Program-made: the position numbers and the translations under genes
The notes under the pieces: generated by a model
Databases searched by the model: none
What the model was told of the DNA's origin: nothing
What the model saw: the letters and a program-made list of their open reading frames with translations, nothing else
Shown: positions 1-64,000 of the stretch, one piece after another
Layout: each line of letters begins with the position of its first letter
How positions within the stretch are numbered: the first letter of the stretch is position 1
From: a bacterium UBP8_UBA817
GTDB lineage: Bacteria > Margulisbacteria > Marinamargulisbacteria > CAMDBA01
Reading direction: 5' to 3'
DNA length: 64,000 nucleotides
Assembly (NCBI GenBank): GCA_945888995.1
Contig: CAMDBA010000002.1
Span: 73,690-137,689, forward strand

Positions 1-95
1 CAACCCTATTTTTAAAACCAGAATTGTTACACGAGTTTGTTCCGGATTCAAAGGATCAAACATATTTTGCTCAAATTTTACAGGAGGACTAAATT

Positions 96-446
96 ATGAC
101 ATTACCCCAAATTATCGAAATCGAAAAACAACAGATGAAAGAAAGCGTTCCTGAAATCAGCGTTGGTGATACGGTTAAAATTTCAAGAATGATCGTCGAA
201 GGAAAGAAACAACGCGTTCAGACATCCGAAGGAAGCGTAATTAAAATGCAGCATGCATTTTCTCGTCAAACTGTAACCATTCGTCGTAATGTCGGGGGCG
301 TCGGTCTTGAACAAACTTTCTTGATTCACTCGCCGCTTGTTACTGAAATTAAAGTATTAAAGCGAGGAAAAGTGCGGCGCGCTAAACTGTTTTACTTGCG
401 CGGACGTGTGGGCGCTAAAGCCAACCGTCTTAAAACAAAAGACTAG
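96..446 (+). CDS. rplS: 50S ribosomal protein L19
   Basis: 116 aa; L19-like sequence incl. RRAKLFYLR; AGGAGG RBS ~8 nt upstream of ATG. Confidence 0.85.
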   Translation: MTLPQIIEIEKQQMKESVPEISVGDTVKISRMIVEGKKQRVQTSEGSVIKMQHAFSRQTVTIRRNVGGVGLEQTFLIHSPLVTEIKVLKRGKVRRAKLFYLRGRVGAKANRLKTKD

Positions 447-454
447 CGAGCTGA

Positions 455-1468
455 ATGCTACGAATTGGAATCGCGGGTGCCACCGGTTATGCCGGTATTG
501 AGCTTGTAAGGCTTTTATCAAAGCATCCGCATGTCAAACTTGAGAAGCTTTATTCCAGGCAATATGCGGGTAAAAAGATCAGTCAAGTCTACCCCCATTT
601 AGATGTTTCCACGGTTTTGGAAGGGTTTGATCCTGCTGCCGTAACGGGGTTGGACGTCTTGTTTTTAGCCCTTCCTCATGCACAATCACATGCTTGGATG
701 CCAGCGTTAATAACGGGAAGTGCCAAAATTATCGACTTGTCCGCTGACTTTAGGTTGTCTGACCCCGAAGCTTTTAAAAAATATTATGGGGTAGAGCATC
801 AAGCCCCTCAATTATTGCCCAAAGCAACGCTTGGATTTTCGGAGGTTTATCGGGAGGATATTGCAAAAGCACAATTGTGTGCGAATCCCGGATGTTATTC
901 CACATCGGTTGTATTGGGGCTTCACCCTTTAGCGAAAAACGGATTTCTTAATGACTGTAGTGTAATTGTCGATGCTAAATCAGGTGTTTCCGGCGCAGGA
1001 CGACATTTAAAAGAATCCTCATTATATTGTGAAGCCACTTCAAATCTTAGTGCTTACGGCTTAGCGTCTCACCGGCATGTGCCGGAGATGGAGCGTGCAC
1101 TAAGCTCAACATTTATTTTCTCACCACATTTAGTTCCGATGAGCAGGGGTATTTTATCCAGTATCTATATCGACAATCAGAAAAACCTGACGCAGGATCA
1201 CCTGAACGCGTTTTATCATGAGGCCTATGCTAATGAGCCGTTTATAAAATTAGCACCCGATTTGGACATGCCCAGTACTAAATATGTGACCGGTTCCAAT
1301 CGTTGTATGATCACGGCAAAAGTACTAAAAGAACACGGGAAAATCGTGGTGTTTTCTGCCATTGATAACCTTATAAAGGGGGCCTCTGGACAGGCCATTC
1401 AAAATATGAATATTATGTGTGGGTTTCCAGAAACAACGGGTCTGACAGACAGTCCTTTTTACTTATGA
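455..1468 (+). CDS. argC: N-acetyl-gamma-glutamyl-phosphate reductase
   Basis: 337 aa; N-terminal Rossmann GIAGATGYAG; active-site Cys motif NPGCYSTS; position in arg operon. Confidence 0.9.
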   Translation: MLRIGIAGATGYAGIELVRLLSKHPHVKLEKLYSRQYAGKKISQVYPHLDVSTVLEGFDPAAVTGLDVLFLALPHAQSHAWMPALITGSAKIIDLSADFRLSDPEAFKKYYGVEHQAPQLLPKATLGFSEVYREDIAKAQLCANPGCYSTSVVLGLHPLAKNGFLNDCSVIVDAKSGVSGAGRHLKESSLYCEATSNLSAYGLASHRHVPEMERALSSTFIFSPHLVPMSRGILSSIYIDNQKNLTQDHLNAFYHEAYANEPFIKLAPDLDMPSTKYVTGSNRCMITAKVLKEHGKIVVFSAIDNLIKGASGQAIQNMNIMCGFPETTGLTDSPFYL

Positions 1469-1507
1469 AAATGGACGTATTAACTCGACATAGGGGAGAA
1501 CGCTTAG

Positions 1508-2707
1508 TTGGATGAAGATGTAGTTGCCAAAACCATTACAGATATTGAAGGTGTGTATGCATCCGGACTTCACTGTGGAATAAAACCACGAAAAAAAGAC
1601 CTGGCCTATATCTATATTCCGACTGCATGTGCCTCTGCAGCTGTTTTTACCCGCAATAAATTTGTCGCGCCATGCTTGACGTATACGCGTAAAATGCTGT
1701 CCAAAAACACGGTGAAAGCCATCATTATTAATTCCGGTAATGCAAATGCTCTGACCGGAGATGAGGGGTATAAAAATGCAAAGCAGACTGCAAAATGGGC
1801 GGCTTCCTATCTAAACCTTAAGCAATCCGAAATCGCGGTGGCTTCAACGGGCATTATCGGCGTTCAACTTCCAATGGAAAAAATTGAATCCGGTTTGGCT
1901 CGGCTTCTTGAGACTCCTTTTAAACAAGAAGGCCATATAGCCGCTGAAGCAATTCTGACAACCGATACCTTTACTAAGGAAGTCTATTTCGAAGAAAAAA
2001 TCGGGAAGAAGACCATTGTTGTGGCGGGTATTTCAAAGGGTTCGGGAATGATTGCCCCAAATATGGGTACAACCTTAACCTATTTAGTAACAAATGCTCG
2101 GATAGAAACAGACGAATTAAAGAAGTTTTTAGTCGACGCGATCGATGACTCATTTAATATGACAACGGTTGATTCCGATACTTCTACCAATGATATGGCT
2201 ATGATTTTTTCAACCGGGGAGCGTAAATTTCAGCTGACGTCTAAAGAAGAACGCGATTTGTTCAAAGCCTTGTTATTAAAAGCGTGTATTGAGCTGGCGA
2301 AGATGGTCGCACGGGATGGAGAAGGTGCCTTCAGGCTTCTCGAAGTAGTCGTCAAAAAAGCGGCAAATATCGGTGAGGCCAAACAAATAGCCCTGGATAT
2401 CGCCAATTCACCTTTGGTGAAGACCGCGATTCATGGCGCGGATCCTAATTGGGGGCGTGTTGTAGCCGCTGCAGGAAAGAATCCTAAAAATAAGTTGAAC
2501 CCTGAAAAAGTGGATGTGTTTTTCGGAAACATCCAGGTAATGGCTGCCGGCGCGGTTATTCCTTTTGAAAGAGAAGACGTCATCACGTATTTAAAACAGG
2601 ATTTTGTACAGGTAACAGTAGACCTGAATTTAGGAACCTCTGCTGCGACGGCATGGGGTTGTGATTTGTCTAAAGGATATATCGATATTAATACTAGGTA
2701 TACGTAG
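1508..2707 (+). CDS. argJ: bifunctional glutamate N-acetyltransferase / amino-acid acetyltransferase
   Basis: 399 aa; ArgJ-like throughout, C-terminal ATAWGCDLS...YIDINTRYT; TTG start with GGGGAG RBS upstream. Confidence 0.85.
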   Translation: MDEDVVAKTITDIEGVYASGLHCGIKPRKKDLAYIYIPTACASAAVFTRNKFVAPCLTYTRKMLSKNTVKAIIINSGNANALTGDEGYKNAKQTAKWAASYLNLKQSEIAVASTGIIGVQLPMEKIESGLARLLETPFKQEGHIAAEAILTTDTFTKEVYFEEKIGKKTIVVAGISKGSGMIAPNMGTTLTYLVTNARIETDELKKFLVDAIDDSFNMTTVDSDTSTNDMAMIFSTGERKFQLTSKEERDLFKALLLKACIELAKMVARDGEGAFRLLEVVVKKAANIGEAKQIALDIANSPLVKTAIHGADPNWGRVVAAAGKNPKNKLNPEKVDVFFGNIQVMAAGAVIPFEREDVITYLKQDFVQVTVDLNLGTSAATAWGCDLSKGYIDINTRYT

Positions 2708-2743
2708 GGCATACGCATGATACCTCTACTGGAAGGAGAACCC

Positions 2744-3619
2744 ATGTATCGGGAACGGATTCAAAAAGCGAAGGTTTTGCTTGAGGCATTGCCTTATATA
2801 AAAGAATTTTTTGGCCAGACGATCGTCATTAAATACGGTGGATCGTTGATGGTGAACGAGGAAATGAAAACCCTCTTTGCCGAAGATATTGTCCTGTTGA
2901 AATACGTCGGGATGAACCCGATTATTGTCCATGGCGGTGGAAATGAGATTTCAAAATGGATGACAAAAGTCGGTAAAGAAACTGTTTTTATTGACGGCTT
3001 GCGTTTTACAGACGACGAGACCATGGAAATAACAGAAATGGTGTTGTCCGGAAAAATTAACAGTGAAGTCGTCTCTCTGATTAACCAATATGGCGGCCGT
3101 GCTGTCGGATTGTCCGGAAAAGACGCGAAATTATTTACCGCCAAGAAAATTAAATCAAAAGATGATAAGGATCTTGGATTAGTTGGTGAGATTGAAAGCA
3201 TTGATGTGGATATATTAGATACGTTATGCAGCCGCGGCTATATCCCGGTAATCTCATCTGTCGGATTGAGCAAAAAAGGCGAAAGCTTAAATTTAAATGC
3301 CGATCATGTGGCCTCTGGTGTCGCGCAGGCCATGAAAGCCTTAAAACTTATTTTCCTGACGGATGTCCAGGGCATCATGAAAAAAGGTAAATTGATTAAC
3401 CACCTTGATTTGAAAGAGGCAAAAAAGCTTTTGGAACACCCAGATATCAAAGGCGGCATGTTACCAAAGCTGGAATGCTCGATCGAGGCTATCAAAGGAA
3501 ATGTTGGCAATGTTCATATCATCAACGGCAATATTGAGCATGCGGTTCTTCTGGAAGTTTTTACCGATGTGGGCATCGGAACCATGCTGTCAAAAAAACC
3601 ATTGGATGAGGACATTTAA
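2744..3619 (+). CDS. argB: acetylglutamate kinase
   Basis: ORF track starts at 2717, but GGAAGGAGAA RBS precedes the internal ATG at 2744 (MYRERIQKAKVLLEALPYIKEF, typical ArgB N-terminus); VIKYGG and IVHGGG motifs. Confidence 0.85.
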   Translation: MYRERIQKAKVLLEALPYIKEFFGQTIVIKYGGSLMVNEEMKTLFAEDIVLLKYVGMNPIIVHGGGNEISKWMTKVGKETVFIDGLRFTDDETMEITEMVLSGKINSEVVSLINQYGGRAVGLSGKDAKLFTAKKIKSKDDKDLGLVGEIESIDVDILDTLCSRGYIPVISSVGLSKKGESLNLNADHVASGVAQAMKALKLIFLTDVQGIMKKGKLINHLDLKEAKKLLEHPDIKGGMLPKLECSIEAIKGNVGNVHIINGNIEHAVLLEVFTDVGIGTMLSKKPLDEDI

Positions 3620-4507
3620 GTGACGCGGCATTTTCTGACGCTTCGGGATATATCTGCTGAAGAAATTAATCGGTTATTAACACTTGCCATCGACCTCAAA
3701 GCCAAACAGAAAAAAGGGGTTTCTCAAAGGTTTCTGGACGGTAAATCAGTTGGATTGATTTTTGAAAAACCCTCCAATCGTACCCGTGTGTCTTTTGAAG
3801 TCGGTGTAACCCAATTAGGCGGCCATCCGATTACTATACAAGGATCCGAAATCAAGATGGGGGAGCGTGAGACTGTTGCCGATGTGGCGCGGACGATGTC
3901 GCGTTATGTGGATGCTGTAGCGATTCGTGCATTTTCACATGAGACTGTCGCTGAGTTTGCCGCATTTTCAAGTGTGCCGGTGATTAACGGATTAACGGAC
4001 TTATACCATCCATGCCAGGCATTAGCGGATGTCTTAACAATAAAAGAAAAACTGGGTGCTTTATCCGGGTTACGGATTTGTTATATCGGAGACGGAAACA
4101 ACGTCTGCCGATCGCTTATTCTGGCGGGATCTTTACTCGGATTCACCGTGATCGTGTCGTGTCCTCATGGATATCGGCCTGAAGCGGAATTGCCATACGA
4201 ATATGTCGAAGATCCGGTAGTTGCGGCGAAGTCAGCCGATGTGATCTACACCGATGTGTGGACATCCATGGGGCAGGAAGAAGAATCCGCTATTCGGAAA
4301 CGAGATTTTGCGGCGTACACGGTCACCTCTACTATTATGGCAAATGCCAAACCAACCGTATTATTTATGCATTGTTTGCCTGCGCACCGTGGGGAAGAAG
4401 TGTCGGAAGAGGTATTTGAAAGCCCATCTTCAGTCGTATTTGATCAGGCTGAAAATCGGCTGCATGCCCAAAAAGCTGTTTTAGTAAATTTAATAGGGAA
4501 ACAATAA
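3620..4507 (+). CDS. argF: ornithine carbamoyltransferase
   Basis: 295 aa; STRTR carbamoyl-phosphate motif, HCLPA motif; GTG start immediately after argB stop. Confidence 0.9.
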   Translation: MTRHFLTLRDISAEEINRLLTLAIDLKAKQKKGVSQRFLDGKSVGLIFEKPSNRTRVSFEVGVTQLGGHPITIQGSEIKMGERETVADVARTMSRYVDAVAIRAFSHETVAEFAAFSSVPVINGLTDLYHPCQALADVLTIKEKLGALSGLRICYIGDGNNVCRSLILAGSLLGFTVIVSCPHGYRPEAELPYEYVEDPVVAAKSADVIYTDVWTSMGQEEESAIRKRDFAAYTVTSTIMANAKPTVLFMHCLPAHRGEEVSEEVFESPSSVVFDQAENRLHAQKAVLVNLIGKQ

Positions 4508-5899
4508 ATGTCTACACAAAAATCCGCGAAACTCTGGGGGGGCCGATTTAAGAAATCATTGGATGCGGATGCGGTTCGCTTGAGTTATTCCTATGATGTT
4601 GACAGCCGCTTGTATCGGTATGATATCCGGGTGAATCAGGCTCAGGCCAAAGCACTGTGGGAAGTGGGCATTTTAACGGAAAGCGAATTCGATCAACTTA
4701 CAGAATGTCTTGAAGATATCTTGGTGCGCTTTGAAAATTCGGACTCGGATTTGTTTGCGGGAGATGAAGATATTCACTCGTGTATCGAACGTCTGGTTAC
4801 CCAAAAAGTAGGGGATTTGGGTAAGAAACTACACACCGGAAAATCACGTAATGATCAGGTCATTTGTGATGTTCGTCTTTATCTGAAAGAAGAAATCGGA
4901 CATATTTCGACGCTCCTTCGGGCATTAATGCATGCAATATGGACGCTTGCGAGTCAGAACCAAACTTTAATTATGCCCGGCCTTACCCATTTTCAAACCG
5001 CTCAACCCGTCTTAGTCGCCCATCATCTTCTTGCCTATTTTGAGCAATTTTCCAGAGACCATGACCGATTTTCGGACGTCTTAAAGCGTGTAGACATTTG
5101 TCCTCTCGGCTCGGGTGCGCTGGCCGGTAATAACTATGGATTGGACCGGAATGTCGTGGCCAAACTTTTAGGATTTTCCACCGTTTCGCAAAATAGCATG
5201 GATGCCGTAGGCGATCGAGATTTCCTTCTGGAGTTTTTATCGCATGTTTCAATTACAATGATGCATTTGAGCCGCTTTGCTGAAGAGATGGTGATCTGGA
5301 GTTCTCCTCTGATAGGGTTTATTGAGATCGGAGATGAATTTACGACCGGCAGCTCAATTATGCCACAGAAAAAAAATCCGGATATCGCTGAATTAATCCG
5401 AGGTAAATCCGGCCGTGTCTTAGGTAATCTCGTCTCACTTCACCATATTTTGAAAGCCCTTCCGATGACATACAACCGTGATTTGCAGGAAGATAAAGAA
5501 GGCTTATTCGATAGCATTGATACCGTATCGATCAGTTTGAAGTGTTTTGCTAAGATGCTGGGTTCGATCACTTTTAATTCTCAAGCCCTGACAGCAGCCG
5601 TTAAAAAAGGATATACCCTGGCAACTGAATTGGCCGACTATTTGGCCAAAAAAGGGGTTCCCTTCAGGCAAGCTCATGAAATCACAGGTCAGGTCGTCTT
5701 GTACGCTGTGGATCAGAAAAAACAATTGGAAGAGCTGACTCTCGGGGAATTAACGGTATTTTCAGATGCCATTGATCAGGATATTAACCAGATATTTAAT
5801 TACGAGAAAAGCCTCGAACGAAAAGACGTTTTAGGCGGAACCGCGCCAAATCAGGTTCGCTATCAATTGCAAAAACTAAAGGAGCAGTATAAATGGTAG
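4508..5899 (+). CDS. argH: argininosuccinate lyase
   Basis: 463 aa; fumarate-lyase signature GSSIMPQKKNPD; starts 1 nt after argF stop. Confidence 0.9.
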   Translation: MSTQKSAKLWGGRFKKSLDADAVRLSYSYDVDSRLYRYDIRVNQAQAKALWEVGILTESEFDQLTECLEDILVRFENSDSDLFAGDEDIHSCIERLVTQKVGDLGKKLHTGKSRNDQVICDVRLYLKEEIGHISTLLRALMHAIWTLASQNQTLIMPGLTHFQTAQPVLVAHHLLAYFEQFSRDHDRFSDVLKRVDICPLGSGALAGNNYGLDRNVVAKLLGFSTVSQNSMDAVGDRDFLLEFLSHVSITMMHLSRFAEEMVIWSSPLIGFIEIGDEFTTGSSIMPQKKNPDIAELIRGKSGRVLGNLVSLHHILKALPMTYNRDLQEDKEGLFDSIDTVSISLKCFAKMLGSITFNSQALTAAVKKGYTLATELADYLAKKGVPFRQAHEITGQVVLYAVDQKKQLEELTLGELTVFSDAIDQDINQIFNYEKSLERKDVLGGTAPNQVRYQLQKLKEQYKW

Positions 5900-6303
5900 A
5901 GCAGACATTAATTTTTCTTAAACCGGATGCCGTTCGAAACCGTCTGACCGGCCGTATTATTTCCCGCTTCGAAGATCGGGGATTTAAAATCCGCGGTATG
6001 AGAATGCTGACTTTGACCTCGGAGCTTTCTGACAAGCATTATGCCGAACATATCGATAAACCTTTTTATCCCGGATTAAAAGACTATGTCATGTCAGGTC
6101 CGATTGTGGCCGTCGTTCTTGAAGCTGAGAATGCCGTTTCTGTTGTGCGGCGTATGGTAGGGGATACCGACGCAGGATTGGCTCAGCCGGGTACTATTCG
6201 TGGAGATTTTGCCCTTTTAAAATCCGAAAATGGCATTCATGCCTCAGACAGCCCGGAAAGCGCTCAGCGTGAAATCGCCAATTTTTTTGAATCGCTGGTA
6301 TAA
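5893..6303 (+). CDS. ndk: nucleoside diphosphate kinase
   Basis: 136 aa; NGIHASD active-site His motif; 7-nt overlap with argH stop. Confidence 0.9.
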   Translation: MVEQTLIFLKPDAVRNRLTGRIISRFEDRGFKIRGMRMLTLTSELSDKHYAEHIDKPFYPGLKDYVMSGPIVAVVLEAENAVSVVRRMVGDTDAGLAQPGTIRGDFALLKSENGIHASDSPESAQREIANFFESLV

Positions 6304-6349
6304 GTTTCTTCTCAAAACGTTTAAATTTGTTTAGTCAGGAGAGCCGATC

Positions 6350-7855
6350 ATGATCTTTTCAATTAAAAAAGTGGATGTATTTAGTCAACAAACCGATGTT
6401 TTGGTAGCACCTGTATTTAAAAACGAAAGCCTTTTATCTTCCGATTTAAGAGTGCTGGATCGATTATTGGAAGGGAAGCTGTCGGAGCTTTTTGACGAAA
6501 AAACATTGACCGGAAAAGATAATGAAGTCGTGGTTATCCATGGATTTGGTGAATTAAAAGCCAAACGTCTTCTATTAGTCGGACTGGGCGAACGATCTGC
6601 TTTGACCTGTGAGAAATTACGTAAAGCAGCAGGTGAAATCGTGAGAAGAGCTAAAGGAGCAAAGGCAAAAAAAGTGGTCTGGTTATGGGATATCGGAACT
6701 CTTGATGCTGCAGATACTACGCAGGCCGTGGCCGAAGGCGCAGTCATGGGCGGATATACTTTTGACTGCTATAAAACCAAACCTGAAAAAAATGAAAAAC
6801 CCACCAAGATTAAAGAAATAGTATTAGCGGTACCTGATTCAGAACATATTTCTGCCATGGAATCGGCAGTTATAACCGGCCTGGTCATTGGGGAATCGGT
6901 TAACATCGCACGTGATTTAGCCAATATGCCGCCGAACGACTTAACCCCATCAGCGTTTGTAGATCTGGCCAAAAAATATCTGGATGGACAAAAATCGATT
7001 ATGATTGACGTTATTGATAAAAAGAAAGCAAAAGCTTTAGGAATGCACGCATTTTTAGGCGTAGGTCAGGGCACTGTCGAACCTTGTTATATGCTGGCGG
7101 TTTCCTATCATCCTATGAAAAATAAAAAGCCCATCGGGCTTGTGGGGAAAGGCGTCACATTTGATACCGGAGGTATTTCCATAAAGCCGTCAAAAGGAAT
7201 GGAAGAAATGAAAGGCGATATGAGTGGAGCAGCAGCAGTTCTGGGTACGGTGATCGCCTTGTCAAAGCTTAAAGTTCAGACCAATGTCTTAGCTGTAATG
7301 CCTTTGAGTGAGAATATGCCCTCCGGTTCTGCACAGCGTCCCGGTGATATCGTCGCTGCAATGAATGGGAAAACGATTGAGATTACCAACACCGATGCGG
7401 AAGGTAGACTGATTTTGGCCGATGCGCTATGTTATGCCGTTACTAAGGGGTGCTCTCAGTTAGTCGATATTGCGACTCTGACAGGTGCATGTCTGGTTGC
7501 CTTAGGAGATCAGGCAGCGGCAATACTCGGGTCTGATCAGGGCATGATTGATACCTTTCTAAAGGTTGGGGAGCGGACCGGCGAGCGTTTATGGCAATTG
7601 CCACTTTATGAAGAATATTTTGACTATATTAAATCGGATTCTGCGGATATGGTGAATTCATCCGAAAACCGGCTGGCAGGCACCGCCGTAGGTGCAATAT
7701 TCCTGAAGCAATTTGTCGGGGATACGCCGTGGGTGCACCTTGATATTGCCAGTATGATGCACTATTCCAAAGTATCCGGTTATACGGTCAAAGGGATGTC
7801 GGGTGTGGGGGTTCGGACCCTCGTTGGATATTGTCGCCAACAGTCTGGGCTTTAA
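6350..7855 (+). CDS. pepA: leucyl aminopeptidase (M17)
   Basis: 501 aa; NTDAEGRL signature and M17 catalytic core. Confidence 0.88.
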   Translation: MIFSIKKVDVFSQQTDVLVAPVFKNESLLSSDLRVLDRLLEGKLSELFDEKTLTGKDNEVVVIHGFGELKAKRLLLVGLGERSALTCEKLRKAAGEIVRRAKGAKAKKVVWLWDIGTLDAADTTQAVAEGAVMGGYTFDCYKTKPEKNEKPTKIKEIVLAVPDSEHISAMESAVITGLVIGESVNIARDLANMPPNDLTPSAFVDLAKKYLDGQKSIMIDVIDKKKAKALGMHAFLGVGQGTVEPCYMLAVSYHPMKNKKPIGLVGKGVTFDTGGISIKPSKGMEEMKGDMSGAAAVLGTVIALSKLKVQTNVLAVMPLSENMPSGSAQRPGDIVAAMNGKTIEITNTDAEGRLILADALCYAVTKGCSQLVDIATLTGACLVALGDQAAAILGSDQGMIDTFLKVGERTGERLWQLPLYEEYFDYIKSDSADMVNSSENRLAGTAVGAIFLKQFVGDTPWVHLDIASMMHYSKVSGYTVKGMSGVGVRTLVGYCRQQSGL

Positions 7856-9563
7856 ACCGGGTTTTACCCTTATGCTCGAATTTGAGCATCGGAACACCGG
7901 GCAGATATTCTTCCTGAGAAACAGCCGTGATACGCCGTAACGCATACAAAATGACGCCAATTTTTTTTGCTTGCTCGGCAATAATCCGGCTTACCCAAAC
8001 AAGTTTCGGGTCCAGATTGGCTTCCTGAGTGAGCTGTTGGGCGCCGAGAAGGATCGACGTGAGAGGTGAGTTAATCTCGTGATTGAGGGTAATGACGGTT
8101 TTAGTGACGGCGGCGAGTTTAAGCGTTTCTTCGATTTCTTTTACTTGTTGGGCAACCCGTTTTTCAAGAGTTTGGAGTAATTCTTTATTTTCCTGGTTGA
8201 GTTGTTGAAGGTGTTCAAACACCCGTACCCGTTCATACACGACCGTAATATGAGAGGCCAGTGTTTCGAGCAGCGTAATATCCTGTAGTGAATAGGCGTC
8301 CCCCGAATATTTTTTTTCTAGCGCCAGGAAGCAGAGTAGCTGGTTTTCCAAAATACCTGGAACAGCCAGTGAAATACGATTTTCTTTCAAATATTCTCTC
8401 AATGTACAATCGAATTCGGAGGATAGAATCACTTTCTTTTCGGAGAGTAAACGCGAAACCAATGGATCAGACTCATCCAACGTATCAGGCAGAGCGATAG
8501 ACGAACCGACATTTTTGCCCGCAAGATAGAAATTCTGAGATACAAAATGAGATCTCCGGTCTTCGACATAAAGGACAAGCGGCATCTCTAGCTCTTTTCT
8601 AAACAAGTCTAATAGGACATCGAGAAGATCCGCCAGGCTGACGCAGCCCGTTAAGCGGTGAGAGACTTTTTTTAAGACTTCCTGATAGTTATACCGGCCT
8701 TTCAAAAAGAGACTATCTGAGCTGGTTTGAATAACATATCGCACTTTTTGAAACGTTAAGATGATAACTGACGTATATAAAATCTGGAATAATAAAAATA
8801 GTGCGTCTGATCTGCGGCTCGAAAATTGATGGAAAATATATACCGACGAAAAGCTGATAAAGATATAAAAAGCGGCTGTTGTGGCCAATGCGACACTTCG
8901 GCTGATCATGATGGGGATTTCTACAAGCCGGTGCCGTGTAATAGCGATAAATGTGGTAATGACTAAAAACGATGTGAATAGCGGACTGAATTGATCAAAT
9001 TCCGTATATCCCACCATCGGCAAAATGATGCTTGCCGCAGCACATGAAAATCCTGACAAAATCGTGCCGGCTATAAAGTATTGAAGACGCATCGCATAAA
9101 TTCCCCGGTGCAATCTAATCTGTGCCATGGCTACTCCAACGATACCGGCAACGTAAGAAAGGAAATAAACCGCAAATATAGGACACCCGATCCCATAAGC
9201 TGTAGTAGAAAATGTCGGCGCGCTTTGAACAATGGCAGGTGTAACCGAAAGCCCGATCATCCAGATAGGGGGAATCCAAATGAGTCCTAATATCCACCCA
9301 TTGAGCCCGCTAAATTTTCTAGGATAAAAAAGTGCGAACATCAGAATGAATGGCGGAATAATACTTGCGATTACAAATGAAACTCTCGTCCAAAACAGGA
9401 TATTGGTAGAATTGTGGACCAGATAGACGGACGCAATCCACGCGGCAATTCCAAGCGCACCCAGAAAAAAAGAAATGTTGGCGGGATTGGTTCTGTGTTT
9501 ATAAAAAATAAGCCAACCAAGTAGACAATTGGCCGCGATTAAAAATAAATAGATATAGATCAT
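7788..9563 (-). CDS. multi-pass membrane sensor protein with GAF domain and histidine-kinase DHp/H-box but no HATPase_c domain
   Basis: 591 aa; ~8 predicted TM helices in first ~300 aa; central GAF-like region; C-terminal H-box LNHEINSPLTSI followed by only ~95 aa (two-helix DHp), no N/G1/F/G2 boxes; C-terminal 68 nt overlap the 3' end of pepA on the opposite strand. Confidence 0.6.
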   Translation of the reverse strand: MIYIYLFLIAANCLLGWLIFYKHRTNPANISFFLGALGIAAWIASVYLVHNSTNILFWTRVSFVIASIIPPFILMFALFYPRKFSGLNGWILGLIWIPPIWMIGLSVTPAIVQSAPTFSTTAYGIGCPIFAVYFLSYVAGIVGVAMAQIRLHRGIYAMRLQYFIAGTILSGFSCAAASIILPMVGYTEFDQFSPLFTSFLVITTFIAITRHRLVEIPIMISRSVALATTAAFYIFISFSSVYIFHQFSSRRSDALFLLFQILYTSVIILTFQKVRYVIQTSSDSLFLKGRYNYQEVLKKVSHRLTGCVSLADLLDVLLDLFRKELEMPLVLYVEDRRSHFVSQNFYLAGKNVGSSIALPDTLDESDPLVSRLLSEKKVILSSEFDCTLREYLKENRISLAVPGILENQLLCFLALEKKYSGDAYSLQDITLLETLASHITVVYERVRVFEHLQQLNQENKELLQTLEKRVAQQVKEIEETLKLAAVTKTVITLNHEINSPLTSILLGAQQLTQEANLDPKLVWVSRIIAEQAKKIGVILYALRRITAVSQEEYLPGVPMLKFEHKGKTRFKAQTVGDNIQRGSEPPHPTSL

Positions 9564-9754
9564 AAGTTATATTAAAGGGCCATAGTGAAAAATGAATATA
9601 TTGATACTATTATATCCTTTTTTTTCACAATTCGGATGGGTCATTTCATCGGTATAAAAAGGCCCGGTTTGCATCAAGAATGATCGATGTTTAAGGCGGA
9701 CTTATAAAGGGTAATTAGTTAAGAGCGATATCTTGTATAAAAGGTGGGGTGGGA

Positions 9755-10675
9755 ATGAATGTAATTAACTCAAGACAAGATTCTTCTCCGGATTTCTCAG
9801 ATTTTTTAAGCAGGCGGTTTCTATCTCAAGGGAATGGTGCCCAACCGACAACACCTTTAGTGGCGATGGCGGAAAAAATCGCAGCCCTGGAATCAGAATT
9901 GGCGGGCTATAAAAAAATGAAAGACGATGTCGTGAAGCAGTTAATCGAAATCCGTGAGAATAACCATGACATGAAAAATTATATGACACCTTTAAAGATT
10001 TTCCTGCAAATGGTATCAAAGGAAATTACAGACACTAAACTTCTTAAATTTATTGAGTCTCTTCGCTACGATACGCTGCCCAAAATAGAAGAAGTATATT
10101 TGAGTGTAGATAACAATGCGGCTGAGTTGGGCCAGACATCTAAAGTTTATACGAGGGTTTTAAATTTATCGGAAGAGTTAACACGGTTTTTAGAACATAT
10201 CGCCATTCAAAATCCAGGGATCACGATTGCCTCAGATATTCATTATACCGGGTTTATTCGAACCAGCACCCGGATTTTTTTTGATAAAGTATTGAAAAAT
10301 TGCATCATTAATTCCGTTCAGGCAATCCGTGAAAAACATATTGCGAACGGCAATGTCATAGTGGAATTACATGATGTGACGAGCTATCGGAATCGCTATA
10401 ACGATAAAGTTTGTTTCGATCAATTCGAAGAGTCCGATATTATGATCGTTTGCAGGGATAACGCTGGAGGTCTTCCTCAGCAACTGGAGCACCGATTTTT
10501 TGATATGGGATTTACGTATAATAAGCCGAGTGGGACAGGTGTGGGCACCGCTTCGGTCCGAACCTCGGTAGAGGAAAAGCTATTTGGCAAAATCGCACTT
10601 GAAAATAAAGAAGGTGCGGGCTTAGCCATTCATATGAAATTTTCAGGATCATTAGAAGATAAGAGCGCGTCATAA
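9755..10675 (+). CDS. soluble sensor histidine kinase (HisKA + HATPase_c)
   Basis: ORF begins with GTG at 9749; ATG at 9755 preceded by AAGGTGGGGTGGG RBS; coiled-coil N-terminus; H-box HDMKNYMTPL, N-box NCIINSVQAI, G1 DNAGGLP, F-box FFDMGFT, G2 GTGVGT. Confidence 0.75.
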   Translation: MNVINSRQDSSPDFSDFLSRRFLSQGNGAQPTTPLVAMAEKIAALESELAGYKKMKDDVVKQLIEIRENNHDMKNYMTPLKIFLQMVSKEITDTKLLKFIESLRYDTLPKIEEVYLSVDNNAAELGQTSKVYTRVLNLSEELTRFLEHIAIQNPGITIASDIHYTGFIRTSTRIFFDKVLKNCIINSVQAIREKHIANGNVIVELHDVTSYRNRYNDKVCFDQFEESDIMIVCRDNAGGLPQQLEHRFFDMGFTYNKPSGTGVGTASVRTSVEEKLFGKIALENKEGAGLAIHMKFSGSLEDKSAS

Positions 10676-10687
10676 AGGAGAATCGGT

Positions 10688-11923
10688 ATGTCTGTTGAAA
10701 CGATTGTGGTCATTGAAGAGGGCACGGCTATTGCGGATATGTTAGAAAAGGAACTGATGAAACCGCATCAGATTTTAACTTTTTTGGAAGCGAATGAGGC
10801 AACTTACCAAGCCATACAGGCCCGATATGATGATTTAAAAGAGTATGTGGCGCTTATCATAGTCCAGGAGACGGAATTGTTGGACGGAATCGCGGTTTTT
10901 CGTCAACTCTCTCAGAGATTGTATTTCCCGAATGTACTGATTGTGACTAATGACCGGGATCTGGAACGCAGTATCGTTGCTATGAAGGAAGGCTGTGTTG
11001 ATTACCTTATTGCACCTGGCATGGAGACACTCAAGGCTCATGTTGAAGATATCTGTAAAAAATCGATTCATAAGATATCGGATCACTATGACAAATTCGA
11101 AGTCCAAAACGAACTCGTATACAAACGAACTCTAACGCGTGAAGTAGAGCTTAAAACCTATATCGATGAAAACCGTGTGTTGACCCAGGAAGAACGCAGC
11201 GCTATTCGGTATGCCAGTGGTCCGGAAGTCGGCAAGACCTGGGAATCCGTTATTGATGACATCGAATTATCTTCAACCCGAAAACCGCATGTCCTAATTG
11301 TTGACGACGAAGAAATGCAGAGGGAAAGTCTGGCAGAATATTTATGCGATGACTATGAAACGGTAATGGTGGGCAGCTCAGAAGCCGCACTGGCCTATAT
11401 GGCGGAGCATCCGATTGATGTGGCGCTATTGGATATTCGGATGGAAGGAATGCCCGGAGACGAATTGCTTAGGCAGATCCGGCAGATTTCACCGTTGATA
11501 TCGGTTATTATGGTGACGGCTTATCCTGATACCGCTACGGCCGTTCAAACATTGGGAGATGGCGCGGTTGAATTTCTCAATAAGCAATCCTACACGGAAG
11601 AGGCTTTATTGGCGGCGGTGAAACGTGCTGCTGAAATGAAATATTATCGGGATCATTATATTTGTCAGGATTTGCTGTTCGAACGCCGGCTGAAATTGTG
11701 GAAAAAATATTACATGGGAGGGTGTCATAAAGCGCAGATCCTACTCAGGGATTTTTATGTGTTTTTTCCTGAATTTTGGGTTGAATCTGTTGATGAGCAA
11801 CTTCCGATAAAGCCGGATTATGTTTTAGGTGACTTGGATGAATTCGTTGAAAAGATGAGAACGGTTTATGAAAAAGAAGAAGCCAGAGTAGAAGAAAAAG
11901 TGATGCAGGAGAATGCCCTTTAA
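10688..11923 (+). CDS. response regulator with degenerate N-terminal receiver, canonical receiver and uncharacterised C-terminal domain
   Basis: 411 aa; starts 13 nt after the kinase stop; second domain has DD (LIVDDEE), phospho-Asp (ALLDIRM), Thr (MVTAY), Lys (FLNKQ); first REC-like domain lacks the phospho-acceptor Asp and the conserved Lys; last ~95 aa have no recognisable HTH. Confidence 0.7.
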   Translation: MSVETIVVIEEGTAIADMLEKELMKPHQILTFLEANEATYQAIQARYDDLKEYVALIIVQETELLDGIAVFRQLSQRLYFPNVLIVTNDRDLERSIVAMKEGCVDYLIAPGMETLKAHVEDICKKSIHKISDHYDKFEVQNELVYKRTLTREVELKTYIDENRVLTQEERSAIRYASGPEVGKTWESVIDDIELSSTRKPHVLIVDDEEMQRESLAEYLCDDYETVMVGSSEAALAYMAEHPIDVALLDIRMEGMPGDELLRQIRQISPLISVIMVTAYPDTATAVQTLGDGAVEFLNKQSYTEEALLAAVKRAAEMKYYRDHYICQDLLFERRLKLWKKYYMGGCHKAQILLRDFYVFFPEFWVESVDEQLPIKPDYVLGDLDEFVEKMRTVYEKEEARVEEKVMQENAL

Positions 11924-12063
11924 ATAATCGGTTTTTTTTATATCATAGGGCATCCGTATTTACGACGTACCCCGTTTTTTGCAGTAGCATAATAAAATAT
12001 GAAATATTCTCCTCTCCGATACGATACTTACTGATGCGGATAGGATGGTAGGACTAATACCTT

Positions 12064-15000
12064 ATGGATGCGCAATACCATATTACTGAAATATTATTTG
12101 AAAATAATCAGGTCAGCCTATGTAGAGGGATAATGTCGGGTGCTCCTTGCTTAATTAAGCGGCTTAAACCGCTGGAAGATTCCCGCAGAGAAGTGTCTCA
12201 GCTTGCGTACGAATACCGAATTTCTAAGTCGTTTGAATCGGACTACTGCTTGGATCCTGTTACAGTAGAGATGTTCGATCACACACCGGCCATTGTTTAT
12301 TCCTATCATGAAGCGGATTTATTAAGTTGTTTAATGGATAAGCGGATATTTTCCGTGTCTGAAGTGCTGAGCCTCGGAATAGAAATCCTGAAAGCACTCA
12401 CGGAAATTCACGGAAATTTTGTAACGCACCGTCTGCTCAGCCCTCATTCGATCTTTTGGAATGGGAATACCAAAAAAGTAAAGATAATTAATTTCGGATC
12501 TGCGGTTTCGTTTTTACAGGATTCGATTTCGTATAAAGCTGCATTATTGGCCGATGATCGGGATCGAGCTTATATCGCGCCTGAATGTTTAAAAGAAGGG
12601 TCGTCCTATGACTTTCGTGCTGACTTTTTTTCGCTGGGAATTCTTTTGTATGAATTATTTTTAGGGCATCCGCCGGATTATCATAGCGCTATGTCGTCTT
12701 TATATGACAGCAAGCCCACCATCCCCCGTGCCATATCGGACATCGTTCAAAAGTTATGCTCATTTAATATCCAGGATCGGTATAAAAGTGCGCAAGGCGC
12801 TTTATATGATTTGGAAAAATGTGCGGAATTGCTTCAACCGACCGGTTCTATTGCCTATTTTTACCCGGGGCAGGAAGATGTGCCGACGTTTCTAATGTTT
12901 CCGGAAAATGTATACGGACGCGAAGCGGAAGATAAATTCTTAAGTTTGATCATTAAATCTATTTGTTATGGGCAGCCGAAATGTTGTCTGGTATCAGGGT
13001 ATTCGGGGATCGGAAAAACGACGCTGATTATGCAGGCTTTGCAATCGGAAACCCTCCAATATTGCCATGCCTTGAAAGGAAAGGGCGAACAAACTGGAGA
13101 GCGTCGGCCATATGGGTTATTCAGACGTGCGTTTACTGAATTTGTATTTAAAATTTTACAAGCGGGTCAAACCTCCGTGTCCTATTGGCGAGATCATATC
13201 CTAAAAGCAGTCGGGGAACTTAATGGCCAGGTAATTGTGAATGTCATACCCGAGTTTGAATTTATTCTCGGATCACAGCCTGCTTTATATACCATCACCT
13301 CTCAAGAGGCTCAAAACCGTCTGGAGGAAACCTTTTGCTGTTTATTTCATGCGCTTTCAAATGTAGAGCATCCATGTCTTTTTTTTGCGGATGATTTGCA
13401 TTGGGCGGATGAAGAGTCGTTACGCCTGTTAAGCGTGATCGTTAATCAAAGAATGCCCTATTTTGGCCTGATCGGCACCTATCGAAGTAATGAAATTTCG
13501 ATGGATAACCCTCTTAATACTTGGCAAGATAACAGTCTGATTCCGATTGAGACGATCGTCCTGCTACCTCTGCATTTACATGATGTTAAATGCTATATGG
13601 AAGAATTATTAAATTGCACTTCCGATCAGATCGATGTCTTTTCATTTATGGTGTACGAAAAGACAAAAGGAAATCCGTTTTTTATGAAGCAGTTTTTGCG
13701 ATCGCTATATGATCAGAAGCTGCTTTATTTTGATATCAAAACCCAGAGCTGGTTATGGGACCAATCCGCGATCAGTAAAATTACCGTATCGGAAAATGTG
13801 GCCGATATGCTAGAAGAACAGCTCAATTATCTTTCTGAACCAACCAAGTCGCTGCTTATGATGGCCGCTTGCTTAGGTACAATGTTTGATATCAAAACTT
13901 TAAGTAATATTTGCTACCGTCCTTTTATTCAATTATCGTCTGAAATATGGGAAGCCTGTCAGAAAGGCCTTCTTATTCCGCTCAACGACATTGATATTTT
14001 AGATATCGATATTCACCATGTCGATACGACAAAGTGGTATCGCTTTGCCCACGATAAGATACAAGGAGTGGCCTACTCGCTTATTCCAGCGGATGAAAAG
14101 CCGGAACTTCACCTTAAAATTGGCCGGAATTTGAAAAAATTCTATGTTGAAAATCAATCGGACGAATGCCTGTTTGCAGCCGTTTATAACCTAAATTTAG
14201 CGACCCATCTTATACCGGATGATCGGGAGAAATATGAGCTGGCCCGTCTTAATTTCATGGCCGGCGAAAAATCAAAAGAAGAGTTAGGATTTAAATCAGC
14301 CAAAGATTATTTTTTGACTGCCACGGGTCTTTTAAGGGCAACATATTGGAATACGGAGTTTGAATTCTTAATGTCGGTATGGCTTAATTATGCGGAGACA
14401 TTAGCAGTGTGTAATGATTTTAAAGGGGCCGAGCGCACTTACCGAAAACTACTCGACTATGCCAAAGAGCCTCTCGATAAAGTGCGAATATATATCAAAA
14501 TGGTAGTGCTCTATACGGCGTCTATCCAATATCCTCTGGCCATTGAAAGCGGATTAGACGGCTTGGCGTTACTGGGTTTGACGGTTCCCAAATATTGCAG
14601 GAAATGGCTTTTAATTGTCGAAGTATTAAAGTTTCAGATTTATCATAGGCGAACCGATGTTCATGAATTGATTCACCGGCCGATTTTTAAAGATAAGTCT
14701 TCGATCTTATTAATCGATATGATGAATGCGCTAGCGGTTCCGATATATTTTAGCAATCAAATCCTGGGCCAAATATTATTGTTACGGGTATTGAATTATT
14801 CATTGCGCCGGAATTGCGTCACAACGGCGTCATTTTTGTATCTTGCGGTAGGTATCGTGATCAATCATATTTTGCAGAAACCTTGGTGGGGCTATCAATT
14901 TGCAAATTTAGCGATTGATCTTAACGAAAAATATCATTTGGTCCAACAAAAATGCAAAACTCTTGAATTATTAGGCACGTTTTTTATGCATTGGGTAAAG

Positions 15001-15864
15001 CCTGCGTACGAAGCCTTGGAGGTTTTGGAACGTGCTTATTCAGCAGGTCTTGAAACGGGCGACTATTATTTTGCAGGTCTTGCTGCGTCTAATTTAATGG
15101 GAATCTCAATGATTTGCGGGATTCATCTGGAAACCATTTTAAAGATGGGCCACCGCGCGGATGAGGTGTTTGTGAAACAATCCTTGTCGGATGTGACTCG
15201 CAAGGTAGATTTACAAAAAGATCTGATTGAAGCCTTGATGACGAGTCAGGAAAAAACACTCGCGATTTTTTGTAATGGATATATTTTAAACGTAATAAAC
15301 CGCACAGGGAATCAAACCGCGATGGCGTATTATTATTCACTTAAACAAATGATCTTTTATCTTTTTGATCATCCCGATGCTCTCGAAGCGGTGGATCATT
15401 CCCAGGAATATCATATTTATTCCGCAGGCTTATACTATTACCCTGAGCATCGTTTCTTTCAAACACTTATTTTAATTCGGCATTACCGAAAGGCCACATG
15501 GTTTAAGAAAGTCCAGTTTCTTAAAATTATTCGGCGTAATATCGCTCAGCTTCAACGGTGGGCAAAGCATTCACCTATTAATTTTCGGCATAAAGGGCTA
15601 ATTTTGCAGGCTGAATTAATGAGGCTCCAAGACAAAAAAACAGAAGCTGAAGGATTTTATAAGCAAGCATTATCCGACTTTACTGGGGATTACTTTGCGC
15701 ATAATAAAGCCATTGCCTCAGAATGCTATGGCCAGTTTTGTCTGGAAAATGGAAAGCTAGAGCAAGCTTCCCTATATATTAAGCAATCCAGATGTCTCTA
15801 TTATCTCTGGGGTGCCACTGCCAAAGTCGAAGAAATGGACAAACGGTACCCCGGTTTTTTATAA
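12064..15864 (+). CDS. STAND-type NTPase with N-terminal Ser/Thr pseudokinase domain, AAA_16 ATPase and C-terminal TPR-like repeats (PknK/MalT-like architecture)
   Basis: 1266 aa; kinase fold present (VAIK-like CLIKRL, APE, DFFSLG subdomain IX) but HRD->HRL and DFG->NFG, Gly-loop degenerate; Walker A GYSGIGKTT, Walker B LFFADDLHWADEES; long helical/TPR-like C-terminal half. Confidence 0.7.
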   Translation: MDAQYHITEILFENNQVSLCRGIMSGAPCLIKRLKPLEDSRREVSQLAYEYRISKSFESDYCLDPVTVEMFDHTPAIVYSYHEADLLSCLMDKRIFSVSEVLSLGIEILKALTEIHGNFVTHRLLSPHSIFWNGNTKKVKIINFGSAVSFLQDSISYKAALLADDRDRAYIAPECLKEGSSYDFRADFFSLGILLYELFLGHPPDYHSAMSSLYDSKPTIPRAISDIVQKLCSFNIQDRYKSAQGALYDLEKCAELLQPTGSIAYFYPGQEDVPTFLMFPENVYGREAEDKFLSLIIKSICYGQPKCCLVSGYSGIGKTTLIMQALQSETLQYCHALKGKGEQTGERRPYGLFRRAFTEFVFKILQAGQTSVSYWRDHILKAVGELNGQVIVNVIPEFEFILGSQPALYTITSQEAQNRLEETFCCLFHALSNVEHPCLFFADDLHWADEESLRLLSVIVNQRMPYFGLIGTYRSNEISMDNPLNTWQDNSLIPIETIVLLPLHLHDVKCYMEELLNCTSDQIDVFSFMVYEKTKGNPFFMKQFLRSLYDQKLLYFDIKTQSWLWDQSAISKITVSENVADMLEEQLNYLSEPTKSLLMMAACLGTMFDIKTLSNICYRPFIQLSSEIWEACQKGLLIPLNDIDILDIDIHHVDTTKWYRFAHDKIQGVAYSLIPADEKPELHLKIGRNLKKFYVENQSDECLFAAVYNLNLATHLIPDDREKYELARLNFMAGEKSKEELGFKSAKDYFLTATGLLRATYWNTEFEFLMSVWLNYAETLAVCNDFKGAERTYRKLLDYAKEPLDKVRIYIKMVVLYTASIQYPLAIESGLDGLALLGLTVPKYCRKWLLIVEVLKFQIYHRRTDVHELIHRPIFKDKSSILLIDMMNALAVPIYFSNQILGQILLLRVLNYSLRRNCVTTASFLYLAVGIVINHILQKPWWGYQFANLAIDLNEKYHLVQQKCKTLELLGTFFMHWVKPAYEALEVLERAYSAGLETGDYYFAGLAASNLMGISMICGIHLETILKMGHRADEVFVKQSLSDVTRKVDLQKDLIEALMTSQEKTLAIFCNGYILNVINRTGNQTAMAYYYSLKQMIFYLFDHPDALEAVDHSQEYHIYSAGLYYYPEHRFFQTLILIRHYRKATWFKKVQFLKIIRRNIAQLQRWAKHSPINFRHKGLILQAELMRLQDKKTEAEGFYKQALSDFTGDYFAHNKAIASECYGQFCLENGKLEQASLYIKQSRCLYYLWGATAKVEEMDKRYPGFL

Positions 15865-15872
15865 GAATTAGT

Positions 15873-16589
15873 CTAGGAATGTTCGCCGGTTAAGACGAGT
15901 TCCGAAACGTGTGTTGAAACTTCTTTATTAGAATCCAATGTTAAAACCGTGTAGCGGTTAGACCAGACCGACCCTGTGATTTGAGCTGAAATATTAGGGA
16001 ATTGGTTTCTCAGGAAGCTGGATGAAAGCGATTTTAAACCCTTTGTAAATTCATGGACACTTGATTTAGGATCGATGTCCAGAACCATTGTAATTTCAGT
16101 ACCACTGACTTGCAGGTGATAAAGGGCATAAGTTAATTCTGAAATCGTTTCTTCAATTAATTTTTGAAGCGCATCTCTGACCGGCTCATCTGCCAAGATC
16201 GATTTTTCTGATTTTGTTTTCCAAGAGATTAAGTAGGTGCATTTATAAACGACTTCGTCTTTTTCATAAACGCCTGCAGGAACTGCGAATGAACTTGCCT
16301 GGAAGGTAGGTGTTCCGTTTTCCTGATGCAGCGCGTCATAGAAAATAAGATCCGGTTTGATACGCCCGAAAAACGCGGCTGCAATAAATTGCTTTTTTTC
16401 ATCTTCGGTCAGGCTGAGCGTTTCAGCGAGTTTTTGACAAATTGGAAAAGTAGGCGGGGTATAGCCTAATTCGAGTTTTCGGATATAACCGTCAGATTTT
16501 TGTATAGCTTCGGCTAAGTCAACTTTATACAAATCTCTATCTAATCTAAATTTTCTTAGCAAATCGGCAAATGGAGGTGGCTTTATCAT
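15873..16589 (-). CDS. XRE-family helix-turn-helix protein fused to uncharacterised C-terminal domain
   Basis: ORF extends to 16670, but AAAGGAAA RBS precedes the ATG at 16589 (MIKPPPFADLLRKFRLDRDLYKVDLAEAIQKSDGYIRKLELG = HTH_3/Cro-C1 type); ~170-aa C-terminal region with no recognisable motifs. Confidence 0.6.
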   Translation of the reverse strand: MIKPPPFADLLRKFRLDRDLYKVDLAEAIQKSDGYIRKLELGYTPPTFPICQKLAETLSLTEDEKKQFIAAAFFGRIKPDLIFYDALHQENGTPTFQASSFAVPAGVYEKDEVVYKCTYLISWKTKSEKSILADEPVRDALQKLIEETISELTYALYHLQVSGTEITMVLDIDPKSSVHEFTKGLKSLSSSFLRNQFPNISAQITGSVWSNRYTVLTLDSNKEVSTHVSELVLTGEHS

Positions 16590-16706
16590 AATAATTTCCT
16601 TTTCATTAACGGGGTCTTTGATATTACTACTTCGACTCATGCCAGCACGACAGTAAATATTTACTACCATTTTTGGTATGGTTTTTCAACTAGGAAAAAT
16701 AAACGC

Positions 16707-16735
16707 TTGACAAAACCCTCTCGGTTCGGTACTAA
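16707..16735 (+). promoter_or_regulatory. sigma70-like promoter (TTGACA-17nt-TACTAA)
   Basis: TTGACA at 16707-16712, 17-nt spacer, TACTAA at 16730-16735; lies in the divergent intergenic region upstream of small ORF 16740..16931. Confidence 0.35.
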
Positions 16736-16739
16736 TTAA

Positions 16740-16931
16740 ATGCACTATATTTCAGAAGTGGAGGATGGCAGAGTGGGTAGGAAAAAAATGAAAAAAGAAG
16801 ATCTCATTTTACGGGAGCTCATAAAAAAGTTATTGGTTGAGCATATCCGGGGCCGGGAAAAAGGCGTTTCCGACATTTCTTTTAGGATGCCGACGGAGCT
16901 ACATTACTGTCGGGTAGGTGCTCGCGGATAA
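16740..16931 (+). CDS. small hypothetical protein (47-63 aa, Lys/Arg-rich)
   Basis: ORF behind the consensus promoter; internal ATG (MKKEDLILRELIKKLL...) has a GGTAGGA RBS-like sequence ~7 nt upstream; no recognisable family; ends 1 nt before the convergent FAD-oxidoreductase stop. Confidence 0.25.
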   Translation: MHYISEVEDGRVGRKKMKKEDLILRELIKKLLVEHIRGREKGVSDISFRMPTELHYCRVGARG

Positions 16932-16932
16932 T

Positions 16933-17967
16933 TTATAGGATAAACCGGTTTAGGTTGACGTCCTTGTCAATGGGGTGGGAGCAAAGTAAGTGCTGGCATA
17001 GTTGACGGGCATAGTAGGGCGCTACCATAAATCCTTTGGATCCAAATCCGTTTAATACGCCGATTTTGGGCCGATGTTTATGGAAGCCTACAATCGGATG
17101 GTTATCCCGGCTGATGGGTCTAACGCCGGCTTCTTGAACAAGAAGAGTCGACGGTGGAATCCATTCATCTAAAGAAGCATGTAGTTTTTCATAGCCAGTT
17201 CGACTCGGGGCCCAGTCGGCTGTATCCCAGTCATAAGTTGAACCGTATTTGAAAGCGCCGTCCCCAATCGGCAATAAAATATGGTCTCGGCAGAAAATAT
17301 GGGTTTGAGGCAACGTTGTATTTTTGATGGTCCAGACTTCTCCTTTTGCATGTCGAAACCGGATGTTATCGAAGAATGGATTATGAATGATTTGAGAACC
17401 TTCGCAAAAAATCACGCGCCGTGCCCGGATATCTCTCCATTCGATGTGATCGGTTTCTTCTCTGAAGTCTGAGAATGAAAATTGATCGGAAATAAGGAGG
17501 TGCCGGTTTGAAAAATAATCAGTAAATGCGGTTAAAAGCGATTCCGATAGAATGCTGAAACTGGATGTGGTTTCAATGCCTTCTAAAGGTAAACGGAATC
17601 CGGGCATTATGCCGGTCGATCCAACAATGTAACGGTGAAAATCCGGGTCATCGCGACGCTTGGGCCATAGCGCTTCAGTGATAGGGTCCCGAATAAACCG
17701 GATAACGTTTTTACGGGTGATCAGCCGACGACAAAAAACCGTTTCGAGGCTTTCGTAGAATTGTTTTGCGAAGGGGATCAGCAGCTCTGCTTTCCAGGAC
17801 AGAGTCAAGCGTTTTCCCGATAAAGGATCAACAATGCCACCGGCTATTTTGGACGAAGAAAATCGGTGCCGATTGTCAATAATGGCGAATTTAGCGGATG
17901 TCTGGGAAAGGTAATACCCTAACGTAGAGCCCGCTAGTCCTTGCCCGACAATCAAGACATCAAGCAT
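16933..17967 (-). CDS. FAD-dependent oxidoreductase (DAO/ThiO-like family)
   Basis: 344 aa; N-terminal dinucleotide fold VLIVGQGLAGS; C-terminal RPISRDNHPIVG and GFGSKGFMVAP motifs typical of the DAO family. Confidence 0.6.
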   Translation of the reverse strand: MLDVLIVGQGLAGSTLGYYLSQTSAKFAIIDNRHRFSSSKIAGGIVDPLSGKRLTLSWKAELLIPFAKQFYESLETVFCRRLITRKNVIRFIRDPITEALWPKRRDDPDFHRYIVGSTGIMPGFRLPLEGIETTSSFSILSESLLTAFTDYFSNRHLLISDQFSFSDFREETDHIEWRDIRARRVIFCEGSQIIHNPFFDNIRFRHAKGEVWTIKNTTLPQTHIFCRDHILLPIGDGAFKYGSTYDWDTADWAPSRTGYEKLHASLDEWIPPSTLLVQEAGVRPISRDNHPIVGFHKHRPKIGVLNGFGSKGFMVAPYYARQLCQHLLCSHPIDKDVNLNRFIL

Positions 17968-19312
17968 CCAGCGTCGTTAATGAGTCCAGAGGCGGGAGTT
18001 CTACCGAGTCCAGGATAGGGGGCGATTCAGGCGTTGGAAGGTCTTGAACCGTGCGAAGTTTTCGCTCGATGGTCCGTGATTTTTGTGTGGCGGTTTCAAT
18101 AGTATTGCTGGCTTCCTGGAGTTTTTTCTGAGTTTTATCCAAGAGGGTGCCGAATTTTGAAAACTCGGATTTGACTGTACTTAATAATCCCCAGACTTCC
18201 GAAGAGCGCTTTTCAATCGCAAGGGTGCGAAATCCCATTTGAAGGCTGTTCAGAATAGCCGTTAAGGTAGTCGGTCCTGCAATAATGACGCGATATTCTT
18301 TTTGGAGAGTATCGTGAAGGCCGGGCCGTCGTAAGACTTCGGCGTATAGCCCTTCGATTGGCAGGAATAGAATGCCAAAATCAGTTGTGTGCGGTGGATC
18401 GATATATTTATCCCGCATATTTTTAGCTTCGCCTTTGATTCGTTGTTCTAAAAACTTGGCGGCTTCTTCTGCCAGGATCGGATCGGCTAATTCCTGAGCA
18501 TCTAAAAGCCTGATATAGGGGTCTTGAGGGAACTTGGCATCGATAGGTAGCCAAATAGGTTCTTCCGCATTTCCTTTGGTTCCTGGAAGTTTTATCGCAT
18601 ATTCAACCCGGTCGGCGCTGCCCGGTTTTGTTGCGACGTTCATTCCGTATTGATCCATCGTTAATAATTGTTCTAAGATTGCCCCTAACTGAATTTCGCC
18701 CCAGATGCCGCGGGTTTTGACATTTGTCAGGACTTTTTTTAGATCTCCGACACCGGTGGCCAGAACCTGCATTTCTCCTAATCCTTTATGAACGAGTTCA
18801 AGACGCTCGCTAACCAATTTAAATGAATCACCGAGACGTTTTTCCAAAGTAGCATGAAGCTTTTCATCAACTGTCACACGCATTTGTTCGAGTTTTTTAT
18901 TATTGTCATCCTGAAGCCCGAGAATCCGTTTTTCGATGGTTTCTCGCATCATTTCCAGTTTCTTTTCGTTGGTTTGCGTGAGGGTATCGAGTTTTTGGGA
19001 CACGATATCCAGCTGGTTTTTTTGAACGGTCGAAATGTCTTTCATCCAGTTTGCTAATGATTGATTAAACGTGGTTAAGCTAGTGGCCAATTCTTGTCTG
19101 GAAGACTTAAAAGAGACTTGAGATTCTTCCCGTGCTTTAGTCAGTTCGTCACCTAGAATTTTTTCAACACGCTCCAATTGTTTTTCGAAAATCGCTAACT
19201 TAGTCTCAACGGCAGCTTGTGTGCTATGAGCGGTATTGCTTCTGAAAATAAGGACGGATATGAGGCCTGCAAGTAAGCAAGTTTGTGTGATCACCATGAT
19301 CCAAATAGGCAT
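17960..19312 (-). CDS. rmuC: DNA recombination protein RmuC
   Basis: 450 aa; N-terminal TM anchor, long coiled coil, C-terminal RmuC-like core (GILFLPIEGLYAEVLR...IIAGPTTLTAIL); 8-nt overlap with downstream oxidoreductase. Confidence 0.6.
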   Translation of the reverse strand: MPIWIMVITQTCLLAGLISVLIFRSNTAHSTQAAVETKLAIFEKQLERVEKILGDELTKAREESQVSFKSSRQELATSLTTFNQSLANWMKDISTVQKNQLDIVSQKLDTLTQTNEKKLEMMRETIEKRILGLQDDNNKKLEQMRVTVDEKLHATLEKRLGDSFKLVSERLELVHKGLGEMQVLATGVGDLKKVLTNVKTRGIWGEIQLGAILEQLLTMDQYGMNVATKPGSADRVEYAIKLPGTKGNAEEPIWLPIDAKFPQDPYIRLLDAQELADPILAEEAAKFLEQRIKGEAKNMRDKYIDPPHTTDFGILFLPIEGLYAEVLRRPGLHDTLQKEYRVIIAGPTTLTAILNSLQMGFRTLAIEKRSSEVWGLLSTVKSEFSKFGTLLDKTQKKLQEASNTIETATQKSRTIERKLRTVQDLPTPESPPILDSVELPPLDSLTTLDA

Positions 19313-19405
19313 ATTAAACTCCTTGTTTATCCCTCATGAATGGACGGTCAAATAATAGCGGACATTATATCAGATTTTTAGATTTGAGCAGGATAGTGAA
19401 CAATA

Positions 19406-20005
19406 ATGGCCAGTAGTCTTTCAGAGCTATCTTTTTTTTGCGATAATAAGATCATGTTAAAACTGATGTTGCATGTTGGATGGATAAAATATCGCGCGTT
19501 ACCAATGGGTTGGAAGTTGTTTGCTCTTATTGCAGGCATCGGCGTTGTATATGGAATTGCTGAGATGTTTAACCTGGGGCATTGGGTGTTAGCCGGGATT
19601 CTGGCCGGTGTCGCAGTGATGAATCTGCTCACCTATCGTAACGTCCGCCAAATCGATGCTTCACAAAAAGAAAGCCTCTCAAGATCGCCTTCTGGTGGGC
19701 TGCGTCCCGACCAACTCGATTGTGCATTGGTCGTCGATCCGTCTGTGATGAGCCAAAGTATTTACCTGATTCCTCTAGCCAATGACGAGTCTTATCATCT
19801 TCCCGGCGCGCAGTCCAAATTGCCCGCGGATTTAAAAGATGTAATCGGATATATGAAAAAGACCGGCTATCAAGTCCGTTTATTACGTTCTTATAATATG
19901 GCTTCGATGGCAAATCGGGGACAAGATCCGTTTTTTGATATTAAACCCGGAGAAAACCCGGCTTCCGGCTTAATGATCCCGCCGCAGTTTTTGAGCTTTA
20001 ATTAA
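19406..20005 (+). CDS. hypothetical membrane protein (2 TM + cytoplasmic domain)
   Basis: 199-aa ORF divergent from rmuC; two hydrophobic helices (FALIAGIGVVYGIA / VLAGILAGVAVMNLL); true start uncertain (ATG 19406, 19454 or 19505); no recognisable family. Confidence 0.45.
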   Translation: MASSLSELSFFCDNKIMLKLMLHVGWIKYRALPMGWKLFALIAGIGVVYGIAEMFNLGHWVLAGILAGVAVMNLLTYRNVRQIDASQKESLSRSPSGGLRPDQLDCALVVDPSVMSQSIYLIPLANDESYHLPGAQSKLPADLKDVIGYMKKTGYQVRLLRSYNMASMANRGQDPFFDIKPGENPASGLMIPPQFLSFN

Positions 20006-20013
20006 TCGGATAT

Positions 20014-20049
20014 AAAAAAGGAGATGCTAGCTTTGCATCTCCTTTTTTT
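20014..20049. terminator. bidirectional intrinsic terminator
   Basis: A6-GGAGATGC-tagcttt-GCATCTCC-T7: perfect 8-bp GC-rich stem flanked by A-tract and T-tract, between convergent genes. Confidence 0.75.
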
Positions 20050-20080
20050 GACATTAATAAAACCGGTGATGGGGGAAAAG

Positions 20081-20824
20081 TTAATCCCGGCTTCGTAATT
20101 TTGCCAGAAGGCGTAAAATCTCGATGTAGAGCCAAACTAAAGTAACCATCAGACCAAAGGCGGCATACCATTCCATATACTTGGGAGCGCCACTTTTCGC
20201 ACCGTTCTCAATGAAGTCGAAATCTAACACAAGGTTAAGCGCTGCTATGACGACAATGACAAGACTAATTCCGATACTCAGCGGACTATTATCGGTGAAA
20301 AGACTGACACCAAAAAAGCTGAGAACAAATGAAACGAGGTAAAAAACGGCAATTCCACCGGTGGCAGCAAAAATACCCAGTTTGAAATTTTCGGTTACTT
20401 TGATCATTTCGGATTTATAAGCGCCCAACAGGCAAAATAGGGTGCCGAAGGTCAGGCCTACCGCTTGAATCACAATTCCCGGAAATTGGGCCTCCAACAT
20501 TGAAGAAAAGCCGCCGAGAAGCAATCCTTGTGCTGCTGCATATAACGGGGCGGTCACAGGCGCCCATTCTTTTTTCAATACGGTTGCGATACCAAGACCG
20601 ATACCGCCGATAACGCCGACCATTGTCAGAGCGGCAACAAGTCCGGTGTTTTGGGCAATGTATTGAAACCATGTGATAGAGGCTGTAATTAAAAGGGTAA
20701 GCAGCAATAAAAATGTCTTATTTACAGTTCCTTGAACGGTCATTGTGCCCGTTTTGATTCCGGCACTGAGGCGGGCTTGTGAAAAAATGCCCTCATTTAA
20801 AGCGGGGTTAGCAGTACGCATCAT
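20081..20824 (-). CDS. Bax-inhibitor-1/YccA-family 7-TM membrane protein
   Basis: 247 aa; seven hydrophobic segments; C-terminus ...RSRD resembles the YccA/BI-1 family ending. Confidence 0.5.
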   Translation of the reverse strand: MMRTANPALNEGIFSQARLSAGIKTGTMTVQGTVNKTFLLLLTLLITASITWFQYIAQNTGLVAALTMVGVIGGIGLGIATVLKKEWAPVTAPLYAAAQGLLLGGFSSMLEAQFPGIVIQAVGLTFGTLFCLLGAYKSEMIKVTENFKLGIFAATGGIAVFYLVSFVLSFFGVSLFTDNSPLSIGISLVIVVIAALNLVLDFDFIENGAKSGAPKYMEWYAAFGLMVTLVWLYIEILRLLAKLRSRD

Positions 20825-20915
20825 ATAGAAATCCTCCTGATTGATAAAACAAGTTGTTTAAATTATACGTCTTTCCTGAAAAGGACAAAAGGGGCGACTA
20901 AAAATAAAGGAGAAA

Positions 20916-21416
20916 TTAATCTTCGTCGCCTAGGGCTTTGTATTCTTTTTCCGTAATGATGTCTTTATTAGAGCTCAGTCTATCTAAAAAAACTTTGCCT
21001 AGTAAGTGATCATATTCATGCTGGAAGACCCGGGCGATAAAATCCTCAGCTTCTGCACAAATCCGTTCTCCGGTGATATCGGTAAATTCAATTCTAATCA
21101 CATCGGATCTCGGGACATAGCCACGGATACCGGGAATACTCAGACAGCCTTCCCAGTCTTTCACGGTTCTTTTGGAGTAATACGTGATTTTGGGATTAAA
21201 TATAAAGATAGGCTCATCGTCGGGACAAACAATAAAAATCTGTAAGAGCTCGCCCACTTGAGGTGCGGCTAAGCCAACCCCGTTGGCAAATTCAAGTGTC
21301 GCGAGCATATTCTCGCAAAGGACTTTGATGTGAGGTGCGAAAATATCGGAAACAGGTTTGGCTTTTTTTCTTAAAATCGGCTGACCTAATTCAACCATTT
21401 CCAATACTTTACCCAT
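20916..21416 (-). CDS. def: peptide deformylase
   Basis: 166 aa; three PDF motifs GVGLAAPQVG, EGCLSIPG, QHEYDHLLG. Confidence 0.92.
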   Translation of the reverse strand: MGKVLEMVELGQPILRKKAKPVSDIFAPHIKVLCENMLATLEFANGVGLAAPQVGELLQIFIVCPDDEPIFIFNPKITYYSKRTVKDWEGCLSIPGIRGYVPRSDVIRIEFTDITGERICAEAEDFIARVFQHEYDHLLGKVFLDRLSSNKDIITEKEYKALGDED

Positions 21417-21532
21417 AATACGTCATACTCCTTTTTAATTTTGGCCAAAAATTTGCCTAACCTCTTATACGGTTGGGCAAACTATACTATAATATTCCGT
21501 TAAATTTAGTCAAAAAAGGAGGCGTTGATAAG

Positions 21533-23077
21533 ATGACTCAGTGGATCAAAATTTTCGATACCACACTTCGAGACGGGGAACAGTCCCCCGGTTGCTCGAT
21601 GAACAAAGAGGAAAAGCTGGAGGTGGCTTATCAGCTAGAACGCCTCAATGTAGATATCATAGAAGCCGGGTTCGCGATTAGTTCAAAAGGCGATTTCGAA
21701 TCGATTGAGTTAATATCGGAACGATTGAAAAAGCCGGTTATTTGTAGTCTTTCACGTGCGAGAAAAGAAGATATCGAGCTTTCTGCCCGCGCAATTCAAA
21801 AAGCCAAGTTCGGACGTATCCATATTTTTTTGGCAACCTCTCCTCTACATATGGAATACAAACTCAAAAAGACACCGGAACAGGTGCTGGAAACCGCTGT
21901 TGAATCGGTTAAATATGCCAAGTCATTGATGGAAGATATCGAGTTTTCCTGCGAAGATGCCGGGCGCTCGGATCCGGGGTTTTTGGTTAAGGTCTTGTCA
22001 GAGGTGATTAAAGCCGGGGCGACCACGGTCAATATTCCAGACACAGTCGGCTATCTGATGCCTGCGGAATATGGAGATCTTATTCGGTATCTTTCTCAAA
22101 ATGTTCCGGGAATTGAAAACGTGATTATGTCGGTTCATTGCCATAACGACCTCGGGCTGGCAACGGCTAATTCTTTAGCGGGCGTATTAAACGGCGCAAG
22201 TCAGATTGAATGTACGGTGAACGGAATCGGGGAGAGAGCCGGTAATACCGCATTGGAAGAAGTGGTTATGGCCTTGAAAGTCAGACCGGACATCTATGGA
22301 GATCGTGGTACCAAGATCAATACTAAAGAAATTTCTAAAACTTCTCGGCTTGTTTCCAATATCACCGGCTCCGTCATTCAGCCGAACAAGGCCATTGTCG
22401 GTGCGAATGCGTTTGCCCATGAGTCCGGCATTCATCAGGACGGTATTTTAAAACAGCGCCGGACGTATGAAATTATGGACGCCGAAGACGTCGGATTGGT
22501 CGAAGGGAAATTGGTTTTAGGAAAACATTCCGGGCGCCATGCCTTCGCCGATAAGCTTCAGGAAATCGGCTTTATCTTAACCAAAGAAGAAATCGAAAAA
22601 GCATTTGAGCGCTTCAAGGCCTTGTGCGATCAGAAAAAAGAAATCTCCGATAAAGACATCGAATCGATTGTGGCCGATGAAGTATATCAAGCGCCTGAAA
22701 TTTATAAGCTGCAATACGTTCAGGTCATCGGGGGCAATACCATTCGCCCAACAGCGTCTATTCAGCTGCTCAAAGGCGACACATTAATTGAAGGCGCAGG
22801 CCTTGGTGCCGGACCGGTGGATGCGATTTATTGTACGATCGATAAATTAATCGGGGAGCCCATTACCCTCGTGGATTTCTCGATTCACTCGGTTACAGGC
22901 GGGACAGATGCCTTAGGCGAAGTGACGGTCAGGATTCGAGATAAAGCGCAGATTTTTATAGGACGGGGTTCGTCGCTGGATGTATTGGTTGCCTCGGCTA
23001 AGGCTTATATTGCGGCCATTAACCGGATGCTTCATTTCAGGGCGGCATCTTCAGACCGCATCAAACCGACGTTATAA
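21533..23077 (+). CDS. leuA: 2-isopropylmalate synthase
   Basis: ORF starts 21473, but AAGGAGG RBS precedes the ATG at 21533 (MTQWIKIFDTTLRDGEQSPG); HCHNDLGLATANSLAG motif; LeuA-type C-terminal regulatory domain. Confidence 0.88.
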   Translation: MTQWIKIFDTTLRDGEQSPGCSMNKEEKLEVAYQLERLNVDIIEAGFAISSKGDFESIELISERLKKPVICSLSRARKEDIELSARAIQKAKFGRIHIFLATSPLHMEYKLKKTPEQVLETAVESVKYAKSLMEDIEFSCEDAGRSDPGFLVKVLSEVIKAGATTVNIPDTVGYLMPAEYGDLIRYLSQNVPGIENVIMSVHCHNDLGLATANSLAGVLNGASQIECTVNGIGERAGNTALEEVVMALKVRPDIYGDRGTKINTKEISKTSRLVSNITGSVIQPNKAIVGANAFAHESGIHQDGILKQRRTYEIMDAEDVGLVEGKLVLGKHSGRHAFADKLQEIGFILTKEEIEKAFERFKALCDQKKEISDKDIESIVADEVYQAPEIYKLQYVQVIGGNTIRPTASIQLLKGDTLIEGAGLGAGPVDAIYCTIDKLIGEPITLVDFSIHSVTGGTDALGEVTVRIRDKAQIFIGRGSSLDVLVASAKAYIAAINRMLHFRAASSDRIKPTL

Positions 23078-23080
23078 GAA

Positions 23081-25153
23081 TTAAGGTTGTTTGAACAACG
23101 TCGGAAACAGAGGCTTGGGAGAAGCATACATTAGCATGCTCTCCCAAGATTTCCGGTTGAGCTGAGAATAAGTAGTGCGGTTTAGCGGATAAAATGGGAT
23201 GAATCCACCTCTCGCTACCGTATAGGTGCCCCGTTTTTGTCCGACCAATATCCATGCTTCCTGAACAGGCCCTGTTGCGCCTTGCAATAGAGCGTAGGGG
23301 GACTTATAAAGTGTCGCGATAGTCGTAGTCGGTCGATTTAAATAACCGGTTTTAGACGCAGATTCCAAAAAAAGTGCCATGTGATCTTGTTCATCGTGCG
23401 TCATCATGGTGCCTTCGAGTTCTTTTTTAGAAACCGACTCAAGATATCTGGCATAGGCATATAATTCCTGGAGACGCCAGTTGACCGGAAGATTTAGAAT
23501 GTAGCGATCTTTAAGGCCTTGGCGAAAACTCATGACAATATCGGCTAAACGGGCATAAGCCAACGGCTGAGGTTCAACATAAAATGTTGCGCCCTGGAAT
23601 GTCAGAGGGGTATGCACTGTAACCGAGTCTGCAGAAAGACTGTCGGACAAAAGAGGGATCATACCGGAAAAGAACGTATTAAGTTTAAGTTGGCCCCAAG
23701 CATGGCTCTGCATAAAAGGGGGGTAGGCTGCATTTTTTGGAGATCCGAGTGTCTTTAATGCATAGGCCCATCCTAGATCTAGCTGCTGTGTCCATGTCGT
23801 TGACGGGAGCTGTGAGACAAGTGAGTGAAGCCGGGTCTGTATTTGCTTATAATGAGGAAAAGAAGGTGCGGTAGGGGATGTGTACGTGCCCAGCACAGCC
23901 GATAAGTCGGTTATCGAGGGTGAGAGCCGTCTTTGACCTGCTGAATTCTTGCTGACATTCGGGAAAACTAATTTGTCCAATAGGGCCTGACTGACAGAGT
24001 AATCAGGAGAAATAAATCGGAAATATCGGTTTTTCCGGACGCCATTATTCGAAAAGCCGAATAATGAGTCAGATTTATAAGACAAAAGGCCTTTTTGAAA
24101 TGCTTTGAATTTCTCGGCGTCTTCGGTTAGTTTTTGGAGTGTAAGCTCATTTTGATAAAGAAAATCGGCCATGCCTTTTATTTGGTAATAGGTGGGGTCG
24201 TATGTTCTTCCTTTAATAAATTGCCAAGGTTCGGCAACTTGACGCCAGTAGGTTTGAACGGCCGGTTTTTTGAGTGCCATCGCCATCAATAATATAGAGC
24301 GTACTTCATCTTCCTGGGTGCTTCGGAAACGGATTTGGGAGTACCAGGTCATGGCCCGGTAATATTGTCTCAGGCCGGCTGAAGCTGCGTAAGATTCCGG
24401 GATTTGATAGAGAGTGTAATTTTGCTTGGGGTAGGGAAGAGAGGGTTTTTGCCGGGTTAATCGTTGCAGTGCGTTTTGTCTCGGACGGATGCCCATGACG
24501 GGTGATTTCGCTATACCCTTTGCGGATTGGATAAGATGAAGCTCATATTGGACTTCTTTACGAACAATTTGAGGAATTGGAACCGTGGGGTCTAAGAGTT
24601 GTGTGGCGACCGAAAAGAATGCGACGTTGCGTTTTGCCGCACTCTTGTAGGGGGTGTCTTTTAGATCGTAATAATATTCCAGAGATGAAAATAACATCGC
24701 AACACTTAAACTTTTAAGCTTAGGAATTAATAAATCGGTTGAGAAGTCCCGAATAATATCGTTCATCATTTGGCCATAAAGGTGAAAGATAAAATCCGTA
24801 CTGATAAAAGAAGGGGTAGATTGAGATCGGCTAGCGGAAAAAAACTCATGATAGGTCGAATAAGAAGTGGGCCGTATGATAAATCCTTGTGCTAGGAGTG
24901 CCTTTTTTTCATCGCGAGACAAAGGCAGCTTTGATAGGGCCTTTCTGGCGTCATTTGTATAGTGGGGTGCGGCATAAAGATCTAGCGGATCCGGCCTAGA
25001 AGGCATCCAGTCACTGAATGCAGGTACGGCATAGGTTTTAAAGGGAAGAACCGGCCGTGATATCGTCGTCTTTGCTTTATATAGAAAGAAGCCCCCCGTT
25101 AAACTAATCGCTAAGAGTGCCAGACAGGTAAGAAGAAGAGGTTTTTTTTTCAT
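23081..25153 (-). CDS. secreted/membrane-anchored protein of unknown function (690 aa)
   Basis: N-terminal signal peptide/anchor MKKKPLLLTCLALLAISLTGGFFLY; no motifs I can assign; stop 3 nt from the convergent leuA stop. Confidence 0.5.
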   Translation of the reverse strand: MKKKPLLLTCLALLAISLTGGFFLYKAKTTISRPVLPFKTYAVPAFSDWMPSRPDPLDLYAAPHYTNDARKALSKLPLSRDEKKALLAQGFIIRPTSYSTYHEFFSASRSQSTPSFISTDFIFHLYGQMMNDIIRDFSTDLLIPKLKSLSVAMLFSSLEYYYDLKDTPYKSAAKRNVAFFSVATQLLDPTVPIPQIVRKEVQYELHLIQSAKGIAKSPVMGIRPRQNALQRLTRQKPSLPYPKQNYTLYQIPESYAASAGLRQYYRAMTWYSQIRFRSTQEDEVRSILLMAMALKKPAVQTYWRQVAEPWQFIKGRTYDPTYYQIKGMADFLYQNELTLQKLTEDAEKFKAFQKGLLSYKSDSLFGFSNNGVRKNRYFRFISPDYSVSQALLDKLVFPNVSKNSAGQRRLSPSITDLSAVLGTYTSPTAPSFPHYKQIQTRLHSLVSQLPSTTWTQQLDLGWAYALKTLGSPKNAAYPPFMQSHAWGQLKLNTFFSGMIPLLSDSLSADSVTVHTPLTFQGATFYVEPQPLAYARLADIVMSFRQGLKDRYILNLPVNWRLQELYAYARYLESVSKKELEGTMMTHDEQDHMALFLESASKTGYLNRPTTTIATLYKSPYALLQGATGPVQEAWILVGQKRGTYTVARGGFIPFYPLNRTTYSQLNRKSWESMLMYASPKPLFPTLFKQP

Positions 25154-25311
25154 GTATGTGACTCCGGGTTTGCTATTAAGTAAGAAATAAAAAACGACTA
25201 TAAATAGCCGGATAGGCGACCTAGTGTATCACGAGATTTCAAAAAAGTGAGAGGAGTGAATTGACATAAAAGAAGAGTATTCAGTACTATAAACAATTCT
25301 TATTGGCTTGA

Positions 25312-25388
25312 GGCGGCGTAGCTCAGGTGGTTAGAGCACACGGTTCATACCCGTGGTGTCACTGGTTCGACTCCAGTCGCCGCTACCA
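25312..25388 (+). tRNA. tRNA-Met (anticodon CAT; could also be tRNA-Ile2 or the initiator)
   Basis: 77 nt cloverleaf: acceptor GGCGGCG, D-arm GCTC/GAGC, anticodon stem CACGG/CCGTG with loop TTCATAC, T-arm ACTGG-TTCGACT-CCAGT, encoded ACCA. Confidence 0.85.
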
Positions 25389-25430
25389 TATTATTGTTTA
25401 TCACGTAATTTTGATAAGAAAGAGGTCATT

Positions 25431-28172
25431 ATGAAAACCTGGTTCAAACTCCTGGCACCGTGTGTGGTCGCACTGGGGCTTTTAGTCACATTTATCGGAT
25501 TAAAACTGTTGCCGGATATTTTGTGGTTTGATTCTTTCGGATTAAAAACAGTCTGGCTCACGACTTTCTCAACGCGACTAGCTGTGTTTTTTGCTTTTTT
25601 TGGCATTGCGCTTCTCGTGCTTTGGACAAACCTCAAGCTTACCCATCGGTTTTCTTCTGAGCCGGTCAATCTCAAAACACTCAGTTTTAAACCGCCCTTT
25701 GATTTCCTAAATGAACTGATTGCCCGGTATGCTGAAATGGATGCGCTGAAAAGAGGCCTCACGTTTCCGGCAAAAATTTACCGGTTTTTATTCTATGTCG
25801 GTATGTTTGTCTTAGCCTTATTTTTTGGATTTTCAGCAGCAGACCGATGGATGAAAATCGCATTGTTTATTAAGAAAACGCCATTTAATTTAGCCGATCC
25901 GGTTTTTAATAAAGATATTGCGTTTTATGTGTTTTCTCTTCCGTTTTGGCAATTTTTACAAGGATGGCTTTTTGCGCTATTGGGTATTGCCCTTGTGACC
26001 AGCATTTGGATTTATTTTTCTAAGCGGGTTGTATTCCTGATTTTTAGTTCTCAAACGCCTTCAAAAGGATTAAAAGCGCATCTTTTTATTTTATTAGGCG
26101 GTATTTGTTTATTACTTGGGTTCGGGGCATGGATGAATATGTTCGAACTATTGACTACAAAACATGGCGTAGTATTCGGAATCGGGTTTACCGATGCGCA
26201 TATTAGGCTTCTCGCCGCCAAAATCACAGCGGTTCTGCTTTTTGTGCAAGCACTGATATTTTTTATCTGCGCGTTTAGACGAAATATTCTTCTACCGGTT
26301 TATACGTTAGGGTTTTTATTGGCAGTCTCAGTAGTTTTTAATCTTGTATTACCAGCCGCTATTCAAAAATACGTTGTGGAACCTAATGAATATGAACGGG
26401 AAAAACCGTATATCTTAAATAATATTTTATTTACCCGAATTGGATTTAATCTCAATTCCATTCAGGAAGTCTCATTTCCGGCAAAACAAAATCTGACTGC
26501 ACAAGATATTCAGGACAATAAAAACACCATTCAAAACGTAAGATTGTGGGATCCGGATCCATTGAAGCGGACCTTTTCGCAGCTTCAGGAAATCCGCCTG
26601 TATTATGAATTTAATAATATCGACATTGATCGCTATAAAGTAAACGGTAATATCCGTCAGGTAATGCTATCACCTCGCGAATTAAATACGTCTCAATTAT
26701 CAACGCAAGCGCAGACATGGGTGAACCAGCATCTCGTCTATACACACGGTTACGGCCTATGTATGTCGCCGGTAAATGAGGTAACAACCGAAGGGTTGCC
26801 GAATTTCTATATTAAAGATCTTCCGCCAAAATCGATTCATGGCCTCAATATTACTAGACCCGAGATTTATTTCGGTGAAGACACGATGAACTATATTATA
26901 GTGAATACCAAGCAGCAGGAATTCGACTATCCAAAAAATGAAACGAATGTCTATGCCAGCTATAAAGGAAAAGGCGGCGTTACCTTAAATACATTCTGGA
27001 AAAAAGCCTTGTATGCGCTTCATTTTTCAGAGCTGAATATCTTTATCAGTTCATTAATTACCCCTGAGAGCCGTGTAGTGTATGACCGTGACATTAAGAC
27101 CATTGCCCAAAAAGTCGCGCCGTTTCTCTCGTTTGATTCGGATCCATACCTGGTGCTAACACCGGAAGGGCGGATGGTCTGGATGTTAGATGCCTATACC
27201 TACTCGCAAAAATTTCCTTACTCCGAATCGACGCAATTTGGCGTTAATTATATCAGGAATTCAGTCAAAGCCACGATCGATGCCTATGATGGCGAAGTGC
27301 ATTTTTATGTCGTAGACCAACAGGACCCATTGATTGCATCGTATTCTAAGCTATATCCCGATCTTTTTGAGCCGTTCAGCAATATGCCGAAGGGGTTGCA
27401 AGAACATATTCGATACCCTCAGGATTTATTTGGGATTCAATCAGCTATTTACGCAACCTATCATATGAACGACACCCAGGTCTTTTATAACCGGGAAGAT
27501 GTCTGGAGTATTCCGAAAGATACGTTCTCCGATAAAGACTCGTTGATGGAGCCTTATTACATCGTCACCAAGATTCCCGGCGAACAGGACGAATCCCTCA
27601 TCTTAATGTTGCCCTTCACGCCGACTAATAAAAGCAACATGATCGCTTGGTTAAGTGCGAATTGTGACTTGGATCAATACGGCAAGCTTAAGGTATTTAA
27701 TTTCCCTAAAGATAAAACAATCTATGGTCCGTCTCAGATCGAGGCCCGAATCGACCAGGATACGGAAATTTCTCAAAAATTGACACTGTGGGGGCAAGCG
27801 GGTTCCCGGGTTATCCGTGGCAATCTAATGGTGATTCCGATGGAGGAATCATTGCTGTACCTGGAGCCGATTTATCTTCAAGCCACGCAAGGCCGCTTGC
27901 CGGAATTCAAACGGGTTATTTTGGCGTATCAGGATTCGATTGAAATGCAAGAAACTCTGGATAATGCGATTTCGGCAATTTTCGGTCAGAAGCGAACCAT
28001 CGAAAAGTCCCCTGTTTCAACAGGGCCGGCACCTGTTCGATCTAATGTTATCGAATCGCTTGCAAACGAGTTTCGCGCGTTTAAAGAAGCTGCAAAAACG
28101 GGTGATTGGGCCGTATTCGGTGAAAAGCTTAAAGCCGTCGAATCTAAAATCCGACAATTATCAGAACAATAG
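25431..28172 (+). CDS. UPF0182-family large membrane protein
   Basis: ORF track starts at 25353 inside the tRNA; real start is ATG 25431 with AGAAAGAGG RBS; N-terminal multi-TM region with DILWFDSFGLK motif characteristic of UPF0182, ~650-aa extracytoplasmic domain. Confidence 0.65.
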   Translation: MKTWFKLLAPCVVALGLLVTFIGLKLLPDILWFDSFGLKTVWLTTFSTRLAVFFAFFGIALLVLWTNLKLTHRFSSEPVNLKTLSFKPPFDFLNELIARYAEMDALKRGLTFPAKIYRFLFYVGMFVLALFFGFSAADRWMKIALFIKKTPFNLADPVFNKDIAFYVFSLPFWQFLQGWLFALLGIALVTSIWIYFSKRVVFLIFSSQTPSKGLKAHLFILLGGICLLLGFGAWMNMFELLTTKHGVVFGIGFTDAHIRLLAAKITAVLLFVQALIFFICAFRRNILLPVYTLGFLLAVSVVFNLVLPAAIQKYVVEPNEYEREKPYILNNILFTRIGFNLNSIQEVSFPAKQNLTAQDIQDNKNTIQNVRLWDPDPLKRTFSQLQEIRLYYEFNNIDIDRYKVNGNIRQVMLSPRELNTSQLSTQAQTWVNQHLVYTHGYGLCMSPVNEVTTEGLPNFYIKDLPPKSIHGLNITRPEIYFGEDTMNYIIVNTKQQEFDYPKNETNVYASYKGKGGVTLNTFWKKALYALHFSELNIFISSLITPESRVVYDRDIKTIAQKVAPFLSFDSDPYLVLTPEGRMVWMLDAYTYSQKFPYSESTQFGVNYIRNSVKATIDAYDGEVHFYVVDQQDPLIASYSKLYPDLFEPFSNMPKGLQEHIRYPQDLFGIQSAIYATYHMNDTQVFYNREDVWSIPKDTFSDKDSLMEPYYIVTKIPGEQDESLILMLPFTPTNKSNMIAWLSANCDLDQYGKLKVFNFPKDKTIYGPSQIEARIDQDTEISQKLTLWGQAGSRVIRGNLMVIPMEESLLYLEPIYLQATQGRLPEFKRVILAYQDSIEMQETLDNAISAIFGQKRTIEKSPVSTGPAPVRSNVIESLANEFRAFKEAAKTGDWAVFGEKLKAVESKIRQLSEQ

Positions 28173-28183
28173 GAGTGAATTAA

Positions 28184-28405
28184 ATGCCGACATATGATTA
28201 TCGATGCGATAATTGTAAAAAAGAATTTGAAGTATTTCAGAGCATGTTGGAAGATCCCTTAGCCATTTGCAGTGATTGCCAAGGCACTGTTCGCAGATTG
28301 ATCAGCCGAAATGTAGGAATTGCATTTAAAGGATCCGGATTTTATGTGACGGATAGCAAGTCACAGAGCAGTTCTTTGTCTTCATCAGCCGCGCCGTCAT
28401 CCTAG
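28184..28405 (+). CDS. FmdB-family zinc-ribbon protein
   Basis: 73 aa; MPTYDYRCDNCKKEFE...CSDCQG (two CxxC pairs) typical of the FmdB putative regulatory zinc ribbon; AGGAG RBS; Ser-rich C-terminal tail. Confidence 0.7.
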   Translation: MPTYDYRCDNCKKEFEVFQSMLEDPLAICSDCQGTVRRLISRNVGIAFKGSGFYVTDSKSQSSSLSSSAAPSS

Positions 28406-28737
28406 GCTCGGCAGAGGGCAAAGTTGCTATATACGAGGATTTAATCTCATAAAAAAACGAGGCTTCGCCAGGCGATGCCGCTTGATTCAAGGGGGTCCCT
28501 GCATTTTAATTGAGGCATAATTTGACCTCATAAGAGCCCACTAAACAGGCAAGGTTAAATTGGATTAAAGTCGATTCCTGTACGCTGGATTCAGTCGTGC
28601 TTTGAATAATTAATTTTTCTTTTTCGGTCATTGTAGGCTCCTTTATTGATAGAGTGTTCTATTTAGGAATATGCCCACAACGATATCTCTTGAAACATCT
28701 ATTTTTAATCATTTTTAAAAGAGAGAAATAACCACTA

Positions 28738-30054
28738 TTATTTGGTGATCTCTAATTCTTTTCCTTTGATTTCGTCAAAAAAGTCACCTTCCCGAAAGAC
28801 CATCTGACCGTTTACGAAGCTCATCACTGGCCAGCCTTGTAACGTGCTGTCCGCAAATACGCTCCATTTTGCCCTCGTATGTAAGTCGTTATTGATAATT
28901 TTCTTTTTAGCCTTCAAATCTACCAGTACCAAATCTGCGTCATAGCCGACATCCAGATGGCCTTTTCCCCGAATACCAAAAATATCGGCCGGTTTTTCAC
29001 ACATCCATCTGACGATATCGGTTAACCGGCATCGTTTCTGGGTATATTGTGTGAGCATTAATGGCAGAGAGAGTTCGACAATCGGCATCCCGGAATGCGC
29101 TTTTGAATACGGTTGAAGCTTTTCTTCCAAGGTATGTGGCGCATGATCGGTTGCAATAAAGTCAATAATTCCGAGCTGCAACGCCCGCCAGAGCGCGTCT
29201 CTGTGACGACTGCTGCGGATCGGTGGATTGATTTTAGCTAGTGTGCCCCAGGCATCGTATACACCCGGAGAAGATAATAACAGATGTTGTGGAGTCGCTT
29301 CACACGTAATTAACCCCTCTTGTTTATGATCGGCCAGATACAGTGTTTCTTCTTCTGTGGTGAGGTGGCAGATATGGAGTCGTTTGCGGTATTTTTCGGC
29401 CAATGCGACGGCCTGGCGCGTGGCTTTGATGGCGGCTTCGGGATTACGGATGCGTTGATGATCGGAAGGATCGGTTGTGCCTTCGTATTTCTTTTTTTGG
29501 GCGGCGATCAGGTCTTCGTCTTCCGCATGAACGGCGATGAGCTTATTGGTATGGGCGAATAACCGGTCCAGATCTTCGGCTTTGTTAACTAAAAGCGATC
29601 CCGTTGACGAGCCCATAAAGACTTTAATGCCAGGCACATTTTCAGTTTTTAATAATTCATCTAAATTTTCCGGTGTTGCCCCGATAAAAAAATTATAATT
29701 AATCAGCGATTTTTGAGCTGCGAGGGCTTTTTTGTCGGCAATGGCTTGACGCGTGGTGGCTGCCGGTATGGTGTTAGGCATATCAAAAAAACTAGTCACG
29801 CCACCTGATGCTGCTGCACGGCTCCCGGACTCCAGATCTTCTTTAGCCGTCAGGCCGGGGTCCCTAAAATGAACATGCGTATCAATAACGCCGGGCATAA
29901 GGGTTAGGCCGCTTTCCTGAATAATGAGTGCTGCAGGTCTTTGTAGAAACGGTTCGATGGCCTTTATTTTGCCGTTCTCAATAAACACATCGCCGGTCCT
30001 GATTTCAGCGCCGGTCACAATCTCGACATTTTTAATTAAGATGGAGTCTATCAT
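28738..30054 (-). CDS. pyrC: dihydroorotase-type cyclic amidohydrolase
   Basis: 438 aa; DTHVHFRDPG and ATDHAPH metal-ligand motifs of class I dihydroorotase; 4-nt overlap with upstream psd. Confidence 0.65.
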   Translation of the reverse strand: MIDSILIKNVEIVTGAEIRTGDVFIENGKIKAIEPFLQRPAALIIQESGLTLMPGVIDTHVHFRDPGLTAKEDLESGSRAAASGGVTSFFDMPNTIPAATTRQAIADKKALAAQKSLINYNFFIGATPENLDELLKTENVPGIKVFMGSSTGSLLVNKAEDLDRLFAHTNKLIAVHAEDEDLIAAQKKKYEGTTDPSDHQRIRNPEAAIKATRQAVALAEKYRKRLHICHLTTEEETLYLADHKQEGLITCEATPQHLLLSSPGVYDAWGTLAKINPPIRSSRHRDALWRALQLGIIDFIATDHAPHTLEEKLQPYSKAHSGMPIVELSLPLMLTQYTQKRCRLTDIVRWMCEKPADIFGIRGKGHLDVGYDADLVLVDLKAKKKIINNDLHTRAKWSVFADSTLQGWPVMSFVNGQMVFREGDFFDEIKGKELEITK

Positions 30055-30887
30055 TCTTGTCCTTTCAAGATTGCAATGGGCTGACCATAGCGGATGTGTT
30101 GTTTCCGCGCTAAATCAGGTAGCCAGGAAACAGTGTCTTTTTCGGCAATCAAAATCACGGTCGATCCCAGGTGGAAGGTGCCCAGCCAATCCCCTTTATT
30201 AAATGATGCGGGGATATCATAATGGCGTCCGACGAGTTTTCGAGGGGTAGGGTAGCTCTTTAGGGTCGGGTCATATTGGACGGAAATCGCCCCGACGTTA
30301 ATGGCTCCGACTTTGACGCAAGCCAGCGTAGTCGCAGGGTGAGATATGATTGAAATAAGCCGTTCATTCTGGACATACAACGCGTCCTGCTCACTGATAT
30401 AAGGTTCCCGAACGGGATATAACGCACCGGGAACCAGATACGCATCGGTCACCTTGCCTGCAATCGGCGCAAAAATTCGATGGCAATCCTTCGGCGATAG
30501 ATAAAACGTCATGAAAGAACCGCCTTCAAACCGATCGGAAATCGGGAACGGAATAAATTTTTTCAAAGGATACTCGCGTCCTTTTGCCTGAAGAAGTTGT
30601 CCTTCATGAATAGTTCCGAATTCCAGAATCTGACCATCCACGGGGGACGTGATATGAGCGGGGTTCGGATCAACCGGCCGACATGCCTCATTAAGGCCCC
30701 GGGCAAAAAAAGCATTTAAACTCGGATAATGATCAAGTGGTTTTTCGACTTCGCTTAAATGAATTCCAAGCACGGACGCGGCTTTTTTAAAAAACGGGAC
30801 CCGCAGTGGGAATGGAATCGGAATAGCAGCTATTTTGCCAGTAAGACAACTGAGATATCCTGGCAAGGGTGTATTGAAAACGGTCAT
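30051..30887 (-). CDS. psd: phosphatidylserine decarboxylase proenzyme
   Basis: ATG at 30887 overlaps the aguA stop (ATGA); autocatalytic FHLGSTVIL (LGST) cleavage motif. Confidence 0.8.
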   Translation of the reverse strand: MTVFNTPLPGYLSCLTGKIAAIPIPFPLRVPFFKKAASVLGIHLSEVEKPLDHYPSLNAFFARGLNEACRPVDPNPAHITSPVDGQILEFGTIHEGQLLQAKGREYPLKKFIPFPISDRFEGGSFMTFYLSPKDCHRIFAPIAGKVTDAYLVPGALYPVREPYISEQDALYVQNERLISIISHPATTLACVKVGAINVGAISVQYDPTLKSYPTPRKLVGRHYDIPASFNKGDWLGTFHLGSTVILIAEKDTVSWLPDLARKQHIRYGQPIAILKGQE

Positions 30888-31945
30888 GATAAAGTCTTTC
30901 TTCCTAAAGGTTCTTCGTTGGTTAAGCAGTGAAGCGTGCCGAATCCCCACACGAGATCGACGGCGTGAATCCCGACGACGACTCTGTCGGGAAATAAATT
31001 GGCTAAAATGCCTAAGGCGATGCGGTCTTTCGGATCATTAAAGGTTGGCACAATCACCGAATGGTTAGAGATATAAAAGTTCGCATAACTCGCCGGTAAC
31101 CGAATCCCGTCGAAATACAATGGGTTTGGCATAGGTAATCCAACGACTTGAAGCGGATTCCCATTGGCAAGTTTACGGTTTTGAAGCCGTTCTTTGTTCT
31201 CGGCCAGAAGGGCGTAATTGTCGTCATTGGGATTGCCTTCCTGACACAACACGACCGTATCGGAATTAACAAACCGGCAAAGGTCATCCACGTGCCCATG
31301 CGTATCATCTCCGACGATGCCTTTTCCCAGCCAAATAATGTCGGAGACATCAAAACTTGAAGAGAGCGTTTCTTCTATCTGAGTTTGGGTAAGGTGAGGA
31401 TTTCGGACCTGAATCTTAGTGTCTAATAAGCATTCTTCCGTACTCAAAAGTGTCCCTTGTCCATTTACATCAATTGCGCCGCCTTCTAATACAAATGGGT
31501 GATGAGCCGGCGTGATCAGCGGATAGCCGTATGCGGCTGCGACCTGAGAAGAAATGCGGTTATCCAGGTCCCAATTATCATATTTAGCCCAGGCATTGAA
31601 CTGAAAATCAACAATGGCCACGCCATTTTTCTTATCGGGATCGCCATTCTCGACAAAGATCGGACCCAGATCCCTGGTCCATCCTCGGTCGGTATCCATC
31701 AAGACCCATTCAACTCTGGCCGGATCAATTCCGGCTTTGGCCAGAACCCGCTTGGCTTTGGTTGAATGAGCCTCTGATTTGACGATGATTTTGACGACTT
31801 CGCCCGGACAGATATGCCGCACCATTTCTCCGAATACCCAATCAATCGGTGTGAATTTCCCCGGCCAATCGTGACGGTTATGGGGCCACGAAAGCCAGGT
31901 GGCCTGATGAATTTCCCATTCCGCAGCACGTCTATAGCGGCTCAT
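30884..31945 (-). CDS. aguA: agmatine deiminase
   Basis: 353 aa; porphyromonas-type peptidylarginine deiminase fold, DDTHGHVDD and C-terminal GTLHCLT catalytic Cys motif. Confidence 0.85.
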   Translation of the reverse strand: MSRYRRAAEWEIHQATWLSWPHNRHDWPGKFTPIDWVFGEMVRHICPGEVVKIIVKSEAHSTKAKRVLAKAGIDPARVEWVLMDTDRGWTRDLGPIFVENGDPDKKNGVAIVDFQFNAWAKYDNWDLDNRISSQVAAAYGYPLITPAHHPFVLEGGAIDVNGQGTLLSTEECLLDTKIQVRNPHLTQTQIEETLSSSFDVSDIIWLGKGIVGDDTHGHVDDLCRFVNSDTVVLCQEGNPNDDNYALLAENKERLQNRKLANGNPLQVVGLPMPNPLYFDGIRLPASYANFYISNHSVIVPTFNDPKDRIALGILANLFPDRVVVGIHAVDLVWGFGTLHCLTNEEPLGRKTLS

Positions 31946-32835
31946 TTCACATCCAGATAGCGCTGGGTGATCGGTGCATAACTATCGATTCGGCGGTCCC
32001 GTAAAAACGGCCAGTTCCGTCGAATGGTTTCTAACTCCCGGGTATCAATTTCCCCGATTAAAATTTCTTCTTCACTATGAGTGGCATCGCAGAGAATGCG
32101 GCCTTGCGGATCGGATAAAAACGATTTTCCCCAGAATTCTATTCCGGCATCGGAGTCCGGTGATTTTTCAAATCCGGTTCTATTAATCGCCGCGATATAA
32201 ACGCCGTTTGCAATCGCATGTCCGCGTTGAACAGTTTGCCAGGCTTCGTATTGCCGTTGGCCGAATTCTTCTTTTTCGGCGGGATGCCAGCCGATCGCGG
32301 TAGGGTAGACAATTACATCCGCACCCATCATGGCTGTTAGGCGGGCGGCTTCCGGATACCATTGATCCCAACAGACCAAAACTCCGATCCGGCCGAATGC
32401 CGTGGTGAACACTTTGTACCCCAGATCACCCGGCGTAAAATAAAATTTTTCATAATATCCCGGATCGTCCGGAATGTGCATTTTTCGATATGTCCCAATC
32501 AGCGAGCCGTCTGCATCGATTACGGCTGCCGTATTATGATAAAGTCCGGCAGCCCTTCGCTCAAAAAGCGAGGCCACGATCACTACGCCTAATTCCTTCG
32601 CCACTGCACAAAGCTGCTCGGTTGAAGGTCCGGGAATGGCTTCCGCCCAGTCAAAAATATGGATGCTCTCTGTCTGGCAGAAATAAACGCTTCTAAAAAG
32701 TTCGGGAAGACAAATAATATCTGCGCCTTTTGCGGCAGCGGAGCGGATCATTTGAATAGCTTTAGCCATATTCTCGGAAATATTAGGGGAGATACGGAAT
32801 TGCAATAATGCAATTTTAGAAGAAGGTAGGGTCAT
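31942..32835 (-). CDS. aguB: N-carbamoylputrescine amidase (nitrilase superfamily)
   Basis: 297 aa; CN-hydrolase E-K-C triad context (ICLPELF, VLVCWDQWYPE); 4-nt overlap with aguA. Confidence 0.8.
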   Translation of the reverse strand: MTLPSSKIALLQFRISPNISENMAKAIQMIRSAAAKGADIICLPELFRSVYFCQTESIHIFDWAEAIPGPSTEQLCAVAKELGVVIVASLFERRAAGLYHNTAAVIDADGSLIGTYRKMHIPDDPGYYEKFYFTPGDLGYKVFTTAFGRIGVLVCWDQWYPEAARLTAMMGADVIVYPTAIGWHPAEKEEFGQRQYEAWQTVQRGHAIANGVYIAAINRTGFEKSPDSDAGIEFWGKSFLSDPQGRILCDATHSEEEILIGEIDTRELETIRRNWPFLRDRRIDSYAPITQRYLDVK

Positions 32836-32905
32836 GGAATGTCCTTAAATGGGTGGGTTTATATGCTATAGTACTCCCATCAAGATACCGTAGTTTAAAA
32901 AAAAA

Positions 32906-33859
32906 ATGAATAAATCCGAACTTAAAAAAACCTATTTGGATCTTCGGGCAACCTGGGTCCGCGCTGCGATCGGCTTATCGAAAGCCATCTGGGATCCGAC
33001 AAAATATCTTTCCCAATATTTTTTTGTCATAGGCGTCGACTGTCCGCTTAAGTGCAGCTTTTGCGCATTATGGCAGCCGTCTAAAAAACGTCGTATTCCG
33101 CCTCAACGTATGTCTAGTTTGTTGAAAATCATCCAAAACGACCTGCACCGATTGAGGTCGTGGGGCGCAAAAAAATTTCCGAAATATGTGTCACCGCCTA
33201 TTAAGCGCCTTGATCTTCGGACCGCGCCGCCCTTATCTGAATTGGTTCGTGACCGGACGTTTTTTAATTATTATCCATATAAGAGACTATATAATCTTGT
33301 CGGGGGAGATCCCCTTTATAGTCAGGACTTAAAAGCATTGGCGGCATTCCTGTCCGAGTCAGGAATTGAAGTGCGGCTTTGGTGTAATGTGATTTTTAAT
33401 CCGGCGGACCTGGAATCAGTTTTGCCATTCTTATCTGAAATTTTCATCTATATTCCGGCCATTGAGCAAACTGAGTTCAGGATGTTTACCGGTTATGATG
33501 TCTATGAAAAGCATATGGCCCAAATCCAGATTGTTTTGAGAAAGAAGGTGCCTGTCACGCTTTACCATCCGGTGAGGATCGATACGATTCAATTATTACC
33601 CGATCTGCAGCTCTGGGCCCGTAAGCGGGGATTGCTGCTCTATCTGAATTATGACAAAAAAGAGGGGTTTTCATCGGATTCTCTGGGCTACATTACCCGC
33701 TATAAAGGCATAAAAAATGTCATGGTGACAAAGCTTGAGACTCGCCCTACAGCATATTGTGCAGCGATGCCGGTTCAATGGACACATGGGTATCCTCAGT
33801 TCTCATTTTTTAACATTCAGGAAACCTTATTCCGCCTACTGTTTAAACAGATTATTTGA
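32906..33859 (+). CDS. radical SAM domain protein of unknown function
   Basis: 317 aa; CPLKCSFC = CxxxCxxC cluster motif near N-terminus, GGDPL SAM-binding-like motif; no SPASM or other recognisable partner domains. Confidence 0.5.
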   Translation: MNKSELKKTYLDLRATWVRAAIGLSKAIWDPTKYLSQYFFVIGVDCPLKCSFCALWQPSKKRRIPPQRMSSLLKIIQNDLHRLRSWGAKKFPKYVSPPIKRLDLRTAPPLSELVRDRTFFNYYPYKRLYNLVGGDPLYSQDLKALAAFLSESGIEVRLWCNVIFNPADLESVLPFLSEIFIYIPAIEQTEFRMFTGYDVYEKHMAQIQIVLRKKVPVTLYHPVRIDTIQLLPDLQLWARKRGLLLYLNYDKKEGFSSDSLGYITRYKGIKNVMVTKLETRPTAYCAAMPVQWTHGYPQFSFFNIQETLFRLLFKQII

Positions 33860-33896
33860 GCCGGAAATGACTCAGGTTTTTTTCTGGGGATAGTGG

Positions 33897-33926
33897 TTGC
33901 TCAAACAAATTTTGTGATGCTATACT
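33897..33926 (+). promoter_or_regulatory. sigma70-like promoter for rpsF operon (TTGCTC-18nt-TATACT)
   Basis: -35-like TTGCTC at 33897 and -10 TATACT at 33921, ~50 nt upstream of the rpsF start. Confidence 0.4.
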
Positions 33927-33976
33927 ATACCTTCTGTTTAAACTAATTTTGCTTTTAACTTAACTGAGGAGAGAAT

Positions 33977-34318
33977 ATGAAGGACTACGAAATCGTTTTT
34001 ATTTTGAAACCCACATTTTCAGAAGAAAAATATGCAGAAATCATTTCAAATTTTGAAGGTTGGGTAACCAAGAACGGAGGCGAAATCCTCTTGTTAACCG
34101 CGCTGGGATTGCGTGATTTGGCTCAACAATTCGGTCATTTTACTCAAGGCTACTATGTTCAAAGCCATTTCAAGGCAGTGAATCAGACATTAGAAGAAAT
34201 TCAACGTCAGATTTCCGTATCGGAAGACTTCCTTCGGCATCTTGTTGTGACATTAGAGTCTATTACGGTTCATAAAAGAGGTCAGGACGAACTTCAAAAA
34301 TCACCGGTAGGGGAATAG
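33977..34318 (+). CDS. rpsF: 30S ribosomal protein S6
   Basis: 113 aa; MKDYEIVFILKP... typical S6 N-terminus; GAGGAG RBS. Confidence 0.88.
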   Translation: MKDYEIVFILKPTFSEEKYAEIISNFEGWVTKNGGEILLLTALGLRDLAQQFGHFTQGYYVQSHFKAVNQTLEEIQRQISVSEDFLRHLVVTLESITVHKRGQDELQKSPVGE

Positions 34319-34322
34319 ACGA

Positions 34323-34829
34323 TTGTCGAGTGTAAATAAGATTATTTTAGTTGGTCGGCTTACTGCGGATCCGGATATTAAACTCACCACAACCGGCTTA
34401 ACGGTTGCGAAGTTTAATCTCGCCGTAGAAAGACCCGATGCAACCAAGACAACTCCTCAGGTTGATTATATTCCGGTGGTGGCGTGGCGCGAACTAGCCG
34501 ATACGACTCAAGGATGCCAGAAAGGCACGCTTGTGTTGGTAGAAGGTAATATTCTCACCCGCTCTTATGATACCGAAGCCGGACAACGGCGATGGGTCAC
34601 CGAAGTTGAAGCGCGTGAGCTAAAAGTATTAGATAAAACCGGCGGCAATGCGGCTCCTTATCAAACGGAGTCTTTCCAATCAGAATCGGGTAAACCGGTT
34701 TCTTCTTTGGAAAAGCATCCTTCCGCTTCAGAGAATGTTGATTTTAATTTTGGTGATGATGTGTTTGCGTCCGAGGAGTATCCGCCGAAATTCGGGGATG
34801 ACGAAATCGGTGAAGACGTCCCATTCTAG
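34323..34829 (+). CDS. ssb: single-stranded DNA-binding protein
   Basis: 168 aa; OB-fold KIILVGRLTADP; Gly/Gln-rich linker; acidic C-terminal tip DDEIGEDVPF; TTG start. Confidence 0.88.
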   Translation: MSSVNKIILVGRLTADPDIKLTTTGLTVAKFNLAVERPDATKTTPQVDYIPVVAWRELADTTQGCQKGTLVLVEGNILTRSYDTEAGQRRWVTEVEARELKVLDKTGGNAAPYQTESFQSESGKPVSSLEKHPSASENVDFNFGDDVFASEEYPPKFGDDEIGEDVPF

Positions 34830-34845
34830 CTAAAGGGTAAGCGCA

Positions 34846-35199
34846 ATGTATAACAAAGTATTTTTAATCGGACGATTGGTAAGAGACCCTGAAATGCGTT
34901 TAACGATGTCAGGCATTGCCGTAACACAATTTACTATTGCGATTAATCGCCCGCCTCGAAAAGATAGTGTAGAAAAAACAGCGGATTTTATCCGCGTTGT
35001 TGCATGGCGGCGATTGGCCGAAGTGTGTAATGAATATTTGAAAAAAGGAAAACTTGTGTCGATTGAAGGTCGGCTTCAGTTTTCTTCTTTTGAAAAAGAT
35101 GGTGAAAAACGCTCTGTTTCGGAAGTGGTTGCAGACGGTATGCAGATGTTAGATAAAATCGGGGACGTCAGCCATGACGTGCCTGCATTCCCAGAATAA
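34846..35199 (+). CDS. second SSB-family OB-fold protein lacking acidic tail (SsbB-like)
   Basis: 117 aa; KVFLIGRLVRDPEMR...FTIAINR...VVAWRRLAE parallels the SSB core; no linker or acidic tip. Confidence 0.7.
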   Translation: MYNKVFLIGRLVRDPEMRLTMSGIAVTQFTIAINRPPRKDSVEKTADFIRVVAWRRLAEVCNEYLKKGKLVSIEGRLQFSSFEKDGEKRSVSEVVADGMQMLDKIGDVSHDVPAFPE

Positions 35200-35231
35200 C
35201 AAAAGGTATTTAAGAAAAGGAGAGTTTACGA

Positions 35232-35471
35232 ATGGAACAACAAGTTCATATCAAAGCAAGACGCAAACGTCGCAAAGTATGTGGGTTTTGTGTCGATAAA
35301 TATGATGCAATTGACTACAAAGAAATTTCCAGACTTAGAAAATATGTCACCGATAGAGGGAAAATCGTGCCACGCAGAAATTCCGGAACATGTGCAAAAC
35401 ACCAACGGATGCTCGCTCTCGCAATTAAACGGGCCCGGTTCATCGGTCTCATGCCATATTGCGTCGATTAA
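35232..35471 (+). CDS. rpsR: 30S ribosomal protein S18
   Basis: 79 aa; RRKVCGFC...[18 protein letters not shown] typical S18. Confidence 0.9.
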
Positions 35472-35500
35472 GATTTACGAGTAAATAAGGAGGCCGGATT

Positions 35501-35962
35501 ATGGCGGAAACAGTTGAAATTATTTTAACTCAAGATGTTAAGAGTTTAGGAAAATTAGGGGATCGGAAAAACGTAAAACTCGGGTATGCCCGTAATTACC
35601 TTTTTCCACAAGGAATCGCATTAATGGTCAATGACCATAACCTGCTTCGATTCGCTTCCATTGAGAAAAAAGAACTTGCTCGCCGGGAAAAAGAGTTGGC
35701 AGAAGCCAAAACCTTTATTGCGTCGCTCGAAGGAAAAGAACTCTCGATCCAGGCCAAAACCCATGATGAAGGAAAGCTCTACGGATCAGTTGCTGAAACA
35801 GATCTGGCAAAAGCGATTCAGGATCAATTGGGAATTCAAATCGACAAACGTCATATCGTATTGCCTGAGCATATTCGTCAGGTAGGAGCGCATACCTTTG
35901 ATATTCAGTTTCATCATGGCGTTTCGTGTCAGATGAAAGTGACTGTTTCTGCACAAAAGTAA
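35501..35962 (+). CDS. rplI: 50S ribosomal protein L9
   Basis: 153 aa; VEIILTQDVKSLGKLGD...GYARNYLFPQG typical L9. Confidence 0.9.
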   Translation: MAETVEIILTQDVKSLGKLGDRKNVKLGYARNYLFPQGIALMVNDHNLLRFASIEKKELARREKELAEAKTFIASLEGKELSIQAKTHDEGKLYGSVAETDLAKAIQDQLGIQIDKRHIVLPEHIRQVGAHTFDIQFHHGVSCQMKVTVSAQK

Positions 35963-35986
35963 ACGGTACATCCGTTATGTCTTGTT

Positions 35987-37774
35987 TTGCGAGTGCATAA
36001 CTTTCGTTCGTTCTTAAAAAACCTTCCTTCCGAGCCAGGCATCTACAAGATGAAAGAGGTGTCTGGCTCGGTTATTTATATAGGCAAAGCCAAAAACCTT
36101 AAAAAACGGCTCACCTCTTACTTTACTTCCCCGGATACCAAAGATATTAAGACCACGCTTCTGGTCTCTCATATCCATACGATTGATACGATCGTCACTC
36201 ATTCTGAAAAAGAAGCGTTAATCCTGGAAAATCAGCTCATCAAAGCTTTTCTTCCTAAGTACAATATTAATCTTAAAGACGATAAAAGTTATCCGTATCT
36301 CAAACTTACTTTCGAACCATTTCCGAAGCTGTTAATCGTTCGCCAAAAAATTGCCGACAGAGCCTCCTATTTCGGGCCGTATCCGAATTTGGGATCCACC
36401 CGGCGGTTGATAAAATTATTGCATGTCTTATTCCCTATTCGGGATTGCGCTCAAGAAATTGATTTACTGCAGTTACAAAAAAAATGTATTAAGTTGGACC
36501 TTGGGACATGCCTGGGGCCTTGCGTCGATAAATCAGTGAAGGCCGACTATGACCAGGCTATAGAAGGTCTAAAGCTGTTGCTCCAAGGTAAAAATCGACA
36601 GGTCATCTCGTTTTTGAAGGCAAAAATGCAGGGATATTCGGATCGAATGGCCTTCGAAAAAGCGGCTAATTTGCGGGATCAATTAGAACGCCTGGAAAAA
36701 ATATCCACACCTCAGGTCGTCGATGTTGATCTTAAACCGTGTGTTCAGGTGTGGGCCGGCGAATCCAATACGTTTTATCATTATGCCTTGGTTCAAACCT
36801 GGATTGAAGGCCGGCTTATGTTTCAGAGTGGATATTACGATACGAGCCAATCAGACAGGGAATTGTTTTTTCAAGAATCGATCGATAATCATCTTGCTAA
36901 AAGCGAACGGCCGGACAGCATTATCTGCGATGAGCAAATGGCAGCGTATTTTACTCATCGGCATACCTCGATCCAAGTTATTGTGCCGCAACGAAGCACA
37001 AAAGCCCAAATCGTAGAGGGGGCAGCACGCAATGCACGTCTGTCGTTGCTGCGGCTGAGCCGCGAGCAAGATATGCTGGTTGCATCACCTCAGGCAATGT
37101 TGGGGCGAATAGCTGAAAAATTGGGCCTCTCTAAAGTCCCAAACCGCGTAATCGGAATTGATATCTCCCACCTTTCGGCTACGAATATTGTCGGATCTGC
37201 TGTTTATTTTTTTAATGGAAAGCCGTTTAAAAAACAGTATCGGAGCTTCAATATTAGAACGGTTACCAAAACCAGCCATGACCCTGCTTCGATTTATGAA
37301 GTAGTCGCCCGCAGACTTAGGCCCTGTGTGGAAGGCGAGGAGGTGTTGCCCGATTTATTGCTTATCGACGGCGGTATCGGTCAGCTAAGCTTTGCCATTG
37401 CGGCGGTAAACCATATTGGGCTAAGCGGGCAGGTCGAACTGATTTCGTTAGCCAAGCAGCAAGAAGAAATTTACACCTCACCGGATAAACCGCCGATTCA
37501 ATGGTCATTATCTGATCCGGATTTGCATTTTTTTCAGCGAGTTCGCGATGAAGCGCATCGGTTTGCCGTCGCTCTGCAGCGAAAAAAACGGCGGGACTTT
37601 TTTGATGAAACAGTCTTGTCGGGGATCCCGGGTTTAGGTGAATCCAGAATCCGGCTGATCTTGAGAACCTACAAAACAATTGATGCCTTAGCCGAAGCTG
37701 ATTTGGATGAACTGGCTAAACTTGGTAGAATGGGAAGAAAATTAGCGCAAAAGGTATTAAGTACGGTTGCATGA
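35987..37774 (+). CDS. uvrC: excinuclease ABC subunit C
   Basis: 595 aa; N-terminal GIY-YIG (PGIYKMKEVSGSVIYIGKAKNLKKRL), UvrC RNase H-like and C-terminal HhH; TTG start (GTG at 35993 possible). Confidence 0.88.
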   Translation: MRVHNFRSFLKNLPSEPGIYKMKEVSGSVIYIGKAKNLKKRLTSYFTSPDTKDIKTTLLVSHIHTIDTIVTHSEKEALILENQLIKAFLPKYNINLKDDKSYPYLKLTFEPFPKLLIVRQKIADRASYFGPYPNLGSTRRLIKLLHVLFPIRDCAQEIDLLQLQKKCIKLDLGTCLGPCVDKSVKADYDQAIEGLKLLLQGKNRQVISFLKAKMQGYSDRMAFEKAANLRDQLERLEKISTPQVVDVDLKPCVQVWAGESNTFYHYALVQTWIEGRLMFQSGYYDTSQSDRELFFQESIDNHLAKSERPDSIICDEQMAAYFTHRHTSIQVIVPQRSTKAQIVEGAARNARLSLLRLSREQDMLVASPQAMLGRIAEKLGLSKVPNRVIGIDISHLSATNIVGSAVYFFNGKPFKKQYRSFNIRTVTKTSHDPASIYEVVARRLRPCVEGEEVLPDLLLIDGGIGQLSFAIAAVNHIGLSGQVELISLAKQQEEIYTSPDKPPIQWSLSDPDLHFFQRVRDEAHRFAVALQRKKRRDFFDETVLSGIPGLGESRIRLILRTYKTIDALAEADLDELAKLGRMGRKLAQKVLSTVA

Positions 37775-38886
37775 AAATCCGAATTTTGACATTGTTACTC
37801 ATTGGATATCTGGCTAGTCCTGCCTTTGCCGAACGAAATTTTGTAAACTCAGCTAAACAGAAACTTGATCAAATCCAAGATAAAATAGCGCACAATAGAA
37901 GCAAGATTACGGAATCCCGTAAAAAAGAAAAATTGTTGTTGCGGGATTTAGTCGTATTAAATAGGGATTTGACTTATACGGGAGTTCAGCTCAAAAAAGC
38001 ACAGCAGAATCTTTCGTTTTACCAAGGTAAAGCAACTCAGACACGACGTGAGCTTCAAGATTTACAGCAAGAATATCAAAAAAAGAGAGATTTATTTACA
38101 AATCGACTGGTTCAGATTTATAAAAATAAGAATCTCGGCTTTATGGAATTTCTGCTTTCTCCGACGAATTACACATCGGCCTTTGATTCGTCTTACTATT
38201 TTGAGCGCATTATTAAAAAAGATATGAATCTTGTATCGGACCTCCGCACAGAATCGCAAAAGCTGATGCAGCGGGCGAATCAGTTGACTTATCAAACTCA
38301 AAAAATATCGTCGTTTCAATCTGAAATCAACGAGCGAAAAGATCGTCTTGCATCTCAGCAACAACAAAAAACTTCTTATATCGGCTCTATTCGGAGTCAA
38401 ATTCAACGCTACGAGCGGGATAATAACAGTCTGATGCGAAGTTCGATGGAAATTGCCCGTCTCATTCAGCAGCGGCCACATCAGAATGCAACAATAGGAA
38501 CCGGGCGCTTTATTCACCCGACCGGTGGATGGGTCTCTTCTCCGTTTGGATATAGAAGACATCCTATTTTACGTCGTTTAAATTTTCATAACGGAACCGA
38601 TTTTGCGGCACGAGCAGGCGCTACTATCCAAGCTGCGGATTCTGGAACAGTCATTTTTGCTGGCCGATGGGGTGGTTACGGAAATGCAACAATTATAGAT
38701 CATGGGCGCAATCTGACTACGGTATATGCCCACCAGTCCCGTATCGTTGTGACACGCGGTCAGCGGGTTTTAAAAGGTCAATTAATCGGATATGTGGGTA
38801 GTACAGGGTTATCTACCGGACCTCATCTTCATTTTGAAGTTCGTGTGAACGGGCAACCTGTTAATCCGATGGCGTATTTGAGGTAA
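37771..38886 (+). CDS. M23-family peptidase with N-terminal coiled coil (EnvC/murein hydrolase activator-like)
   Basis: 371 aa; signal peptide; long coiled coil; C-terminal M23 motifs HNGTDF and GPHLHFEVR; 4-nt overlap with uvrC. Confidence 0.8.
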   Translation: MKIRILTLLLIGYLASPAFAERNFVNSAKQKLDQIQDKIAHNRSKITESRKKEKLLLRDLVVLNRDLTYTGVQLKKAQQNLSFYQGKATQTRRELQDLQQEYQKKRDLFTNRLVQIYKNKNLGFMEFLLSPTNYTSAFDSSYYFERIIKKDMNLVSDLRTESQKLMQRANQLTYQTQKISSFQSEINERKDRLASQQQQKTSYIGSIRSQIQRYERDNNSLMRSSMEIARLIQQRPHQNATIGTGRFIHPTGGWVSSPFGYRRHPILRRLNFHNGTDFAARAGATIQAADSGTVIFAGRWGGYGNATIIDHGRNLTTVYAHQSRIVVTRGQRVLKGQLIGYVGSTGLSTGPHLHFEVRVNGQPVNPMAYLR

Positions 38887-38975
38887 GCGTGAATGATTGT
38901 TTGGTGGTCCCTGCTTAATGCCACCGCATTTTAGCTTGCCTAGCACCGGGAAAGTGAGCTAAAATTCGGTTTATT

Positions 38976-40001
38976 ATGAACATCGGATTGATCGGTACCG
39001 ATCACACACATTTGGCTCTTACCATCCGTGAAAAGTTTTGTTTTACCGAAGAACGACTTCACCTCTTTTTAAAGCAATTTCCTACCCAATCGCTCATTAC
39101 TGAACTCGTCGTTTTATCGACCTGCAACCGGATTGAGTTTTACTTTGTTTCTGATGATATCAAGGCCGCCGGAGATTGGCTCGAAACCTTTGTGTTGAAG
39201 TTTCACCATACCTACTCGGACGACCTTCCCGGCACCCTGCTACGCTGCGACGGTGACAAAGTAGTGTCGCATTTATTCGAAGTGGTATCCGGGATCAAGT
39301 CGCTTGTGTTTGGTGAAAATGAAATTTTAGGCCAAATCAAAGACGCGTATCGTCTCAGTCATAAATATGGCCGAACGGGATCTATTTTTAATAAGCTCTT
39401 TCAAAAAGCAACCGCTGTTGGAAAGCGGGTTCGCGAAGAAACACTGATCGGAAGAGGGGCTTATTCGATTAGTTCAATCGCTGTTGAAGATATTCGCCGG
39501 GAATACGGTGATCATTTTAACGATAAGAAAATTCTGATTATCGGCGCGGGTACTATCGGTTTGCGTGCATTACGAAAATTGTTGGCCCTCAAGCATCCTT
39601 CAACCTTCATTATGAACCGGTCAGAAGAAAAATTAGTTCGGATTCACGAAAAATATAGAGTGCCTGTCGTCCCTTTTGATGAATTATGCAAAACCGTGGC
39701 CTATGATGTCATTATTGTCGCAACGGACGCCAGTCATTATATCCTTACCCCTGAATGCGTGAGTAAAACCGGCCCTAAGATCCGGGTGATTGATTTGAGT
39801 GTTCCTCGAAATGTCGATCCTAAAATTGCCAAGATGGACCGTGTTGAATTAATTACGATGGATGAAATTAAAGCCGTCTCCGATACTAATGTCGAAAAGA
39901 AACGGAATGAATTAGATAAAATTCAAGTGATTATTGATCAGGAATTCGGCGAGTTTGCACATTGGTATGTGACTAAACAGCAATTATGCAGCTCCGATTA
40001 G
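38976..40001 (+). CDS. hemA: glutamyl-tRNA reductase
   Basis: 341 aa; LSTCNRIEFY active-site Cys motif; Rossmann GAGTIG. Confidence 0.85.
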   Translation: MNIGLIGTDHTHLALTIREKFCFTEERLHLFLKQFPTQSLITELVVLSTCNRIEFYFVSDDIKAAGDWLETFVLKFHHTYSDDLPGTLLRCDGDKVVSHLFEVVSGIKSLVFGENEILGQIKDAYRLSHKYGRTGSIFNKLFQKATAVGKRVREETLIGRGAYSISSIAVEDIRREYGDHFNDKKILIIGAGTIGLRALRKLLALKHPSTFIMNRSEEKLVRIHEKYRVPVVPFDELCKTVAYDVIIVATDASHYILTPECVSKTGPKIRVIDLSVPRNVDPKIAKMDRVELITMDEIKAVSDTNVEKKRNELDKIQVIIDQEFGEFAHWYVTKQQLCSSD

Positions 40002-40894
40002 GCACGCGAGGATCGGCGCTTGCACGAAAGCAGGCGGATATTGTCTCGTCGTTATTGCACGCTCACTTTCCGAATATGGATATCAACGTTGTCGTTATCA
40101 AAACATCCGGTGATTTGGATCAGCTCTCTCCTTTAAGTCAAATAGGCGGAAAAGGTGTGTTTATCAAAGAGTTGGAAGCGGCTTTGATTGATCGGCAGAT
40201 TGATATTGCGGTTCATAGCTTTAAAGATATAACCTCTTCGATGCCAGAAGCCCTGGTATTGGCAGGATATTTAACACCGGAATCTCGCGCGGATGTCGTG
40301 ATACTCAAACCCGGACTTCGATTCGAAACCCTGCCTCCAGACAGTATTCTGGCCACCGGCAGTGTCCGGCGGCAGGCCTTGTTAAAACAAATAGCGCCAT
40401 ACTTAAAAACCATTGGAATTCGGGGAAACGTACAGAACCGGCTGGATAAATTAGCGATGATGTCGGAATGGTCAGGGATTATCTTGTCGGAAGCTGGCCT
40501 CATTCGACTGGGCCTTGAAGGCCGGATTAGCCATCGATTTGAGCCGTTCCTATTTTATCCGGCCCCCGGTCAAGGTGTAATTGCATTGCAATGTCGCACT
40601 GGGGATGCGAAGTCGGTTCGCTATTGTGAAAGCGTCACCGACCCTACTCAAAAAATAATTTCAACTGTGGAATTCAACTTTTTAAAAACTGTCGGGTTTG
40701 ATTGCCGTTTACCGCTCGGATTATATACGACTTTGGCCGGTGAAGAGGTTCACGTAAAAGGCTTTGTTGCCAATGCCCATCTATCCGAAGCTTACGAAGA
40801 CCGAACCCACTTTCAGGTTGGTGATAATACCGCTGCAGCAGAATTTGCGAACCGGTTCTTAAATTGGTTAAGATCAAGACATGACGAATCCTAA
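39986..40894 (+). CDS. hemC: porphobilinogen deaminase (hydroxymethylbilane synthase)
   Basis: 302 aa; LRLGTRGSALARKQA N-terminus and HemC fold. Confidence 0.88.
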   Translation: MQLRLGTRGSALARKQADIVSSLLHAHFPNMDINVVVIKTSGDLDQLSPLSQIGGKGVFIKELEAALIDRQIDIAVHSFKDITSSMPEALVLAGYLTPESRADVVILKPGLRFETLPPDSILATGSVRRQALLKQIAPYLKTIGIRGNVQNRLDKLAMMSEWSGIILSEAGLIRLGLEGRISHRFEPFLFYPAPGQGVIALQCRTGDAKSVRYCESVTDPTQKIISTVEFNFLKTVGFDCRLPLGLYTTLAGEEVHVKGFVANAHLSEAYEDRTHFQVGDNTAAAEFANRFLNWLRSRHDES

Positions 40895-42362
40895 AGTTTA
40901 TCTCGTCGGTGCGGGGCCTGGCGATCCGGGATTAATTACCGTTAAAGCCGTTCGTCTATTAGAGAGGGTAGATGTCGTATTATACGATTATCTTGTGCAT
41001 CCGACGCTTTTGCGGCATTGCCGATCCGATGCAATCCTTCGCTGTGTCGGAAAGCGAAAAGGGCATCATTCTAAAAAACAAGCGCAGATTAATCAGTTAT
41101 TGCGCTACTATCACCTTCAGGGAAAAACGGTAGTACGCTTAAAAGGCGGAGATCCGTTTGTGTTCGGCAGAGGGAGCGAAGAGCTCTTGTATCTCAAGCG
41201 GCATGGGATTTGCTTTGAAGTGGTTTCCGGTGTCAGTTCGGCTGTGGCAGTTCCGGCGTATGCAGGAATACCCGTGACGCATCGCCAATTGTCCCGTTCT
41301 TTTGCGGTGGTAACAGGAACAACAAAAGACCCCGATTTTAAAAAGACCCATATTCCGGATGCAGACACGCTAGTGGTATTAATGGGCGTCCATTATTTAG
41401 AGATGCTGGTTGAACGAATCTTAGAAAATCCACGATTTAATTCCGGGACACCAGCCGCTTTAATTTACTGGGGAACCGTGGCTGCCCAGCGTACTTTAAT
41501 CGGAACACTCGGAACCATTGTGCAGGTGCGGGATAAGGAAAAAGTCCTCCCACCTACTATTTTAGTGGTCGGAAATGTCGTGTCGCTTGCACCAGTATTG
41601 GATTGGGTGGGGGAGTTGCCGTTATTCGGCCGCCGAATTTTTGTATTGAGAGCTGCAGAGCAAGCAGAAGATCTAGTGTCTGAATTAGAAGCCTTGGGTG
41701 CCGAAGTGTTTTGTATGCCAATGTTGGCGTATAAGCCTATCTCTCGAAATTTACGCAAATTGTCGATGTCTTATCTGAGCCGGTTTCAACGTCTGATCTT
41801 TACCAGCGCTAACGGCGTGAAGTTTTTTATGGAACAGCTCTTGGCCCATCAGATGGATGCACGGATTCTGGCCGGTAAAAAAATAACGGCTGTCGGACCT
41901 AAAACCGCTGATAGATTACGGCAATTCGGTATCGTGGCAGATGAAGTTCCGACACCTCACCATGCCGACGGGATTTTTGACATGTTATGGGATAAAGTTC
42001 AGGGTGAATCTATTTTAATTCCGGGATCTGCCTTGTCCCGTGAGGCCTTGAGCATTCAATTGAAAAGCGTTGGCGCATCTGTGACCGCTCTTCCGATCTA
42101 TCAAACAGTACCTCCAAAATTTTCTGTATATCCGGTAAAAGATGGAGATTATGTCATATTTACCAGTCCCTCTACAGTCACCCATTTTCTTGACTCCAAA
42201 ATGGCGACGGACAAAAAGATCACTTGTTTTGCCATCGGCCATGTGACGACTGAAAAAATTCATGAGATGATTCAAACACGGGTTATCACAGCAACAGACG
42301 CTACCACAGCGGCTTTGGTAGACGCGATAATTTCATATACAACAGATCATCCGAACTCATAA
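40881..42362 (+). CDS. cobA-hemD: uroporphyrinogen-III C-methyltransferase / uroporphyrinogen-III synthase fusion
   Basis: 493 aa; N-terminal SAM-dependent tetrapyrrole methylase (VYLVGAGPGDPGLIT), C-terminal ~240 aa HemD-like. Confidence 0.8.
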   Translation: MTNPKVYLVGAGPGDPGLITVKAVRLLERVDVVLYDYLVHPTLLRHCRSDAILRCVGKRKGHHSKKQAQINQLLRYYHLQGKTVVRLKGGDPFVFGRGSEELLYLKRHGICFEVVSGVSSAVAVPAYAGIPVTHRQLSRSFAVVTGTTKDPDFKKTHIPDADTLVVLMGVHYLEMLVERILENPRFNSGTPAALIYWGTVAAQRTLIGTLGTIVQVRDKEKVLPPTILVVGNVVSLAPVLDWVGELPLFGRRIFVLRAAEQAEDLVSELEALGAEVFCMPMLAYKPISRNLRKLSMSYLSRFQRLIFTSANGVKFFMEQLLAHQMDARILAGKKITAVGPKTADRLRQFGIVADEVPTPHHADGIFDMLWDKVQGESILIPGSALSREALSIQLKSVGASVTALPIYQTVPPKFSVYPVKDGDYVIFTSPSTVTHFLDSKMATDKKITCFAIGHVTTEKIHEMIQTRVITATDATTAALVDAIISYTTDHPNS

Positions 42363-42373
42363 AGGAGTCCGAT

Positions 42374-43339
42374 ATGTCTTTTCCGATTCGACTTTCCCGC
42401 TTTCGCGGGACACCCGCAATCAGGTCGTTAACCGCGGAAACGCAGTTAAGTGCCGCTGATTTCGTCCTGCCTTTATTTGTGTCCGAATGTATTGCCGGAT
42501 CTCGTCCGATCTCCAGTTTACCAGACGTATCACAATATGATTTGTCGTCTCTTGTGGAAGAAGTCCGGAGTTGTGTCGCAGTGGGCATCAAAGCCGTCAT
42601 GCTTTTCGGAATTCCTCAACATAAAGATAGCCGTGGCACCGCAGCGCATGATCCAGAAGGCATTGTTCAAAGAGCCATTCGCGCTCTCAAATCCGAATTT
42701 TCTGATCTTGTGATCATGGCGGATTGCTGTCTCTGTGAATATACGGATCATGGTCATTGCGGCATCATGACCGAATCCGGCCTGGATAACGATGAAACAT
42801 TAAAGATTCTTCAAGCAGTCGCCTGTTCTTATGCTGAAGCAGGCGCCGATGTCGTTGCACCGTCCGGTATGATGGACGGTATGGTAGCGTCTATTCGCAC
42901 AGCACTGGATCAAGCGGATTTCACCAGCACATTAATTCTTTCATATGCCGTAAAATATGCGTCCCATTTTTACGGACCTTTTCGTGAAGCTGCTGGGTCT
43001 GCCGGTAATTTTAAAGGCGACCGGCGTCATCATCAACTTGCCCCTAGCCAGCGAATGGAAGGCATCCGAGAAGCGGAACTTGATGTAGCGGAAGGCGCCG
43101 ATATGTTAATGGTGAAGCCCGCAGGGTTGTATCTGGATATGATACGGGATTTACGAGAGCGAACTTTGCTTCCGTTGGCTGCCTACCATGTCTCAGGCGA
43201 ATATGCGATGATAAAGGCTGCCGCGAAAGCCGGAATTGTTGATGAATACGAGGCTTTTAATGAAACCTTTATTGCGATAAAACGCGCCGGTGCAGGGTTG
43301 ATCATTACCTATTATGCAAAGGAATTTCTGACCAAATGA
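42374..43339 (+). CDS. hemB: porphobilinogen synthase (ALAD)
   Basis: 321 aa; ALAD fold with Cys-rich DCCLCEYTDHGHCG Zn site and Schiff-base Lys region. Confidence 0.88.
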   Translation: MSFPIRLSRFRGTPAIRSLTAETQLSAADFVLPLFVSECIAGSRPISSLPDVSQYDLSSLVEEVRSCVAVGIKAVMLFGIPQHKDSRGTAAHDPEGIVQRAIRALKSEFSDLVIMADCCLCEYTDHGHCGIMTESGLDNDETLKILQAVACSYAEAGADVVAPSGMMDGMVASIRTALDQADFTSTLILSYAVKYASHFYGPFREAAGSAGNFKGDRRHHQLAPSQRMEGIREAELDVAEGADMLMVKPAGLYLDMIRDLRERTLLPLAAYHVSGEYAMIKAAAKAGIVDEYEAFNETFIAIKRAGAGLIITYYAKEFLTK

Positions 43340-44616
43340 CTACACATTCCGCTCATCTCTTCGAGGCTGCAAAAAAAGTATTGGTCGGCGGAGTAAATAG
43401 TCCCGTTAGGGCCTTTAATGCCGTCGGGGGTGACCCTGCCTTCATTCGCAGAGCAAAAGGTGCCTATCTCTATACTGAGGATGATACCGTTCTGATCGAT
43501 TATGTCCTCGGATGGGGCGCGATGCTACTGGGCCATGCGGATGACGATGTCACGGCAAGTGTGAGCCATGCAGTGGCAAACGGTGTCTGTTATGGCGCAC
43601 CGACCGAAAATGAAACCAAATTAGCGGAATTGATCCGTGAATTTTATCCTGGAATGGAAAAATGTCGGTTCGTGAATTCCGGAACAGAAGCTGTCATGAG
43701 TGCGATCCGGCTGGCGAGAGGTGCAACTAAGCGATCGTTTATTGTGAAGTTCGAAGGCTGCTACCATGGCCATTCCGATTCGATGTTAGTGTCTGCCGGG
43801 TCCGGGAATCTGACCTTCGGGCATCCCGATAGCGCCGGTGTTCTGGATGATACGGCACGCTATACCTATGTCCTGCCATTTAATGATTTAGATGGCGTGA
43901 AGGCACTGTTTTCTCAATATGGTGATACCATCGCTGCTGTGATTGTGGAGCCGGTCTGCGGCAATATGGGCGTCATTCTTCCTGATCCCGGGTTTCTACA
44001 TACGCTTCGGCAGGTATGTACCCAATATGGCGCACTTCTGATTTTCGATGAAGTGATGTGCGGGTTTCGGGTCGGGCTGACCGGCGCCCAGGGGTTGTAT
44101 GAGATTCACCCGGATTTAACCTGCTTGGGAAAAATTATTGCGGGTGGATTGCCGTGCGGAGCATTTGGTGGAAGCGCGGCACTTATGGCGCACTTATCAC
44201 CTGAAGGTCCTGTCTATCAGGCCGGAACAATGTCCGGAAATCCGGTGACCGTCAGCAGCGGTATCGCAACATTAACCAAACTCAGAACTACCGATGCTTT
44301 TGAAATCGCGTGCCGCCAAACTGTACGATTAGTTGACGGTTACCGGCAATGCTTTGATCAAAAAGGCCTGTCATGCGTTATAAATACACAAGGCACGATG
44401 TTCTCTCTCTTTTTTACAACCGCTCCTGTAACCTCGCTCCAGTCGGCAAAAACATCGGATACGGCACTTTTTAAGCGATATTTTCACCATATGCTATCGG
44501 CCGGAATTTATTTGCCGCCATCTCAGTTTGAGTCTAATTTTGTGTCATCGGTTCATAGTGGCGCCGATATCGACCGGACAGTCGAGGCTTTTGAAGGGTT
44601 TTTAAAAACCATTTAG
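43336..44616 (+). CDS. hemL: glutamate-1-semialdehyde 2,1-aminomutase
   Basis: 426 aa; class-III aminotransferase motifs (FDEVMCGFR, PLP-Lys region CLGKIIAGG). Confidence 0.88.
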   Translation: MTTHSAHLFEAAKKVLVGGVNSPVRAFNAVGGDPAFIRRAKGAYLYTEDDTVLIDYVLGWGAMLLGHADDDVTASVSHAVANGVCYGAPTENETKLAELIREFYPGMEKCRFVNSGTEAVMSAIRLARGATKRSFIVKFEGCYHGHSDSMLVSAGSGNLTFGHPDSAGVLDDTARYTYVLPFNDLDGVKALFSQYGDTIAAVIVEPVCGNMGVILPDPGFLHTLRQVCTQYGALLIFDEVMCGFRVGLTGAQGLYEIHPDLTCLGKIIAGGLPCGAFGGSAALMAHLSPEGPVYQAGTMSGNPVTVSSGIATLTKLRTTDAFEIACRQTVRLVDGYRQCFDQKGLSCVINTQGTMFSLFFTTAPVTSLQSAKTSDTALFKRYFHHMLSAGIYLPPSQFESNFVSSVHSGADIDRTVEAFEGFLKTI

Positions 44617-45119
44617 AGGGTCTTACGGTGCCGCCATTTCCAAGGGGAAACCGCATCTTGTTGTGTCCACAGTCCTTTATTTGATTTCTTAGCAGCGGCT
44701 TCAAGAGCATATAAGCACGGATCGGTTGTGTATTTCCGATAGACCCATGCCATTCCCCGGCTGACTTGCAAGGCATTTATATCGACCGAATCCAGATAGA
44801 GAGTTCCTAGTGTCCGCCTATATTGATCAAGACCCGCTTCGACAACCCTAATGTCCTGATCTAATAGAAGGGTTTCAAGCGCTTGCTTAGACTCTTTCCC
44901 GAACGGTTGATCTCGTTCCGGCGCATCAATCCCGACTAATCGAACTTTAGTTCGACTCTGGTGATGCAGCACTGTCACCGTGTCACCATCCGCGACGGAT
45001 ACCACTCGCCCGGTAAAGTCTGGATACGACCATGTGGGGATGAATAATAATACAAAGATTCCCCAGGCCGCGAAGACCATAAAAATCTTCGGATTACAGA
45101 ACCTATAAAAGTTTAACAA
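44613..45119 (-). CDS. staphylococcal-nuclease-like thermonuclease (secreted)
   Basis: 168 aa; N-terminal hydrophobic anchor; SNase motifs GDTVTV...VRLVGIDAPE. Confidence 0.75.
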   Translation of the reverse strand: MLNFYRFCNPKIFMVFAAWGIFVLLFIPTWSYPDFTGRVVSVADGDTVTVLHHQSRTKVRLVGIDAPERDQPFGKESKQALETLLLDQDIRVVEAGLDQYRRTLGTLYLDSVDINALQVSRGMAWVYRKYTTDPCLYALEAAAKKSNKGLWTQQDAVSPWKWRHRKTL

Positions 45120-45296
45120 ACCGATTTGCCAATATCATTACCTGGAGATAATTGAAAAATATTGAATCTGACCGCATGGGCAACGCCTAAATGACCGTCG
45201 GTAATCGAGAGCGGCTGGCTATGGGATGGAATCGACCATAGCCCAATCATCAGTATCCGTATGACGGCTCTTACCACGTGAATCCCCCCTCGGAAT

Positions 45297-46706
45297 TTAG
45301 GTAAAAATCGGTGAGTTCAGAAATTCTTCGTTGGAAACAGTTCGTCCAAGAAGCTTGATCAGCTCTTCGGTCGAACTTTCGGAATCGATGTTTTTACGCA
45401 GCAAGTAGGCTTTTTTTAAAACTTCAGGCGAAAGGAGCAATTCCTCTTTTCGGGTACCGGAATTAATAATATCAATCGCAGGAAAAATCCTACGGTTGGC
45501 GAGCTTCCGTTCGAGGTGAAGCTCCATATTACCTGTGCCCTTAAATTCTTCGTAAATAATATCGTCCATTCTCGAGCCGGTGTCGACCAACGCGGTCGCA
45601 ATAATGGTGAGACTTCCGCCTTGCTCAATCTTCCGGGCACCCCCGAAAAAACGTTTCGGTTTATGAAGTGAACTGGGATCAAGTCCGCCTGAAAGGGTTC
45701 GGCCGGAAGGCGGGACTACCAGGTTATAGGCGCGTGCTAGCCGGGTAATACTGTCTAGAAGAATGACCACGTCTTTTTCACATTCAACCAGACGTTTTGC
45801 ACTTTCAAAGACTAGCTCCGAAATACGAACATGTTGTTCTGGGGGCTCGTCAAAAGTTGAATAAATGACTTCGCCTTTAATAGATCTTTCCATATCAGTC
45901 ACTTCTTCGGGGCGCTCGTCAATTAATAGGACCTTAATAATAACTTCTGGGTGGTTGATCGAAATGCTGTTGGCGATTTCTTTTAAAATAGTCGTTTTAC
46001 CGGCTTTAGGAGGGGAGACGATTAATGTGCGCTGCCCTTTCCCGATCGGTGCCATCATATCCATGATTCGCCCTGAAATCGGGAACTGACCAATTTCTAA
46101 TTTTAATTGTTCGTACGGGTAAACCGGTACAAGATTTGAAAAGACGGTGCGGTCTTTTACAATAGCCGGATCTTCCCAGTTAATCGCTTCGACGCGTAGT
46201 AGAGAAAAGTAGCGTTCCCCTTCCTTAGGAGGGCGTACTTGACCGGAAATCATATCCCCGGTTTGTAGTCCGAAACGGCGAATTTGGGTCTGGGAGACAT
46301 AAATATCTTCTGAGCTCGGCAAGTAATTATTGGTCCGCAAAAATCCATAACCATCTTGTAAAATCTCTAGCGCGCCACGGGCAAAGATCAGGCCGTTTTG
46401 CTCGGTTTTTGCCTGAAGCATTTTGAAGATTAAATCGTTTTTCTTGAGTTGCTTGAATTCAGGGATTCCCAGTTTTTGGGCCAGGTCATGAAGTTCTTTT
46501 AGAGAGCTGCGCTGAAGCTCCACAATATCTAATTTTTCGTTATTTTCGAGAAGGGCTTTTTTCTCTTCGACGGTTTTACCTTTACGTTTCTCTGGCTTTT
46601 CAGGTTCTTCGTCGAGCTCAAATTCATCAAGCTGGTAGTCTGCGTCGCTATGTGATGGGGTCATGATGGTTGTCCTTATAGTTGTTTGCTTTAGACCAAA
46701 AATCAA
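45297..46706 (-). CDS. rho: transcription termination factor Rho (with ~55-aa N-terminal extension)
   Basis: 469 aa; Rho N-terminal domain [16 protein letters not shown]-binding OB, Walker A PPKAGKTT; acidic/Lys-rich extension precedes the conserved N-terminus, so true start may be an internal Met. Confidence 0.88.
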
Positions 46707-46883
46707 AAAACAAGTATGTCTTTTATTGGTGATTTTGTAGCTAAGGGAAGAAGAATTGTGATTGGTATCCGAAGGTTACTGTAAGCAGAGGCCTTAGATT
46801 TCACAGGGGTTATTGAGTATAAATGGAGTATAATCAAGAAGATATCACCAAATAAATCCAAAGGCAAGTAAGAAGGGTATACA

Positions 46884-47261
46884 ATGGCAGAAACAGAACT
46901 AGAGACGCATAAGCGTGACGAATGGACAGAGAAATTTGTTCGCCTGCTCGAACAAAAACGCTTTAGCGAAATCAGAGCGGACTATCCATCGAGTCCTTAC
47001 AATGCCCCAAAATCCATTTATGGCTACACAACGGCCATAACCGCTCACGATAGCCATAATCGGTTTTGTATTATCGAAGTGGAAATGGGTGATCTTTCTG
47101 ATCCCGCCGTTCAACAACGCTTAAGCGCATTCGGAAAATACGCGACCCTGCATAAAGGCGCCTACTGGATCATTTATTCAAAAGACTATGAGGCAAAATT
47201 ACCGAAAGTTTTGAAAGATCTAAAATTGACCGAGGTCGTAAAGTTTACTAAAGGGGTGTAG
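46884..47261 (+). CDS. hypothetical protein (125 aa)
   Basis: ORF divergent from rho; perfect TATAAT at 46829-46834 and AAGAAGGG RBS; no recognisable motifs. Confidence 0.45.
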   Translation: MAETELETHKRDEWTEKFVRLLEQKRFSEIRADYPSSPYNAPKSIYGYTTAITAHDSHNRFCIIEVEMGDLSDPAVQQRLSAFGKYATLHKGAYWIIYSKDYEAKLPKVLKDLKLTEVVKFTKGV

Positions 47262-47351
47262 AAGAAAATTGATTTACCCCCACCTACGCCGCCCCCTTTT
47301 GTAAGGGCGAGGAATAGAAATGACGATATCTACTTTGAAAGTGAAATTTTA

Positions 47352-47378
47352 AAGCCTGCCCTTGATAAGGGCAGGCTT
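47352..47378. terminator. 12-bp perfect hairpin (AAGCCTGCCCTT-GAT-AAGGGCAGGCTT), candidate terminator between convergent genes
   Basis: Perfect 12-bp inverted repeat with 3-nt loop between the 46884..47261 gene (+) and slyD (-); flanking T/A-rich stretches are weak, so probably a low-efficiency intrinsic terminator. Confidence 0.45.
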
Positions 47379-47443
47379 GGTTTATCCGCAGAAGCTTTAG
47401 CGTAGGAGGGAGGGGTGATTATCCGTCCCCTCCGAAAGAGTGT

Positions 47444-47935
47444 CTAGTGGTGGTGGTGTCCGTCGCCGTCGCCGGAGTGGACATGTCCGTGCTCAAGCTC
47501 TTCTTTTGTCGCTTCACGAATAGACGCGATTTCAACATCAAAGTTAAGCGTTTCACCTGCTAGTGGGTGATTGCCATCGAGCGTAATAGTGTCTTCACCG
47601 ATTTCTTTGATGAGCATAACCACCGAAGATTGATCACTTTCAAGTTCGACTTCTAAGCCGACTTCAAGTTCTTCTCCAGGAGTGAAGGCTGATTTTGGAA
47701 ATTCGTGAATTAATGAGTCGTCATATTCGCCATACGCATCTGCTGCTGGAACAGACACTGTTTTTTTGTCACCGATTGTGAGCCCGTCTAATTCTTTTTC
47801 AAGACCTGGAATGATGTTATTGAATCCATGTAAATATTCTAAGGCTTCATCTGAACGGTCCAGAATTTCATCATCCGCATTGGTCAAAACGTAATGAAAA
47901 CCGACTACTTTTTGGGGGGTAATTGTTAATGTCAT
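47444..47935 (-). CDS. slyD: FKBP-type peptidyl-prolyl isomerase SlyD with His-rich metal-binding tail
   Basis: 163 aa; FKBP + IF insertion domains; C-terminal HGHVHSGDGDGHHHH. Confidence 0.85.
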   Translation of the reverse strand: MTLTITPQKVVGFHYVLTNADDEILDRSDEALEYLHGFNNIIPGLEKELDGLTIGDKKTVSVPAADAYGEYDDSLIHEFPKSAFTPGEELEVGLEVELESDQSSVVMLIKEIGEDTITLDGNHPLAGETLNFDVEIASIREATKEELEHGHVHSGDGDGHHHH

Positions 47936-47984
47936 AATAATAACTATAATATTTTTTAGATTAAAGTTAAAGAGACAAGTCGAC

Positions 47985-48485
47985 CTATCTCTGACGGCCT
48001 TCGGGCTGACTGAGTTTTTGTAGCATATCCCGTCTTAGCTGTACCCGGAGTTTGGCGTTGTTATAGCGGCGGGTTTCGTTGTCACTGGTGAGGCGAAGTT
48101 CAGGAATTTTCGTGGGAATTTTGTGCTGGTCGAGGGCGACAAACGTAAGATAGGCCGTTGTAGCTCGGGTTTGTTCGCCGGTATAAGGATTTTCTTTTGT
48201 CACTTGGACGCCGATTTCCATGGAGGTCGTTCCGACATAATTGACGCAGGCTTTGAGTATAACGTGATCGCCGATATGAATCGGCGTAATAAATGCGATC
48301 CGGTCAATACTGGCGGTAACGGCTTCCCGTCCGCAATGACGTTGAGCAACCATCACGGCCACCAAGTCGATCCAGGACATAATGACCCCTCCGAATGCCG
48401 TTCCGTAATGATTGGCATGCTGCGGTAGGATCACGTAGCGGGATTCAACGGAACTGTCACCGGGTGTCTTAATACTAATGTTCAT
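47985..48485 (-). CDS. acyl-CoA thioesterase (hotdog fold, YciA-like)
   Basis: 166 aa; HANHYGTAFGG...MSWIDL hotdog-thioesterase motifs. Confidence 0.75.
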   Translation of the reverse strand: MNISIKTPGDSSVESRYVILPQHANHYGTAFGGVIMSWIDLVAVMVAQRHCGREAVTASIDRIAFITPIHIGDHVILKACVNYVGTTSMEIGVQVTKENPYTGEQTRATTAYLTFVALDQHKIPTKIPELRLTSDNETRRYNNAKLRVQLRRDMLQKLSQPEGRQR

Positions 48486-48551
48486 ATTCCTATTTTAGGA
48501 CGATTTAAATAATTGAAACAGTAGAAAAAAATAAGAGTTGAAATGGCACGT

Positions 48552-48590
48552 GTATACATGGTAAATATATACCATGCAAATACATGTTAT
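48552..48590 (+). promoter_or_regulatory. candidate LexA operator: CATGGTA-N6-TACCATG palindrome flanked by ATACATG direct repeats
   Basis: ATACATG GTA AATATA TAC CATG CAA ATACATG TT lies ~15-50 nt upstream of the lexA ATG, overlapping the likely promoter; not a Cheo box or CTGT-N8-ACAG. Confidence 0.35.
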
Positions 48591-48602
48591 TGGAGGTCAG
48601 CT

Positions 48603-49196
48603 ATGGATTTAACCGCGATGCAAAAAAAGGTGTTTGAGTTTATCTGTGACTTTTCAACCGAAGAAGGATTTCCGCCTTCTTATAAAGATATCGGTCGTCA
48701 CTTCGGCTATAAGTCTGACGGGACAGTCAAAACCTATCTTGAAGCCTTGGAAAAAAAGGGCTTTATCCAACGATTGGGAACGGCGCGGGGAATTAAGATC
48801 TTAAAAGGTCTGATTCGACGGGACATCCCGATTTTAGGTAGGGTGGCTGCCGGATACCCGGGAATGGCCGTTGAAGAATTAGTCGGGACGTTGGATGATC
48901 TTGAACAGTTAAAATACCGGTCCGGCCGGATTGCATTGATGATCAAAGGCGACAGTATGAAAAATGTCGGTATTTTTGAAGGTGATTACGTCATCATCCA
49001 AACCGGCGTTCCCGTCGCAAGCGGCCAAATCGGCGCTGTGATGATCGATGGGGATGCGACATTAAAGCGTGTCTATTACGAACAGGACCGGATTCGACTT
49101 GAACCTGAAAACGAGAGTTATCAAAGTATTATTGTAGATGCATCTTTCGAAACCAAAATTATCGGAAAATATATCGCCCTCGTTAGAACCTCATGA
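48603..49196 (+). CDS. lexA: LexA repressor (S24 peptidase)
   Basis: ORF track starts 48543, but GGAGG RBS precedes the ATG at 48603 (MDLTAMQKK...); winged HTH; cleavage-site region AAGYPG; Ser-Lys dyad (GDSM ... LKRV). Confidence 0.85.
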   Translation: MDLTAMQKKVFEFICDFSTEEGFPPSYKDIGRHFGYKSDGTVKTYLEALEKKGFIQRLGTARGIKILKGLIRRDIPILGRVAAGYPGMAVEELVGTLDDLEQLKYRSGRIALMIKGDSMKNVGIFEGDYVIIQTGVPVASGQIGAVMIDGDATLKRVYYEQDRIRLEPENESYQSIIVDASFETKIIGKYIALVRTS

Positions 49197-49197
49197 A

Positions 49198-49662
49198 TTA
49201 AGCAAATGGTTTGGAAAGCGCTTCGGAGAAGGCGGCGTAGTCTTCTCCCACTGAATGAATGGTTAAAAGCCGCTTATGCGCAGATTTATGCGAAAATGTC
49301 AGCTCGCAAAATGTGTCAGGGTACAAATAGTCTAATTTTTCAGCCCATTCGATAATAACAATGGCGTCGGCGCTAAACAGATAATAATCGATATCCATAT
49401 CTAGCAGTGAACTTGGGTGGTGAAGGCGGTAGAGGTCCAGATGATAAATCGGAATTGCGCCTTCGTATCGATTCACCAATGTAAACGTCGGGGACGAGAT
49501 AGCCTCAGTTACCCCTAACTGCCGACATAATGACGTTGTGAATGTTGTTTTTCCTGCACCCATTTCACCATTGAGAAGCAGTCGGTGACCTGGCTTTAGT
49601 AAGGGCGCTAAGTTTGCGGTCAGGTGATTAAGATGTCGGAGGTTTTGAATAATGAGGCTCAT
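49198..49662 (-). CDS. tsaE: tRNA threonylcarbamoyladenosine biosynthesis ATPase TsaE
   Basis: 154 aa; Walker A GEMGAGKTTF and SPTFTLVNRY motif. Confidence 0.82.
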   Translation of the reverse strand: MSLIIQNLRHLNHLTANLAPLLKPGHRLLLNGEMGAGKTTFTTSLCRQLGVTEAISSPTFTLVNRYEGAIPIYHLDLYRLHHPSSLLDMDIDYYLFSADAIVIIEWAEKLDYLYPDTFCELTFSHKSAHKRLLTIHSVGEDYAAFSEALSKPFA

Positions 49663-50117
49663 TTGAGGTCCTTATATAAGATCTGAATAGATTGATGTAA
49701 GACCGGATGCACCCAATCCGGCACAATTGCGGCCGACGGCCCAAGTGCAAACACACGTTCGGCAAATCGAGGGTGGGGAATGGTCAGAGTCGGTGTATCG
49801 AGAATAACTTGGTCATAGAGCAAAATATCGATATCAATCGGTCTTGGCGCATAATCCCCTTTTAAAACTCTTCCCAGATCGGCTTCAATGCCTTGAGCAT
49901 GCAGGAGCAATGCTTCGGGAGATAAGTCGGTTGTAATCAACACGGCTGTATTGAGAAATAGCGGTTGATCCAAAACGCCGACAGGCTCGGTTTCGATAAT
50001 AGGTCCCATTGCGATGAGATTAGCCCGGGATTGAGCGCAAATGAACTCAATTGCGTGTTTGATATGGGTTTCCCGATCTCCGAGGTTAGATCCTAACCCT
50101 AATAAAACCGTTGCCAT
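49659..50117 (-). CDS. folK: 6-hydroxymethyl-7,8-dihydropterin pyrophosphokinase
   Basis: 152 aa; HPPK N-terminus LLGLGSNLGDRE; 4-nt overlap with tsaE. Confidence 0.85.
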   Translation of the reverse strand: MATVLLGLGSNLGDRETHIKHAIEFICAQSRANLIAMGPIIETEPVGVLDQPLFLNTAVLITTDLSPEALLLHAQGIEADLGRVLKGDYAPRPIDIDILLYDQVILDTPTLTIPHPRFAERVFALGPSAAIVPDWVHPVLHQSIQILYKDLK

Positions 50118-50962
50118 TATGACGTCCTTAATATGGCGTCTGCGACGGCGACGGCTTTTTTCATCGCAGAGACGTCATGAACCCGTAAAAACGACGCGCC
50201 GTTTTGCAGGGCAATCATATTTGAGCTGATGCTACCTTCGAGCCGTTCGGGGGTGTCTTCGCCGGTGATTTTGCCGATAAAGGATTTGCGGGACGTACCG
50301 ATTAATAGCGGATGCCCGAGTGACTGAAATGTCTCCAGATGCCGGAGTAATGTGAGATTGTGTCCCAGCGTTTTGCCGAATCCGATGCCGGGATCAAGGA
50401 TGAGCACATCAATGCCATGATGCTCGGCAACCAGAATGCGGTCTTCAAAATACGAATAAATCTCTTGGACAATGTGTTGATAGGTCGGGTTATCTTGCAT
50501 CCCCTGAGGACGTCCTTTCATATGCATCAGAATTGCAGCGGCATGATGACGTGCGACAACGGAGGGCATTTGAGGATCTGCTTCGAATGCCGATATGTCA
50601 TTAATCAGATGGGCCCCTTCGCTCAAACAAAAATCGGCGACGTCGGATTTCATGGTGTCGATTGAGAGTGGCGTTGAAAAATAGGTTTTATATTTTGTCA
50701 CGATAGAAGAGAGCCGACGTATTTCTTCTCCGGCCGAAACAGGCTCCGCATCTGGGCGTGTTGATTCCGCACCTAAGTCGATCATATCCGCTCCAGCTGC
50801 AATTAAACTCTCGATATGGCGGAGTGCAGCATCGGCGTTATCGTAACGTCCCCCGTCTGAAAATGAATCCGGCGTGACATTCACGATTCCGACAAGATAG
50901 GTTCTCGAGAAATCGAATAATTGAGTGCCGATTTGAAGCGGTTTGAGAGTGAAATTTGTCAT
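50117..50962 (-). CDS. folP: dihydropteroate synthase
   Basis: 281 aa; GIVNVTPDSFSDGG pterin-binding motif; TAATG stop/start overlap with folK. Confidence 0.88.
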   Translation of the reverse strand: MTNFTLKPLQIGTQLFDFSRTYLVGIVNVTPDSFSDGGRYDNADAALRHIESLIAAGADMIDLGAESTRPDAEPVSAGEEIRRLSSIVTKYKTYFSTPLSIDTMKSDVADFCLSEGAHLINDISAFEADPQMPSVVARHHAAAILMHMKGRPQGMQDNPTYQHIVQEIYSYFEDRILVAEHHGIDVLILDPGIGFGKTLGHNLTLLRHLETFQSLGHPLLIGTSRKSFIGKITGEDTPERLEGSISSNMIALQNGASFLRVHDVSAMKKAVAVADAILRTS

Positions 50963-51060
50963 AAGAGCCCCACTATATCACGGGGATATTTCTCAAATCT
51001 ATATCGTCATTTCTGCCTTCTTTACGGCTTCTATTCTTTTGAGATATACTCGTTGGCCGA

Positions 51061-51147
51061 TGCCGAGGTGGTGGAATTGGTAGACACACCAGCTTGAGGG
51101 GCTGGCGGGGGCAACTCTGTGCAGGTTCAAGTCCTGTCCTCGGTACC
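51061..51147 (+). tRNA. tRNA-Leu (anticodon GAG)
   Basis: 87-nt type-II tRNA: acceptor GCCGAGG...CCTCGGT-A-CCA, anticodon stem CCAGC/GCTGG with loop TTGAGGG, long variable arm, T-arm GGTTCAAGTCC. Confidence 0.85.
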
Positions 51148-51173
51148 ATCTTTAAAATATATGACTCACGCAG

Positions 51174-51971
51174 GTGGCCTTTATGACAGTTTTATCAGAG
51201 TTTAATGAACTCATCGATGTGGTCAAAAAGCTCCGAAGCCCAGAAGGATGTCCTTGGGATCGCGAGCAAACCCTGGAGTCTCTCACCCCTCATATTATTG
51301 AAGAAGCCTATGAATTGGTTGATGCCATTCAAACCGGTGTCACAACCGACATTCAGGAAGAACTCGGAGACGTGTTGCTTCATGTCGTGATGTTGTCCAA
51401 TATGGCGGAAGAAGACGGCCATTTTTCGCTTCTGAACGTCATTCAAACGATTACCGAAAAAATGATCCGCAGGCATCCCCATGTCTTCGGTGATGTGGAA
51501 GTTAATTCGGTTGATGAGGTCTGGAAAAACTGGGAAGCCATCAAAAAACAAGAAAAATCCGGCTCCATTTTCACCTCGATTCCGGCGAGTTTGCCCGCCT
51601 TGATGCAAGCTGAGAAAATCCAGAAAAAAGCGTCCAGAGTTGGTTTTGATTGGGACGACAAGGTAAAGCCGTTCGAAAAAGTCAAAGAAGAAGTCGCTGA
51701 AATCGGCGAGGTTCTAGCACAACCGAATCCGGATATAAAAGAATTAGAAGAAGAAATCGGGGATGCGCTATTTGCCATCGTGAACGTGGCGCGAAAATGG
51801 GACATCGATCCTGAAGCCGCCTTAAGAGCGGGAAATACAAAGTTTAAACGGCGGTTTGCCGAAATGGAGACCGTTGCCGATCAGAATGGCACGCCGATGT
51901 CTCAATTAAGTCTAGATGAATTAAACGAGCTATGGGAACAGGCTAAATTATCAAAACCGCTAGTTAATTAA
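51174..51971 (+). CDS. mazG: nucleoside triphosphate pyrophosphohydrolase MazG
   Basis: 265 aa; two MazG domains with EEAYELVDAI / EEIGDALF motifs. Confidence 0.85.
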   Translation: MAFMTVLSEFNELIDVVKKLRSPEGCPWDREQTLESLTPHIIEEAYELVDAIQTGVTTDIQEELGDVLLHVVMLSNMAEEDGHFSLLNVIQTITEKMIRRHPHVFGDVEVNSVDEVWKNWEAIKKQEKSGSIFTSIPASLPALMQAEKIQKKASRVGFDWDDKVKPFEKVKEEVAEIGEVLAQPNPDIKELEEEIGDALFAIVNVARKWDIDPEAALRAGNTKFKRRFAEMETVADQNGTPMSQLSLDELNELWEQAKLSKPLVN

Positions 51972-52004
51972 ATGGTTGCCCCATCCGATATGATCCCTAA
52001 CCAA

Positions 52005-52046
52005 ACACCCCTAAACTGAAGTAGGGTGTCCGATTTCAAATCTTTT
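52005..52046 (+). terminator. intrinsic terminator downstream of mazG
   Basis: ACACCCCTA-aactgaag-TAGGGTGT hairpin followed by CCGATTTCAAATCTTTT. Confidence 0.5.
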
Positions 52047-52094
52047 GCTAAAATGATAAAGCTTTTTTAAATTTTTTTTGGATGGAGTAGAACG

Positions 52095-54095
52095 TTGACC
52101 TCAGTCTCCGATAAAGCCGCACTGATCGCCATAGCCAAGACCATTAGATCCCTGAGCATGGATGCAATAGAAGCTGCTAATAGCGGCCACCCCGGTTTAC
52201 CGTTGGGATGCGCTGAATTAGGCGCTTACTTATTTGGCAAAGTATTAAAATTAAATCCGAAAGATCCAAAATGGATCAACCGCGACCGGTTTGTTTTATC
52301 CGCCGGGCACGGGTCGATGTTGCTTTATAGCTGCTTGTATTTAGCAGGTTTTGAAGTCAGTTTAGATCACTTAAAACAATTTCGCCAATTAGGTAGTCCC
52401 TGCGCCGGGCATCCGGAATACGGAGCATTACCGGGAATTGAAGCCACTACCGGCCCTCTTGGCCAAGGTCTCGCTATGGGCGTGGGCATTGCGCTGGGCC
52501 ACAAAATGGCGGCTCAGAAATTCGGCGCCGATCGGCTTTTAGATGCGACGGTATACGTTCTGAGTGGTGACGGCTGTATGATGGAAGGGATTGTCTCGGA
52601 AGCAGCCTCGTTCTCCGGGCATTTGGGACTGGATAATCTGGTGGTGATTTATGATGCCAATGATATCTGTCTTGATGGGCCTATCGAAGAGTGTTTTTCA
52701 GATGATACGGCGCTCAAGTTCAAAGCAGTCGGCTGGAATGTTCATCAGATTGACGGCCACGATTTTGACCAGATTGCCGCAGTGTTTGAGAAAACCGCTC
52801 AGCGAAACGGCAAGCCAAGCTTAATTATCGCCAAAACTACCATCGGAAAAGGGGCCCCGACGGTTCAGGGAACCTGCGAAGTCCACGGTAAAGCCATGGG
52901 CGCCGATGAAGTGCTGAAAACCAAAACCTATCATGAAATTCCCCATGACCCATTCTTTTATGTCGATCCAGTTGCGACGGCCTATTTCAAAACCCGTCAG
53001 ACTGAATGGCAAGTGATGCAGGATAACTGGTCTGCCGCTTTTTCGTCCTGGGCCGCAGGCTCTGAAGATAAAAAGAACCTATGGGATCAATCTATCACTC
53101 ACCGCCTTCCGGCAAATTTAGATGAGATTTTAGCCCAAATTGCCATTAAACAGGGTGTCGCAACCCGTCAGTCCGCGCATTCGATTTTACAAACATTAGG
53201 AAAAGAAGTGCCATTTTTAATGGGCGGATCAGCGGATTTGTCTTGTTCCGACTCTACTTTAATTAAAGACATCGGCATTGTAGCCCCTCATCATTTCGCC
53301 GGCAGAAACATTAAGTTCGGTGTCCGTGAGTTTGCGATGGGCGCGATTTGTAACGGATTATATTTACATGGCATGTGGCGGCCTTTTTGCGGTACGTTTT
53401 TGACTTTTTCGGATTATATGCGCAATGCCATCCGATTAGCCGCAATTATGAAATTGCCAGTTATTTATCAATTCACCCATGACAGCATTCTTTTAGGTGA
53501 AGACGGTCCGACGCATCAGCCGGTGGAGCATTTAGCTTCACTGCGGGCAATGCCGGGATTAACCGTTATCCGTCCTGCCGATGCGAACGAGACACGTGGT
53601 GCATGGCTCTGGGCGCTCAAACATTCGGGTCCAACGGCACTGATACTGACCCGACAAGGCTGTCCGGATATTGCCCAAAGCGGTATGGCCGAAGTCGCGC
53701 GAGGTGCTTATATTATTAAATCCGAATCTCGAGAGGGTGTGGATTATTGTATTCTGGCAACCGGTTCGGAAGTGAGCCTGGCAAAAGAAGTTGCGACGAT
53801 TCTTGAAACAAAAGGTCACTCTGTTCGGGTGGTTTCGATGCCGTCTTTTGAAATTTTTGATGCGCAACCGGCCGACTACCGAGAAACGGTTTTAGGCGGC
53901 AATATTCGCCAATATTGGTCGATCGAAGCCCAAACCTCGTTCGGATGGCATAAATATATCGGCCGTGACGGCCATACAATCAGCGTAGATGAATTTGGGG
54001 TAAGCGCTCCTGCTTCGGCGCTTAAATTAAAATACGGATTTACTCCCGAAGCCGTTGTTGAAAAAATGGAAAGGAACTCCTTATGTCCGTACTAG
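52095..54095 (+). CDS. tkt: transketolase
   Basis: 666 aa; TPP motif GDGCMMEG, N-terminal SGHPGLPLGCAELG; TTG start with GGATGGAG RBS. Confidence 0.9.
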   Translation: MTSVSDKAALIAIAKTIRSLSMDAIEAANSGHPGLPLGCAELGAYLFGKVLKLNPKDPKWINRDRFVLSAGHGSMLLYSCLYLAGFEVSLDHLKQFRQLGSPCAGHPEYGALPGIEATTGPLGQGLAMGVGIALGHKMAAQKFGADRLLDATVYVLSGDGCMMEGIVSEAASFSGHLGLDNLVVIYDANDICLDGPIEECFSDDTALKFKAVGWNVHQIDGHDFDQIAAVFEKTAQRNGKPSLIIAKTTIGKGAPTVQGTCEVHGKAMGADEVLKTKTYHEIPHDPFFYVDPVATAYFKTRQTEWQVMQDNWSAAFSSWAAGSEDKKNLWDQSITHRLPANLDEILAQIAIKQGVATRQSAHSILQTLGKEVPFLMGGSADLSCSDSTLIKDIGIVAPHHFAGRNIKFGVREFAMGAICNGLYLHGMWRPFCGTFLTFSDYMRNAIRLAAIMKLPVIYQFTHDSILLGEDGPTHQPVEHLASLRAMPGLTVIRPADANETRGAWLWALKHSGPTALILTRQGCPDIAQSGMAEVARGAYIIKSESREGVDYCILATGSEVSLAKEVATILETKGHSVRVVSMPSFEIFDAQPADYRETVLGGNIRQYWSIEAQTSFGWHKYIGRDGHTISVDEFGVSAPASALKLKYGFTPEAVVEKMERNSLCPY

Positions 54096-55147
54096 GAATT
54101 GTTATTGCCCTTTTTGGGTTGAGTATCGTAGTTTTTGTACACGAATTAGGCCATATGCTGGTCGCAAAGAGAGCGGGAATTGGTGTGCTTGAGTTCAGTG
54201 TCGGGATGGGGCCGAAGCTCTTTTCACGGCGTCGTAAAGAAACGATTTATTCTATTCGTTTGCTGCCTTTCGGTGGATTTGTCCGCTTGGCCGGTATGGA
54301 TGATGAAGACGGCGATGAAGTGCCGCCTGAAAAAAATTATTATGCCAAACCGCTAAGATCCCGGCTTGCAACAATTGCGGCAGGATCTGTTTTTAATATT
54401 GTCTTCGGGTTTTTATTATTCTCGGTTTTATATATGTTTATGGGGGTGCCGACATTAAATAATCGGATCGACATGGTCAAACCCGACTCTCCTGCGATGA
54501 AAGCCGGACTTCTGGCCGGTGATGCGATTATCGAAGTAAACGGCCATGCGGTGACGCATCCTCAGGATGACATTATTACGCAGATTCACCGATCAGGCGG
54601 GCAGCCCCTGGTTCTGACCTTTCAGCGTGCAGGTCAGACCATCAGCACAAATCTAATTCCTCAGATTAAAGGTGGAAAAGGTATTATCGGTGTTCAACTC
54701 GGGGTTTCCTACCACCGCTATTCACCGATTAAAGCGGTGTATTACGGCGGACTTGCGACGATCGATAAGATTAAACTCGTGTTTGTCAGCATTAAAATGT
54801 TACTCGCCCACGAAGCCGGATTGAAAGATTTAGCTGGTCCCGTCGGAATTATTCAGCTGACTAGTTTCGAGCTTCAGCGGGGGCTCGTGAATTTTATCGG
54901 GATTATGGCTTTGATTAGTATTAGTTTAGGTGTTGCGAATTTATTTCCGTTTCCGGTTTTAGACGGGGGGCATATTTTATTCCTGGCCATTGAAGCCGTT
55001 CGCGGTAAACGCCTGAGTAAAAAGACCGAGACATTTATCTATAATGTCAGTGCTGCAATACTCATCGGACTGATGGTCATTATCGTGGTCAACGATGTCT
55101 TAAATTGGCAGGGACGTGTCAATCTCTTAAACCAATTATCAAAATAG
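54083..55147 (+). CDS. rseP: RIP zinc metalloprotease (site-2 protease) RseP
   Basis: 354 aa; HELGHML HExxH in TM1, central PDZ domain, C-terminal LDGG motif. Confidence 0.85.
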   Translation: MSVLGIVIALFGLSIVVFVHELGHMLVAKRAGIGVLEFSVGMGPKLFSRRRKETIYSIRLLPFGGFVRLAGMDDEDGDEVPPEKNYYAKPLRSRLATIAAGSVFNIVFGFLLFSVLYMFMGVPTLNNRIDMVKPDSPAMKAGLLAGDAIIEVNGHAVTHPQDDIITQIHRSGGQPLVLTFQRAGQTISTNLIPQIKGGKGIIGVQLGVSYHRYSPIKAVYYGGLATIDKIKLVFVSIKMLLAHEAGLKDLAGPVGIIQLTSFELQRGLVNFIGIMALISISLGVANLFPFPVLDGGHILFLAIEAVRGKRLSKKTETFIYNVSAAILIGLMVIIVVNDVLNWQGRVNLLNQLSK

Positions 55148-55166
55148 GACGATTGCGAATACTCAC

Positions 55167-55844
55167 ATGATACAAATTAAAAATCTCACCAAAATTTATC
55201 CCAACGGTTTTAAAGCGCTCGATGATGTGAGCTTGTATATCGGCCGGGAAGAGTTCGTCTACCTGGTGGGAATGTCCGGTGCGGGGAAGTCGACGCTATT
55301 AAATATGATTTTCCGGGCGGAAGTACCGACATCCGGTGAAATTGTCATCGATAATTTTTCCTTAAGCCAGATTACGGATAACCAAATTCCGTACCTTCGG
55401 CGCAATATCGGTGTTATTTTTCAGGATTACAAACTTCTACCCAAACGGACGGTTTATGAAAATGTGGCGTTCGCCTTGCGTGTCATGCATTATTCCAGGT
55501 CCCGTATTCACCGGCAGGTCGGCCAGGTTTTAGAACTGGTAGGCTTGCAACAAAAAGGGCATCATCTACCTCAGGAATTGTCCGGCGGTGAGCAGCAACG
55601 GATTTGTATCGCACGGGCCATCGTGAATAACCCGCCGATTTTATTGGCAGATGAGCCGACAGGAAATCTAGATCCGGACACATCATGGGAAATTATGCAG
55701 CTTTTAAATAAAATTAACGCCCGTAAGACAACGGTCATTGTGGCGACCCATAGCCGAGAAATCGTGGATAGCATGCGTAAACGCGTTGTGGCTCTCGAAG
55801 GTGGAAAAGTCGTGCGAGACCAGCAATTAGGAGTGTACTCTTGA
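55167..55844 (+). CDS. ftsE: cell-division ABC transporter ATP-binding protein FtsE
   Basis: 225 aa; Walker A GMSGAGKST, ABC signature LSGGEQQR, Walker B ILLADEPTG. Confidence 0.88.
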   Translation: MIQIKNLTKIYPNGFKALDDVSLYIGREEFVYLVGMSGAGKSTLLNMIFRAEVPTSGEIVIDNFSLSQITDNQIPYLRRNIGVIFQDYKLLPKRTVYENVAFALRVMHYSRSRIHRQVGQVLELVGLQQKGHHLPQELSGGEQQRICIARAIVNNPPILLADEPTGNLDPDTSWEIMQLLNKINARKTTVIVATHSREIVDSMRKRVVALEGGKVVRDQQLGVYS

Positions 55845-56728
55845 TTTTTAGGGACATTGAATTTTTTGTAATAGAAGCCTTAATCGGGATGCGCCGGTCG
55901 GGGCTAATGATTTTCATCTCAATTGCGACTATTACCGTGTCTCTTATTGTATTTGGTATTTTCCTGCTCTTAACCGTTAATATGAACAATATGGCGAATC
56001 TGATCTCAGATAAACTCGAAATCCGGGTTTACCTTAAAGAAGGCGTCACTCAGCGCGAAATCCAAGAGTTTATGGCCAAGCTCAATCAAATCGAAGGCAT
56101 TACTGAAGTGGGATTTGTCCCTAAAACCGATGCCTGGAAAAAATTCCAGCAGAATTATAAAAATGTGCAGATCGGAGATTTGATTAAGTCAAATCCATTA
56201 CCGGATTCCCTACATGTAAAGCTGGAAAATAATCGCCAGCTCTCCGATATTGCCAAATATATTTCTACCTTTACGGCCTATGTAGAAGACGTATCGTACG
56301 GCGGCATTATTGCGCAGCGTATTGCATTGATTTCCAACCTTATCCGAATCGGCGGATTGGTCTTGGTTTTGCTCTTAGGGATGGCCACCCTGCTAATTAT
56401 AGTAAATACCATCCGGTTAACGGTAATTGCCCGCCAGGATGAAATTTCGATTATGCAGCTCGTGGGCGCAACCAATACGTTTATTCGATGGCCGTTTATC
56501 ATTGAAGGGATGATTATCGGATTAATCGGATCGACGCTGGCGATCATTTTTTTAAAGATTTTTTATGTGGTATTCGGCGGACATTTTCAGGAAGCGGTTC
56601 CGTTTTTTCCTCTTGTATTTAATGACCAGGTTTTACTTGTTATTTATATTTTTGTTGGATTTGTCGGGTCTGGCTTAGGAACGGTCGGCGCGTATCTATC
56701 GGTTTCACGTACACTAAAATCAGGGTAG
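55841..56728 (+). CDS. ftsX: cell-division ABC transporter permease FtsX
   Basis: 295 aa; FtsX topology (TM1, periplasmic loop, three C-terminal TM); 4-nt overlap with ftsE. Confidence 0.85.
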   Translation: MIFRDIEFFVIEALIGMRRSGLMIFISIATITVSLIVFGIFLLLTVNMNNMANLISDKLEIRVYLKEGVTQREIQEFMAKLNQIEGITEVGFVPKTDAWKKFQQNYKNVQIGDLIKSNPLPDSLHVKLENNRQLSDIAKYISTFTAYVEDVSYGGIIAQRIALISNLIRIGGLVLVLLLGMATLLIIVNTIRLTVIARQDEISIMQLVGATNTFIRWPFIIEGMIIGLIGSTLAIIFLKIFYVVFGGHFQEAVPFFPLVFNDQVLLVIYIFVGFVGSGLGTVGAYLSVSRTLKSG

Positions 56729-56742
56729 GAGAAGGAGTTTTT

Positions 56743-58218
56743 ATGCTAAGTTTTTTACGCAATAACGCGATTTATATCGGATGGGGCATCGTGATTTTAT
56801 TTGTAGGAACGATGTTTACAGGCACTGTGTTTCTGGGACTTCAAGGCAAATCATCGTCCGAAAAGCCTCAGGATCTCACCGGACAGATCGCCGTTGTGGG
56901 GAATACCCCGGTAGATAAACGCAAATACGCGGAAGTATTAAACTCCCTTTATAACCAATACAGATCAGCAGGAAAAAGTGCCTCGCTCTCACCTAATGTG
57001 GTCGAAAGCCTGCAATTCGTCGCTTTTCAACAAGCGCTGCAATACACCCTTCTTTTAAAAGGGGCTGAAGCACAGCGCATTAATGTGTCGGGAGCAGAGC
57101 TGGATGGTGCCATTGATACTATTTTAAAGCAATATAAGCTCAAAGATAAAGGGGCATTAAAAGACTTATTAAAGCAAAATCAATATCCCTATGATGAATT
57201 TGAACAAGGTATCCGAAATGAAATCATGGTGCGCAAATTCTCAGGCGGTTTGCAATCCTCGGTCACGGTCAGCGAACGGGATGTGGAAAATAAATATTCC
57301 GAAGTAAACATTCAGCACTTATTGGTTATGCCGAAAGTATCCACCACCAACAACCAGGATGAACAAAAAAAATATGATGAAGAGGCACAGAAAAAAGTAT
57401 TAGATATTCAAAAGCAGATTCAAAACGGATTGAGTTTTGATGAAGCGGCAAAGACGTCTTCGGATGATTTGGCCACACGGCCTAACGGGGGACAGTTAGG
57501 ATGGGTTGGCGTCGGTAAGATGGTGCCGGAATTCGAAGCAGTGGCCTTCGTTCTGGATCAAGACGAAGTGTCTCAGCCTGTTCGAACCGCATACGGATAT
57601 CATTTGATTAAGCTTCTGGACCGACGTGAAAAGCGCCGTCCGATTAACCTTGATATCGAAAAAGAGAAAGCAGCGATTTTAAAAGACAAACAACAACGTG
57701 CGCTTCAAAGCTATTTTTCGACCATTCTGAACACATCTAAAATTCAGATTCTGGATCCGTCGCTTGAAGCATTTAAAGCCAAAAGCGAAGGTGATTTTGC
57801 GACCGCTTTCGGGGCCTACCAAAGCCTCGTTTCCCAAAATCCAACCAATCCTCTTCCGCATTATTATATTGCGAAGCTCTATGAACAATTGGGTAACCTG
57901 AAAAACGCAAAATTAGAACTTCAAAAAGCGTCTATTAAAGGCGAACTGAACAAAAGTATGGATCTTCCCATTATCCATATTGAGTTAGCCGGACTCTACC
58001 AACGTGACGGCAATCTCAGCGAAGCTCAAAAAGAATATGACAAAGCCTTAACGCTTTCCGATGCCGATATGACATCGTTGGAAACGTTATTGGGCATCTT
58101 CAAAAAACGGGGTGATGCGGGTAAAGTTCGGGCGACTCGAGCAAAAATCACCACTTTAAAATTGAAACTGGCTCCGTCGGCAACCCCGACCACAACTGCT
58201 CCGCCAGCCGCTAGATGA
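56743..58218 (+). CDS. membrane-anchored parvulin-type peptidyl-prolyl isomerase/chaperone (PpiD/SurA-like) with C-terminal TPR
   Basis: 491 aa; N-terminal TM anchor; SurA-like helical region; PpiC domain (GQLGWVGVGKMVPEFE...GYHLIKL); TPR repeats; Ala/Pro/Thr-rich tail. Confidence 0.65.
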   Translation: MLSFLRNNAIYIGWGIVILFVGTMFTGTVFLGLQGKSSSEKPQDLTGQIAVVGNTPVDKRKYAEVLNSLYNQYRSAGKSASLSPNVVESLQFVAFQQALQYTLLLKGAEAQRINVSGAELDGAIDTILKQYKLKDKGALKDLLKQNQYPYDEFEQGIRNEIMVRKFSGGLQSSVTVSERDVENKYSEVNIQHLLVMPKVSTTNNQDEQKKYDEEAQKKVLDIQKQIQNGLSFDEAAKTSSDDLATRPNGGQLGWVGVGKMVPEFEAVAFVLDQDEVSQPVRTAYGYHLIKLLDRREKRRPINLDIEKEKAAILKDKQQRALQSYFSTILNTSKIQILDPSLEAFKAKSEGDFATAFGAYQSLVSQNPTNPLPHYYIAKLYEQLGNLKNAKLELQKASIKGELNKSMDLPIIHIELAGLYQRDGNLSEAQKEYDKALTLSDADMTSLETLLGIFKKRGDAGKVRATRAKITTLKLKLAPSATPTTTAPPAAR

Positions 58219-59096
58219 CACAACGGACACTGCATCTCGTAAGCTTTGCCATCACGATCGCGATCGTTGGGGGGGTGCTTTTTTTGTCGACTCAGGAGTC
58301 TTCAAAGCGATTTGCGGAGTTTCTGACAAAAAACCAGAAACAACATTTTTCTCAGCTGAAAAAAGGAGAGCGAGACTTGGTCTCCCACCTCCGGTTAGTC
58401 TCTGGGGAGCTGAATGTTTTTCCGATACAAGATCGGCATCTTTACGGCTTGCTGGCGTCTTACCGGTTAGAGGAGGGTAAGCCTCTCGTGACATATCGTC
58501 CCGGACCGACCGGACAGTTAACCATCCAATCTTCCAAGTGGCGGCAATTGGGTGTGCTGGGAAAAGATGCCTGGAGTCTGGGTCTTAGCAAAGAGGTGCT
58601 ACATGACTTGAATATAACCACGCATACGGCCCGGCAAAATCTAAATTTATCCGGCATTCCGCTAAAACATTTAGCCATAAAATCAGGAACAAGTCGGCTT
58701 AATTTATATTTCAATATCTCAAATCCCGTCTCAATGTCAGAGATGTCGGTTCGCTTAGGCGCTACCGATTGCCGAATTTTCGGACTTTTGAGAGCACGGG
58801 CGAAGACTATCCATCTGGAAGGTGCCGGACGGTTTCTCCTGGATTTTTCGGGGACATTGTCGCAATCTTCTTTTGTCAGTATCACGGGAGGGATTGGGAA
58901 GCTGAAGTTGCTGATTCCTGCAAAAGCCAATGCCCGTATACAATTTTCTGACCGTCTTTTGACGGTCTTTAATATCCAGGGATTTTACAAGATTTCTGAA
59001 AATCAATATATTAGTGATACATTTGATCCGGATAAGCCGGTTTTAGACATCACTGTAAAGATTAAGTCCGGTAGTCTCTTAGTAAAGGCCCTTTAA
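58215..59096 (+). CDS. membrane-anchored DUF4097-like (LiaG/LiaF C-domain-like) beta-structure protein
   Basis: 293 aa; N-terminal TM; repetitive beta-strand-like C-terminal half ending ...DITVKIKSGSLLVKAL; 4-nt overlap with upstream PPIase gene. Confidence 0.45.
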   Translation: MTQRTLHLVSFAITIAIVGGVLFLSTQESSKRFAEFLTKNQKQHFSQLKKGERDLVSHLRLVSGELNVFPIQDRHLYGLLASYRLEEGKPLVTYRPGPTGQLTIQSSKWRQLGVLGKDAWSLGLSKEVLHDLNITTHTARQNLNLSGIPLKHLAIKSGTSRLNLYFNISNPVSMSEMSVRLGATDCRIFGLLRARAKTIHLEGAGRFLLDFSGTLSQSSFVSITGGIGKLKLLIPAKANARIQFSDRLLTVFNIQGFYKISENQYISDTFDPDKPVLDITVKIKSGSLLVKAL

Positions 59097-59128
59097 AGGG
59101 GTCCCGGGTAAAATTAGAAGGAGTCTTT

Positions 59129-59317
59129 ATGCCTCAAAATTCTCAATTTAAAGGGGGTCTGGTTTCAGGCATTACCTTATTGACGATCGGACTTGTTTTT
59201 TTAATCGATAATCTGGGGTTGCTGGATGTCTCGATTTTGTGGCCAATTATTCCCATTGGAATCGGAATCGGTCTGATGATTCGGCATTATCGGGGACGCC
59301 GTCAGCCGAAAGAGTAG
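59129..59317 (+). CDS. small two-TM membrane protein (LiaF/LiaI N-terminal TM-like)
   Basis: 62 aa; two hydrophobic helices and basic C-terminal tail RHYRGRRQPKE; GGAG RBS. Confidence 0.45.
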   Translation: MPQNSQFKGGLVSGITLLTIGLVFLIDNLGLLDVSILWPIIPIGIGIGLMIRHYRGRRQPKE

Positions 59318-59324
59318 GTCTCCC

Positions 59325-59645
59325 TTAGCGTTTAATCACAGAGCGCATCCAGTCCAGATACTCAGGCGTACCGTCAATAATCGGACAGACAATCCATTCG
59401 GGAACATCATAAGGATGGCCTGCCAGACATGCTCGAAGGTCTGGCATACAGGTCGTTTGCGTTTTGATCAGACAGCGCCATTCGGAGGCGGTTTCTAGTG
59501 ATCCCTTCCACCGATAATGGCTTTCGATCGGACCGTTGATCTGGACACAAGCTGCCAGGCGTAGATCAAGAATGGTTTTTGCGAAGTCACGTGCCTGCTC
59601 TTTGGTTTCAAATGTGGTGCTGATCTGGATAAAATTGGTCATAAA
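59325..59645 (-). CDS. cutA: divalent-cation tolerance protein CutA
   Basis: CutA1 core ...LRLAACVQINGPIESHYRWKG...; ORF extends to 59723, but CutA-length start is the internal Met (MTNFIQIS). Confidence 0.7.
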   Translation of the reverse strand, partial: FMTNFIQISTTFETKEQARDFAKTILDLRLAACVQINGPIESHYRWKGSLETASEWRCLIKTQTTCMPDLRACLAGHPYDVPEWIVCPIIDGTPEYLDWMRSVIKR

Positions 59646-60052
59646 GTCGGCAAAATATCGGTAAAAAACGCTTTGTCTTTCGGGTGAGTTAAGAGATCTG
59701 CCACCTCTTGAGGTGCAATCCAACGTGCTTCCGGATTATCAGGATCAACCGGATTTAGCTGAGTTTCTTTTGTATGAAAGAGAAAAAACGTGATGGTTTT
59801 GTATTCCTGAGCATCCTCTTCTCCGTCCCGTCCGATTTTATACCGCGAATATTGCCCGAGTTTTCGGATCAGGCTCAGATCTTTGACGCCCGACTCTTCA
59901 TGGATTTCACGTTTGGCCGCAGTCAGTTCATCTTCATCTTCTTCGAGATGGCCTTTTGGCAACGACCAGGAAACGCCTTTTTGATTGACGACCAGAATTT
60001 CTTTCCGGGCATTGACGACGACGCCACCGGCGCTAAAGGTGTTTTTTGTCAT
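59639..60052 (-). CDS. NUDIX hydrolase
   Basis: Nudix box GHLEEDEDELTAAKREIHEESGV; AGGAGG RBS precedes the ATG at 60052 (ORF track extends to 60112). Confidence 0.8.
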   Translation of the reverse strand: MTKNTFSAGGVVVNARKEILVVNQKGVSWSLPKGHLEEDEDELTAAKREIHEESGVKDLSLIRKLGQYSRYKIGRDGEEDAQEYKTITFFLFHTKETQLNPVDPDNPEARWIAPQEVADLLTHPKDKAFFTDILPTL

Positions 60053-60065
60053 GAGGAACCTCCTT

Positions 60066-61844
60066 TTAGATAAGATAAAGGGAATCAATGAGCGATTTAT
60101 AGCGTTTTTCAATTATTTTTCGCTTGAATTTTAATGTCGGCGTGAGTTCTCCGTTTTCCTGAGAAAATCCTACCGGAAGGAGGGTGAACTTTTTTATATG
60201 TTCGTACGGTGCAAACGCGGTTAGTTTTTCGTCTATCAGGCTTGTGAAGAATTGCGTGATACCCGCTTGGGAAATGAGCTCGACGGGATCCTGAAAGAGG
60301 AGTCCTTTTTTGACCCAAAATTTTGCAAGTAGAGAAAAATTAGGCACAATTAAAGCGGTCAGGTAGTGATGTTGATCGCCGATGACCATCACTTGTGAAA
60401 TATACCGGCTGGTTTTGAGGGCTTCTTCGATGACTAGCGGCGCGACTTTTTTTCCATTTGATAGCACAATCAATTCTTTTTTACGGTCAATAATTCGGAT
60501 AAACCCGTCGCTATCGATTTTGGCAATATCTCCCGTATGCAGCCACCCGTCGGCATCAATAATCTCCTGGGTTGCGCTATTTCGATTGAAATATCCATTC
60601 ATGACATTCGGGCCTTTTACAATGAGCTCGCCGTCGTCGGCAAGTTTGACAGACATATTGGGTAAGGGAAGGCCTACCGTGCCGATTTTGTAGTGATCCG
60701 GCCGGTTACAGGCGATAACAGGTGACGTTTCGGTCATGCCGTAGCCTTCGACAATTAAAAGACCAAGGCCAAGAAAAAATTCTCCAAGCTCTTTAGATAA
60801 CGGTGCGCCGCCGGATACGAAAAATCGGAGCTTACCGCCTGTTTTTTTTCTGATTTTGTTGAAAATAAAGGCATCAGCTAATTTATATTGAAGTGTGTTA
60901 AGAGGCGTAGGGTGAACGAGATGTTGTTTAGCCACATTAGTCGCCCAATCAAAAATAGGTTTTTTAATTCCGGTGAGTTGATCATAAAGTCGGGCCTGAA
61001 TTTTTTCATATAAACGCGGAACACTGATTAAAATCGTTGGTTGCGCTTCGAGCATATCCCGGCTCACAGTGTTAATACTCTCCGCATAATAGATACTGGC
61101 GCCGACTGAGAGAACACAATAATAGCCAACCGTCCGCTCAAACGCATGCGAGAGCGGTAGGAATGAGAGAACGACATCTTCATGGGTTGTTGCTACGCAT
61201 TCGAGTATATCGGCAATATTGCTCAAAAAATTTCCATGCGTGAGCATAACGCCTTTAGCAGGTCCGGTCGTCCCGGAAGTATAGACGATACTGGCCACGT
61301 CATCGGAGGCAATATTGCCGTACGCTATTTTGAGGGCATCGGATTCAAAAGGCTCAGCGTTTGCGCCTATATGCCTCAATTCTTCCCAGCCCATCCCTGA
61401 AATATTGGAAAGGACTGGCAGGTCGCCTTGTATCAGAATAACATGGCATAGCGTGGGGCATCTGCCCAGAATCGGCCGCACGATAGTGAATAACTCAAGT
61501 GTTTCTACAATAAGAATTTTGGATTGTGAATCGGTGACAATATGCACGATTTCCGCAGGAGAAAGTGTTGTGTAAATCGGTACACTGGCGGCGCCGCACA
61601 TTAGAATGCCCATATCCGCCATCACCCATTCAGGGCGATTACCTGATAAAATCGAGACCGCATCGCCTTTTCCTAAGCCGATTGCTTTTAGCCCCAAGGC
61701 AGTTTTCATGACGGATACCGCTAAGTCTTGATAGGTAATCGGAGCATAGACCGGCGCTGCGGCAGTTTTATAAAATAACGCAGCCTTTTGCGGCCGAAGG
61801 GCTGCTTGCTCAAAAAGAAGATCGGGAAGCGCGACCGGGGTCAC
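60066..61844 (-). CDS. long-chain-fatty-acid--CoA ligase (AMP-binding family)
   Basis: 592 aa; AMP-binding motif YTSGTTGPAKGV and TGD/GWLHTGD motifs. Confidence 0.85.
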   Translation of the reverse strand: MTPVALPDLLFEQAALRPQKAALFYKTAAAPVYAPITYQDLAVSVMKTALGLKAIGLGKGDAVSILSGNRPEWVMADMGILMCGAASVPIYTTLSPAEIVHIVTDSQSKILIVETLELFTIVRPILGRCPTLCHVILIQGDLPVLSNISGMGWEELRHIGANAEPFESDALKIAYGNIASDDVASIVYTSGTTGPAKGVMLTHGNFLSNIADILECVATTHEDVVLSFLPLSHAFERTVGYYCVLSVGASIYYAESINTVSRDMLEAQPTILISVPRLYEKIQARLYDQLTGIKKPIFDWATNVAKQHLVHPTPLNTLQYKLADAFIFNKIRKKTGGKLRFFVSGGAPLSKELGEFFLGLGLLIVEGYGMTETSPVIACNRPDHYKIGTVGLPLPNMSVKLADDGELIVKGPNVMNGYFNRNSATQEIIDADGWLHTGDIAKIDSDGFIRIIDRKKELIVLSNGKKVAPLVIEEALKTSRYISQVMVIGDQHHYLTALIVPNFSLLAKFWVKKGLLFQDPVELISQAGITQFFTSLIDEKLTAFAPYEHIKKFTLLPVGFSQENGELTPTLKFKRKIIEKRYKSLIDSLYLI

Positions 61845-62116
61845 TATTCTTTAAACTCGACCTCGATGCCTCCGATACGCTTGGCAAAGAAATTATACAG
61901 ATACGCGAGAATTAGTCCGAGGATATAGGCAAAACCGGGATAAATGAGCAAAAATAACCAGATAAAAACAAATCCCCAACTAAACTGTCGCTGGGTCATC
62001 ATCGAGCCGATCGTTAAGAATTGGATAGGAAGAATAAAGAGGGCGGTGACGCCGAACACCAGAATGCCAAGCATTTTTCCGAAACTGGAAGCATCGATAT
62101 AAACAATTTCTTTCAT
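61844..62116 (-). CDS. small hypothetical membrane protein
   Basis: 90 aa, three hydrophobic helices; stop overlaps the start of the downstream acyl-CoA ligase gene. Confidence 0.4.
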   Translation of the reverse strand: MKEIVYIDASSFGKMLGILVFGVTALFILPIQFLTIGSMMTQRQFSWGFVFIWLFLLIYPGFAYILGLILAYLYNFFAKRIGGIEVEFKE

Positions 62117-62247
62117 AATAGTGAAGTATCCTAAACGGTCAAAAATTTGGGGGTCTAAAAGTTGATCTTATCAAAGTAGGTTGTGGTCCCACAAGCCATC
62201 AAAGAAAAAAAGTTTTTTTTTAATTTTTATAGGCCTATAATAAAGCT

Positions 62248-62469
62248 ATGGAAACCTATCATATCGGAGATACACCTATGATTTTGATGGAGCCCCAGGT
62301 TTACGGAGAGCTCTATAAGGCTGTCTACAAGGAGGTCCTGTCTCAGGTGATTCCTGAGTTCGAAGAAAACTTTTATGATGGGCCGCATTTTATTTTGAAA
62401 TTCTACGATATTTTTGAGCATTCAAAAAAACTCGTTATCCTGGAATCCGACACGAATCCCTTTCTCTAG
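62248..62469 (+). CDS. hypothetical protein (73 aa)
   Basis: TATAAT at 62236-62241 only 6 nt before the ATG (possible leaderless mRNA); yfiH starts 3 nt after its stop. Confidence 0.35.
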   Translation: METYHIGDTPMILMEPQVYGELYKAVYKEVLSQVIPEFEENFYDGPHFILKFYDIFEHSKKLVILESDTNPFL

Positions 62470-62472
62470 TCC

Positions 62473-63108
62473 ATGCAGGAACATTCGGATTATTATTCGG
62501 ATCTTTTACCCAATAAAGATCTTATTGCCGGTGTTAGTAAACGATCATTCGGTCTGATTGATTTGGTTGAGAGTTTGGGTCTTGAAAATAGGCCTCTGGT
62601 TCAATTGGATCAGGTCCATTCTGCGACATGTGCTGAGGTGGTGACGCCTGAGACGCAGACGCTGGCACAGACCGACGCGGCATTTACAACATTACGACAT
62701 GTCGCGCTTGCTGTAAGAACTGCAGACTGTTTGCCTATTTTGATTGCGCATCCTCAATTAGTGGGTGTCGTTCATGCGGGTAGACGCGGGACCGACTCTG
62801 AGATATTACTCAAATTATTATGGCTGATTCGGGAGCGGCATGGGATCAGCGGCGGGTTTTCTTTTTGGATGGGCCCATGTATTTGCCGCGCTTGCTATCA
62901 GGTTGATGCAGTGCAGGATATTCATTACGATCTTATGGCGCAAAACATGGCGCAGTTAGAGTCGTTTGGATGTTTATCTTCTTGCCAGGTCGTTACATCC
63001 GATTTTTGTACGAAATGCCGACAAGATATGTTTTATTCATATCGCGGAGGGGCCCGTGAATATGAGAGAACTTGGGGTATAATTACATTAACAGATCACA
63101 ATAGATAG
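62473..63108 (+). CDS. YfiH/PgeF-family (DUF152) purine-nucleoside phosphorylase/peptidoglycan editing factor
   Basis: 211 aa; conserved TADCLPIL, HAGRRG and C-terminal FYSYRGG motifs; ~25 aa shorter at N-terminus than typical members. Confidence 0.75.
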   Translation: MQEHSDYYSDLLPNKDLIAGVSKRSFGLIDLVESLGLENRPLVQLDQVHSATCAEVVTPETQTLAQTDAAFTTLRHVALAVRTADCLPILIAHPQLVGVVHAGRRGTDSEILLKLLWLIRERHGISGGFSFWMGPCICRACYQVDAVQDIHYDLMAQNMAQLESFGCLSSCQVVTSDFCTKCRQDMFYSYRGGAREYERTWGIITLTDHNR

Positions 63109-63121
63109 GTAGGCATTTGAG

Positions 63122-64000
63122 ATGAAATTGAGTATGAAAGATGGTTTTTTTAGTATATTAGACACTCTTGATATTATGGACCCCGCATTATCCGTTCATC
63201 ATCGGCAAGTCGGTTTGCTGACGCTATTTCTGGCCTCAGAATTTAAATTAGAACCCCAGGTGCGACGAGATCTTTTAGTTGCGGCGCTTTTGCATGATGT
63301 GGGTTTGCTGGAACGGGATGTTAAACCAATGCCAAATGCGCGTTATGGTCACCTTCATGCCAAACGCGGCTCGGGTCTGGTTGGCCTGATGCCGTATTTC
63401 CGCCGCCCTGCCGATTGGATCGGTTTGTCCCATTCGGCAGACTCTGTCGGAGAAGATAATGTGCCGGTTCATATTCTTCAGATATCGGAATGGATTGTCG
63501 AACAAATGGATGATTCTATTGAAATCCTCATTCAGGTGCCGACATTGTTGCAATCGGTTTCGGATCAGAAGTTTGGACATGGAGAGGAGATTGTAACCTG
63601 CCTTCGAGGCAATGCGTCTTTATGGTTTGACCTGGTCTCGCCGTTGTCGGGACGGATTGTTCGGAATGCCTGTGAAGACTTAATCGGGGATGAGGAAATT
63701 CTCTTAAAAGACCTCTGCCTGTTTTATGTGCGATTAATGGATTTCTCGAATTCGTTTACATCGATTCATTCTTGTGGAGTCGCGGAAACGGCGTTCGAAG
63801 TATCCAAACTTGCGGGATTCGATGATGAAAGTTGCCACCGGATTTATATGTGTGGATACCTTCATGACTTGGGTAAAGTCGGGATTTCTAATGAAATTTT
63901 GGATAAGCCGGGAAAGCTGACCGAAGAAGAATTTAATTATATTAAGCAGCATCCCTATTTTACATATCGTATATTAGAGCCTATCGCCGGAATGGATATC
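63122..64000 (+). CDS. HD/HD-GYP domain protein (tandem HD-type domains), 3' truncated by window edge
   Basis: Open frame with no stop from ATG 63122 to window end (not in ORF track); first HD-like unit VHHRQVG...ALLHDVGL, second HSCGVAETA...GYLHDLGKVGISNEILDKPGKLTEEEFNYIKQHP typical of HD-GYP phosphodiesterases. Confidence 0.65.
   Translation, partial: MKLSMKDGFFSILDTLDIMDPALSVHHRQVGLLTLFLASEFKLEPQVRRDLLVAALLHDVGLLERDVKPMPNARYGHLHAKRGSGLVGLMPYFRRPADWIGLSHSADSVGEDNVPVHILQISEWIVEQMDDSIEILIQVPTLLQSVSDQKFGHGEEIVTCLRGNASLWFDLVSPLSGRIVRNACEDLIGDEEILLKDLCLFYVRLMDFSNSFTSIHSCGVAETAFEVSKLAGFDDESCHRIYMCGYLHDLGKVGISNEILDKPGKLTEEEFNYIKQHPYFTYRILEPIAGMDI

What the first reader, a model, noticed from the sequence alone, without database searches (positions are those of the whole stretch)
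7788..9563. Membrane GAF sensor carrying a histidine-kinase H-box/DHp but no ATPase domain; 68-nt tail-to-tail overlap with pepA
The 591-aa minus-strand protein has ~8 TM helices, a GAF-like domain and a textbook H-box (LNHEINSPLTSI) with its second DHp helix. It then terminates: none of the N, G1, F or G2 boxes of HATPase_c are present, and no frame in the downstream DNA (antisense to pepA) encodes them. The last 22 codons are encoded inside the 3' end of pepA on the other strand, an unusually long convergent overlap. This is either a kinase truncated by a rearrangement or sequencing error, or a genuine DHp-only phosphoacceptor that is phosphorylated in trans. The divergently encoded soluble kinase at 9755 would be the obvious trans partner.
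Basis: seen in the sequence. Interest (0 to 1): 0.7.

Follow-up and report, generated by a model that had tools for sequence, protein, structure and literature searches.

The report
Kinase-less membrane sensor, conserved family
This is an intact, selected gene for a membrane sensor that keeps the phosphorylatable histidine helix of a bacterial histidine kinase but never had its own ATPase domain; it belongs to a widespread, unstudied family of such "kinase-less" sensors, and its long overlap with pepA is an incidental tail.

Summary
ORF 7788-9563(-) encodes 591 aa: nine hydrophobic segments (Pfam HisKA_7TM plus two), a weak GAF domain, a HisKA-type DHp with His495, no HATPase_c, and a 68-nt overlap with pepA.

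It is not a truncation or an assembly error. Seven strain variants all stop at the same codon. dN/dS is 0.32, similar to the neighbouring signalling genes.

The protein belongs to a family found at 53 loci in GTDB species-representative genomes whose record titles name about 13 bacterial lineages. Members combine a variable sensor (7TM-GAF, GAF, PAS or REC) with a DHp carrying the H-box LNHEINNPL. About 58 residues later comes Y-x-x-G-x-M-I-D-L, then a stop. None of the 53 has a CA domain. None of 104 canonical kinases has the tail motif. AlphaFold2 predicts the motif as a beta-hairpin.

The 22 codons inside pepA are an outlier extension (29 aa against a family median of 8). They are predicted disordered, and both strain substitutions there are silent in pepA.

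Mechanism is inferred. His and the kinase-specific Glu are essentially invariant, so His495 is most likely phosphorylated by another protein and acts on the adjacent response regulator. The adjacent sensor-less kinase is a plausible donor but is not conserved across the family. The architecture class is already noted in censuses.

The parts
7788..9563 (-). Whole gene: 591-aa CA-less membrane sensor (7TM+2 TM, GAF, DHp, beta-hairpin, tail)
   Evidence: ORF. Pfam. Seven variants of identical length. dN/dS 0.32.
8739..9563 (-). Membrane region, residues 1-275: nine hydrophobic segments. Pfam HisKA_7TM covers residues 6-216.
   Evidence: (E 2e-11) and the hydropathy scan.
8241..8639 (-). GAF-like domain, residues 309-441
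   Evidence: GAF_3 E 9.5e-5 and GAF_2 E 3.3e-4, both below gathering. Weak match to the GAF sensor 3o5y. This region aligns with the GAF region of 7TM-GAF kinases.
7935..8195 (-). DHp helical hairpin, residues 457-543 (helix 457-513, loop, helix 519-543)
   Evidence: AF2 model, pLDDT 80-96. Foldseek best hits are the DHp domains of ERS1, ZraS, GacS and CpxA. The family profile hits LvrB, ZraS and FixL DHp.
8055..8090 (-). H-box TLNHEINSPLTS, residues 492-503. His495 codon is at 8079-8081. Glu496 is H+1 and Ser499 is H+4.
   Evidence: Sequence. Family column counts: His 55/57, Glu 57/57, Asn at H+4 53/57 with the window the only Ser.
7872..7931 (-). Family-specific C-terminal beta-hairpin, residues 545-564 (TAVSQEEYLPGVPMLKFEHK), carrying the Y-x-x-G-x-M-[ILV]-[DK]-[LIVF] motif
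   Evidence: AF2 strands at 545-554 and 557-564, pLDDT about 83. Tyr 55/57 and Met 54/57 across the family. Motif absent from 104 canonical transmitters. 0 of 18 positions vary among strains.
7788..7871 (-). Lineage-specific disordered tail, residues 565-591 plus stop. Coordinates 7788-7855 lie antisense inside the pepA 3' end.
   Evidence: pLDDT 53-64. Tail is 29 aa against a family median of 8 and maximum of 18. The two strain substitutions (Q573R, R581Q) fall on pepA third codon positions, and the PepA C-terminus is invariant.
6350..7855 (+). pepA (M17 leucyl aminopeptidase), the convergent neighbour that constrains the overlapped DNA
   Evidence: Peptidase_M17 E 3e-117. dN/dS 0.02.
9564..9754 (.). 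Divergent intergenic region between the sensor gene and the HK306-RR411-STK gene string
   Evidence: The promoter-like scan found no more sites than in shuffled sequence.
9755..10675 (+). HK306: sensor-less soluble histidine kinase. Features in 306-aa numbering: candidate His71 in HDMKNYMTPL, N box at 182-191, G1 box DNAGG at 235-239, F box at 248, G2 box GTGVG at 260. Candidate phosphodonor or partner.
   Evidence: HATPase_c E 6e-8. Residues 71-300 align with canonical DHp+CA transmitters, His on His. Box positions.
10688..11923 (+). RR411: pseudo-receiver (Gln60 at the Asp position), then a true receiver (Asp249), then an unassigned C-terminal domain of about 95 aa. Candidate cognate regulator.
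   Evidence: Response_reg E 5e-28, two stretches. Local REC HMM. Residue positions.

Best explanation
Shown. The gene is intact and under selection. It encodes a membrane sensor of nine TM segments and a GAF domain. Its only output module is a HisKA-type DHp four-helix-bundle subunit followed by a short conserved beta-hairpin. It has no ATP-binding (CA) domain and cannot autophosphorylate. It is a divergent member of a widespread CA-less family defined by four features: the H-box [VI][ST]L[NQ]HEINNPL; a Tyr 57-62 residues after the His; the motif Y-x-x-G-x-M-I-D-L; and a stop a few residues later.

Inferred. The His and the adjacent Glu are essentially invariant in this family. In HisKA kinases that Glu is needed for His phosphorylation but not for phosphatase activity. 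His495 is therefore most likely phosphorylated by another protein. The donor could be the CA domain of a separate kinase acting in trans, here most plausibly the divergently transcribed sensor-less kinase HK306. It could also be back-transfer from a phosphorylated receiver. The 7TM-GAF input would then gate phosphoryl flow to or from the adjacent response regulator RR411 (Asp249). The conserved hairpin probably caps the bundle or docks the foreign partner.

The last 22 codons, which lie antisense inside pepA, are a disordered, weakly constrained read-through extension with no role of their own.
For: Real and selected:
- Seven variants all have 591 aa and the same stop.
- dN/dS is 0.32 overall and 0.18 for DHp plus hairpin. 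Neighbours are HK306 0.36, RR411 0.27 and pepA 0.02.

Family:
- P0052, P0060 and P0155 align end to end and stop 10-16 aa after EYMPGVxMID.
- At 53 loci in GTDB species-representative genomes, the family gene ends 69-87 aa after the His.
- 0 of 53 have a CA domain.
- 22 of 22 database hits carry only HisKA, with or without REC.
- The tail motif is in 0 of 104 canonical transmitters and in 41 of 57 family modules.
- The closest relative P0258 has HEINSPLT and EEYLPGITMFKLDNKNE*, followed by a STAS gene.

Chemistry retained:
- His 55/57, Glu 57/57, Asn at H+4 53/57, Pro 54/57.
- In CrdS and HK853 the Glu is required only for autophosphorylation, and the H371A and E372A mutants keep phosphatase activity (PMC3510030).
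- In the aligned modules the only two copies lacking the His (L006, L007) also lack the hairpin motif, as does the middle copy in L004, where the His is replaced by Arg.

A kinase nearby: 20 of 53 loci have a CA-bearing kinase within 4.5 kb, mostly on the same strand. Here HK306 and RR411 are adjacent.

Hairpin and disordered tail: AF2.

Incidental tail.
Against: - No biochemical test was possible, so phosphorylation of His495 is inferred only from conservation.
- HK306 has its own plausible H-D-x-x-N His, so it could be a self-sufficient kinase.
- HK306's G1 box is DNAGG, with the first Gly replaced by Ala.
- HK306 has no homologue next to any other family member.
- 33 of 53 family loci have no kinase within 4.5 kb.
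- The DHp sequences of the sensor and of HK306 look unrelated by eye. No alignment was run, so heterodimerisation is not supported.
- The window protein is divergent within the family: Ser at H+4 and MLKF instead of MIDL.
- The hairpin rests on a monomer AF2 model built from a 22-sequence alignment.
Confidence: 0.5

Rival explanations
1. Dedicated signal-gated phosphatase. The DHp never carries a phosphoryl group. It only binds RR411~P and catalyses its dephosphorylation, opposing the constitutive soluble kinase HK306.
For: - The isolated EnvZ DHp has phosphatase activity (Zhu et al. 2000, cited as ref 16 in PMC3510030).
- Galperin et al. proposed this for 'HisKA, no HATPase' proteins (PMC5847659).
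- The family conserves Asn at H+4, the residue required exclusively for phosphatase activity (53/57).
- A sensor-less kinase plus a kinase-less sensor fits an antagonistic pair.
Against: - His and Glu are invariant in the family, yet CrdS H371A and E372A keep near-wild-type phosphatase activity. A pure phosphatase would not need them.
- In the window protein and in its closest relative, H+4 is Ser and not Asn/Thr. In CrdS the N375A, N375Q and N375D mutants are phosphatase-dead and N375T is only partly active.
Confidence: 0.2
2. Non-catalytic regulator or pseudokinase, like RocA, RetS or DivL. The protein signals by binding a true kinase (HK306 or one encoded elsewhere) through its DHp or hairpin and modulating it. 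No chemistry occurs at His495.
For: - RocA is a membrane pseudokinase that acts through CovS. Its His246 is dispensable, and a truncated form lacking the CA domain complements a rocA mutant when overexpressed (PMC7028121).
- Margulisiibacteriota loci hold tandem paralogues with and without CA. Some CA-less copies have lost the His altogether, so regulatory non-catalytic copies do exist.
Against: - H, E, N and P are nearly invariant across 57 modules from many phyla, which is unexpected for a purely structural role.
- The His-less copies also lost the hairpin and look like decaying paralogues.
- The DHp sequences of the sensor and HK306 are dissimilar by eye (no alignment run).
Confidence: 0.2
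3. Recently truncated kinase (pseudogene) or an assembly or frameshift artefact. The CA domain was lost by a deletion that fused the gene to the pepA 3' end.
For: - Most 7TM-GAF relatives are kinases of about 700 aa with a CA domain.
- The tail is abnormally long and runs into pepA.
Against: - The stop is identical in seven variants from independent assemblies.
- dN/dS is 0.32, and the hairpin is invariant among strains.
- The family-specific hairpin motif, absent from 104 canonical kinases, is present.
- The closest relative and distant full-length homologues are CA-less in other genomic contexts.
- Without the overlapped codons the tail would be 8 aa, which is the family median.
Confidence: 0.03

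Closest known systems
'HisKA, no HATPase' non-enzymatic HK-like proteins (Galperin et al. 2018, PMC5847659; called 'possible incomplete histidine kinase' or phosphotransfer protein in P2CS, PMC2716373)
   Same: Sensor domains (PAS, GAF, REC) followed by a HisKA dimerisation domain with a conserved His and no HATPase. These proteins are annotated generically and have not been studied experimentally. Phosphoacceptor, phosphotransfer or phosphatase roles have been proposed.
   Different: That class was described by architecture, mainly in Archaeoglobi and Methanomicrobia. The family here is bacterial (about 13 lineages by record titles) and has a specific H-box (LNHEINNPL) and a conserved C-terminal Y-x-x-G-x-M-I-D-L hairpin that those census papers do not mention. 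No Pfam or NCBIfam model is specific for it.
Split or trans-acting kinases: EnvZ domain A plus domain B reconstitution in vitro; M. tuberculosis Rv0600c/Rv0601c-TcrA; split CheA Hik36/Hik43 (PMC7656254)
   Same: The phosphoacceptor His and the ATP-binding domain sit on separate polypeptides, encoded next to each other or cooperating. This is the mechanism proposed here for sensor591 and HK306.
   Different: In those cases the two halves are complementary. Here HK306 keeps its own DHp-like His. The Hik36 acceptor is an HPt domain, not a DHp. The Rv0600c/Rv0601c and EnvZ details come from my own knowledge. The held review says only that the system has two sensor kinases and one regulator.
DHp-type histidine phosphotransferases Spo0B and ChpT
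   Same: These have a four-helix-bundle DHp-like His carrier that cannot autophosphorylate and shuttles phosphoryl groups between receiver domains. The REC-DHp members of the family (16/53) would suit such a relay.
   Different: Spo0B and ChpT retain a degenerate CA-like alpha/beta domain and lack sensor domains (my own knowledge). This family has only a roughly 20-residue hairpin after the DHp and carries sensor inputs.
Histidine pseudokinases RocA, RetS and DivL
   Same: HK-like membrane or multidomain proteins that do not autophosphorylate and act through a bona fide kinase (RocA-CovS, PMC7028121).
   Different: Those keep a (degenerate) CA domain, and their His is dispensable or replaced. 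Here the CA is entirely absent and the His and Glu are invariant.

Membership tests
Canonical HisKA-family sensor histidine kinase | DHp with H-box His in H-E/D-x-x-T/N-P | tested here: met
   H495-E-I-N-S-P. HisKA hit at E 6e-5 on the isolated module. AF2 and Foldseek give a DHp fold. H+4 is Ser rather than Thr/Asn.
Canonical HisKA-family sensor histidine kinase | C-terminal HATPase_c (CA) domain with N, G1, F and G2 boxes | tested here: not met
   No HATPase_c at E<=1. Only 48 residues follow DHp helix 2. Downstream frames are pepA antisense with stops. A local CA HMM finds none in 53 family genes.
CA-less 'LNHEINNPL + C-terminal hairpin' family (defined here) | H-box [VI][ST]L[NQ]HEINNPL | tested here: met
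   The window has ITLNHEINSPL, one substitution (N to S at H+4).
CA-less 'LNHEINNPL + C-terminal hairpin' family (defined here) | Conserved Tyr 57-62 residues after the His, then G and M-[ILV]-[DK]-[LIVF] | tested here: met
   His495 to Tyr553 is 58 residues. The motif is YLPGVPMLKF, with K instead of the usual D, as in the closest relative P0258 (MFKL).
CA-less 'LNHEINNPL + C-terminal hairpin' family (defined here) | Protein ends shortly after the motif (0-18 aa), with no further domain | tested here: inconclusive
   There is no further domain, but the tail is 29 aa and is the longest outlier. Excluding the 22 codons inside pepA it is 8 aa, which is the family median.
'HisKA, no HATPase' HK-like proteins (Galperin 2018; P2CS) | N-terminal sensor domain(s), HisKA with conserved His, no recognisable HATPase | tested here: met
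Split kinase pair (acceptor and ATPase on two polypeptides) | Partner protein supplies the CA domain and phosphorylates the acceptor His in trans | not testable with these tools
   HK306 is adjacent and has HATPase_c, but it has its own His and is not conserved next to other family members. An in vitro phosphorylation assay is needed.
HPt / Spo0B / ChpT phosphotransferases | HPt (PF01627) four-helix monomer, or DHp plus a degenerate CA-like domain | tested here: not met
   No Hpt or Spo0B-type Pfam hit. Nothing but a hairpin and a disordered tail follows the DHp.

The most novel reading that the evidence does not exclude
The CA-less 'LNHEINNPL + hairpin' proteins would be a distinct, widespread class of two-component element: sensor- or receiver-gated DHp modules. 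They would borrow a catalytic domain from, or exchange phosphoryl groups with, other kinases and regulators. The conserved C-terminal beta-hairpin would be the docking element that replaces the tethered CA domain. Examples include the copies embedded in flagellar flhF-flhG-fliA clusters and the tandem arrays next to a CA-bearing paralogue.
Probability: 0.25. Interest if true: 0.75.

Novelty: new member of a known kind. Interest (0 to 1): 0.5.

Why it matters
Census papers have noted 'HisKA without HATPase' proteins for 20 years and usually dismissed them as incomplete or misannotated kinases. None has been characterised.

This work shows that one such gene is selected. It also shows that it belongs to a coherent family spanning many phyla, with invariant phosphoryl-chemistry residues and a private C-terminal hairpin. 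That turns a vague category into a concrete, testable object. The question becomes whether a DHp can work as a sensor-gated phosphoacceptor or relay without its own ATPase, and what the hairpin binds.

The result also warns annotators that these proteins are not kinases. And it shows that a long convergent gene overlap can be a neutral by-product.

Tried and rejected
- Protein search with the 4-sequence alignment A2 returned essentially the same hits as the single query and missed P0052, P0060 and P0155. It added nothing.
- A metagenome-contig scan with the window+P0258 alignment matched 194 pattern stretches, but none encoded a relative. No closer orthologues were found. The next-best hit in 1.84 billion representatives is 30% identical.
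- The idea that the tail hairpin is the remnant of the canonical DHp-CA junction (first CA strand; my recollection of EnvZ 'MEMADLN') is not supported. hhalign aligns family and canonical profiles only up to the Tyr, and 0 of 104 canonical transmitters carry the motif.
- AF2 of HK306 from a single sequence gave mean pLDDT 47.6 and is unusable.
- Foldseek E-values for the DHp model are weak (>=0.02). They identify only the generic DHp fold.
- Taxonomy of the window could not be established. Cluster look-ups carry no names, and the GTDB representative scan did not return the species. The best full-length relatives are Margulisiibacteriota.
- The promoter and terminator scan of 7400-10000 found no more sites than shuffles.
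- My first regex count of H-box residues picked up false matches. It was replaced by alignment-column counts.
- An inversion that split an ancestral kinase into sensor591 and HK306 was considered. It is rejected on geometry: HK306 lies upstream of the sensor's 5' end and has its own DHp.
Full report
**1. Observation**

The ORF 7788..9563 on the minus strand encodes 591 aa. pepA (Peptidase_M17, E 3e-117) runs 6350..7855 on the plus strand, so the two genes overlap tail to tail by 68 nt.

Pfam finds the following in the 591-aa protein:
- HisKA_7TM at residues 6-216 (E 2e-11).
- Sub-threshold GAF_3/GAF_2 at 309-441.
- HisKA at 492-541 (E 0.0046; 6e-5 on the isolated module).
- No HATPase_c even at E<=1.

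NCBIfam aligns only DHp segments of CreC, NtrB and AtoS. A hydropathy scan shows nine hydrophobic segments: the seven of HisKA_7TM plus two more. That places the GAF-DHp part in the cytoplasm. All three frames downstream are pepA antisense with stops, and only 48 residues follow the second DHp helix, too few for any ATPase fold.

**2. Not an artefact or a pseudogene**

- The exact protein cluster holds seven full-length variants (97-99% identical) from independent NCBI, ENA and Logan assemblies. All are 591 aa with the same stop.
- Gene order is the same in a second strain (L058).
- Against that strain the sensor has 17.5 synonymous and 18.5 non-synonymous differences, giving dN/dS 0.32. The DHp plus hairpin gives 0.18. 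For comparison HK306 is 0.36, RR411 is 0.27 and pepA is 0.02.

**3. Relatives**

An exhaustive phmmer search of 1.84 billion representatives found nothing closer than 30% identity. Most 7TM-GAF relatives are kinases of about 700 aa.

Three representatives behave differently. P0052, P0060 and P0155 (612-614 aa) align end to end with the query. They also stop just after the DHp and share a C-terminal motif: [RK]EYMPGV[ED]MID in them, EEYLPGVPMLKF in the window.

A scan of GTDB species-representative genomes using this motif and the H-box returned 55 loci. In 53 of them the gene ends 69-87 residues after the His. The N-terminal parts differ: 7TM-GAF, GAF, GAF-PAS, REC, REC-PAS or REC-REC.

Record titles name the following lineages: Margulisiibacteriota, Latescibacterota, Cloacimonadota, Zixibacteria, LCP-89, Calditrichota, Nitrospinota, Nitrospirae, Gemmatimonadota, Kiritimatiellae, Bdellovibrionota, Alphaproteobacteria and Clostridia.

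Further support for a CA-less family:
- A local CA-domain HMM hits 0 of the 53 family genes.
- A profile search of the big protein database returned 22 hits. All carry HisKA, with or without Response_reg, and none has HATPase_c. NCBI names them 'histidine kinase dimerization/phospho-acceptor domain-containing protein'.

Column counts over 57 modules:

| Position | Residue | Count |
|---|---|---|
| H | His | 55/57 |
| H+1 | Glu | 57/57 |
| H+2 | Ile | 57/57 |
| H+3 | Asn | 56/57 |
| H+4 | Asn | 53/57 |
| H+5 | Pro | 54/57 |
| tail | Tyr | 55/57 |
| tail | Met | 54/57 |
| tail | Asp | 41/57 |

The tail motif is absent from 104 canonical transmitters taken from the same searches and present in 41 of 57 family modules. 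It is therefore family-specific and not a generic DHp-CA junction. hhalign also aligns family and canonical profiles only as far as the Tyr.

The closest relative of the window module is P0258 (NCBI MFC1617564.1; 34% identity over 160 aa, E 4e-31). It has the same HEINSPLT H-box and ends EEYLPGITMFKLDNKNE*. It is followed by a STAS gene and a P-type ATPase, not by pepA.

**4. Structure**

AF2 was run on residues 455-591 with a 22-sequence family alignment (mean pLDDT 79.6). It gives two long helices (457-513 and 519-543), then a beta-hairpin (545-554 and 557-564, pLDDT about 83) with P-G at the turn. Residues 565-591 have low confidence (pLDDT 53-64). Foldseek and the PDB profile search identify the helices as a DHp, matching ERS1, ZraS, GacS, CpxA, LvrB and FixL. 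None of these matches extends over the hairpin.

**5. The overlap**

After the M-[ILV]-[DK]-[LIVF] position, family tails are 0-18 aa long with a median of 8. The window tail is 29 aa. Removing the 22 codons that lie inside pepA leaves 8.

Among strains the hairpin has 0 of 18 variable positions. The tail has 2 of 27, Q573R and R581Q. Both substitutions fall on pepA third codon positions, and the PepA C-terminus is invariant.

The overlap is therefore best read as an ORF that runs on to the first stop in pepA antisense. Selection there acts on pepA.

**6. Genomic context**

In the window, the sensor is transcribed divergently from a string of three genes.
- HK306 has HATPase_c and no sensor domain. 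Its residues 71-300 align with canonical DHp+CA transmitters, with His71 on the H-box His. Its H-box is HDMKNYMTPL and its G1 box is DNAGG.
- RR411 has a pseudo-receiver with Gln60 at the Asp position, a true receiver with Asp249, and an unassigned C-terminal domain.
- A 1266-aa Ser/Thr kinase-AAA_16-TPR protein follows.

Across the family, 20 of 53 loci have a CA-bearing kinase within 4.5 kb, mostly on the same strand. 23 of 53 have a separate receiver gene nearby. 16 of 53 family proteins carry their own N-terminal REC.

Recurrent contexts:
- Margulisiibacteriota: serC-like, serA-like, an NtrC-type regulator, one to three CA-less 7TM-GAF copies, then in most of these loci a CA-bearing 7TM-GAF paralogue.
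- Zixibacteria, LCP-89 and Calditrichota: flhF-flhG-fliA-HDOD followed by the family gene.
- Latescibacterota: kinase, family gene, CheZ, CheY.

HK306 itself has no homologue in any of these neighbourhoods.

In the Margulisiibacteriota arrays, the copies whose His is replaced by Arg, Gln or Lys have also lost the hairpin motif.

**7. Mechanism (inferred)**

Without a CA domain the protein cannot autophosphorylate. Mutagenesis of HisKA kinases established two points (PMC3510030):
- The acidic residue after the His is required only for His phosphorylation.
- The Thr/Asn at H+4 is required only for phosphatase activity. The CrdS H371A and E372A mutants keep near-wild-type phosphatase.

A family that keeps His and Glu invariant therefore most likely still uses a phosphorylated His. 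It would receive the phosphoryl group from a CA domain in trans or by back-transfer from a receiver. It would also be able to dephosphorylate receivers through Asn.

In the window lineage H+4 is Ser, which weakens the pure-phosphatase reading for this particular protein.

I therefore favour a sensor-gated phosphoacceptor or relay acting on RR411, with HK306 as the most plausible donor. My confidence is about 0.5 for the whole statement and about 0.9 for 'genuine, conserved, CA-less family member'. Rivals are a dedicated phosphatase (0.2), a non-catalytic RocA/RetS-like regulator (0.2) and a pseudogene or artefact (0.03).

**8. Comparison with what is known**

The architecture class is already on record:
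- 'Nonenzymatic HK-like proteins' and 'HisKA, no HATPase' in archaea, with no member studied (PMC5847659).
- 'Phosphotransfer proteins' and 'incomplete HK' in P2CS (PMC2716373).

Functional analogues are split kinases, DHp-type phosphotransferases (Spo0B, ChpT) and pseudokinases (RocA, PMC7028121). Each differs in a defining feature; see the membership table.

No Pfam or NCBIfam model is specific for the H-box-plus-hairpin family. My literature searches found no description of it. Those searches cover only open-access text.

**9. Verdict**

- The truncation or error reading is wrong.
- The 'genuine DHp-only' reading is right.
- The trans-phosphorylation partner is plausible but unproven.
- The overlap is incidental.

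The gene is a new, divergent member of a known but uncharacterised kind. The family-level signature found here is the more interesting product.

Noticed in passing
window 12064-15864 (+): A 1266-aa Ser/Thr protein kinase fused to AAA_16 (STAND-like NTPase) and TPR repeats lies directly downstream of HK306-RR411 on the same strand. This suggests a mixed His-Asp / Ser-Thr signalling gene string.
   Followed up: partly
window 10688-11923 (+): RR411 has an N-terminal pseudo-receiver (Gln60 at the phospho-Asp position), a complete receiver (Asp249) and a C-terminal domain of about 95 aa with no Pfam match.
   Followed up: partly
window 9755-10675 (+): HK306 has an atypical H-box (HDMKNYMTPL, no Pro at H+5) that Pfam HisKA models miss. 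Its G1 box is DNAGG, with the first Gly replaced by Ala. Its ATP-binding competence is uncertain.
   Followed up: partly
window 15873-16670 (-): A 265-aa ORF combines an HTH_3 domain with an IS200-like Y1 transposase domain. It sits just after the signalling gene string.
   Followed up: no
L004 6983-14534; also L002, L006, L007, L009 (Margulisiibacteriota and unnamed MAGs): Tandem arrays of one to three CA-less 7TM-GAF-DHp genes are followed by a CA-bearing paralogue and preceded by an NtrC-type regulator. Copies in which the His is replaced by Arg, Gln or Lys have also lost the C-terminal hairpin motif.
   Followed up: partly
L013, L017-L019, L022, L025-L028 (Zixibacteria, LCP-89, Calditrichota and unnamed MAGs): The GAF-PAS-DHp-hairpin family gene sits in a conserved flagellar-type cluster: FlhF-like SRP GTPase, FlhG/MinD-like ATPase, FliA-like sigma factor, HDOD protein, family gene, DUF6115/DUF2802 protein. 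No kinase is nearby.
   Followed up: partly
L010 2917-7953 and L011 (Latescibacterota): The gene order is kinase, CA-less GAF-DHp family gene, CheZ-like phosphatase, CheY-like receiver. A dedicated phosphatase is thus already present next to the family gene.
   Followed up: no
L044 3622-7701: The family gene is preceded by two pairs of small and large genes, one of them with a CA-type ATPase of 140 aa, and followed by a receiver. The closest window relative, P0258, is also followed by a STAS protein (L057 650-1207). This hints at a link to partner-switching modules.
   Followed up: no
window 5893-5899: The ndk start overlaps the argH stop by 7 nt. The upstream genes form an arginine-biosynthesis string (AA_kinase, OTCase, argH) in the source contig.
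   Followed up: no
window 25353-28172 (+), 23081-25153 (-), 25312-25385, 51062-51145: A 939-aa UPF0182 protein, a 690-aa DUF3160 protein and two tRNA genes are present. The rest of the window is housekeeping (leuA-like, transketolase, rho, uvrC, acyl-CoA ligase-like). Taxonomy could not be assigned.
   Followed up: no

Follow-up and report, generated by a model that had tools for sequence, protein, structure and literature searches.

The window considered here, that is, the whole stretch of 64,000 nucleotides of bacterial DNA that was analysed, contains five open reading frames, g1 to g5, clustered within positions 7788-16931 among housekeeping genes. An ORF check of the window confirmed that the predicted cluster is real and that its coordinates are correct. 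The genes and the features around them are the following:

7788..9563, minus strand: g1, membrane sensor of 591 aa (Pfam and clade alignment)
9564..9754: intergenic region of the divergent pair g1/g2, in which both promoters presumably lie (from sequence)
9755..10675, plus strand: g2, histidine kinase of 306 aa from an ATG with an AAGGTGG ribosome-binding site, or 308 aa from a GTG at 9749
10688..11923, plus strand: g3, response regulator of 411 aa (Pfam, NCBIfam)
12064..15864, plus strand: g4, pseudokinase-STAND protein of 1266 aa (Pfam and family alignment)
15873..16589, minus strand: g5, XRE-type protein of 238 aa from an ATG with an AAGGA ribosome-binding site, or 265 aa from 16670
16933-17967: gene of a DAO-family FAD oxidoreductase, between the cluster and rmuC
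17960-19312: rmuC, beyond the oxidoreductase gene

Of the two flanks named in the original prediction, pepA does adjoin the cluster, its 3' end being overlapped by the last 68 nt of g1, while rmuC is preceded by the oxidoreductase gene. Within the cluster, g2 and g3 are separated by 12 nt, g4 lies on the same strand as g3 and starts 140 nt after it, and g5 is convergent with g4, with the two stop codons 8 nt apart. A promoter scan of the g1/g2 intergenic region remained at chance level, and no site is claimed there. In a strain variant, each of the five ORFs is intact and shows constraint.

From a compositional perspective, the AT-richness previously noted by eye is real but small, with 41.4% GC in the five-gene stretch against 45.0% in the rest of the window. 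No 9 kb of the window has a lower GC content, and just 1.6% of the 9.1-kb sliding windows are equally low; by tetranucleotide distance the stretch ranks in the top 1.8%. Synonymous codon usage, by contrast, is normal (z -1.1 to +1.1). The suggested horizontal acquisition is thus weakly supported by GC and receives no support from codon usage. Flanking repeats, tRNA genes and an integrase were looked for around the stretch, and none was found.

The g2 product is a cytoplasmic histidine kinase with a poorly conserved N-terminus and no sensor domain. Its phospho-acceptor in the DHp domain, called from the sequence of the H-box, is His73 (308-aa numbering), and alignment to family kinases identifies the N (KNCIINS), G1 (DNAGG), F (FFDMGF) and G2 (GTGVG) boxes of the CA domain. 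In Pfam it matches HATPase_c alone (E 6e-8), and an AtoS-like match extends from the His to the C-terminus. The g3 product, in turn, consists of a pseudo-receiver (residues 5-112), a linker, a true receiver (202-311, with Asp249) and an orphan C-terminal region (320-411). According to alignments with PDB structures, the phospho-acceptor Asp is absent from the first receiver and the conserved Lys has become Ala; the second receiver is intact (D206, D207, D249, T277 and K299; Response_reg E 5e-28). The C-terminal region of about 90 residues contains a strongly conserved stretch, FYVFFPEFWVxSVDEQLPIKPDY, and no family match was detected for it. Only two full-length relatives of g3 were found among 5.8 billion clusters, and the AlphaFold model of the protein is unusable (pLDDT 46).

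The only more distant relative found for this part of the locus, L004, keeps the g2-g3 pair at 58-59% amino-acid and 66% DNA identity (58% for the g2 orthologue and 59% for the g3 orthologue, P0122). There, nuoA-nuoB lie directly downstream of g3, in the place of g4. Because the L004 contig stops just upstream of g2, the adjacency of g1 to g2-g3 is seen only in the species-level lineage of the window. With the motifs intact and the two genes conserved together, this conservation establishes g2 and g3, at the level of sequence, as a predicted two-component core.

The g1 product comprises a 7TM region (residues 6-216), a GAF domain (about 309-441) and a DHp domain with the H-box LNH495EINSPLT. 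Pfam reports HisKA_7TM (E 2e-11), together with weak matches to GAF and to HisKA, the latter with the H-box at His495. HATPase_c is absent by Pfam, no CA remnant is present, and the C-terminal part carries the motif EYLPGVPM (552-559). In an exhaustive search, the relatives of g1 were mostly proteins of about 700 aa with HATPase_c. Three of them (P0216, P0224 and P0319; 612-614 aa) lack this domain and align with g1 end to end, including the C-terminal motif. These four proteins form a clade that has kept HisKA_7TM, GAF and the H-box with its His, has no HATPase_c and ends in EY[LM]PGVxM, a motif present in no further protein among the 149 top matches to g1. At the loci of the three relatives, an NtrC-type regulator and a single complete 7TM kinase are encoded along with one to three CA-less paralogues. 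Members of the clade are therefore found beside a complete kinase and a regulator both there (L007-L011 and L092, with a 7TM kinase and an NtrC-type regulator) and in the window (with g2 and g3); the loci of the relatives are mutually syntenic, between serA and recO, and count as one independent example, not three. The partner kinase at those loci does not resemble g2 but is a 7TM paralogue, and neither a g4-like nor a g5-like gene was found at them. The g1 gene is under selection (pN/pS 0.33 against a strain variant), and its full-length strain variants among the matches listed all measure 591 aa. No description of a CA-less 7TM-GAF-DHp sensor clade was found in the literature searched.

The g4 product is formed by a degenerate Ser/Thr kinase domain (16-260; Pkinase E 8e-22), an AAA_16/COG3899 NTPase domain (283-461; AAA_16 E 3e-24) and TPR-like helices extending to the C-terminus. 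In the kinase domain K32 is kept, while HRD is replaced by HRL, the catalytic Asn by Ser129 and DFG by NFG. The Walker A (GYSGIGKT) and Walker B (FFADD) motifs are intact, and 116-118 of the 119 family members share K318 and D443/D444. These members align over about 100% of g4, reaching residues 1254-1266, at 25-30% identity. Beyond the end of g4 they run on for a median of 576 further residues, which carry GAF plus histidine kinase, GGDEF, cyclase, STAS, SpoIIE or sigma-54 outputs; PAS is also among the domains of g4 homologues. The g4 protein stops at about family position 1300, right before the GAF domain, and has no GAF domain or output of its own; no remnants of either were found downstream of the gene (15000-17200). 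Among the 120 best matches to g4, the only output-less proteins are those of its own 98% cluster and P0043, probably truncated by an IS, and no orthologue between 98% and 30% identity is present among the matches listed. Selection also acts on this gene (pN/pS 0.26 against a strain variant). Each component of the cluster had been described as atypical; the unusual parts do exist, but the term is overstated for g4, because kinase motifs are degenerate in 69 of the 119 family members, and for g1, because the ATPase-less state is common to a clade.

The g5 product joins an XRE-type HTH (9-66; HTH_3) to an IS200-type Y1 domain (101-223), supported by Y1_Tnp in Pfam (E 8e-15) and by similarity to ISHp608 TnpA (E 5e-11). 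Most of the original domain calls hold, and this is the exception: the C-terminal domain, previously left without assignment, is IS200-like. The HUH motif is lost, with E165-I-T167 aligned to the H-I-H of ISHp608 TnpA. By eye, since the HMMER alignment ends before this helix, STH227VSEL stands where TnpA has KQY127IENQ; no Tyr occurs in the last 25 residues. No homologue of g5 besides itself was detected, and in the plasmid collection its C-terminal half matched only plain TnpA proteins (annotated tnpA genes, 30-32% identical). Against a strain variant the gene shows 9 synonymous and 0 non-synonymous differences. As for a mobile-element context, there is no tnpB, there are no repeats or hairpins around the gene, and it is present in a single copy in the window.

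Taken as a whole, the stretch may be seen as a patch of signalling genes, specific to the lineage and surrounded by housekeeping genes, that falls into three evolutionary units instead of one five-gene system, a view whose chances we consider about even. The best functional reading, held with the same balanced confidence, is that g1, g2 and g3 form a split-sensor two-component system, with g4 as a possible extra input and g5 as a separate gene. In the core of the first unit, g2 would autophosphorylate on His73, and Asp249 of g3 would then receive the phosphoryl group. The output of g3 would reside in the pseudo-receiver and the 90-residue orphan C-terminus and would probably be of protein-protein type, because no DNA-binding domain is detectable. 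The g1 protein, transcribed divergently from g2, would act as co-sensor and provide the sensing that g2 is missing. Most likely it would tune the level of phosphorylated g3 upon a membrane or GAF-ligand signal, because the ATPase-less clade keeps its His and adjoins a kinase and a regulator in another type of operon. Towards g3 it could act as a phosphatase gated by the signal or as a phosphotransfer partner; alternatively, the ATPase domain of g2 could phosphorylate it in trans. That no similarity is detectable between the DHp domains of the two proteins g1 and g2 (E 2.1) speaks against a classical heterodimer. In the second unit, g4 belongs to the CP1/COG3899 family by alignment, of which it retains the input part only, and is predicted to be a STAND switch that depends on NTP and whose kinase domain is dead. 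Lacking the usual fused GAF and output, it would have to act via a separate partner, for which the adjacent g2 or g3 is the obvious candidate, a coupling that we infer through a weak link. The third unit, g5, would be a constrained orphan XRE regulator with an inactivated Y1 transposase fold; nothing ties it to the others, and it is probably not part of the signalling unit.

A first alternative, a real but minor possibility, is that only g2 and g3 cooperate, and that g1, g4 and g5 are independent genes gathered at a permissive site, with their partners encoded elsewhere. This would agree with the fact that no pairing other than g2-g3 is conserved, with the unrelated DHp domains of g1 and g2, and with the promoter-like match in the 140-nt gap that precedes g4; furthermore, the clade relatives of g1 have a paralogous 7TM kinase as partner, and such a kinase might be encoded elsewhere in the genome. 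However, g2 without a sensor and g1 without an ATPase each need a partner, the two share a divergent promoter region, and in the single independent example the CA-less members of the clade are immediate neighbours of a kinase and a regulator.

The integrated module originally proposed, in which all five genes build a multi-input phosphorelay or switch, with the STAND protein gating the two-component output and the XRE protein as transcriptional arm, appears improbable. Co-occurrence in other genomes largely fails: the arrangement is known only from contigs that are 98-100% identical, nuoA and not g4 follows g3 in L004, the g1 relatives have no g4-like or g5-like neighbours, no g4 orthologue between 98% and 30% identity occurs among the matches listed, and g5, for which no homologue was detected, runs on the opposite strand towards g4. 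What speaks for the module is the tightness of the cluster in a housekeeping region and in the lowest-GC stretch, the intact and constrained state of all five ORFs, and the complementarity of the parts, namely a sensor without kinase, a kinase without sensor and a STAND protein without output, the last from a family usually fused to histidine-kinase outputs. In fact, two elements of the prediction stand: no described match was found for this exact combination of genes, and the two-component core does come with parts of unusual make: the sensor lacks a kinase and the kinase a sensor, one of the regulator's receivers is a pseudo-receiver, and the STAND protein carries a pseudokinase.

It seems quite improbable that g1 is a phosphotransferase, receiving the phosphoryl group on His495 after g2 and the g3 receiver and passing it on to an unlinked terminal regulator. 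The His and the H-box are kept across the clade despite the absence of the ATPase, and DHp-type histidine phosphotransferases, such as Spo0B and ChpT, are an established class. Nevertheless, the cluster has one phosphorylatable receiver, the first receiver of g3 being devoid of Asp, a second regulator is absent nearby, and a 7TM-GAF sensor module would be unusual on a pure relay protein. Finally, an Avs-like anti-phage role of g4, with or without g5 and with the two-component genes as bystanders, is highly improbable, since the PADLOC and NCBIfam matches that would favour it (Mad6, PD-T4-6, MkoA and PglW kinases), together with the low GC and the transposase-derived neighbour, are outweighed by the confinement of all matches to the generic kinase domain (16-260) far under the cut-offs (MAD6: 92 bits against 460), by full-length homologues that are signalling proteins, by a degenerate kinase without an effector domain and by housekeeping neighbours among which no defence gene occurs, and the defence switch originally envisaged is not borne out.

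The split-sensor reading can be compared with several known systems. With a classical two-component system, g2-g3 share the catalytic motifs, the operon arrangement and the pairwise conservation; unlike it, g2 has no input domain, and g3 has an extra pseudo-receiver and a C-terminus of no detectable family. Like Spo0B and ChpT, g1 has a His domain of the four-helix-bundle type without a functional ATPase. Those proteins, however, are soluble and sensor-free and still possess a CA-like domain in degenerate form, whereas the input of g1 is formed by 7TM and GAF and nothing of a CA domain is left. Histidine kinases that are deficient as kinases and work via a second one have been described: RetS works through GacS (PMC8498467) and ChrS_CA-fs through HrrS (PMC9491836). 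In such systems a DHp-bearing sensor unable to autophosphorylate modulates signalling via a partner kinase or regulator; g1, likewise, has kept the DHp and the His but no ATPase, and it adjoins a complete kinase, g2. RetS, unlike g1, keeps its CA domain (PMC8498467), and the ChrS CA-frameshift variant is laboratory-derived (PMC9491836), whereas the clade of g1 is natural, has lost the CA domain cleanly and carries a C-terminal motif of its own; given the dissimilar DHp domains of g1 and g2, the heterodimer mechanism of these precedents is not indicated. As for g5, its C-terminal half shares the Y1 fold with IS200/IS605 TnpA. In the TnpA-Y1 classification, the HTH-fused subclass 2.1 carries a C-terminal DnaA-like, HTH_23 or HTH_28 domain and retains the catalytic core (PMC6006769); in g5, differently, the HTH is N-terminal and XRE-type, HUH is replaced and, judged by eye, so is the catalytic Tyr.

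The closest comparison for g4 is the CP1 pseudokinase family (PMC12599244). The CP1/COG3899 proteins, labelled as 'trifunctional serine/threonine-protein kinase/ATP-binding protein/sensor histidine kinase' or 'multi-sensor multi-kinase', are annotated but unstudied and have no experimentally known function (PMC12599244). The g4 protein resembles their N-terminal roughly 1300 residues, with kinase-like domain, NTPase with Walker A/B and TPR-like helices; unlike the usual members it has no fused GAF/PAS and signalling output, and it is thus a relative of truncated architecture, not a 'trifunctional' one. It is rather doubtful, although conceivable, that the CA-less 7TM-GAF-DHp proteins represent a separate and so far undescribed class, namely membrane sensors without a kinase that use a separately encoded one, and that g2, itself without a sensor, here carries this principle furthest by integrating the membrane co-sensor g1 and the cytoplasmic, NTP-gated g4. 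Neither the GAF-DHp part of g1 nor the CA domain of g2 has specific kinship with the output regions of CP1 proteins, and a 'split trifunctional kinase' is therefore to be understood as an analogy and not as a history of gene fission. If g2 did integrate g1 and g4, the three proteins together would perform in trans the task that one polypeptide fulfils in the CP1 'trifunctional kinase' family.

The five clustered ORFs (g1 to g5, numbered by position in the window) are present where the original prediction had placed them, and its observation is correct with some corrections to the layout, which is as follows.

6350-7855, plus strand: pepA, the flank on the g1 side
7788-9563, minus strand: g1
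9749 or 9755 (two candidate starts)-10675, plus strand: g2
10688-11923, plus strand: g3
12064-15864, plus strand: g4
15873-16589 or 16670 (two candidate starts), minus strand: g5
16708-16931, plus strand: 47-codon ORF (MKKEDLILRELIKK...), on the g5-side flank
16933-17967, minus strand: DAO-family oxidoreductase gene, the far-side flank, ahead of rmuC
17960-19312, minus strand: rmuC, after the DAO-family gene

The housekeeping flanks were thus rightly recognized for pepA, whereas on the other side the 47-codon ORF and the DAO-family gene intervene before rmuC. The remaining genes of the window are housekeeping ones (arg genes, ndk, def, leuA, UPF0182, uvrC, rho, hem genes, transketolase and a SurA-like gene), and the five-gene arrangement recurs in several metagenomic contigs that are 98-100% identical. 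Promoter and terminator scans of the region remained at chance level, Rfam gave no match and PHROGs returned nothing further than transposase, HTH and REC. The 47-codon ORF has no family match; it is preceded by a promoter-like site (TTGACA-17-TACTAA, a good match), its 3' end coincides with that of the DAO gene, the gene calls of the source contigs include it, and its stop codon is absent in a 98% strain variant, where it runs to 51 codons.

From a compositional perspective, the AT-richness of the region is real: its GC content is 41.4%, compared with 45.0% in the rest of the window, it is the GC minimum of all sliding 9.1-kb windows, and its tetranucleotide distance falls in the top 1.8% of these. 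Overall GC of the single genes gives z values of -0.5 to -2.1. Codon usage had been proposed as a further check; measured relative to the remainder of the window, synonymous codons are used normally in the five genes (z -1.1 to +1.1), and no tRNA, integrase or flanking repeats marking an island were found. As proposed, the region looks accessory, but nothing points to a recent horizontal acquisition. Compared with the strain variant L093, pN/pS is 0.33 for g1, 0.26 for g4 and 0 for g5 (nine synonymous and no non-synonymous differences), the values for argH and pepA being 0.02-0.04; g2 and g3 differ from L093 at too few positions for a pN/pS, and keep 58-59% identity in another organism. Because of these values and of the conservation of g2 and g3, all five genes appear to be functional, under a constraint that is looser, as is usual for signalling proteins.

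The g2 and g3 products were correctly described as a kinase devoid of a sensor and a regulator with a pseudo-receiver. Pfam finds in g2 HATPase_c alone; by sequence, His73 lies in an H-box, every box of the ATP-binding (CA) domain is present, and the N-terminal 57 residues are poorly conserved with respect to the orthologue, so g2 is a minimal, sensor-less kinase. In g3, the phospho-acceptor position of the first REC domain lacks an acidic residue, and Ala stands in for the conserved Lys; the second REC is complete (D206, D207, D249, T277, K299). Residues 320-411 match no family, and include a 23-residue stretch almost invariant in the 59% orthologue P0122; an AlphaFold2 model of g3 built from a three-sequence alignment has a mean pLDDT of 46, too low to be usable. 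Full-length relatives of g3 among 5.8 billion protein clusters are two, namely its own 99% cluster and P0122. The latter lies on the contig L004, where a g2 orthologue (58%) is found upstream and nuoA and nuoB are found downstream in place of g4. This gene order firmly establishes g2-g3 as a conserved pair, and the adjacency of g3 and g4 as not conserved. Run against GTDB species representatives, the g3 alignment gave a single REC-level match in Treponema, and g3 peptide patterns, exact in the window, gave nothing in one genome for each of 185,579 GTDB species; the lineage appears not to be represented among the species representatives scanned. Metagenomes scanned with REC-generic g3 patterns gave REC-level matches only, and the one match that seemed to reach into the C-terminal part of g3 (L026) is in fact an ordinary REC-HD-GYP regulator. 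The lineage seems to be known solely from metagenome assemblies (ENA ERZ2728xxxx series; Logan ERR3719160).

The g1 product is, as predicted, a sensor without an ATPase: Pfam recognizes HisKA_7TM and, weakly, GAF and HisKA, with no HATPase_c, and the H-box (LNH495EINSPLT) is canonical. An exhaustive search with g1 retrieves thousands of 7TM kinases, mostly of about 700 aa and provided with a CA domain; the latter is absent in three representatives of 612-614 aa (P0216, P0224 and P0319), which can be aligned with g1 to its very end and share with it a C-terminal EY[LM]PGVxM not present in the other top matches. At each of their loci, a single complete 7TM kinase is encoded together with between one and three CA-less paralogues and an NtrC-type regulator; since the loci are mutually syntenic, they count as one independent example only. 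Such arrays of kinase-less sensors preceding one kinase appear to have no earlier description, and this ATPase-less 7TM-GAF-DHp clade is the most useful lead of the analysis.

These operons of the g1 clade, conserved in another lineage, lie between serA and recO (L007 4182-9605; L009 6607-15872; L092 899-8297) and also encode a short secreted protein (92-94 aa), which resembles neither the C-terminus of g3 nor the N-terminus of g2. For the 7TM-GAF part of g1, the nearest relative other than itself, P0192 (702 aa), has a SpoIIE/PP2C phosphatase output instead of a DHp domain, so the same membrane sensor module is reused with different outputs. In the window, g1 and pepA are convergent and overlap by 68 nt (7788-7855), and the g1 tail past the conserved motif, 33 residues against 10-16 in clade relatives, crosses the end of pepA in antisense. 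That this overlap reflects a recent truncation pseudogene was rejected on account of the clade motif, the pN/pS of g1 and the full-length strain variants, uniformly of 591 aa among the matches listed.

The g4 product, described as a STAND protein with a dead kinase, fits that description. Pfam finds a domain resembling protein kinases, then an AAA_16 NTPase, whose Walker A and Walker B motifs are intact, and TPR-like helices; of four key catalytic positions in the kinase part, three are altered (HRL for HRD, Ser for Asn, NFG for DFG). It belongs to the COG3899-linked CP1 family of kinases and pseudokinases, about 40% of whose members are pseudokinases and whose role is almost wholly uncharacterised (2025 review, PMC12599244); a motif census finds degenerate kinase motifs in 69 of 119 members. 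Its homologues, 25-30% identical, align along about 100% of the g4 length and extend a median of 576 residues past its end, with GAF/PAS and histidine-kinase, GGDEF, cyclase, STAS, SpoIIE or sigma-54 outputs. Among the matches listed, identity passes from 98% straight to 29%, shorter orthologue fragments being possible beyond these. Plasmid records name the homologues 'ATP-binding sensor histidine kinase', 'trifunctional serine/threonine-protein kinase/ATP-binding protein/sensor histidine kinase' or 'multi-sensor hybrid multi-kinase'. The end of g4 is clean, at the boundary ahead of the GAF domain, and a truncation caused by g5 was discarded, no decayed GAF or kinase remnants being present downstream. 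The only other output-less homologue among the top matches, P0043 (1321 aa; L005 1669-5980), is overlapped at its 3' end by a DUF772 transposase gene and probably owes its truncation to an insertion sequence. An origin of g1 and g2 by fission of a 'trifunctional' gene was also rejected: their similarity to the family is generic (25-30% over GAF-DHp or CA), the best relatives of g1 are 7TM kinases and the g2 DHp is unlike that of the family. As neither part is specifically related to the CP1 output, a split trifunctional kinase is a functional analogy, not an evolutionary fission.

The C-domain of g5, formerly unassigned, is identifiable as an IS200-type Y1 domain following an N-terminal XRE HTH. 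It is predicted to be an inactivated transposase fold, because Glu and Thr stand in place of the two HUH histidines (alignment to ISHp608 TnpA) and, by eye, His in place of the catalytic Tyr. A word-index search of 5.8 billion clusters found no homologue besides g5 itself, and no repeats flank the region; the protein looks like a domesticated transposase fold, and may be an independent, constrained regulator.

The sequences strongly imply that g2 would phosphorylate g3 at Asp249, and we infer that g1 supplies the input that g2 is without. Since its clade has lost the ATPase, has kept the His and the H-box and lies beside a kinase and a regulator, its likeliest role is to alter how far g3 is phosphorylated, possibly as a phosphatase, a phosphotransfer partner or a substrate phosphorylated in trans. 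An intact NTPase switch with no output suggests that g4 acts on a separate partner, and its position hints at g2 or g3. What remains is a two-component system with sensing and catalysis split over two proteins, g4 adjoining and g5 an orphan, a picture we hold with even confidence. A narrower reading, in which only g2 and g3 function together, draws on their pairing without g4 in L004 and is possible if doubtful. A single undescribed five-gene module, as originally proposed, is unlikely: co-occurrence elsewhere largely fails, g3-g4 adjacency being lost in L004, g5 having no homologues and the loci of the CA-less g1 relatives showing neither a g4-like nor a g5-like gene, although sub-units survive, g2-g3 firmly and g1 with a kinase and a regulator by analogy, so that the proposal is supported in part only. 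A g1 acting as an HPt-like relay protein is likewise improbable given the single Asp-bearing receiver in the cluster. A defence system is highly improbable, the defence matches being confined to the kinase domain and far below cut-offs, with no effector and housekeeping neighbours.

If the reading of g1, g2 and g3 as a split two-component system is true, the locus would be a natural case with sensing, catalysis and output spread over separate proteins, one more of the multi-kinase networks, few of which are listed so far, and a small, tractable system for the role of an ATPase-less DHp as phosphatase, phosphoryl acceptor in trans or scaffold. Nothing here is a new kind of system, and the five genes are probably not a unit. 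With respect to the CP1/COG3899 family, whose members carry GAF/PAS and output domains, g4 is unusual in having no output; as an input module encoded on its own next to a putative partner, it may help to show how the NTPase and pseudokinase part controls an output. With respect to RetS-GacS and ChrS-HrrS, a g1-g2 heterodimer of that type is not favoured, because the DHp domains of the two proteins show no similarity.

What the first reader, a model, noticed from the sequence alone, without database searches (positions are those of the whole stretch)
9749..11923. Soluble histidine kinase translationally coupled to a pseudo-receiver + receiver regulator with an unassigned output domain
The kinase (H, N, G1, F and G2 boxes all present) lacks any TM or sensor domain apart from a coiled coil, so its input probably comes from a protein partner. 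The 411-aa regulator has a first REC-like domain that lacks the phospho-Asp and Lys, followed by a canonical REC. Its ~95-aa C-terminal region (YRDHYICQDLLFERRLKLWKKYYMGGCHKAQ...) has no HTH or known output motif that I recognise. Combined with the DHp-only membrane protein, this looks like a multi-component phosphorelay rather than a simple two-component pair.
Basis: partly seen in the sequence, partly recalled or inferred. Interest (0 to 1): 0.55.

Follow-up and report, generated by a model that had tools for sequence, protein, structure and literature searches.

The report
Three-part kinase switch, unnamed regulator family
An uncultured bacterium carries a bacterial signalling unit split into a membrane sensor that has lost its ATP-using part, a small sensor-less kinase, and a regulator built from two copies of a 'receiver + unknown small helical domain' module; the anatomy is real and the regulator belongs to a rare, unnamed family, but what it controls is still unknown.

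Summary
Window 9755-10675 encodes a 306-aa cytoplasmic HisKA-type kinase with an intact H-box and a full catalytic domain, and no TM or sensor domain. It is followed 12 nt later by a 411-aa regulator. In an 18-sequence family alignment the regulator's first receiver lacks the acceptor Asp (V59) and the Lys (A109). The second receiver is canonical (D249/T277/K299).

New findings:
- The "unassigned" C-terminus is a ~65-aa helical domain (X) with no Pfam, NCBIfam, PDB-sequence or Foldseek match.
- A diverged copy of X also sits between the receivers, so the protein is [REC-X]x2.
- It belongs to a small unnamed family (~20 proteins, mostly Margulisbacteria/Saganbacteria/WOR-1). Most members have two canonical receivers.
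- The divergent 7TM-GAF-DHp protein is a catalytic-domain-less member of a 7TM-GAF kinase family. Complete members neighbour other regulators of this family in three further contigs.

Best model: a catalytic-domain-less sensor, a sensor-less kinase and a tandem-module regulator. X is acidic, so output is probably through protein contacts. A His-Asp-His-Asp phosphorelay is not shown, because no second acceptor or HPt protein is present. The downstream "Ser/Thr kinase" is a pseudokinase. Verdict: a new variant of a known kind, of moderate interest.

The parts
7788..9563 (-). 591-aa membrane sensor. About 8 hydrophobic segments (aa 1-271), a GAF domain (aa ~309-441), and a HisKA-type DHp (aa ~470-550) with H-box LNHEINSPL (H495, codon 8079-8081). 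There is no catalytic ATP-binding domain. The last 68 bp overlap the convergent pepA gene.
   Evidence: Pfam: HisKA_7TM 2e-11, GAF_3/GAF_2 1e-4, HisKA 5e-3, no HATPase_c. Hydropathy. H-box alignment to HisKA kinases. 24% identity, E=2e-43 over aa 12-550 to the complete 718-aa kinase of L017, with the alignment stopping at the end of the DHp. 591 aa in 7 strain variants. Strain dN/dS 0.21-0.32 with no stops.
9564..9754 (.). 191-bp AT-rich divergent intergenic region between the sensor gene and the kinase gene. It presumably holds both promoters.
   Evidence: Sequence. One promoter-like site on + at 9585-9613, no better than the shuffle expectation. Only weak AT-rich inverted repeats.
9755..10675 (+). 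306-aa cytoplasmic histidine kinase. It has a conserved 22-aa N-terminal peptide, a variable linker, a helical region running into the DHp (H71, codon 9965-9967; H-box HDMKNYM), and a catalytic domain (aa ~177-298) with N, G1, F and G2 boxes.
10700..11041 (+). REC1 of the regulator (aa ~5-118), a pseudo-receiver. V59 sits at the phospho-acceptor position and A109 at the conserved Lys position. T87 is retained, and the acidic pocket reads E10-E11-G12.
   Evidence: Weak full-length REC match E=6e-4. Family alignment and per-position table.
11105..11281 (+). X1 (aa ~140-198), a diverged copy of the X domain lying between the two receivers.
   Evidence: Profile-profile X1 vs X2: 97% with helix alpha5 included. 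With alpha5 trimmed: 88%, E=3e-6, 38 columns. An independent rerun gave 73%.
11285..11635 (+). REC2 (aa ~200-316), a canonical receiver: D206-D207, D249 (codon 11432-11434), T277, K299.
   Evidence: Pfam Response_reg 5e-28. PDB receivers such as FleR, HupR and FixJ. D249 is invariant in the family.
11666..11920 (+). X2 (aa ~327-392) plus a lineage-specific C-terminal helix (aa 393-411). X2 is a small helical domain with an invariant Arg (ERRL) and Pro, and a near-invariant D..FFPE motif.
   Evidence: Alignments A6 and A10. AF2 model with pLDDT 74, pTM 0.60. No Pfam, NCBIfam, PDB-sequence or Foldseek-PDB match. Only 2 hits among 1.84 billion representatives.
12064..15864 (+). 1266-aa pseudokinase + STAND (AAA_16) ATPase + TPR-like protein, 140 nt downstream of the regulator. 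It is a possible partner, but membership of the system is unproven.
   Evidence: Pfam. Catalytic loop HRLLSPHS vs YRDLKPAN, and NFG for DFG/DLG, in the alignment to GRK2. Syntenic in all strain variants but not in the 59% relative L001.

Best explanation
This is a three-protein His-Asp signalling unit.

(1) The divergently transcribed 7TM-GAF-DHp protein is the signal-sensing part. It descends from a complete 7TM-GAF histidine kinase, the usual genomic partner of this regulator family, and has lost its ATP-binding domain while keeping the phosphorylatable His495.

(2) The 306-aa sensor-less kinase supplies the ATP-dependent chemistry.

(3) The 411-aa regulator receives the phosphoryl group on D249 of REC2.

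The catalytic-domain-less sensor is inferred to set the phosphorylation level of REC2 in one of two ways. It could pair through its DHp with the soluble kinase, either regulating it allosterically or being trans-phosphorylated on H495. Alternatively it could act as a signal-controlled phosphatase opposing a constitutive kinase.

The regulator is two tandem [receiver + X] modules. REC1 is a non-phosphorylatable adaptor. Phosphorylation of REC2 is inferred to rearrange the two modules and expose or re-pair the X domains. These are acidic small helical domains with a conserved R...D..FFPE surface, and they probably act by binding another protein rather than DNA.

Shown: the domain anatomy, the catalytic-residue states, the X1/X2 homology, the existence of the family, and the synteny of this regulator family with the 7TM-GAF kinase family.

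Inferred: who phosphorylates whom, the role of the sensor, and the output.
For: - Kinase motifs are complete and no sensor or TM segment is present.
- The kinase-regulator pair is conserved and tightly spaced or abutting in the only distant relative.
- REC1 is degenerate and REC2 canonical in the family alignment.
- X1 is homologous to X2.
- A single-module REC-X protein exists (P0052).
- The window sensor is a full-length homologue of the complete 7TM-GAF-HisKA-HATPase kinase adjacent to family member P0033. The same kinase family is convergent to P0026 and P0027. GAF-HisKA or HisKA kinases sit next to P0029 and P0045.
- The catalytic-domain-less state is stable at 591 aa in 7 strain variants, with dN/dS 0.2-0.3 and no stops.
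- X is acidic (window X2 pI 5.3, X1 pI 4.9, whole protein pI 4.7).
- X has no conserved His, Cys or Ser, and its invariant residues are only Arg and Pro.
- X has no HTH or other known-domain signal.
Against: - No experiment or structural prediction links the two DHp domains, and they show no special mutual similarity.
- The soluble kinase is not the missing half of the sensor. It could therefore work entirely alone.
- The upstream region of the only distant kinase-regulator relative is missing because the contig ends. The three-gene set is thus seen in one species only.
- The sensor's H-box has Ser rather than Asn or Thr at H+4. This weakens the phosphatase sub-model, which rests on my own knowledge of the E/DxxN/T motif.
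- About 4 of 10 family contexts have no adjacent kinase.
- Several family X2 domains are basic (pI 8-9.4).
Confidence: 0.45

Rival explanations
1. Plain two-component pair. The soluble kinase senses a cytoplasmic cue or partner through its N-terminal ~70 residues and phosphorylates REC2. The 7TM-GAF-DHp protein is an evolutionary leftover of the former cognate kinase and plays no part, or only an independent one.
For: - The kinase-regulator pair alone is conserved in L001, where it is followed by nuoA.
- The kinase's first 22 residues are conserved at 59% overall identity while the next ~25 are not, which suggests a docking or sensing peptide.
- The soluble kinase is unrelated to the sensor-family DHp-CA.
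- The sensor evolves faster than housekeeping genes (dN/dS 0.2-0.3 vs 0.02 for pepA).
Against: - The sensor ORF is intact in 7 strain variants with dN/dS well below 1.
- Its H-box His and both DHp helices are retained.
- It sits head-to-head with the kinase-regulator operon, and its family is the recurrent neighbour of this regulator family.
Confidence: 0.25
2. True multi-step phosphorelay. The route would be soluble kinase His71 -> REC2 Asp249 -> His495 of the DHp-only membrane protein acting as a Spo0B/ChpT-like phosphotransferase -> an unlinked terminal regulator.
For: - The DHp-only protein has an intact His and no ATP-binding domain, which is formally what a phosphotransferase looks like.
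- The regulator has no recognisable effector domain, as expected of an intermediate.
Against: - No second acceptor receiver or HPt gene was found among the window ORFs scanned (short ORFs and the region beyond 54 kb were not scanned), and REC1 cannot accept phosphate.
- A phosphotransferase carrying 7TM and GAF sensor modules has no precedent that I know of.
- In related loci the same sensor family is a complete kinase sitting next to the regulator, which points to an ordinary kinase-to-regulator direction.
- The X domains are conserved, which argues for an output role rather than a pure shuttle.
Confidence: 0.1
3. The regulator is a transcription factor and X is a novel or very divergent nucleic-acid-binding helical domain. 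Phosphorylation would control binding, for example at the divergent promoter region.
For: - The first helix of X carries an invariant Arg and a K/R-rich stretch (KRK in most members).
- Some family X2 domains are basic (pI up to 9.4).
- The receiver - long helix - small helical bundle layout resembles ANTAR or LuxR-type regulators (my own knowledge).
- JGI labels some members 'DNA-binding NtrC family'.
Against: - The window's X1, X2 and whole protein are acidic.
- No HTH or ANTAR family is hit in any of 18 members at E<=1.
- Profile comparison with the NtrC Fis-type HTH gives <=1% probability.
- Foldseek finds no PDB hit.
- The JGI label is an automatic name explained by receiver similarity, and no sigma-54 or HTH_8 domain is present.
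- There is no convincing operator-like repeat in the intergenic region.
Confidence: 0.15

Closest known systems
PleD-type tandem-receiver response regulators (Caulobacter PleD: REC - degenerate REC adaptor - GGDEF)
   Same: Two receivers sit in tandem, and one has lost phosphorylation residues and presumably serves as an adaptor or dimerisation surface. PDB PleD receivers match REC2.
   Different: Here the degenerate receiver comes first, not second. There is no GGDEF or any known enzymatic output. Each receiver is followed by its own copy of an unknown helical domain.
FrzZ-like dual-CheY proteins (Myxococcus), from my own knowledge
   Same: Two receiver domains sit in one polypeptide with no DNA-binding domain, and output is by protein-protein contact. 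Most family members here have two canonical receivers.
   Different: FrzZ has a simple linker and no conserved post-receiver domain. It is fed by a CheA-type kinase, not a HisKA kinase. No sequence relationship was tested or shown.
Kinase-kinase regulation through DHp contacts or split kinases (RetS-GacS, DivL-CckA, CheA3-CheA4), from my own knowledge
   Same: A kinase-like protein that cannot itself complete the ATP-dependent step is proposed to control, or be served by, a second kinase. This matches the pairing of a catalytic-domain-less sensor with a sensor-less kinase.
   Different: RetS and DivL retain catalytic-like domains, whereas here the domain is entirely absent. No interaction has been demonstrated. 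The arrangement of a membrane DHp-only sensor with a minimal DHp-CA kinase in a divergent gene pair is not one I know to be described.
HisKA_7TM (PF16927) 7TM-GAF sensor histidine kinases
   Same: The window sensor matches HisKA_7TM, GAF and HisKA. It aligns end-to-end through the DHp with a complete member.
   Different: It lacks HATPase_c, the domain that makes the family kinases.
NtrC-family response regulators (the label JGI gave to some family members)
   Same: The receiver domains are most similar to NtrC/AtoC/FixJ-type receivers.
   Different: There is no sigma-54 AAA+ domain and no Fis-type HTH. X is unrelated to HTH_8 by profile comparison.

Membership tests
HisKA-type histidine kinase (soluble 306-aa protein) | DHp domain with a phospho-acceptor His in an H-box (H-E/D-h-K/R-N/T-P-h) | tested here: met
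   HDMKNYM at H71 is in register with HELRNPL, HEIRTPM and HEMNQPL of Pfam-HisKA proteins. The NCBIfam AtoS alignment starts at the H-box. Pfam HisKA itself did not report a hit.
HisKA-type histidine kinase (soluble 306-aa protein) | HATPase_c catalytic domain with N, G1, F and G2 boxes | tested here: met
   PF02518 scores 33.5 bits, above the gathering score of 26.4. Alignments to PDB kinases and to session kinases cover NCIINS, DNAGG, FFDMGF and GTGVG.
HisKA-type histidine kinase (soluble 306-aa protein) | Autophosphorylation and phosphotransfer activity | not testable with these tools
   This needs biochemistry.
Response regulator receiver (REC2, aa 200-316) | Acidic pair, phospho-acceptor Asp, Thr/Ser and Lys | tested here: met
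   D206, D207, D249, T277 and K299. D249 is invariant in 18 sequences. PF00072 scores 97.8 bits.
Response regulator receiver (REC1, aa 5-118) | Phospho-acceptor Asp and conserved Lys | tested here: not met
   V59 and A109 in the window, and I/S in P0002. 14 of 18 family members have D and K at the same columns. The fold-level REC match is only sub-threshold at 20.4 bits. REC1 is therefore a pseudo-receiver.
His-Asp-His-Asp phosphorelay | An HPt or Spo0B-like phosphotransferase plus a second, terminal acceptor receiver | tested here: not met
   No further receiver or HPt gene was found among the 40 window ORFs scanned with Pfam between 7.8 and 54 kb; the arg genes upstream are annotated in L002; ORFs under 150 aa, two ORFs at 49198-50117 and those beyond 54 kb were not scanned. 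REC1 lacks the Asp. An unlinked terminal regulator cannot be excluded.
HisKA_7TM sensor kinases (membrane protein 7788-9563) | N-terminal 7TM module | tested here: met
   PF16927 scores 44.6 bits, above the gathering score of 28.6. About 8 hydrophobic segments.
HisKA_7TM sensor kinases (membrane protein 7788-9563) | DHp with His plus an HATPase_c catalytic domain | tested here: not met
   The DHp and H495 are present, but there is no HATPase_c. The alignment to the complete L017 kinase ends at aa 550, and only ~40 unrelated residues follow.
[REC-X]x2 family (unnamed; P0026-P0040, P0045, P0061) | Two receivers, each followed by a long helix and the R..L..EL..KR..G...(D)..FFP(E) domain; total length 404-432 aa | tested here: met
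   Full-length alignment at 19-28% identity to the Margulisbacteria-type members (19-59% including P0002). The X2 profile hits P0026 in 1.84 billion representatives. X1 is homologous to X2. The window member is divergent: REC1 is degenerate, there is a 7-aa deletion before X2, and X1 lacks FFP.
NtrC-family / DNA-binding response regulators | Sigma-54 AAA+ domain and a C-terminal Fis-type HTH, or any other known HTH | tested here: not met
   No PF00158 or PF02954 hit. X vs HTH_8 profile gives <=1%. No HTH family is hit in the 18 X2 sequences.
ANTAR-type anti-terminator regulators | C-terminal ANTAR three-helix RNA-binding domain (PF03861) | tested here: not met
   No ANTAR hit at E<=1 in any of 18 members or in the window protein. 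A fold-level comparison was not possible.
Active Hanks-type Ser/Thr kinase (downstream 1266-aa protein) | HRD catalytic Asp, catalytic-loop Asn and DFG Asp | tested here: not met
   HRLLSPHS and NFG in the alignment to GRK2. The protein is therefore a pseudokinase.

The most novel reading that the evidence does not exclude
A functionally split sensor kinase. A membrane 7TM-GAF sensor that keeps only its DHp works with a minimal sensor-less DHp-CA kinase. This could be by heterodimerisation with trans-phosphorylation of H495. It could also be a division of labour, with a constitutive kinase opposed by a signal-gated phosphatase. Together they control a regulator whose output is a previously undescribed, duplicated helical domain (X). 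X would act by protein-protein contact, possibly with the adjacent pseudokinase-STAND-TPR protein.
Probability: 0.3. Interest if true: 0.65.

Novelty: new variant of a known kind. Interest (0 to 1): 0.48.

Why it matters
Two-component systems are usually read as one sensor kinase plus one regulator with a known output. This locus matters for three reasons.

1. It defines a compact, unnamed output or adaptor domain (X). X is repeated after each receiver and confined to a few candidate phyla near the Cyanobacteria, where signalling has barely been studied.

2. It offers a natural experiment. The ancestral sensor kinase lost its ATP-binding domain, and a minimal kinase gene sits between the sensor and the regulator. 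That makes questions about trans-phosphorylation, DHp heterodimer control and kinase/phosphatase partitioning directly testable with three small soluble constructs.

3. Across the family, the two receivers have decayed in complementary ways: REC1 here, REC2 in another subgroup. This shows how tandem receivers subfunctionalise.

It is not a new kind of system, and its physiological role remains unknown.

Tried and rejected
- **Full-length AF2 with a 3-sequence alignment:** unusable (pLDDT 46).
- **GTDB representative genomes:** scanned twice, with C-terminal and N-terminal patterns. No relatives.
- **JGI metagenomes:** scanned twice, with the regulator N-terminus and the kinase. No relatives. 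The kinase-regulator subfamily is known only from the window's species and one Logan contig.
- **Word-indexed search with the X2-only profile:** nothing.
- **Hypothesis 'X is a remnant Fis-type HTH of NtrC regulators':** rejected.
- **Hypothesis 'the soluble kinase is the split-off DHp-CA of the 7TM kinase' (gene fission):** rejected, because there is no similarity to the L017 DHp-CA or between the two window DHps.
- **Hypothesis 'unannotated genes upstream of the regulator in L004/L006 are divergent kinases':** rejected.
- **Hypothesis 'the Ser/Thr kinase neighbour is a conserved third partner':** not supported. The L017 kinase is an active-looking, differently built protein with only generic similarity, and L001 has nuoA downstream.
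- **Organism identity:** exact-cluster look-up gave strain variants from NCBI, ENA and Logan but no names, so the organism remains unassigned.
- **RNA elements:** no Rfam family in 5-18 kb.
- **Literature:** searches found nothing on this family.
Full report
**Observation**

The kinase ORF can start at GTG 9749 or ATG 9755. Public gene calls for the same sequence use the 306-aa ATG form.
- It carries HATPase_c above Pfam's threshold.
- Its N, G1, F and G2 boxes align with solved and session kinases.
- Its H-box (NNHDMKNYM, H71) is in register with HisKA H-boxes. This agrees with an NCBIfam AtoS alignment that begins at the H-box.
- It has no hydrophobic segment and no recognisable sensor domain.

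The kinase stop and the regulator start are 12 nt apart, with an AGGAG between them. In the only distant relative the TGA directly abuts the ATG. The genes are therefore tightly linked, although 'translationally coupled' in the strict sense applies only to the relative.

**The regulator**

REC2 (aa ~200-316) is a strong, canonical receiver. The N-terminal domain matches the REC profile only weakly, but over its whole length (E=6e-4).

Whether it truly lacks the acceptor Asp needed a proper alignment. A first search of 5.8 billion proteins found only two full-length relatives, one 99% and one 59% identical. A full HMMER scan of 1.84 billion representatives with the C-terminal profile added one borderline hit, P0026. 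P0026 has the same length and layout.

Searching with P0026 uncovered about 20 proteins of 404-432 aa. They come mostly from Candidatus Margulisbacteria, Saganbacteria and WOR-1, and all are named only 'response regulator'. In the 18-sequence alignment:
- 14 members have D/T/K in REC1.
- The window protein has V59/T87/A109, and its 59% relative has I/T/S.

The pseudo-receiver claim is therefore confirmed in a correct alignment.

A different subgroup (P0036, P0037, P0039, P0040) keeps REC1 intact but has lost the acidic pocket of REC2; P0036, P0037 and P0039 have also lost the REC2 Lys. The two receivers have thus decayed in complementary ways in different lineages.

**The 'unassigned output domain'**

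The C-terminal ~95 aa has no hit in any of the following:
- Pfam or NCBIfam
- Pfam for any of 18 family members scanned individually
- PDB sequences, searched with a family profile

The family consensus is R..L..(E)L..KRK...K.I.M.D.Y.FFPE........P.......L..FI..L. Arg and Pro are invariant, and D, F, F and E are nearly so. No conserved His, Cys or Ser suggests catalysis.

The segment between the two receivers is a diverged copy of the same domain:
- Profile-profile probability is 97% with helix alpha5 included.
- With alpha5 trimmed it is 88%, E=3e-6 over 38 columns.
- An independent rerun gave 73%.

The protein is therefore [REC-X]x2. A single-module REC-X protein also exists (P0052). Shorter relatives keep an X1-like segment but end in a short coil.

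X shows no profile similarity to the Fis-type HTH of NtrC regulators (<=1%). This disposes of the automatic 'NtrC family' label.

The window's X1 and X2, and the protein as a whole, are acidic (pI 4.9, 5.3 and 4.7). That favours a protein-protein role over DNA binding, although some family X2 domains are basic.

**The membrane protein and the question of a third component**

The divergent gene (7788-9563, minus strand) encodes HisKA_7TM + GAF + a DHp with an intact H-box (H495). It has no catalytic domain. This is not an assembly artefact:
- Seven strain variants are all 591 aa.
- Comparison with strain contigs gives dN/dS of 0.21-0.32 with no stops, against 0.02 for pepA.

The gene-neighbourhood survey supplied the key evidence:
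- In L017, a regulator of the same family (P0033, ~27% identical to the window's) lies next to a complete 718-aa HisKA_7TM-GAF-HisKA-HATPase_c kinase.
- The window protein aligns with that kinase over aa 12-550 (E=2e-43). The alignment ends exactly after the DHp, where L017 continues into its catalytic domain.
- Truncated convergent genes next to P0026 and P0027 are the DHp-CA ends of the same kinase family (40% and 39% identity).
- P0029 has a divergent GAF-HisKA-HATPase neighbour, and P0045 has a downstream HisKA-HATPase kinase.
- Four other contexts have no adjacent kinase.

So the 7TM-GAF kinase family is a recurrent genomic partner of this regulator family. The window's copy is a catalytic-domain-less member of it.

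The soluble kinase is not the missing half. It shows no similarity to the L017 DHp-CA or to the window sensor's DHp. Among the contigs examined here, only the window's subfamily has this extra minimal kinase immediately upstream of the regulator.

**Mechanism**

The anatomy above, the residue states, the X duplication, the family and the synteny are shown. The mechanism that follows is inferred.

The minimal kinase would provide ATP-dependent phosphorylation, and D249 of REC2 would be the acceptor. The catalytic-domain-less sensor would control the phosphorylation level in one of two ways:
- by DHp-level interaction with the kinase, through allosteric control or trans-phosphorylation of H495, or
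- as a signal-gated phosphatase.

The phosphatase option rests on my recollection that an isolated EnvZ DHp retains phosphatase activity. The sensor's H+4 residue is Ser rather than the usual Asn or Thr, which weakens this option.

Phospho-REC2 would then re-arrange the two REC-X modules, with REC1 acting as an adaptor as in PleD. The X domains would then contact a partner.

I give this composite model a confidence of 0.45. The rivals are:
- a plain kinase-regulator pair with an irrelevant leftover sensor (0.25)
- X as a novel nucleic-acid-binding domain (0.15; this concerns the output only, so it is not exclusive of the other models)
- a genuine His-Asp-His-Asp relay (0.10)

The relay lacks its defining parts. 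REC1 has no acceptor Asp, and no other receiver or HPt gene was found among the 40 window ORFs scanned with Pfam between 7.8 and 54 kb; the arginine-biosynthesis genes upstream are annotated in the strain variant L002. ORFs shorter than 150 aa, two ORFs at 49198-50117 and the ORFs beyond 54 kb were not scanned.

**Context**

The window is an ordinary chromosomal region. It carries arginine and heme biosynthesis genes, ndk, pepA, def, leuA, rho, lexA, uvrC and tkt, plus two tRNAs. No Rfam element lies near the locus.

The subfamily is absent from GTDB species representatives and from JGI metagenomes at the sensitivity of the pattern scans.

The gene downstream of the regulator encodes a 1266-aa Pkinase-AAA_16-TPR protein. 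Its catalytic Asp, Lys and Asn, and its DFG Asp, are all replaced, so it is a pseudokinase-STAND-TPR scaffold. It is syntenic in all strain variants but not in L001. The Ser/Thr kinase near the L017 regulator is a different, active-looking protein. A link to the system is only a possibility.

**Verdict**

It is a new variant of a known kind: a two-component system with a catalytic-domain-less sensor, a minimal kinase, and a tandem pseudo-receiver/receiver regulator carrying an undescribed duplicated domain. It is not a new kind of system, and its physiological output remains unknown. Interest is moderate (0.48).

Noticed in passing
window 12064-15864 (+): The 1266-aa 'Ser/Thr kinase'-AAA_16-TPR protein is a predicted pseudokinase. 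Its catalytic loop reads HRLLSPHS instead of HRDLKPxN, and it has NFG instead of DFG. It is conserved at 1266 aa in 7 strain variants (dN/dS ~0.26). From my own knowledge, it resembles the N-terminal two-thirds of cyanobacterial HstK-type STK-AAA-GAF-HK proteins.
   Followed up: partly
window 15873-16670 (-): A single ORF fuses an XRE-type HTH (HTH_3, aa 38-91) to an IS200-type Y1 transposase domain (aa 141-249). This may be a domesticated or regulator-fused transposase. It is also present in the strain variant L002.
   Followed up: no
window 7788-7855: The 3' ends of pepA (+) and the 7TM-GAF-DHp gene (-) overlap convergently by 68 bp. This leaves no room for a catalytic domain downstream of the DHp.
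   Followed up: partly
window 9755-9820 (kinase aa 1-22) and L001 25-100: The first ~22 residues of the soluble kinase (MNVIxSxxDxxxDxSDFLxRRF) are conserved between the 59%-identical orthologues, while the next ~25 residues are not. This could be a docking peptide for a partner.
   Followed up: no
family proteins P0036, P0037, P0039, P0040 (alignment A3): In this subgroup REC1 is canonical, but REC2 has lost the acidic pocket in all four and the Lys in three (I, E and Y in P0036, P0037 and P0039; P0040 keeps it) while keeping the Asp. This is the mirror image of the window protein, so the two tandem receivers have decayed in complementary ways.
   Followed up: partly
P0052 (233 aa) and P0042-P0049 (326-348 aa): A single-module REC-X protein exists. 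A shorter subfamily has REC - X1-like - REC - short coil, without the FFPE domain. X therefore behaves as a mobile module attached to receivers.
   Followed up: partly
L004 1-6950 and L006 3385-6961: In WOR-1/Saganbacteria-type contigs the family regulator sits between large proteins with no Pfam match at all (1101, 848, 712, 352 and 330 aa) and a metG-like tRNA synthetase - tatD - T2SS-F - pseudopilin cluster.
   Followed up: partly
contig of P0029 (ENA ERZ1426847, genes at 3158-3511): A 117-aa protein with a weak Sigma70_r4 match lies directly downstream of a family regulator. This single instance hints that the output could involve a sigma-like partner.
   Followed up: no
window 9582-9631: There is an AT-rich imperfect inverted repeat (20-nt arms, 75% complementary, 10-nt spacer) in the divergent promoter region. 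It overlaps the only promoter-like site on the + strand and is not distinguishable from chance.
   Followed up: no
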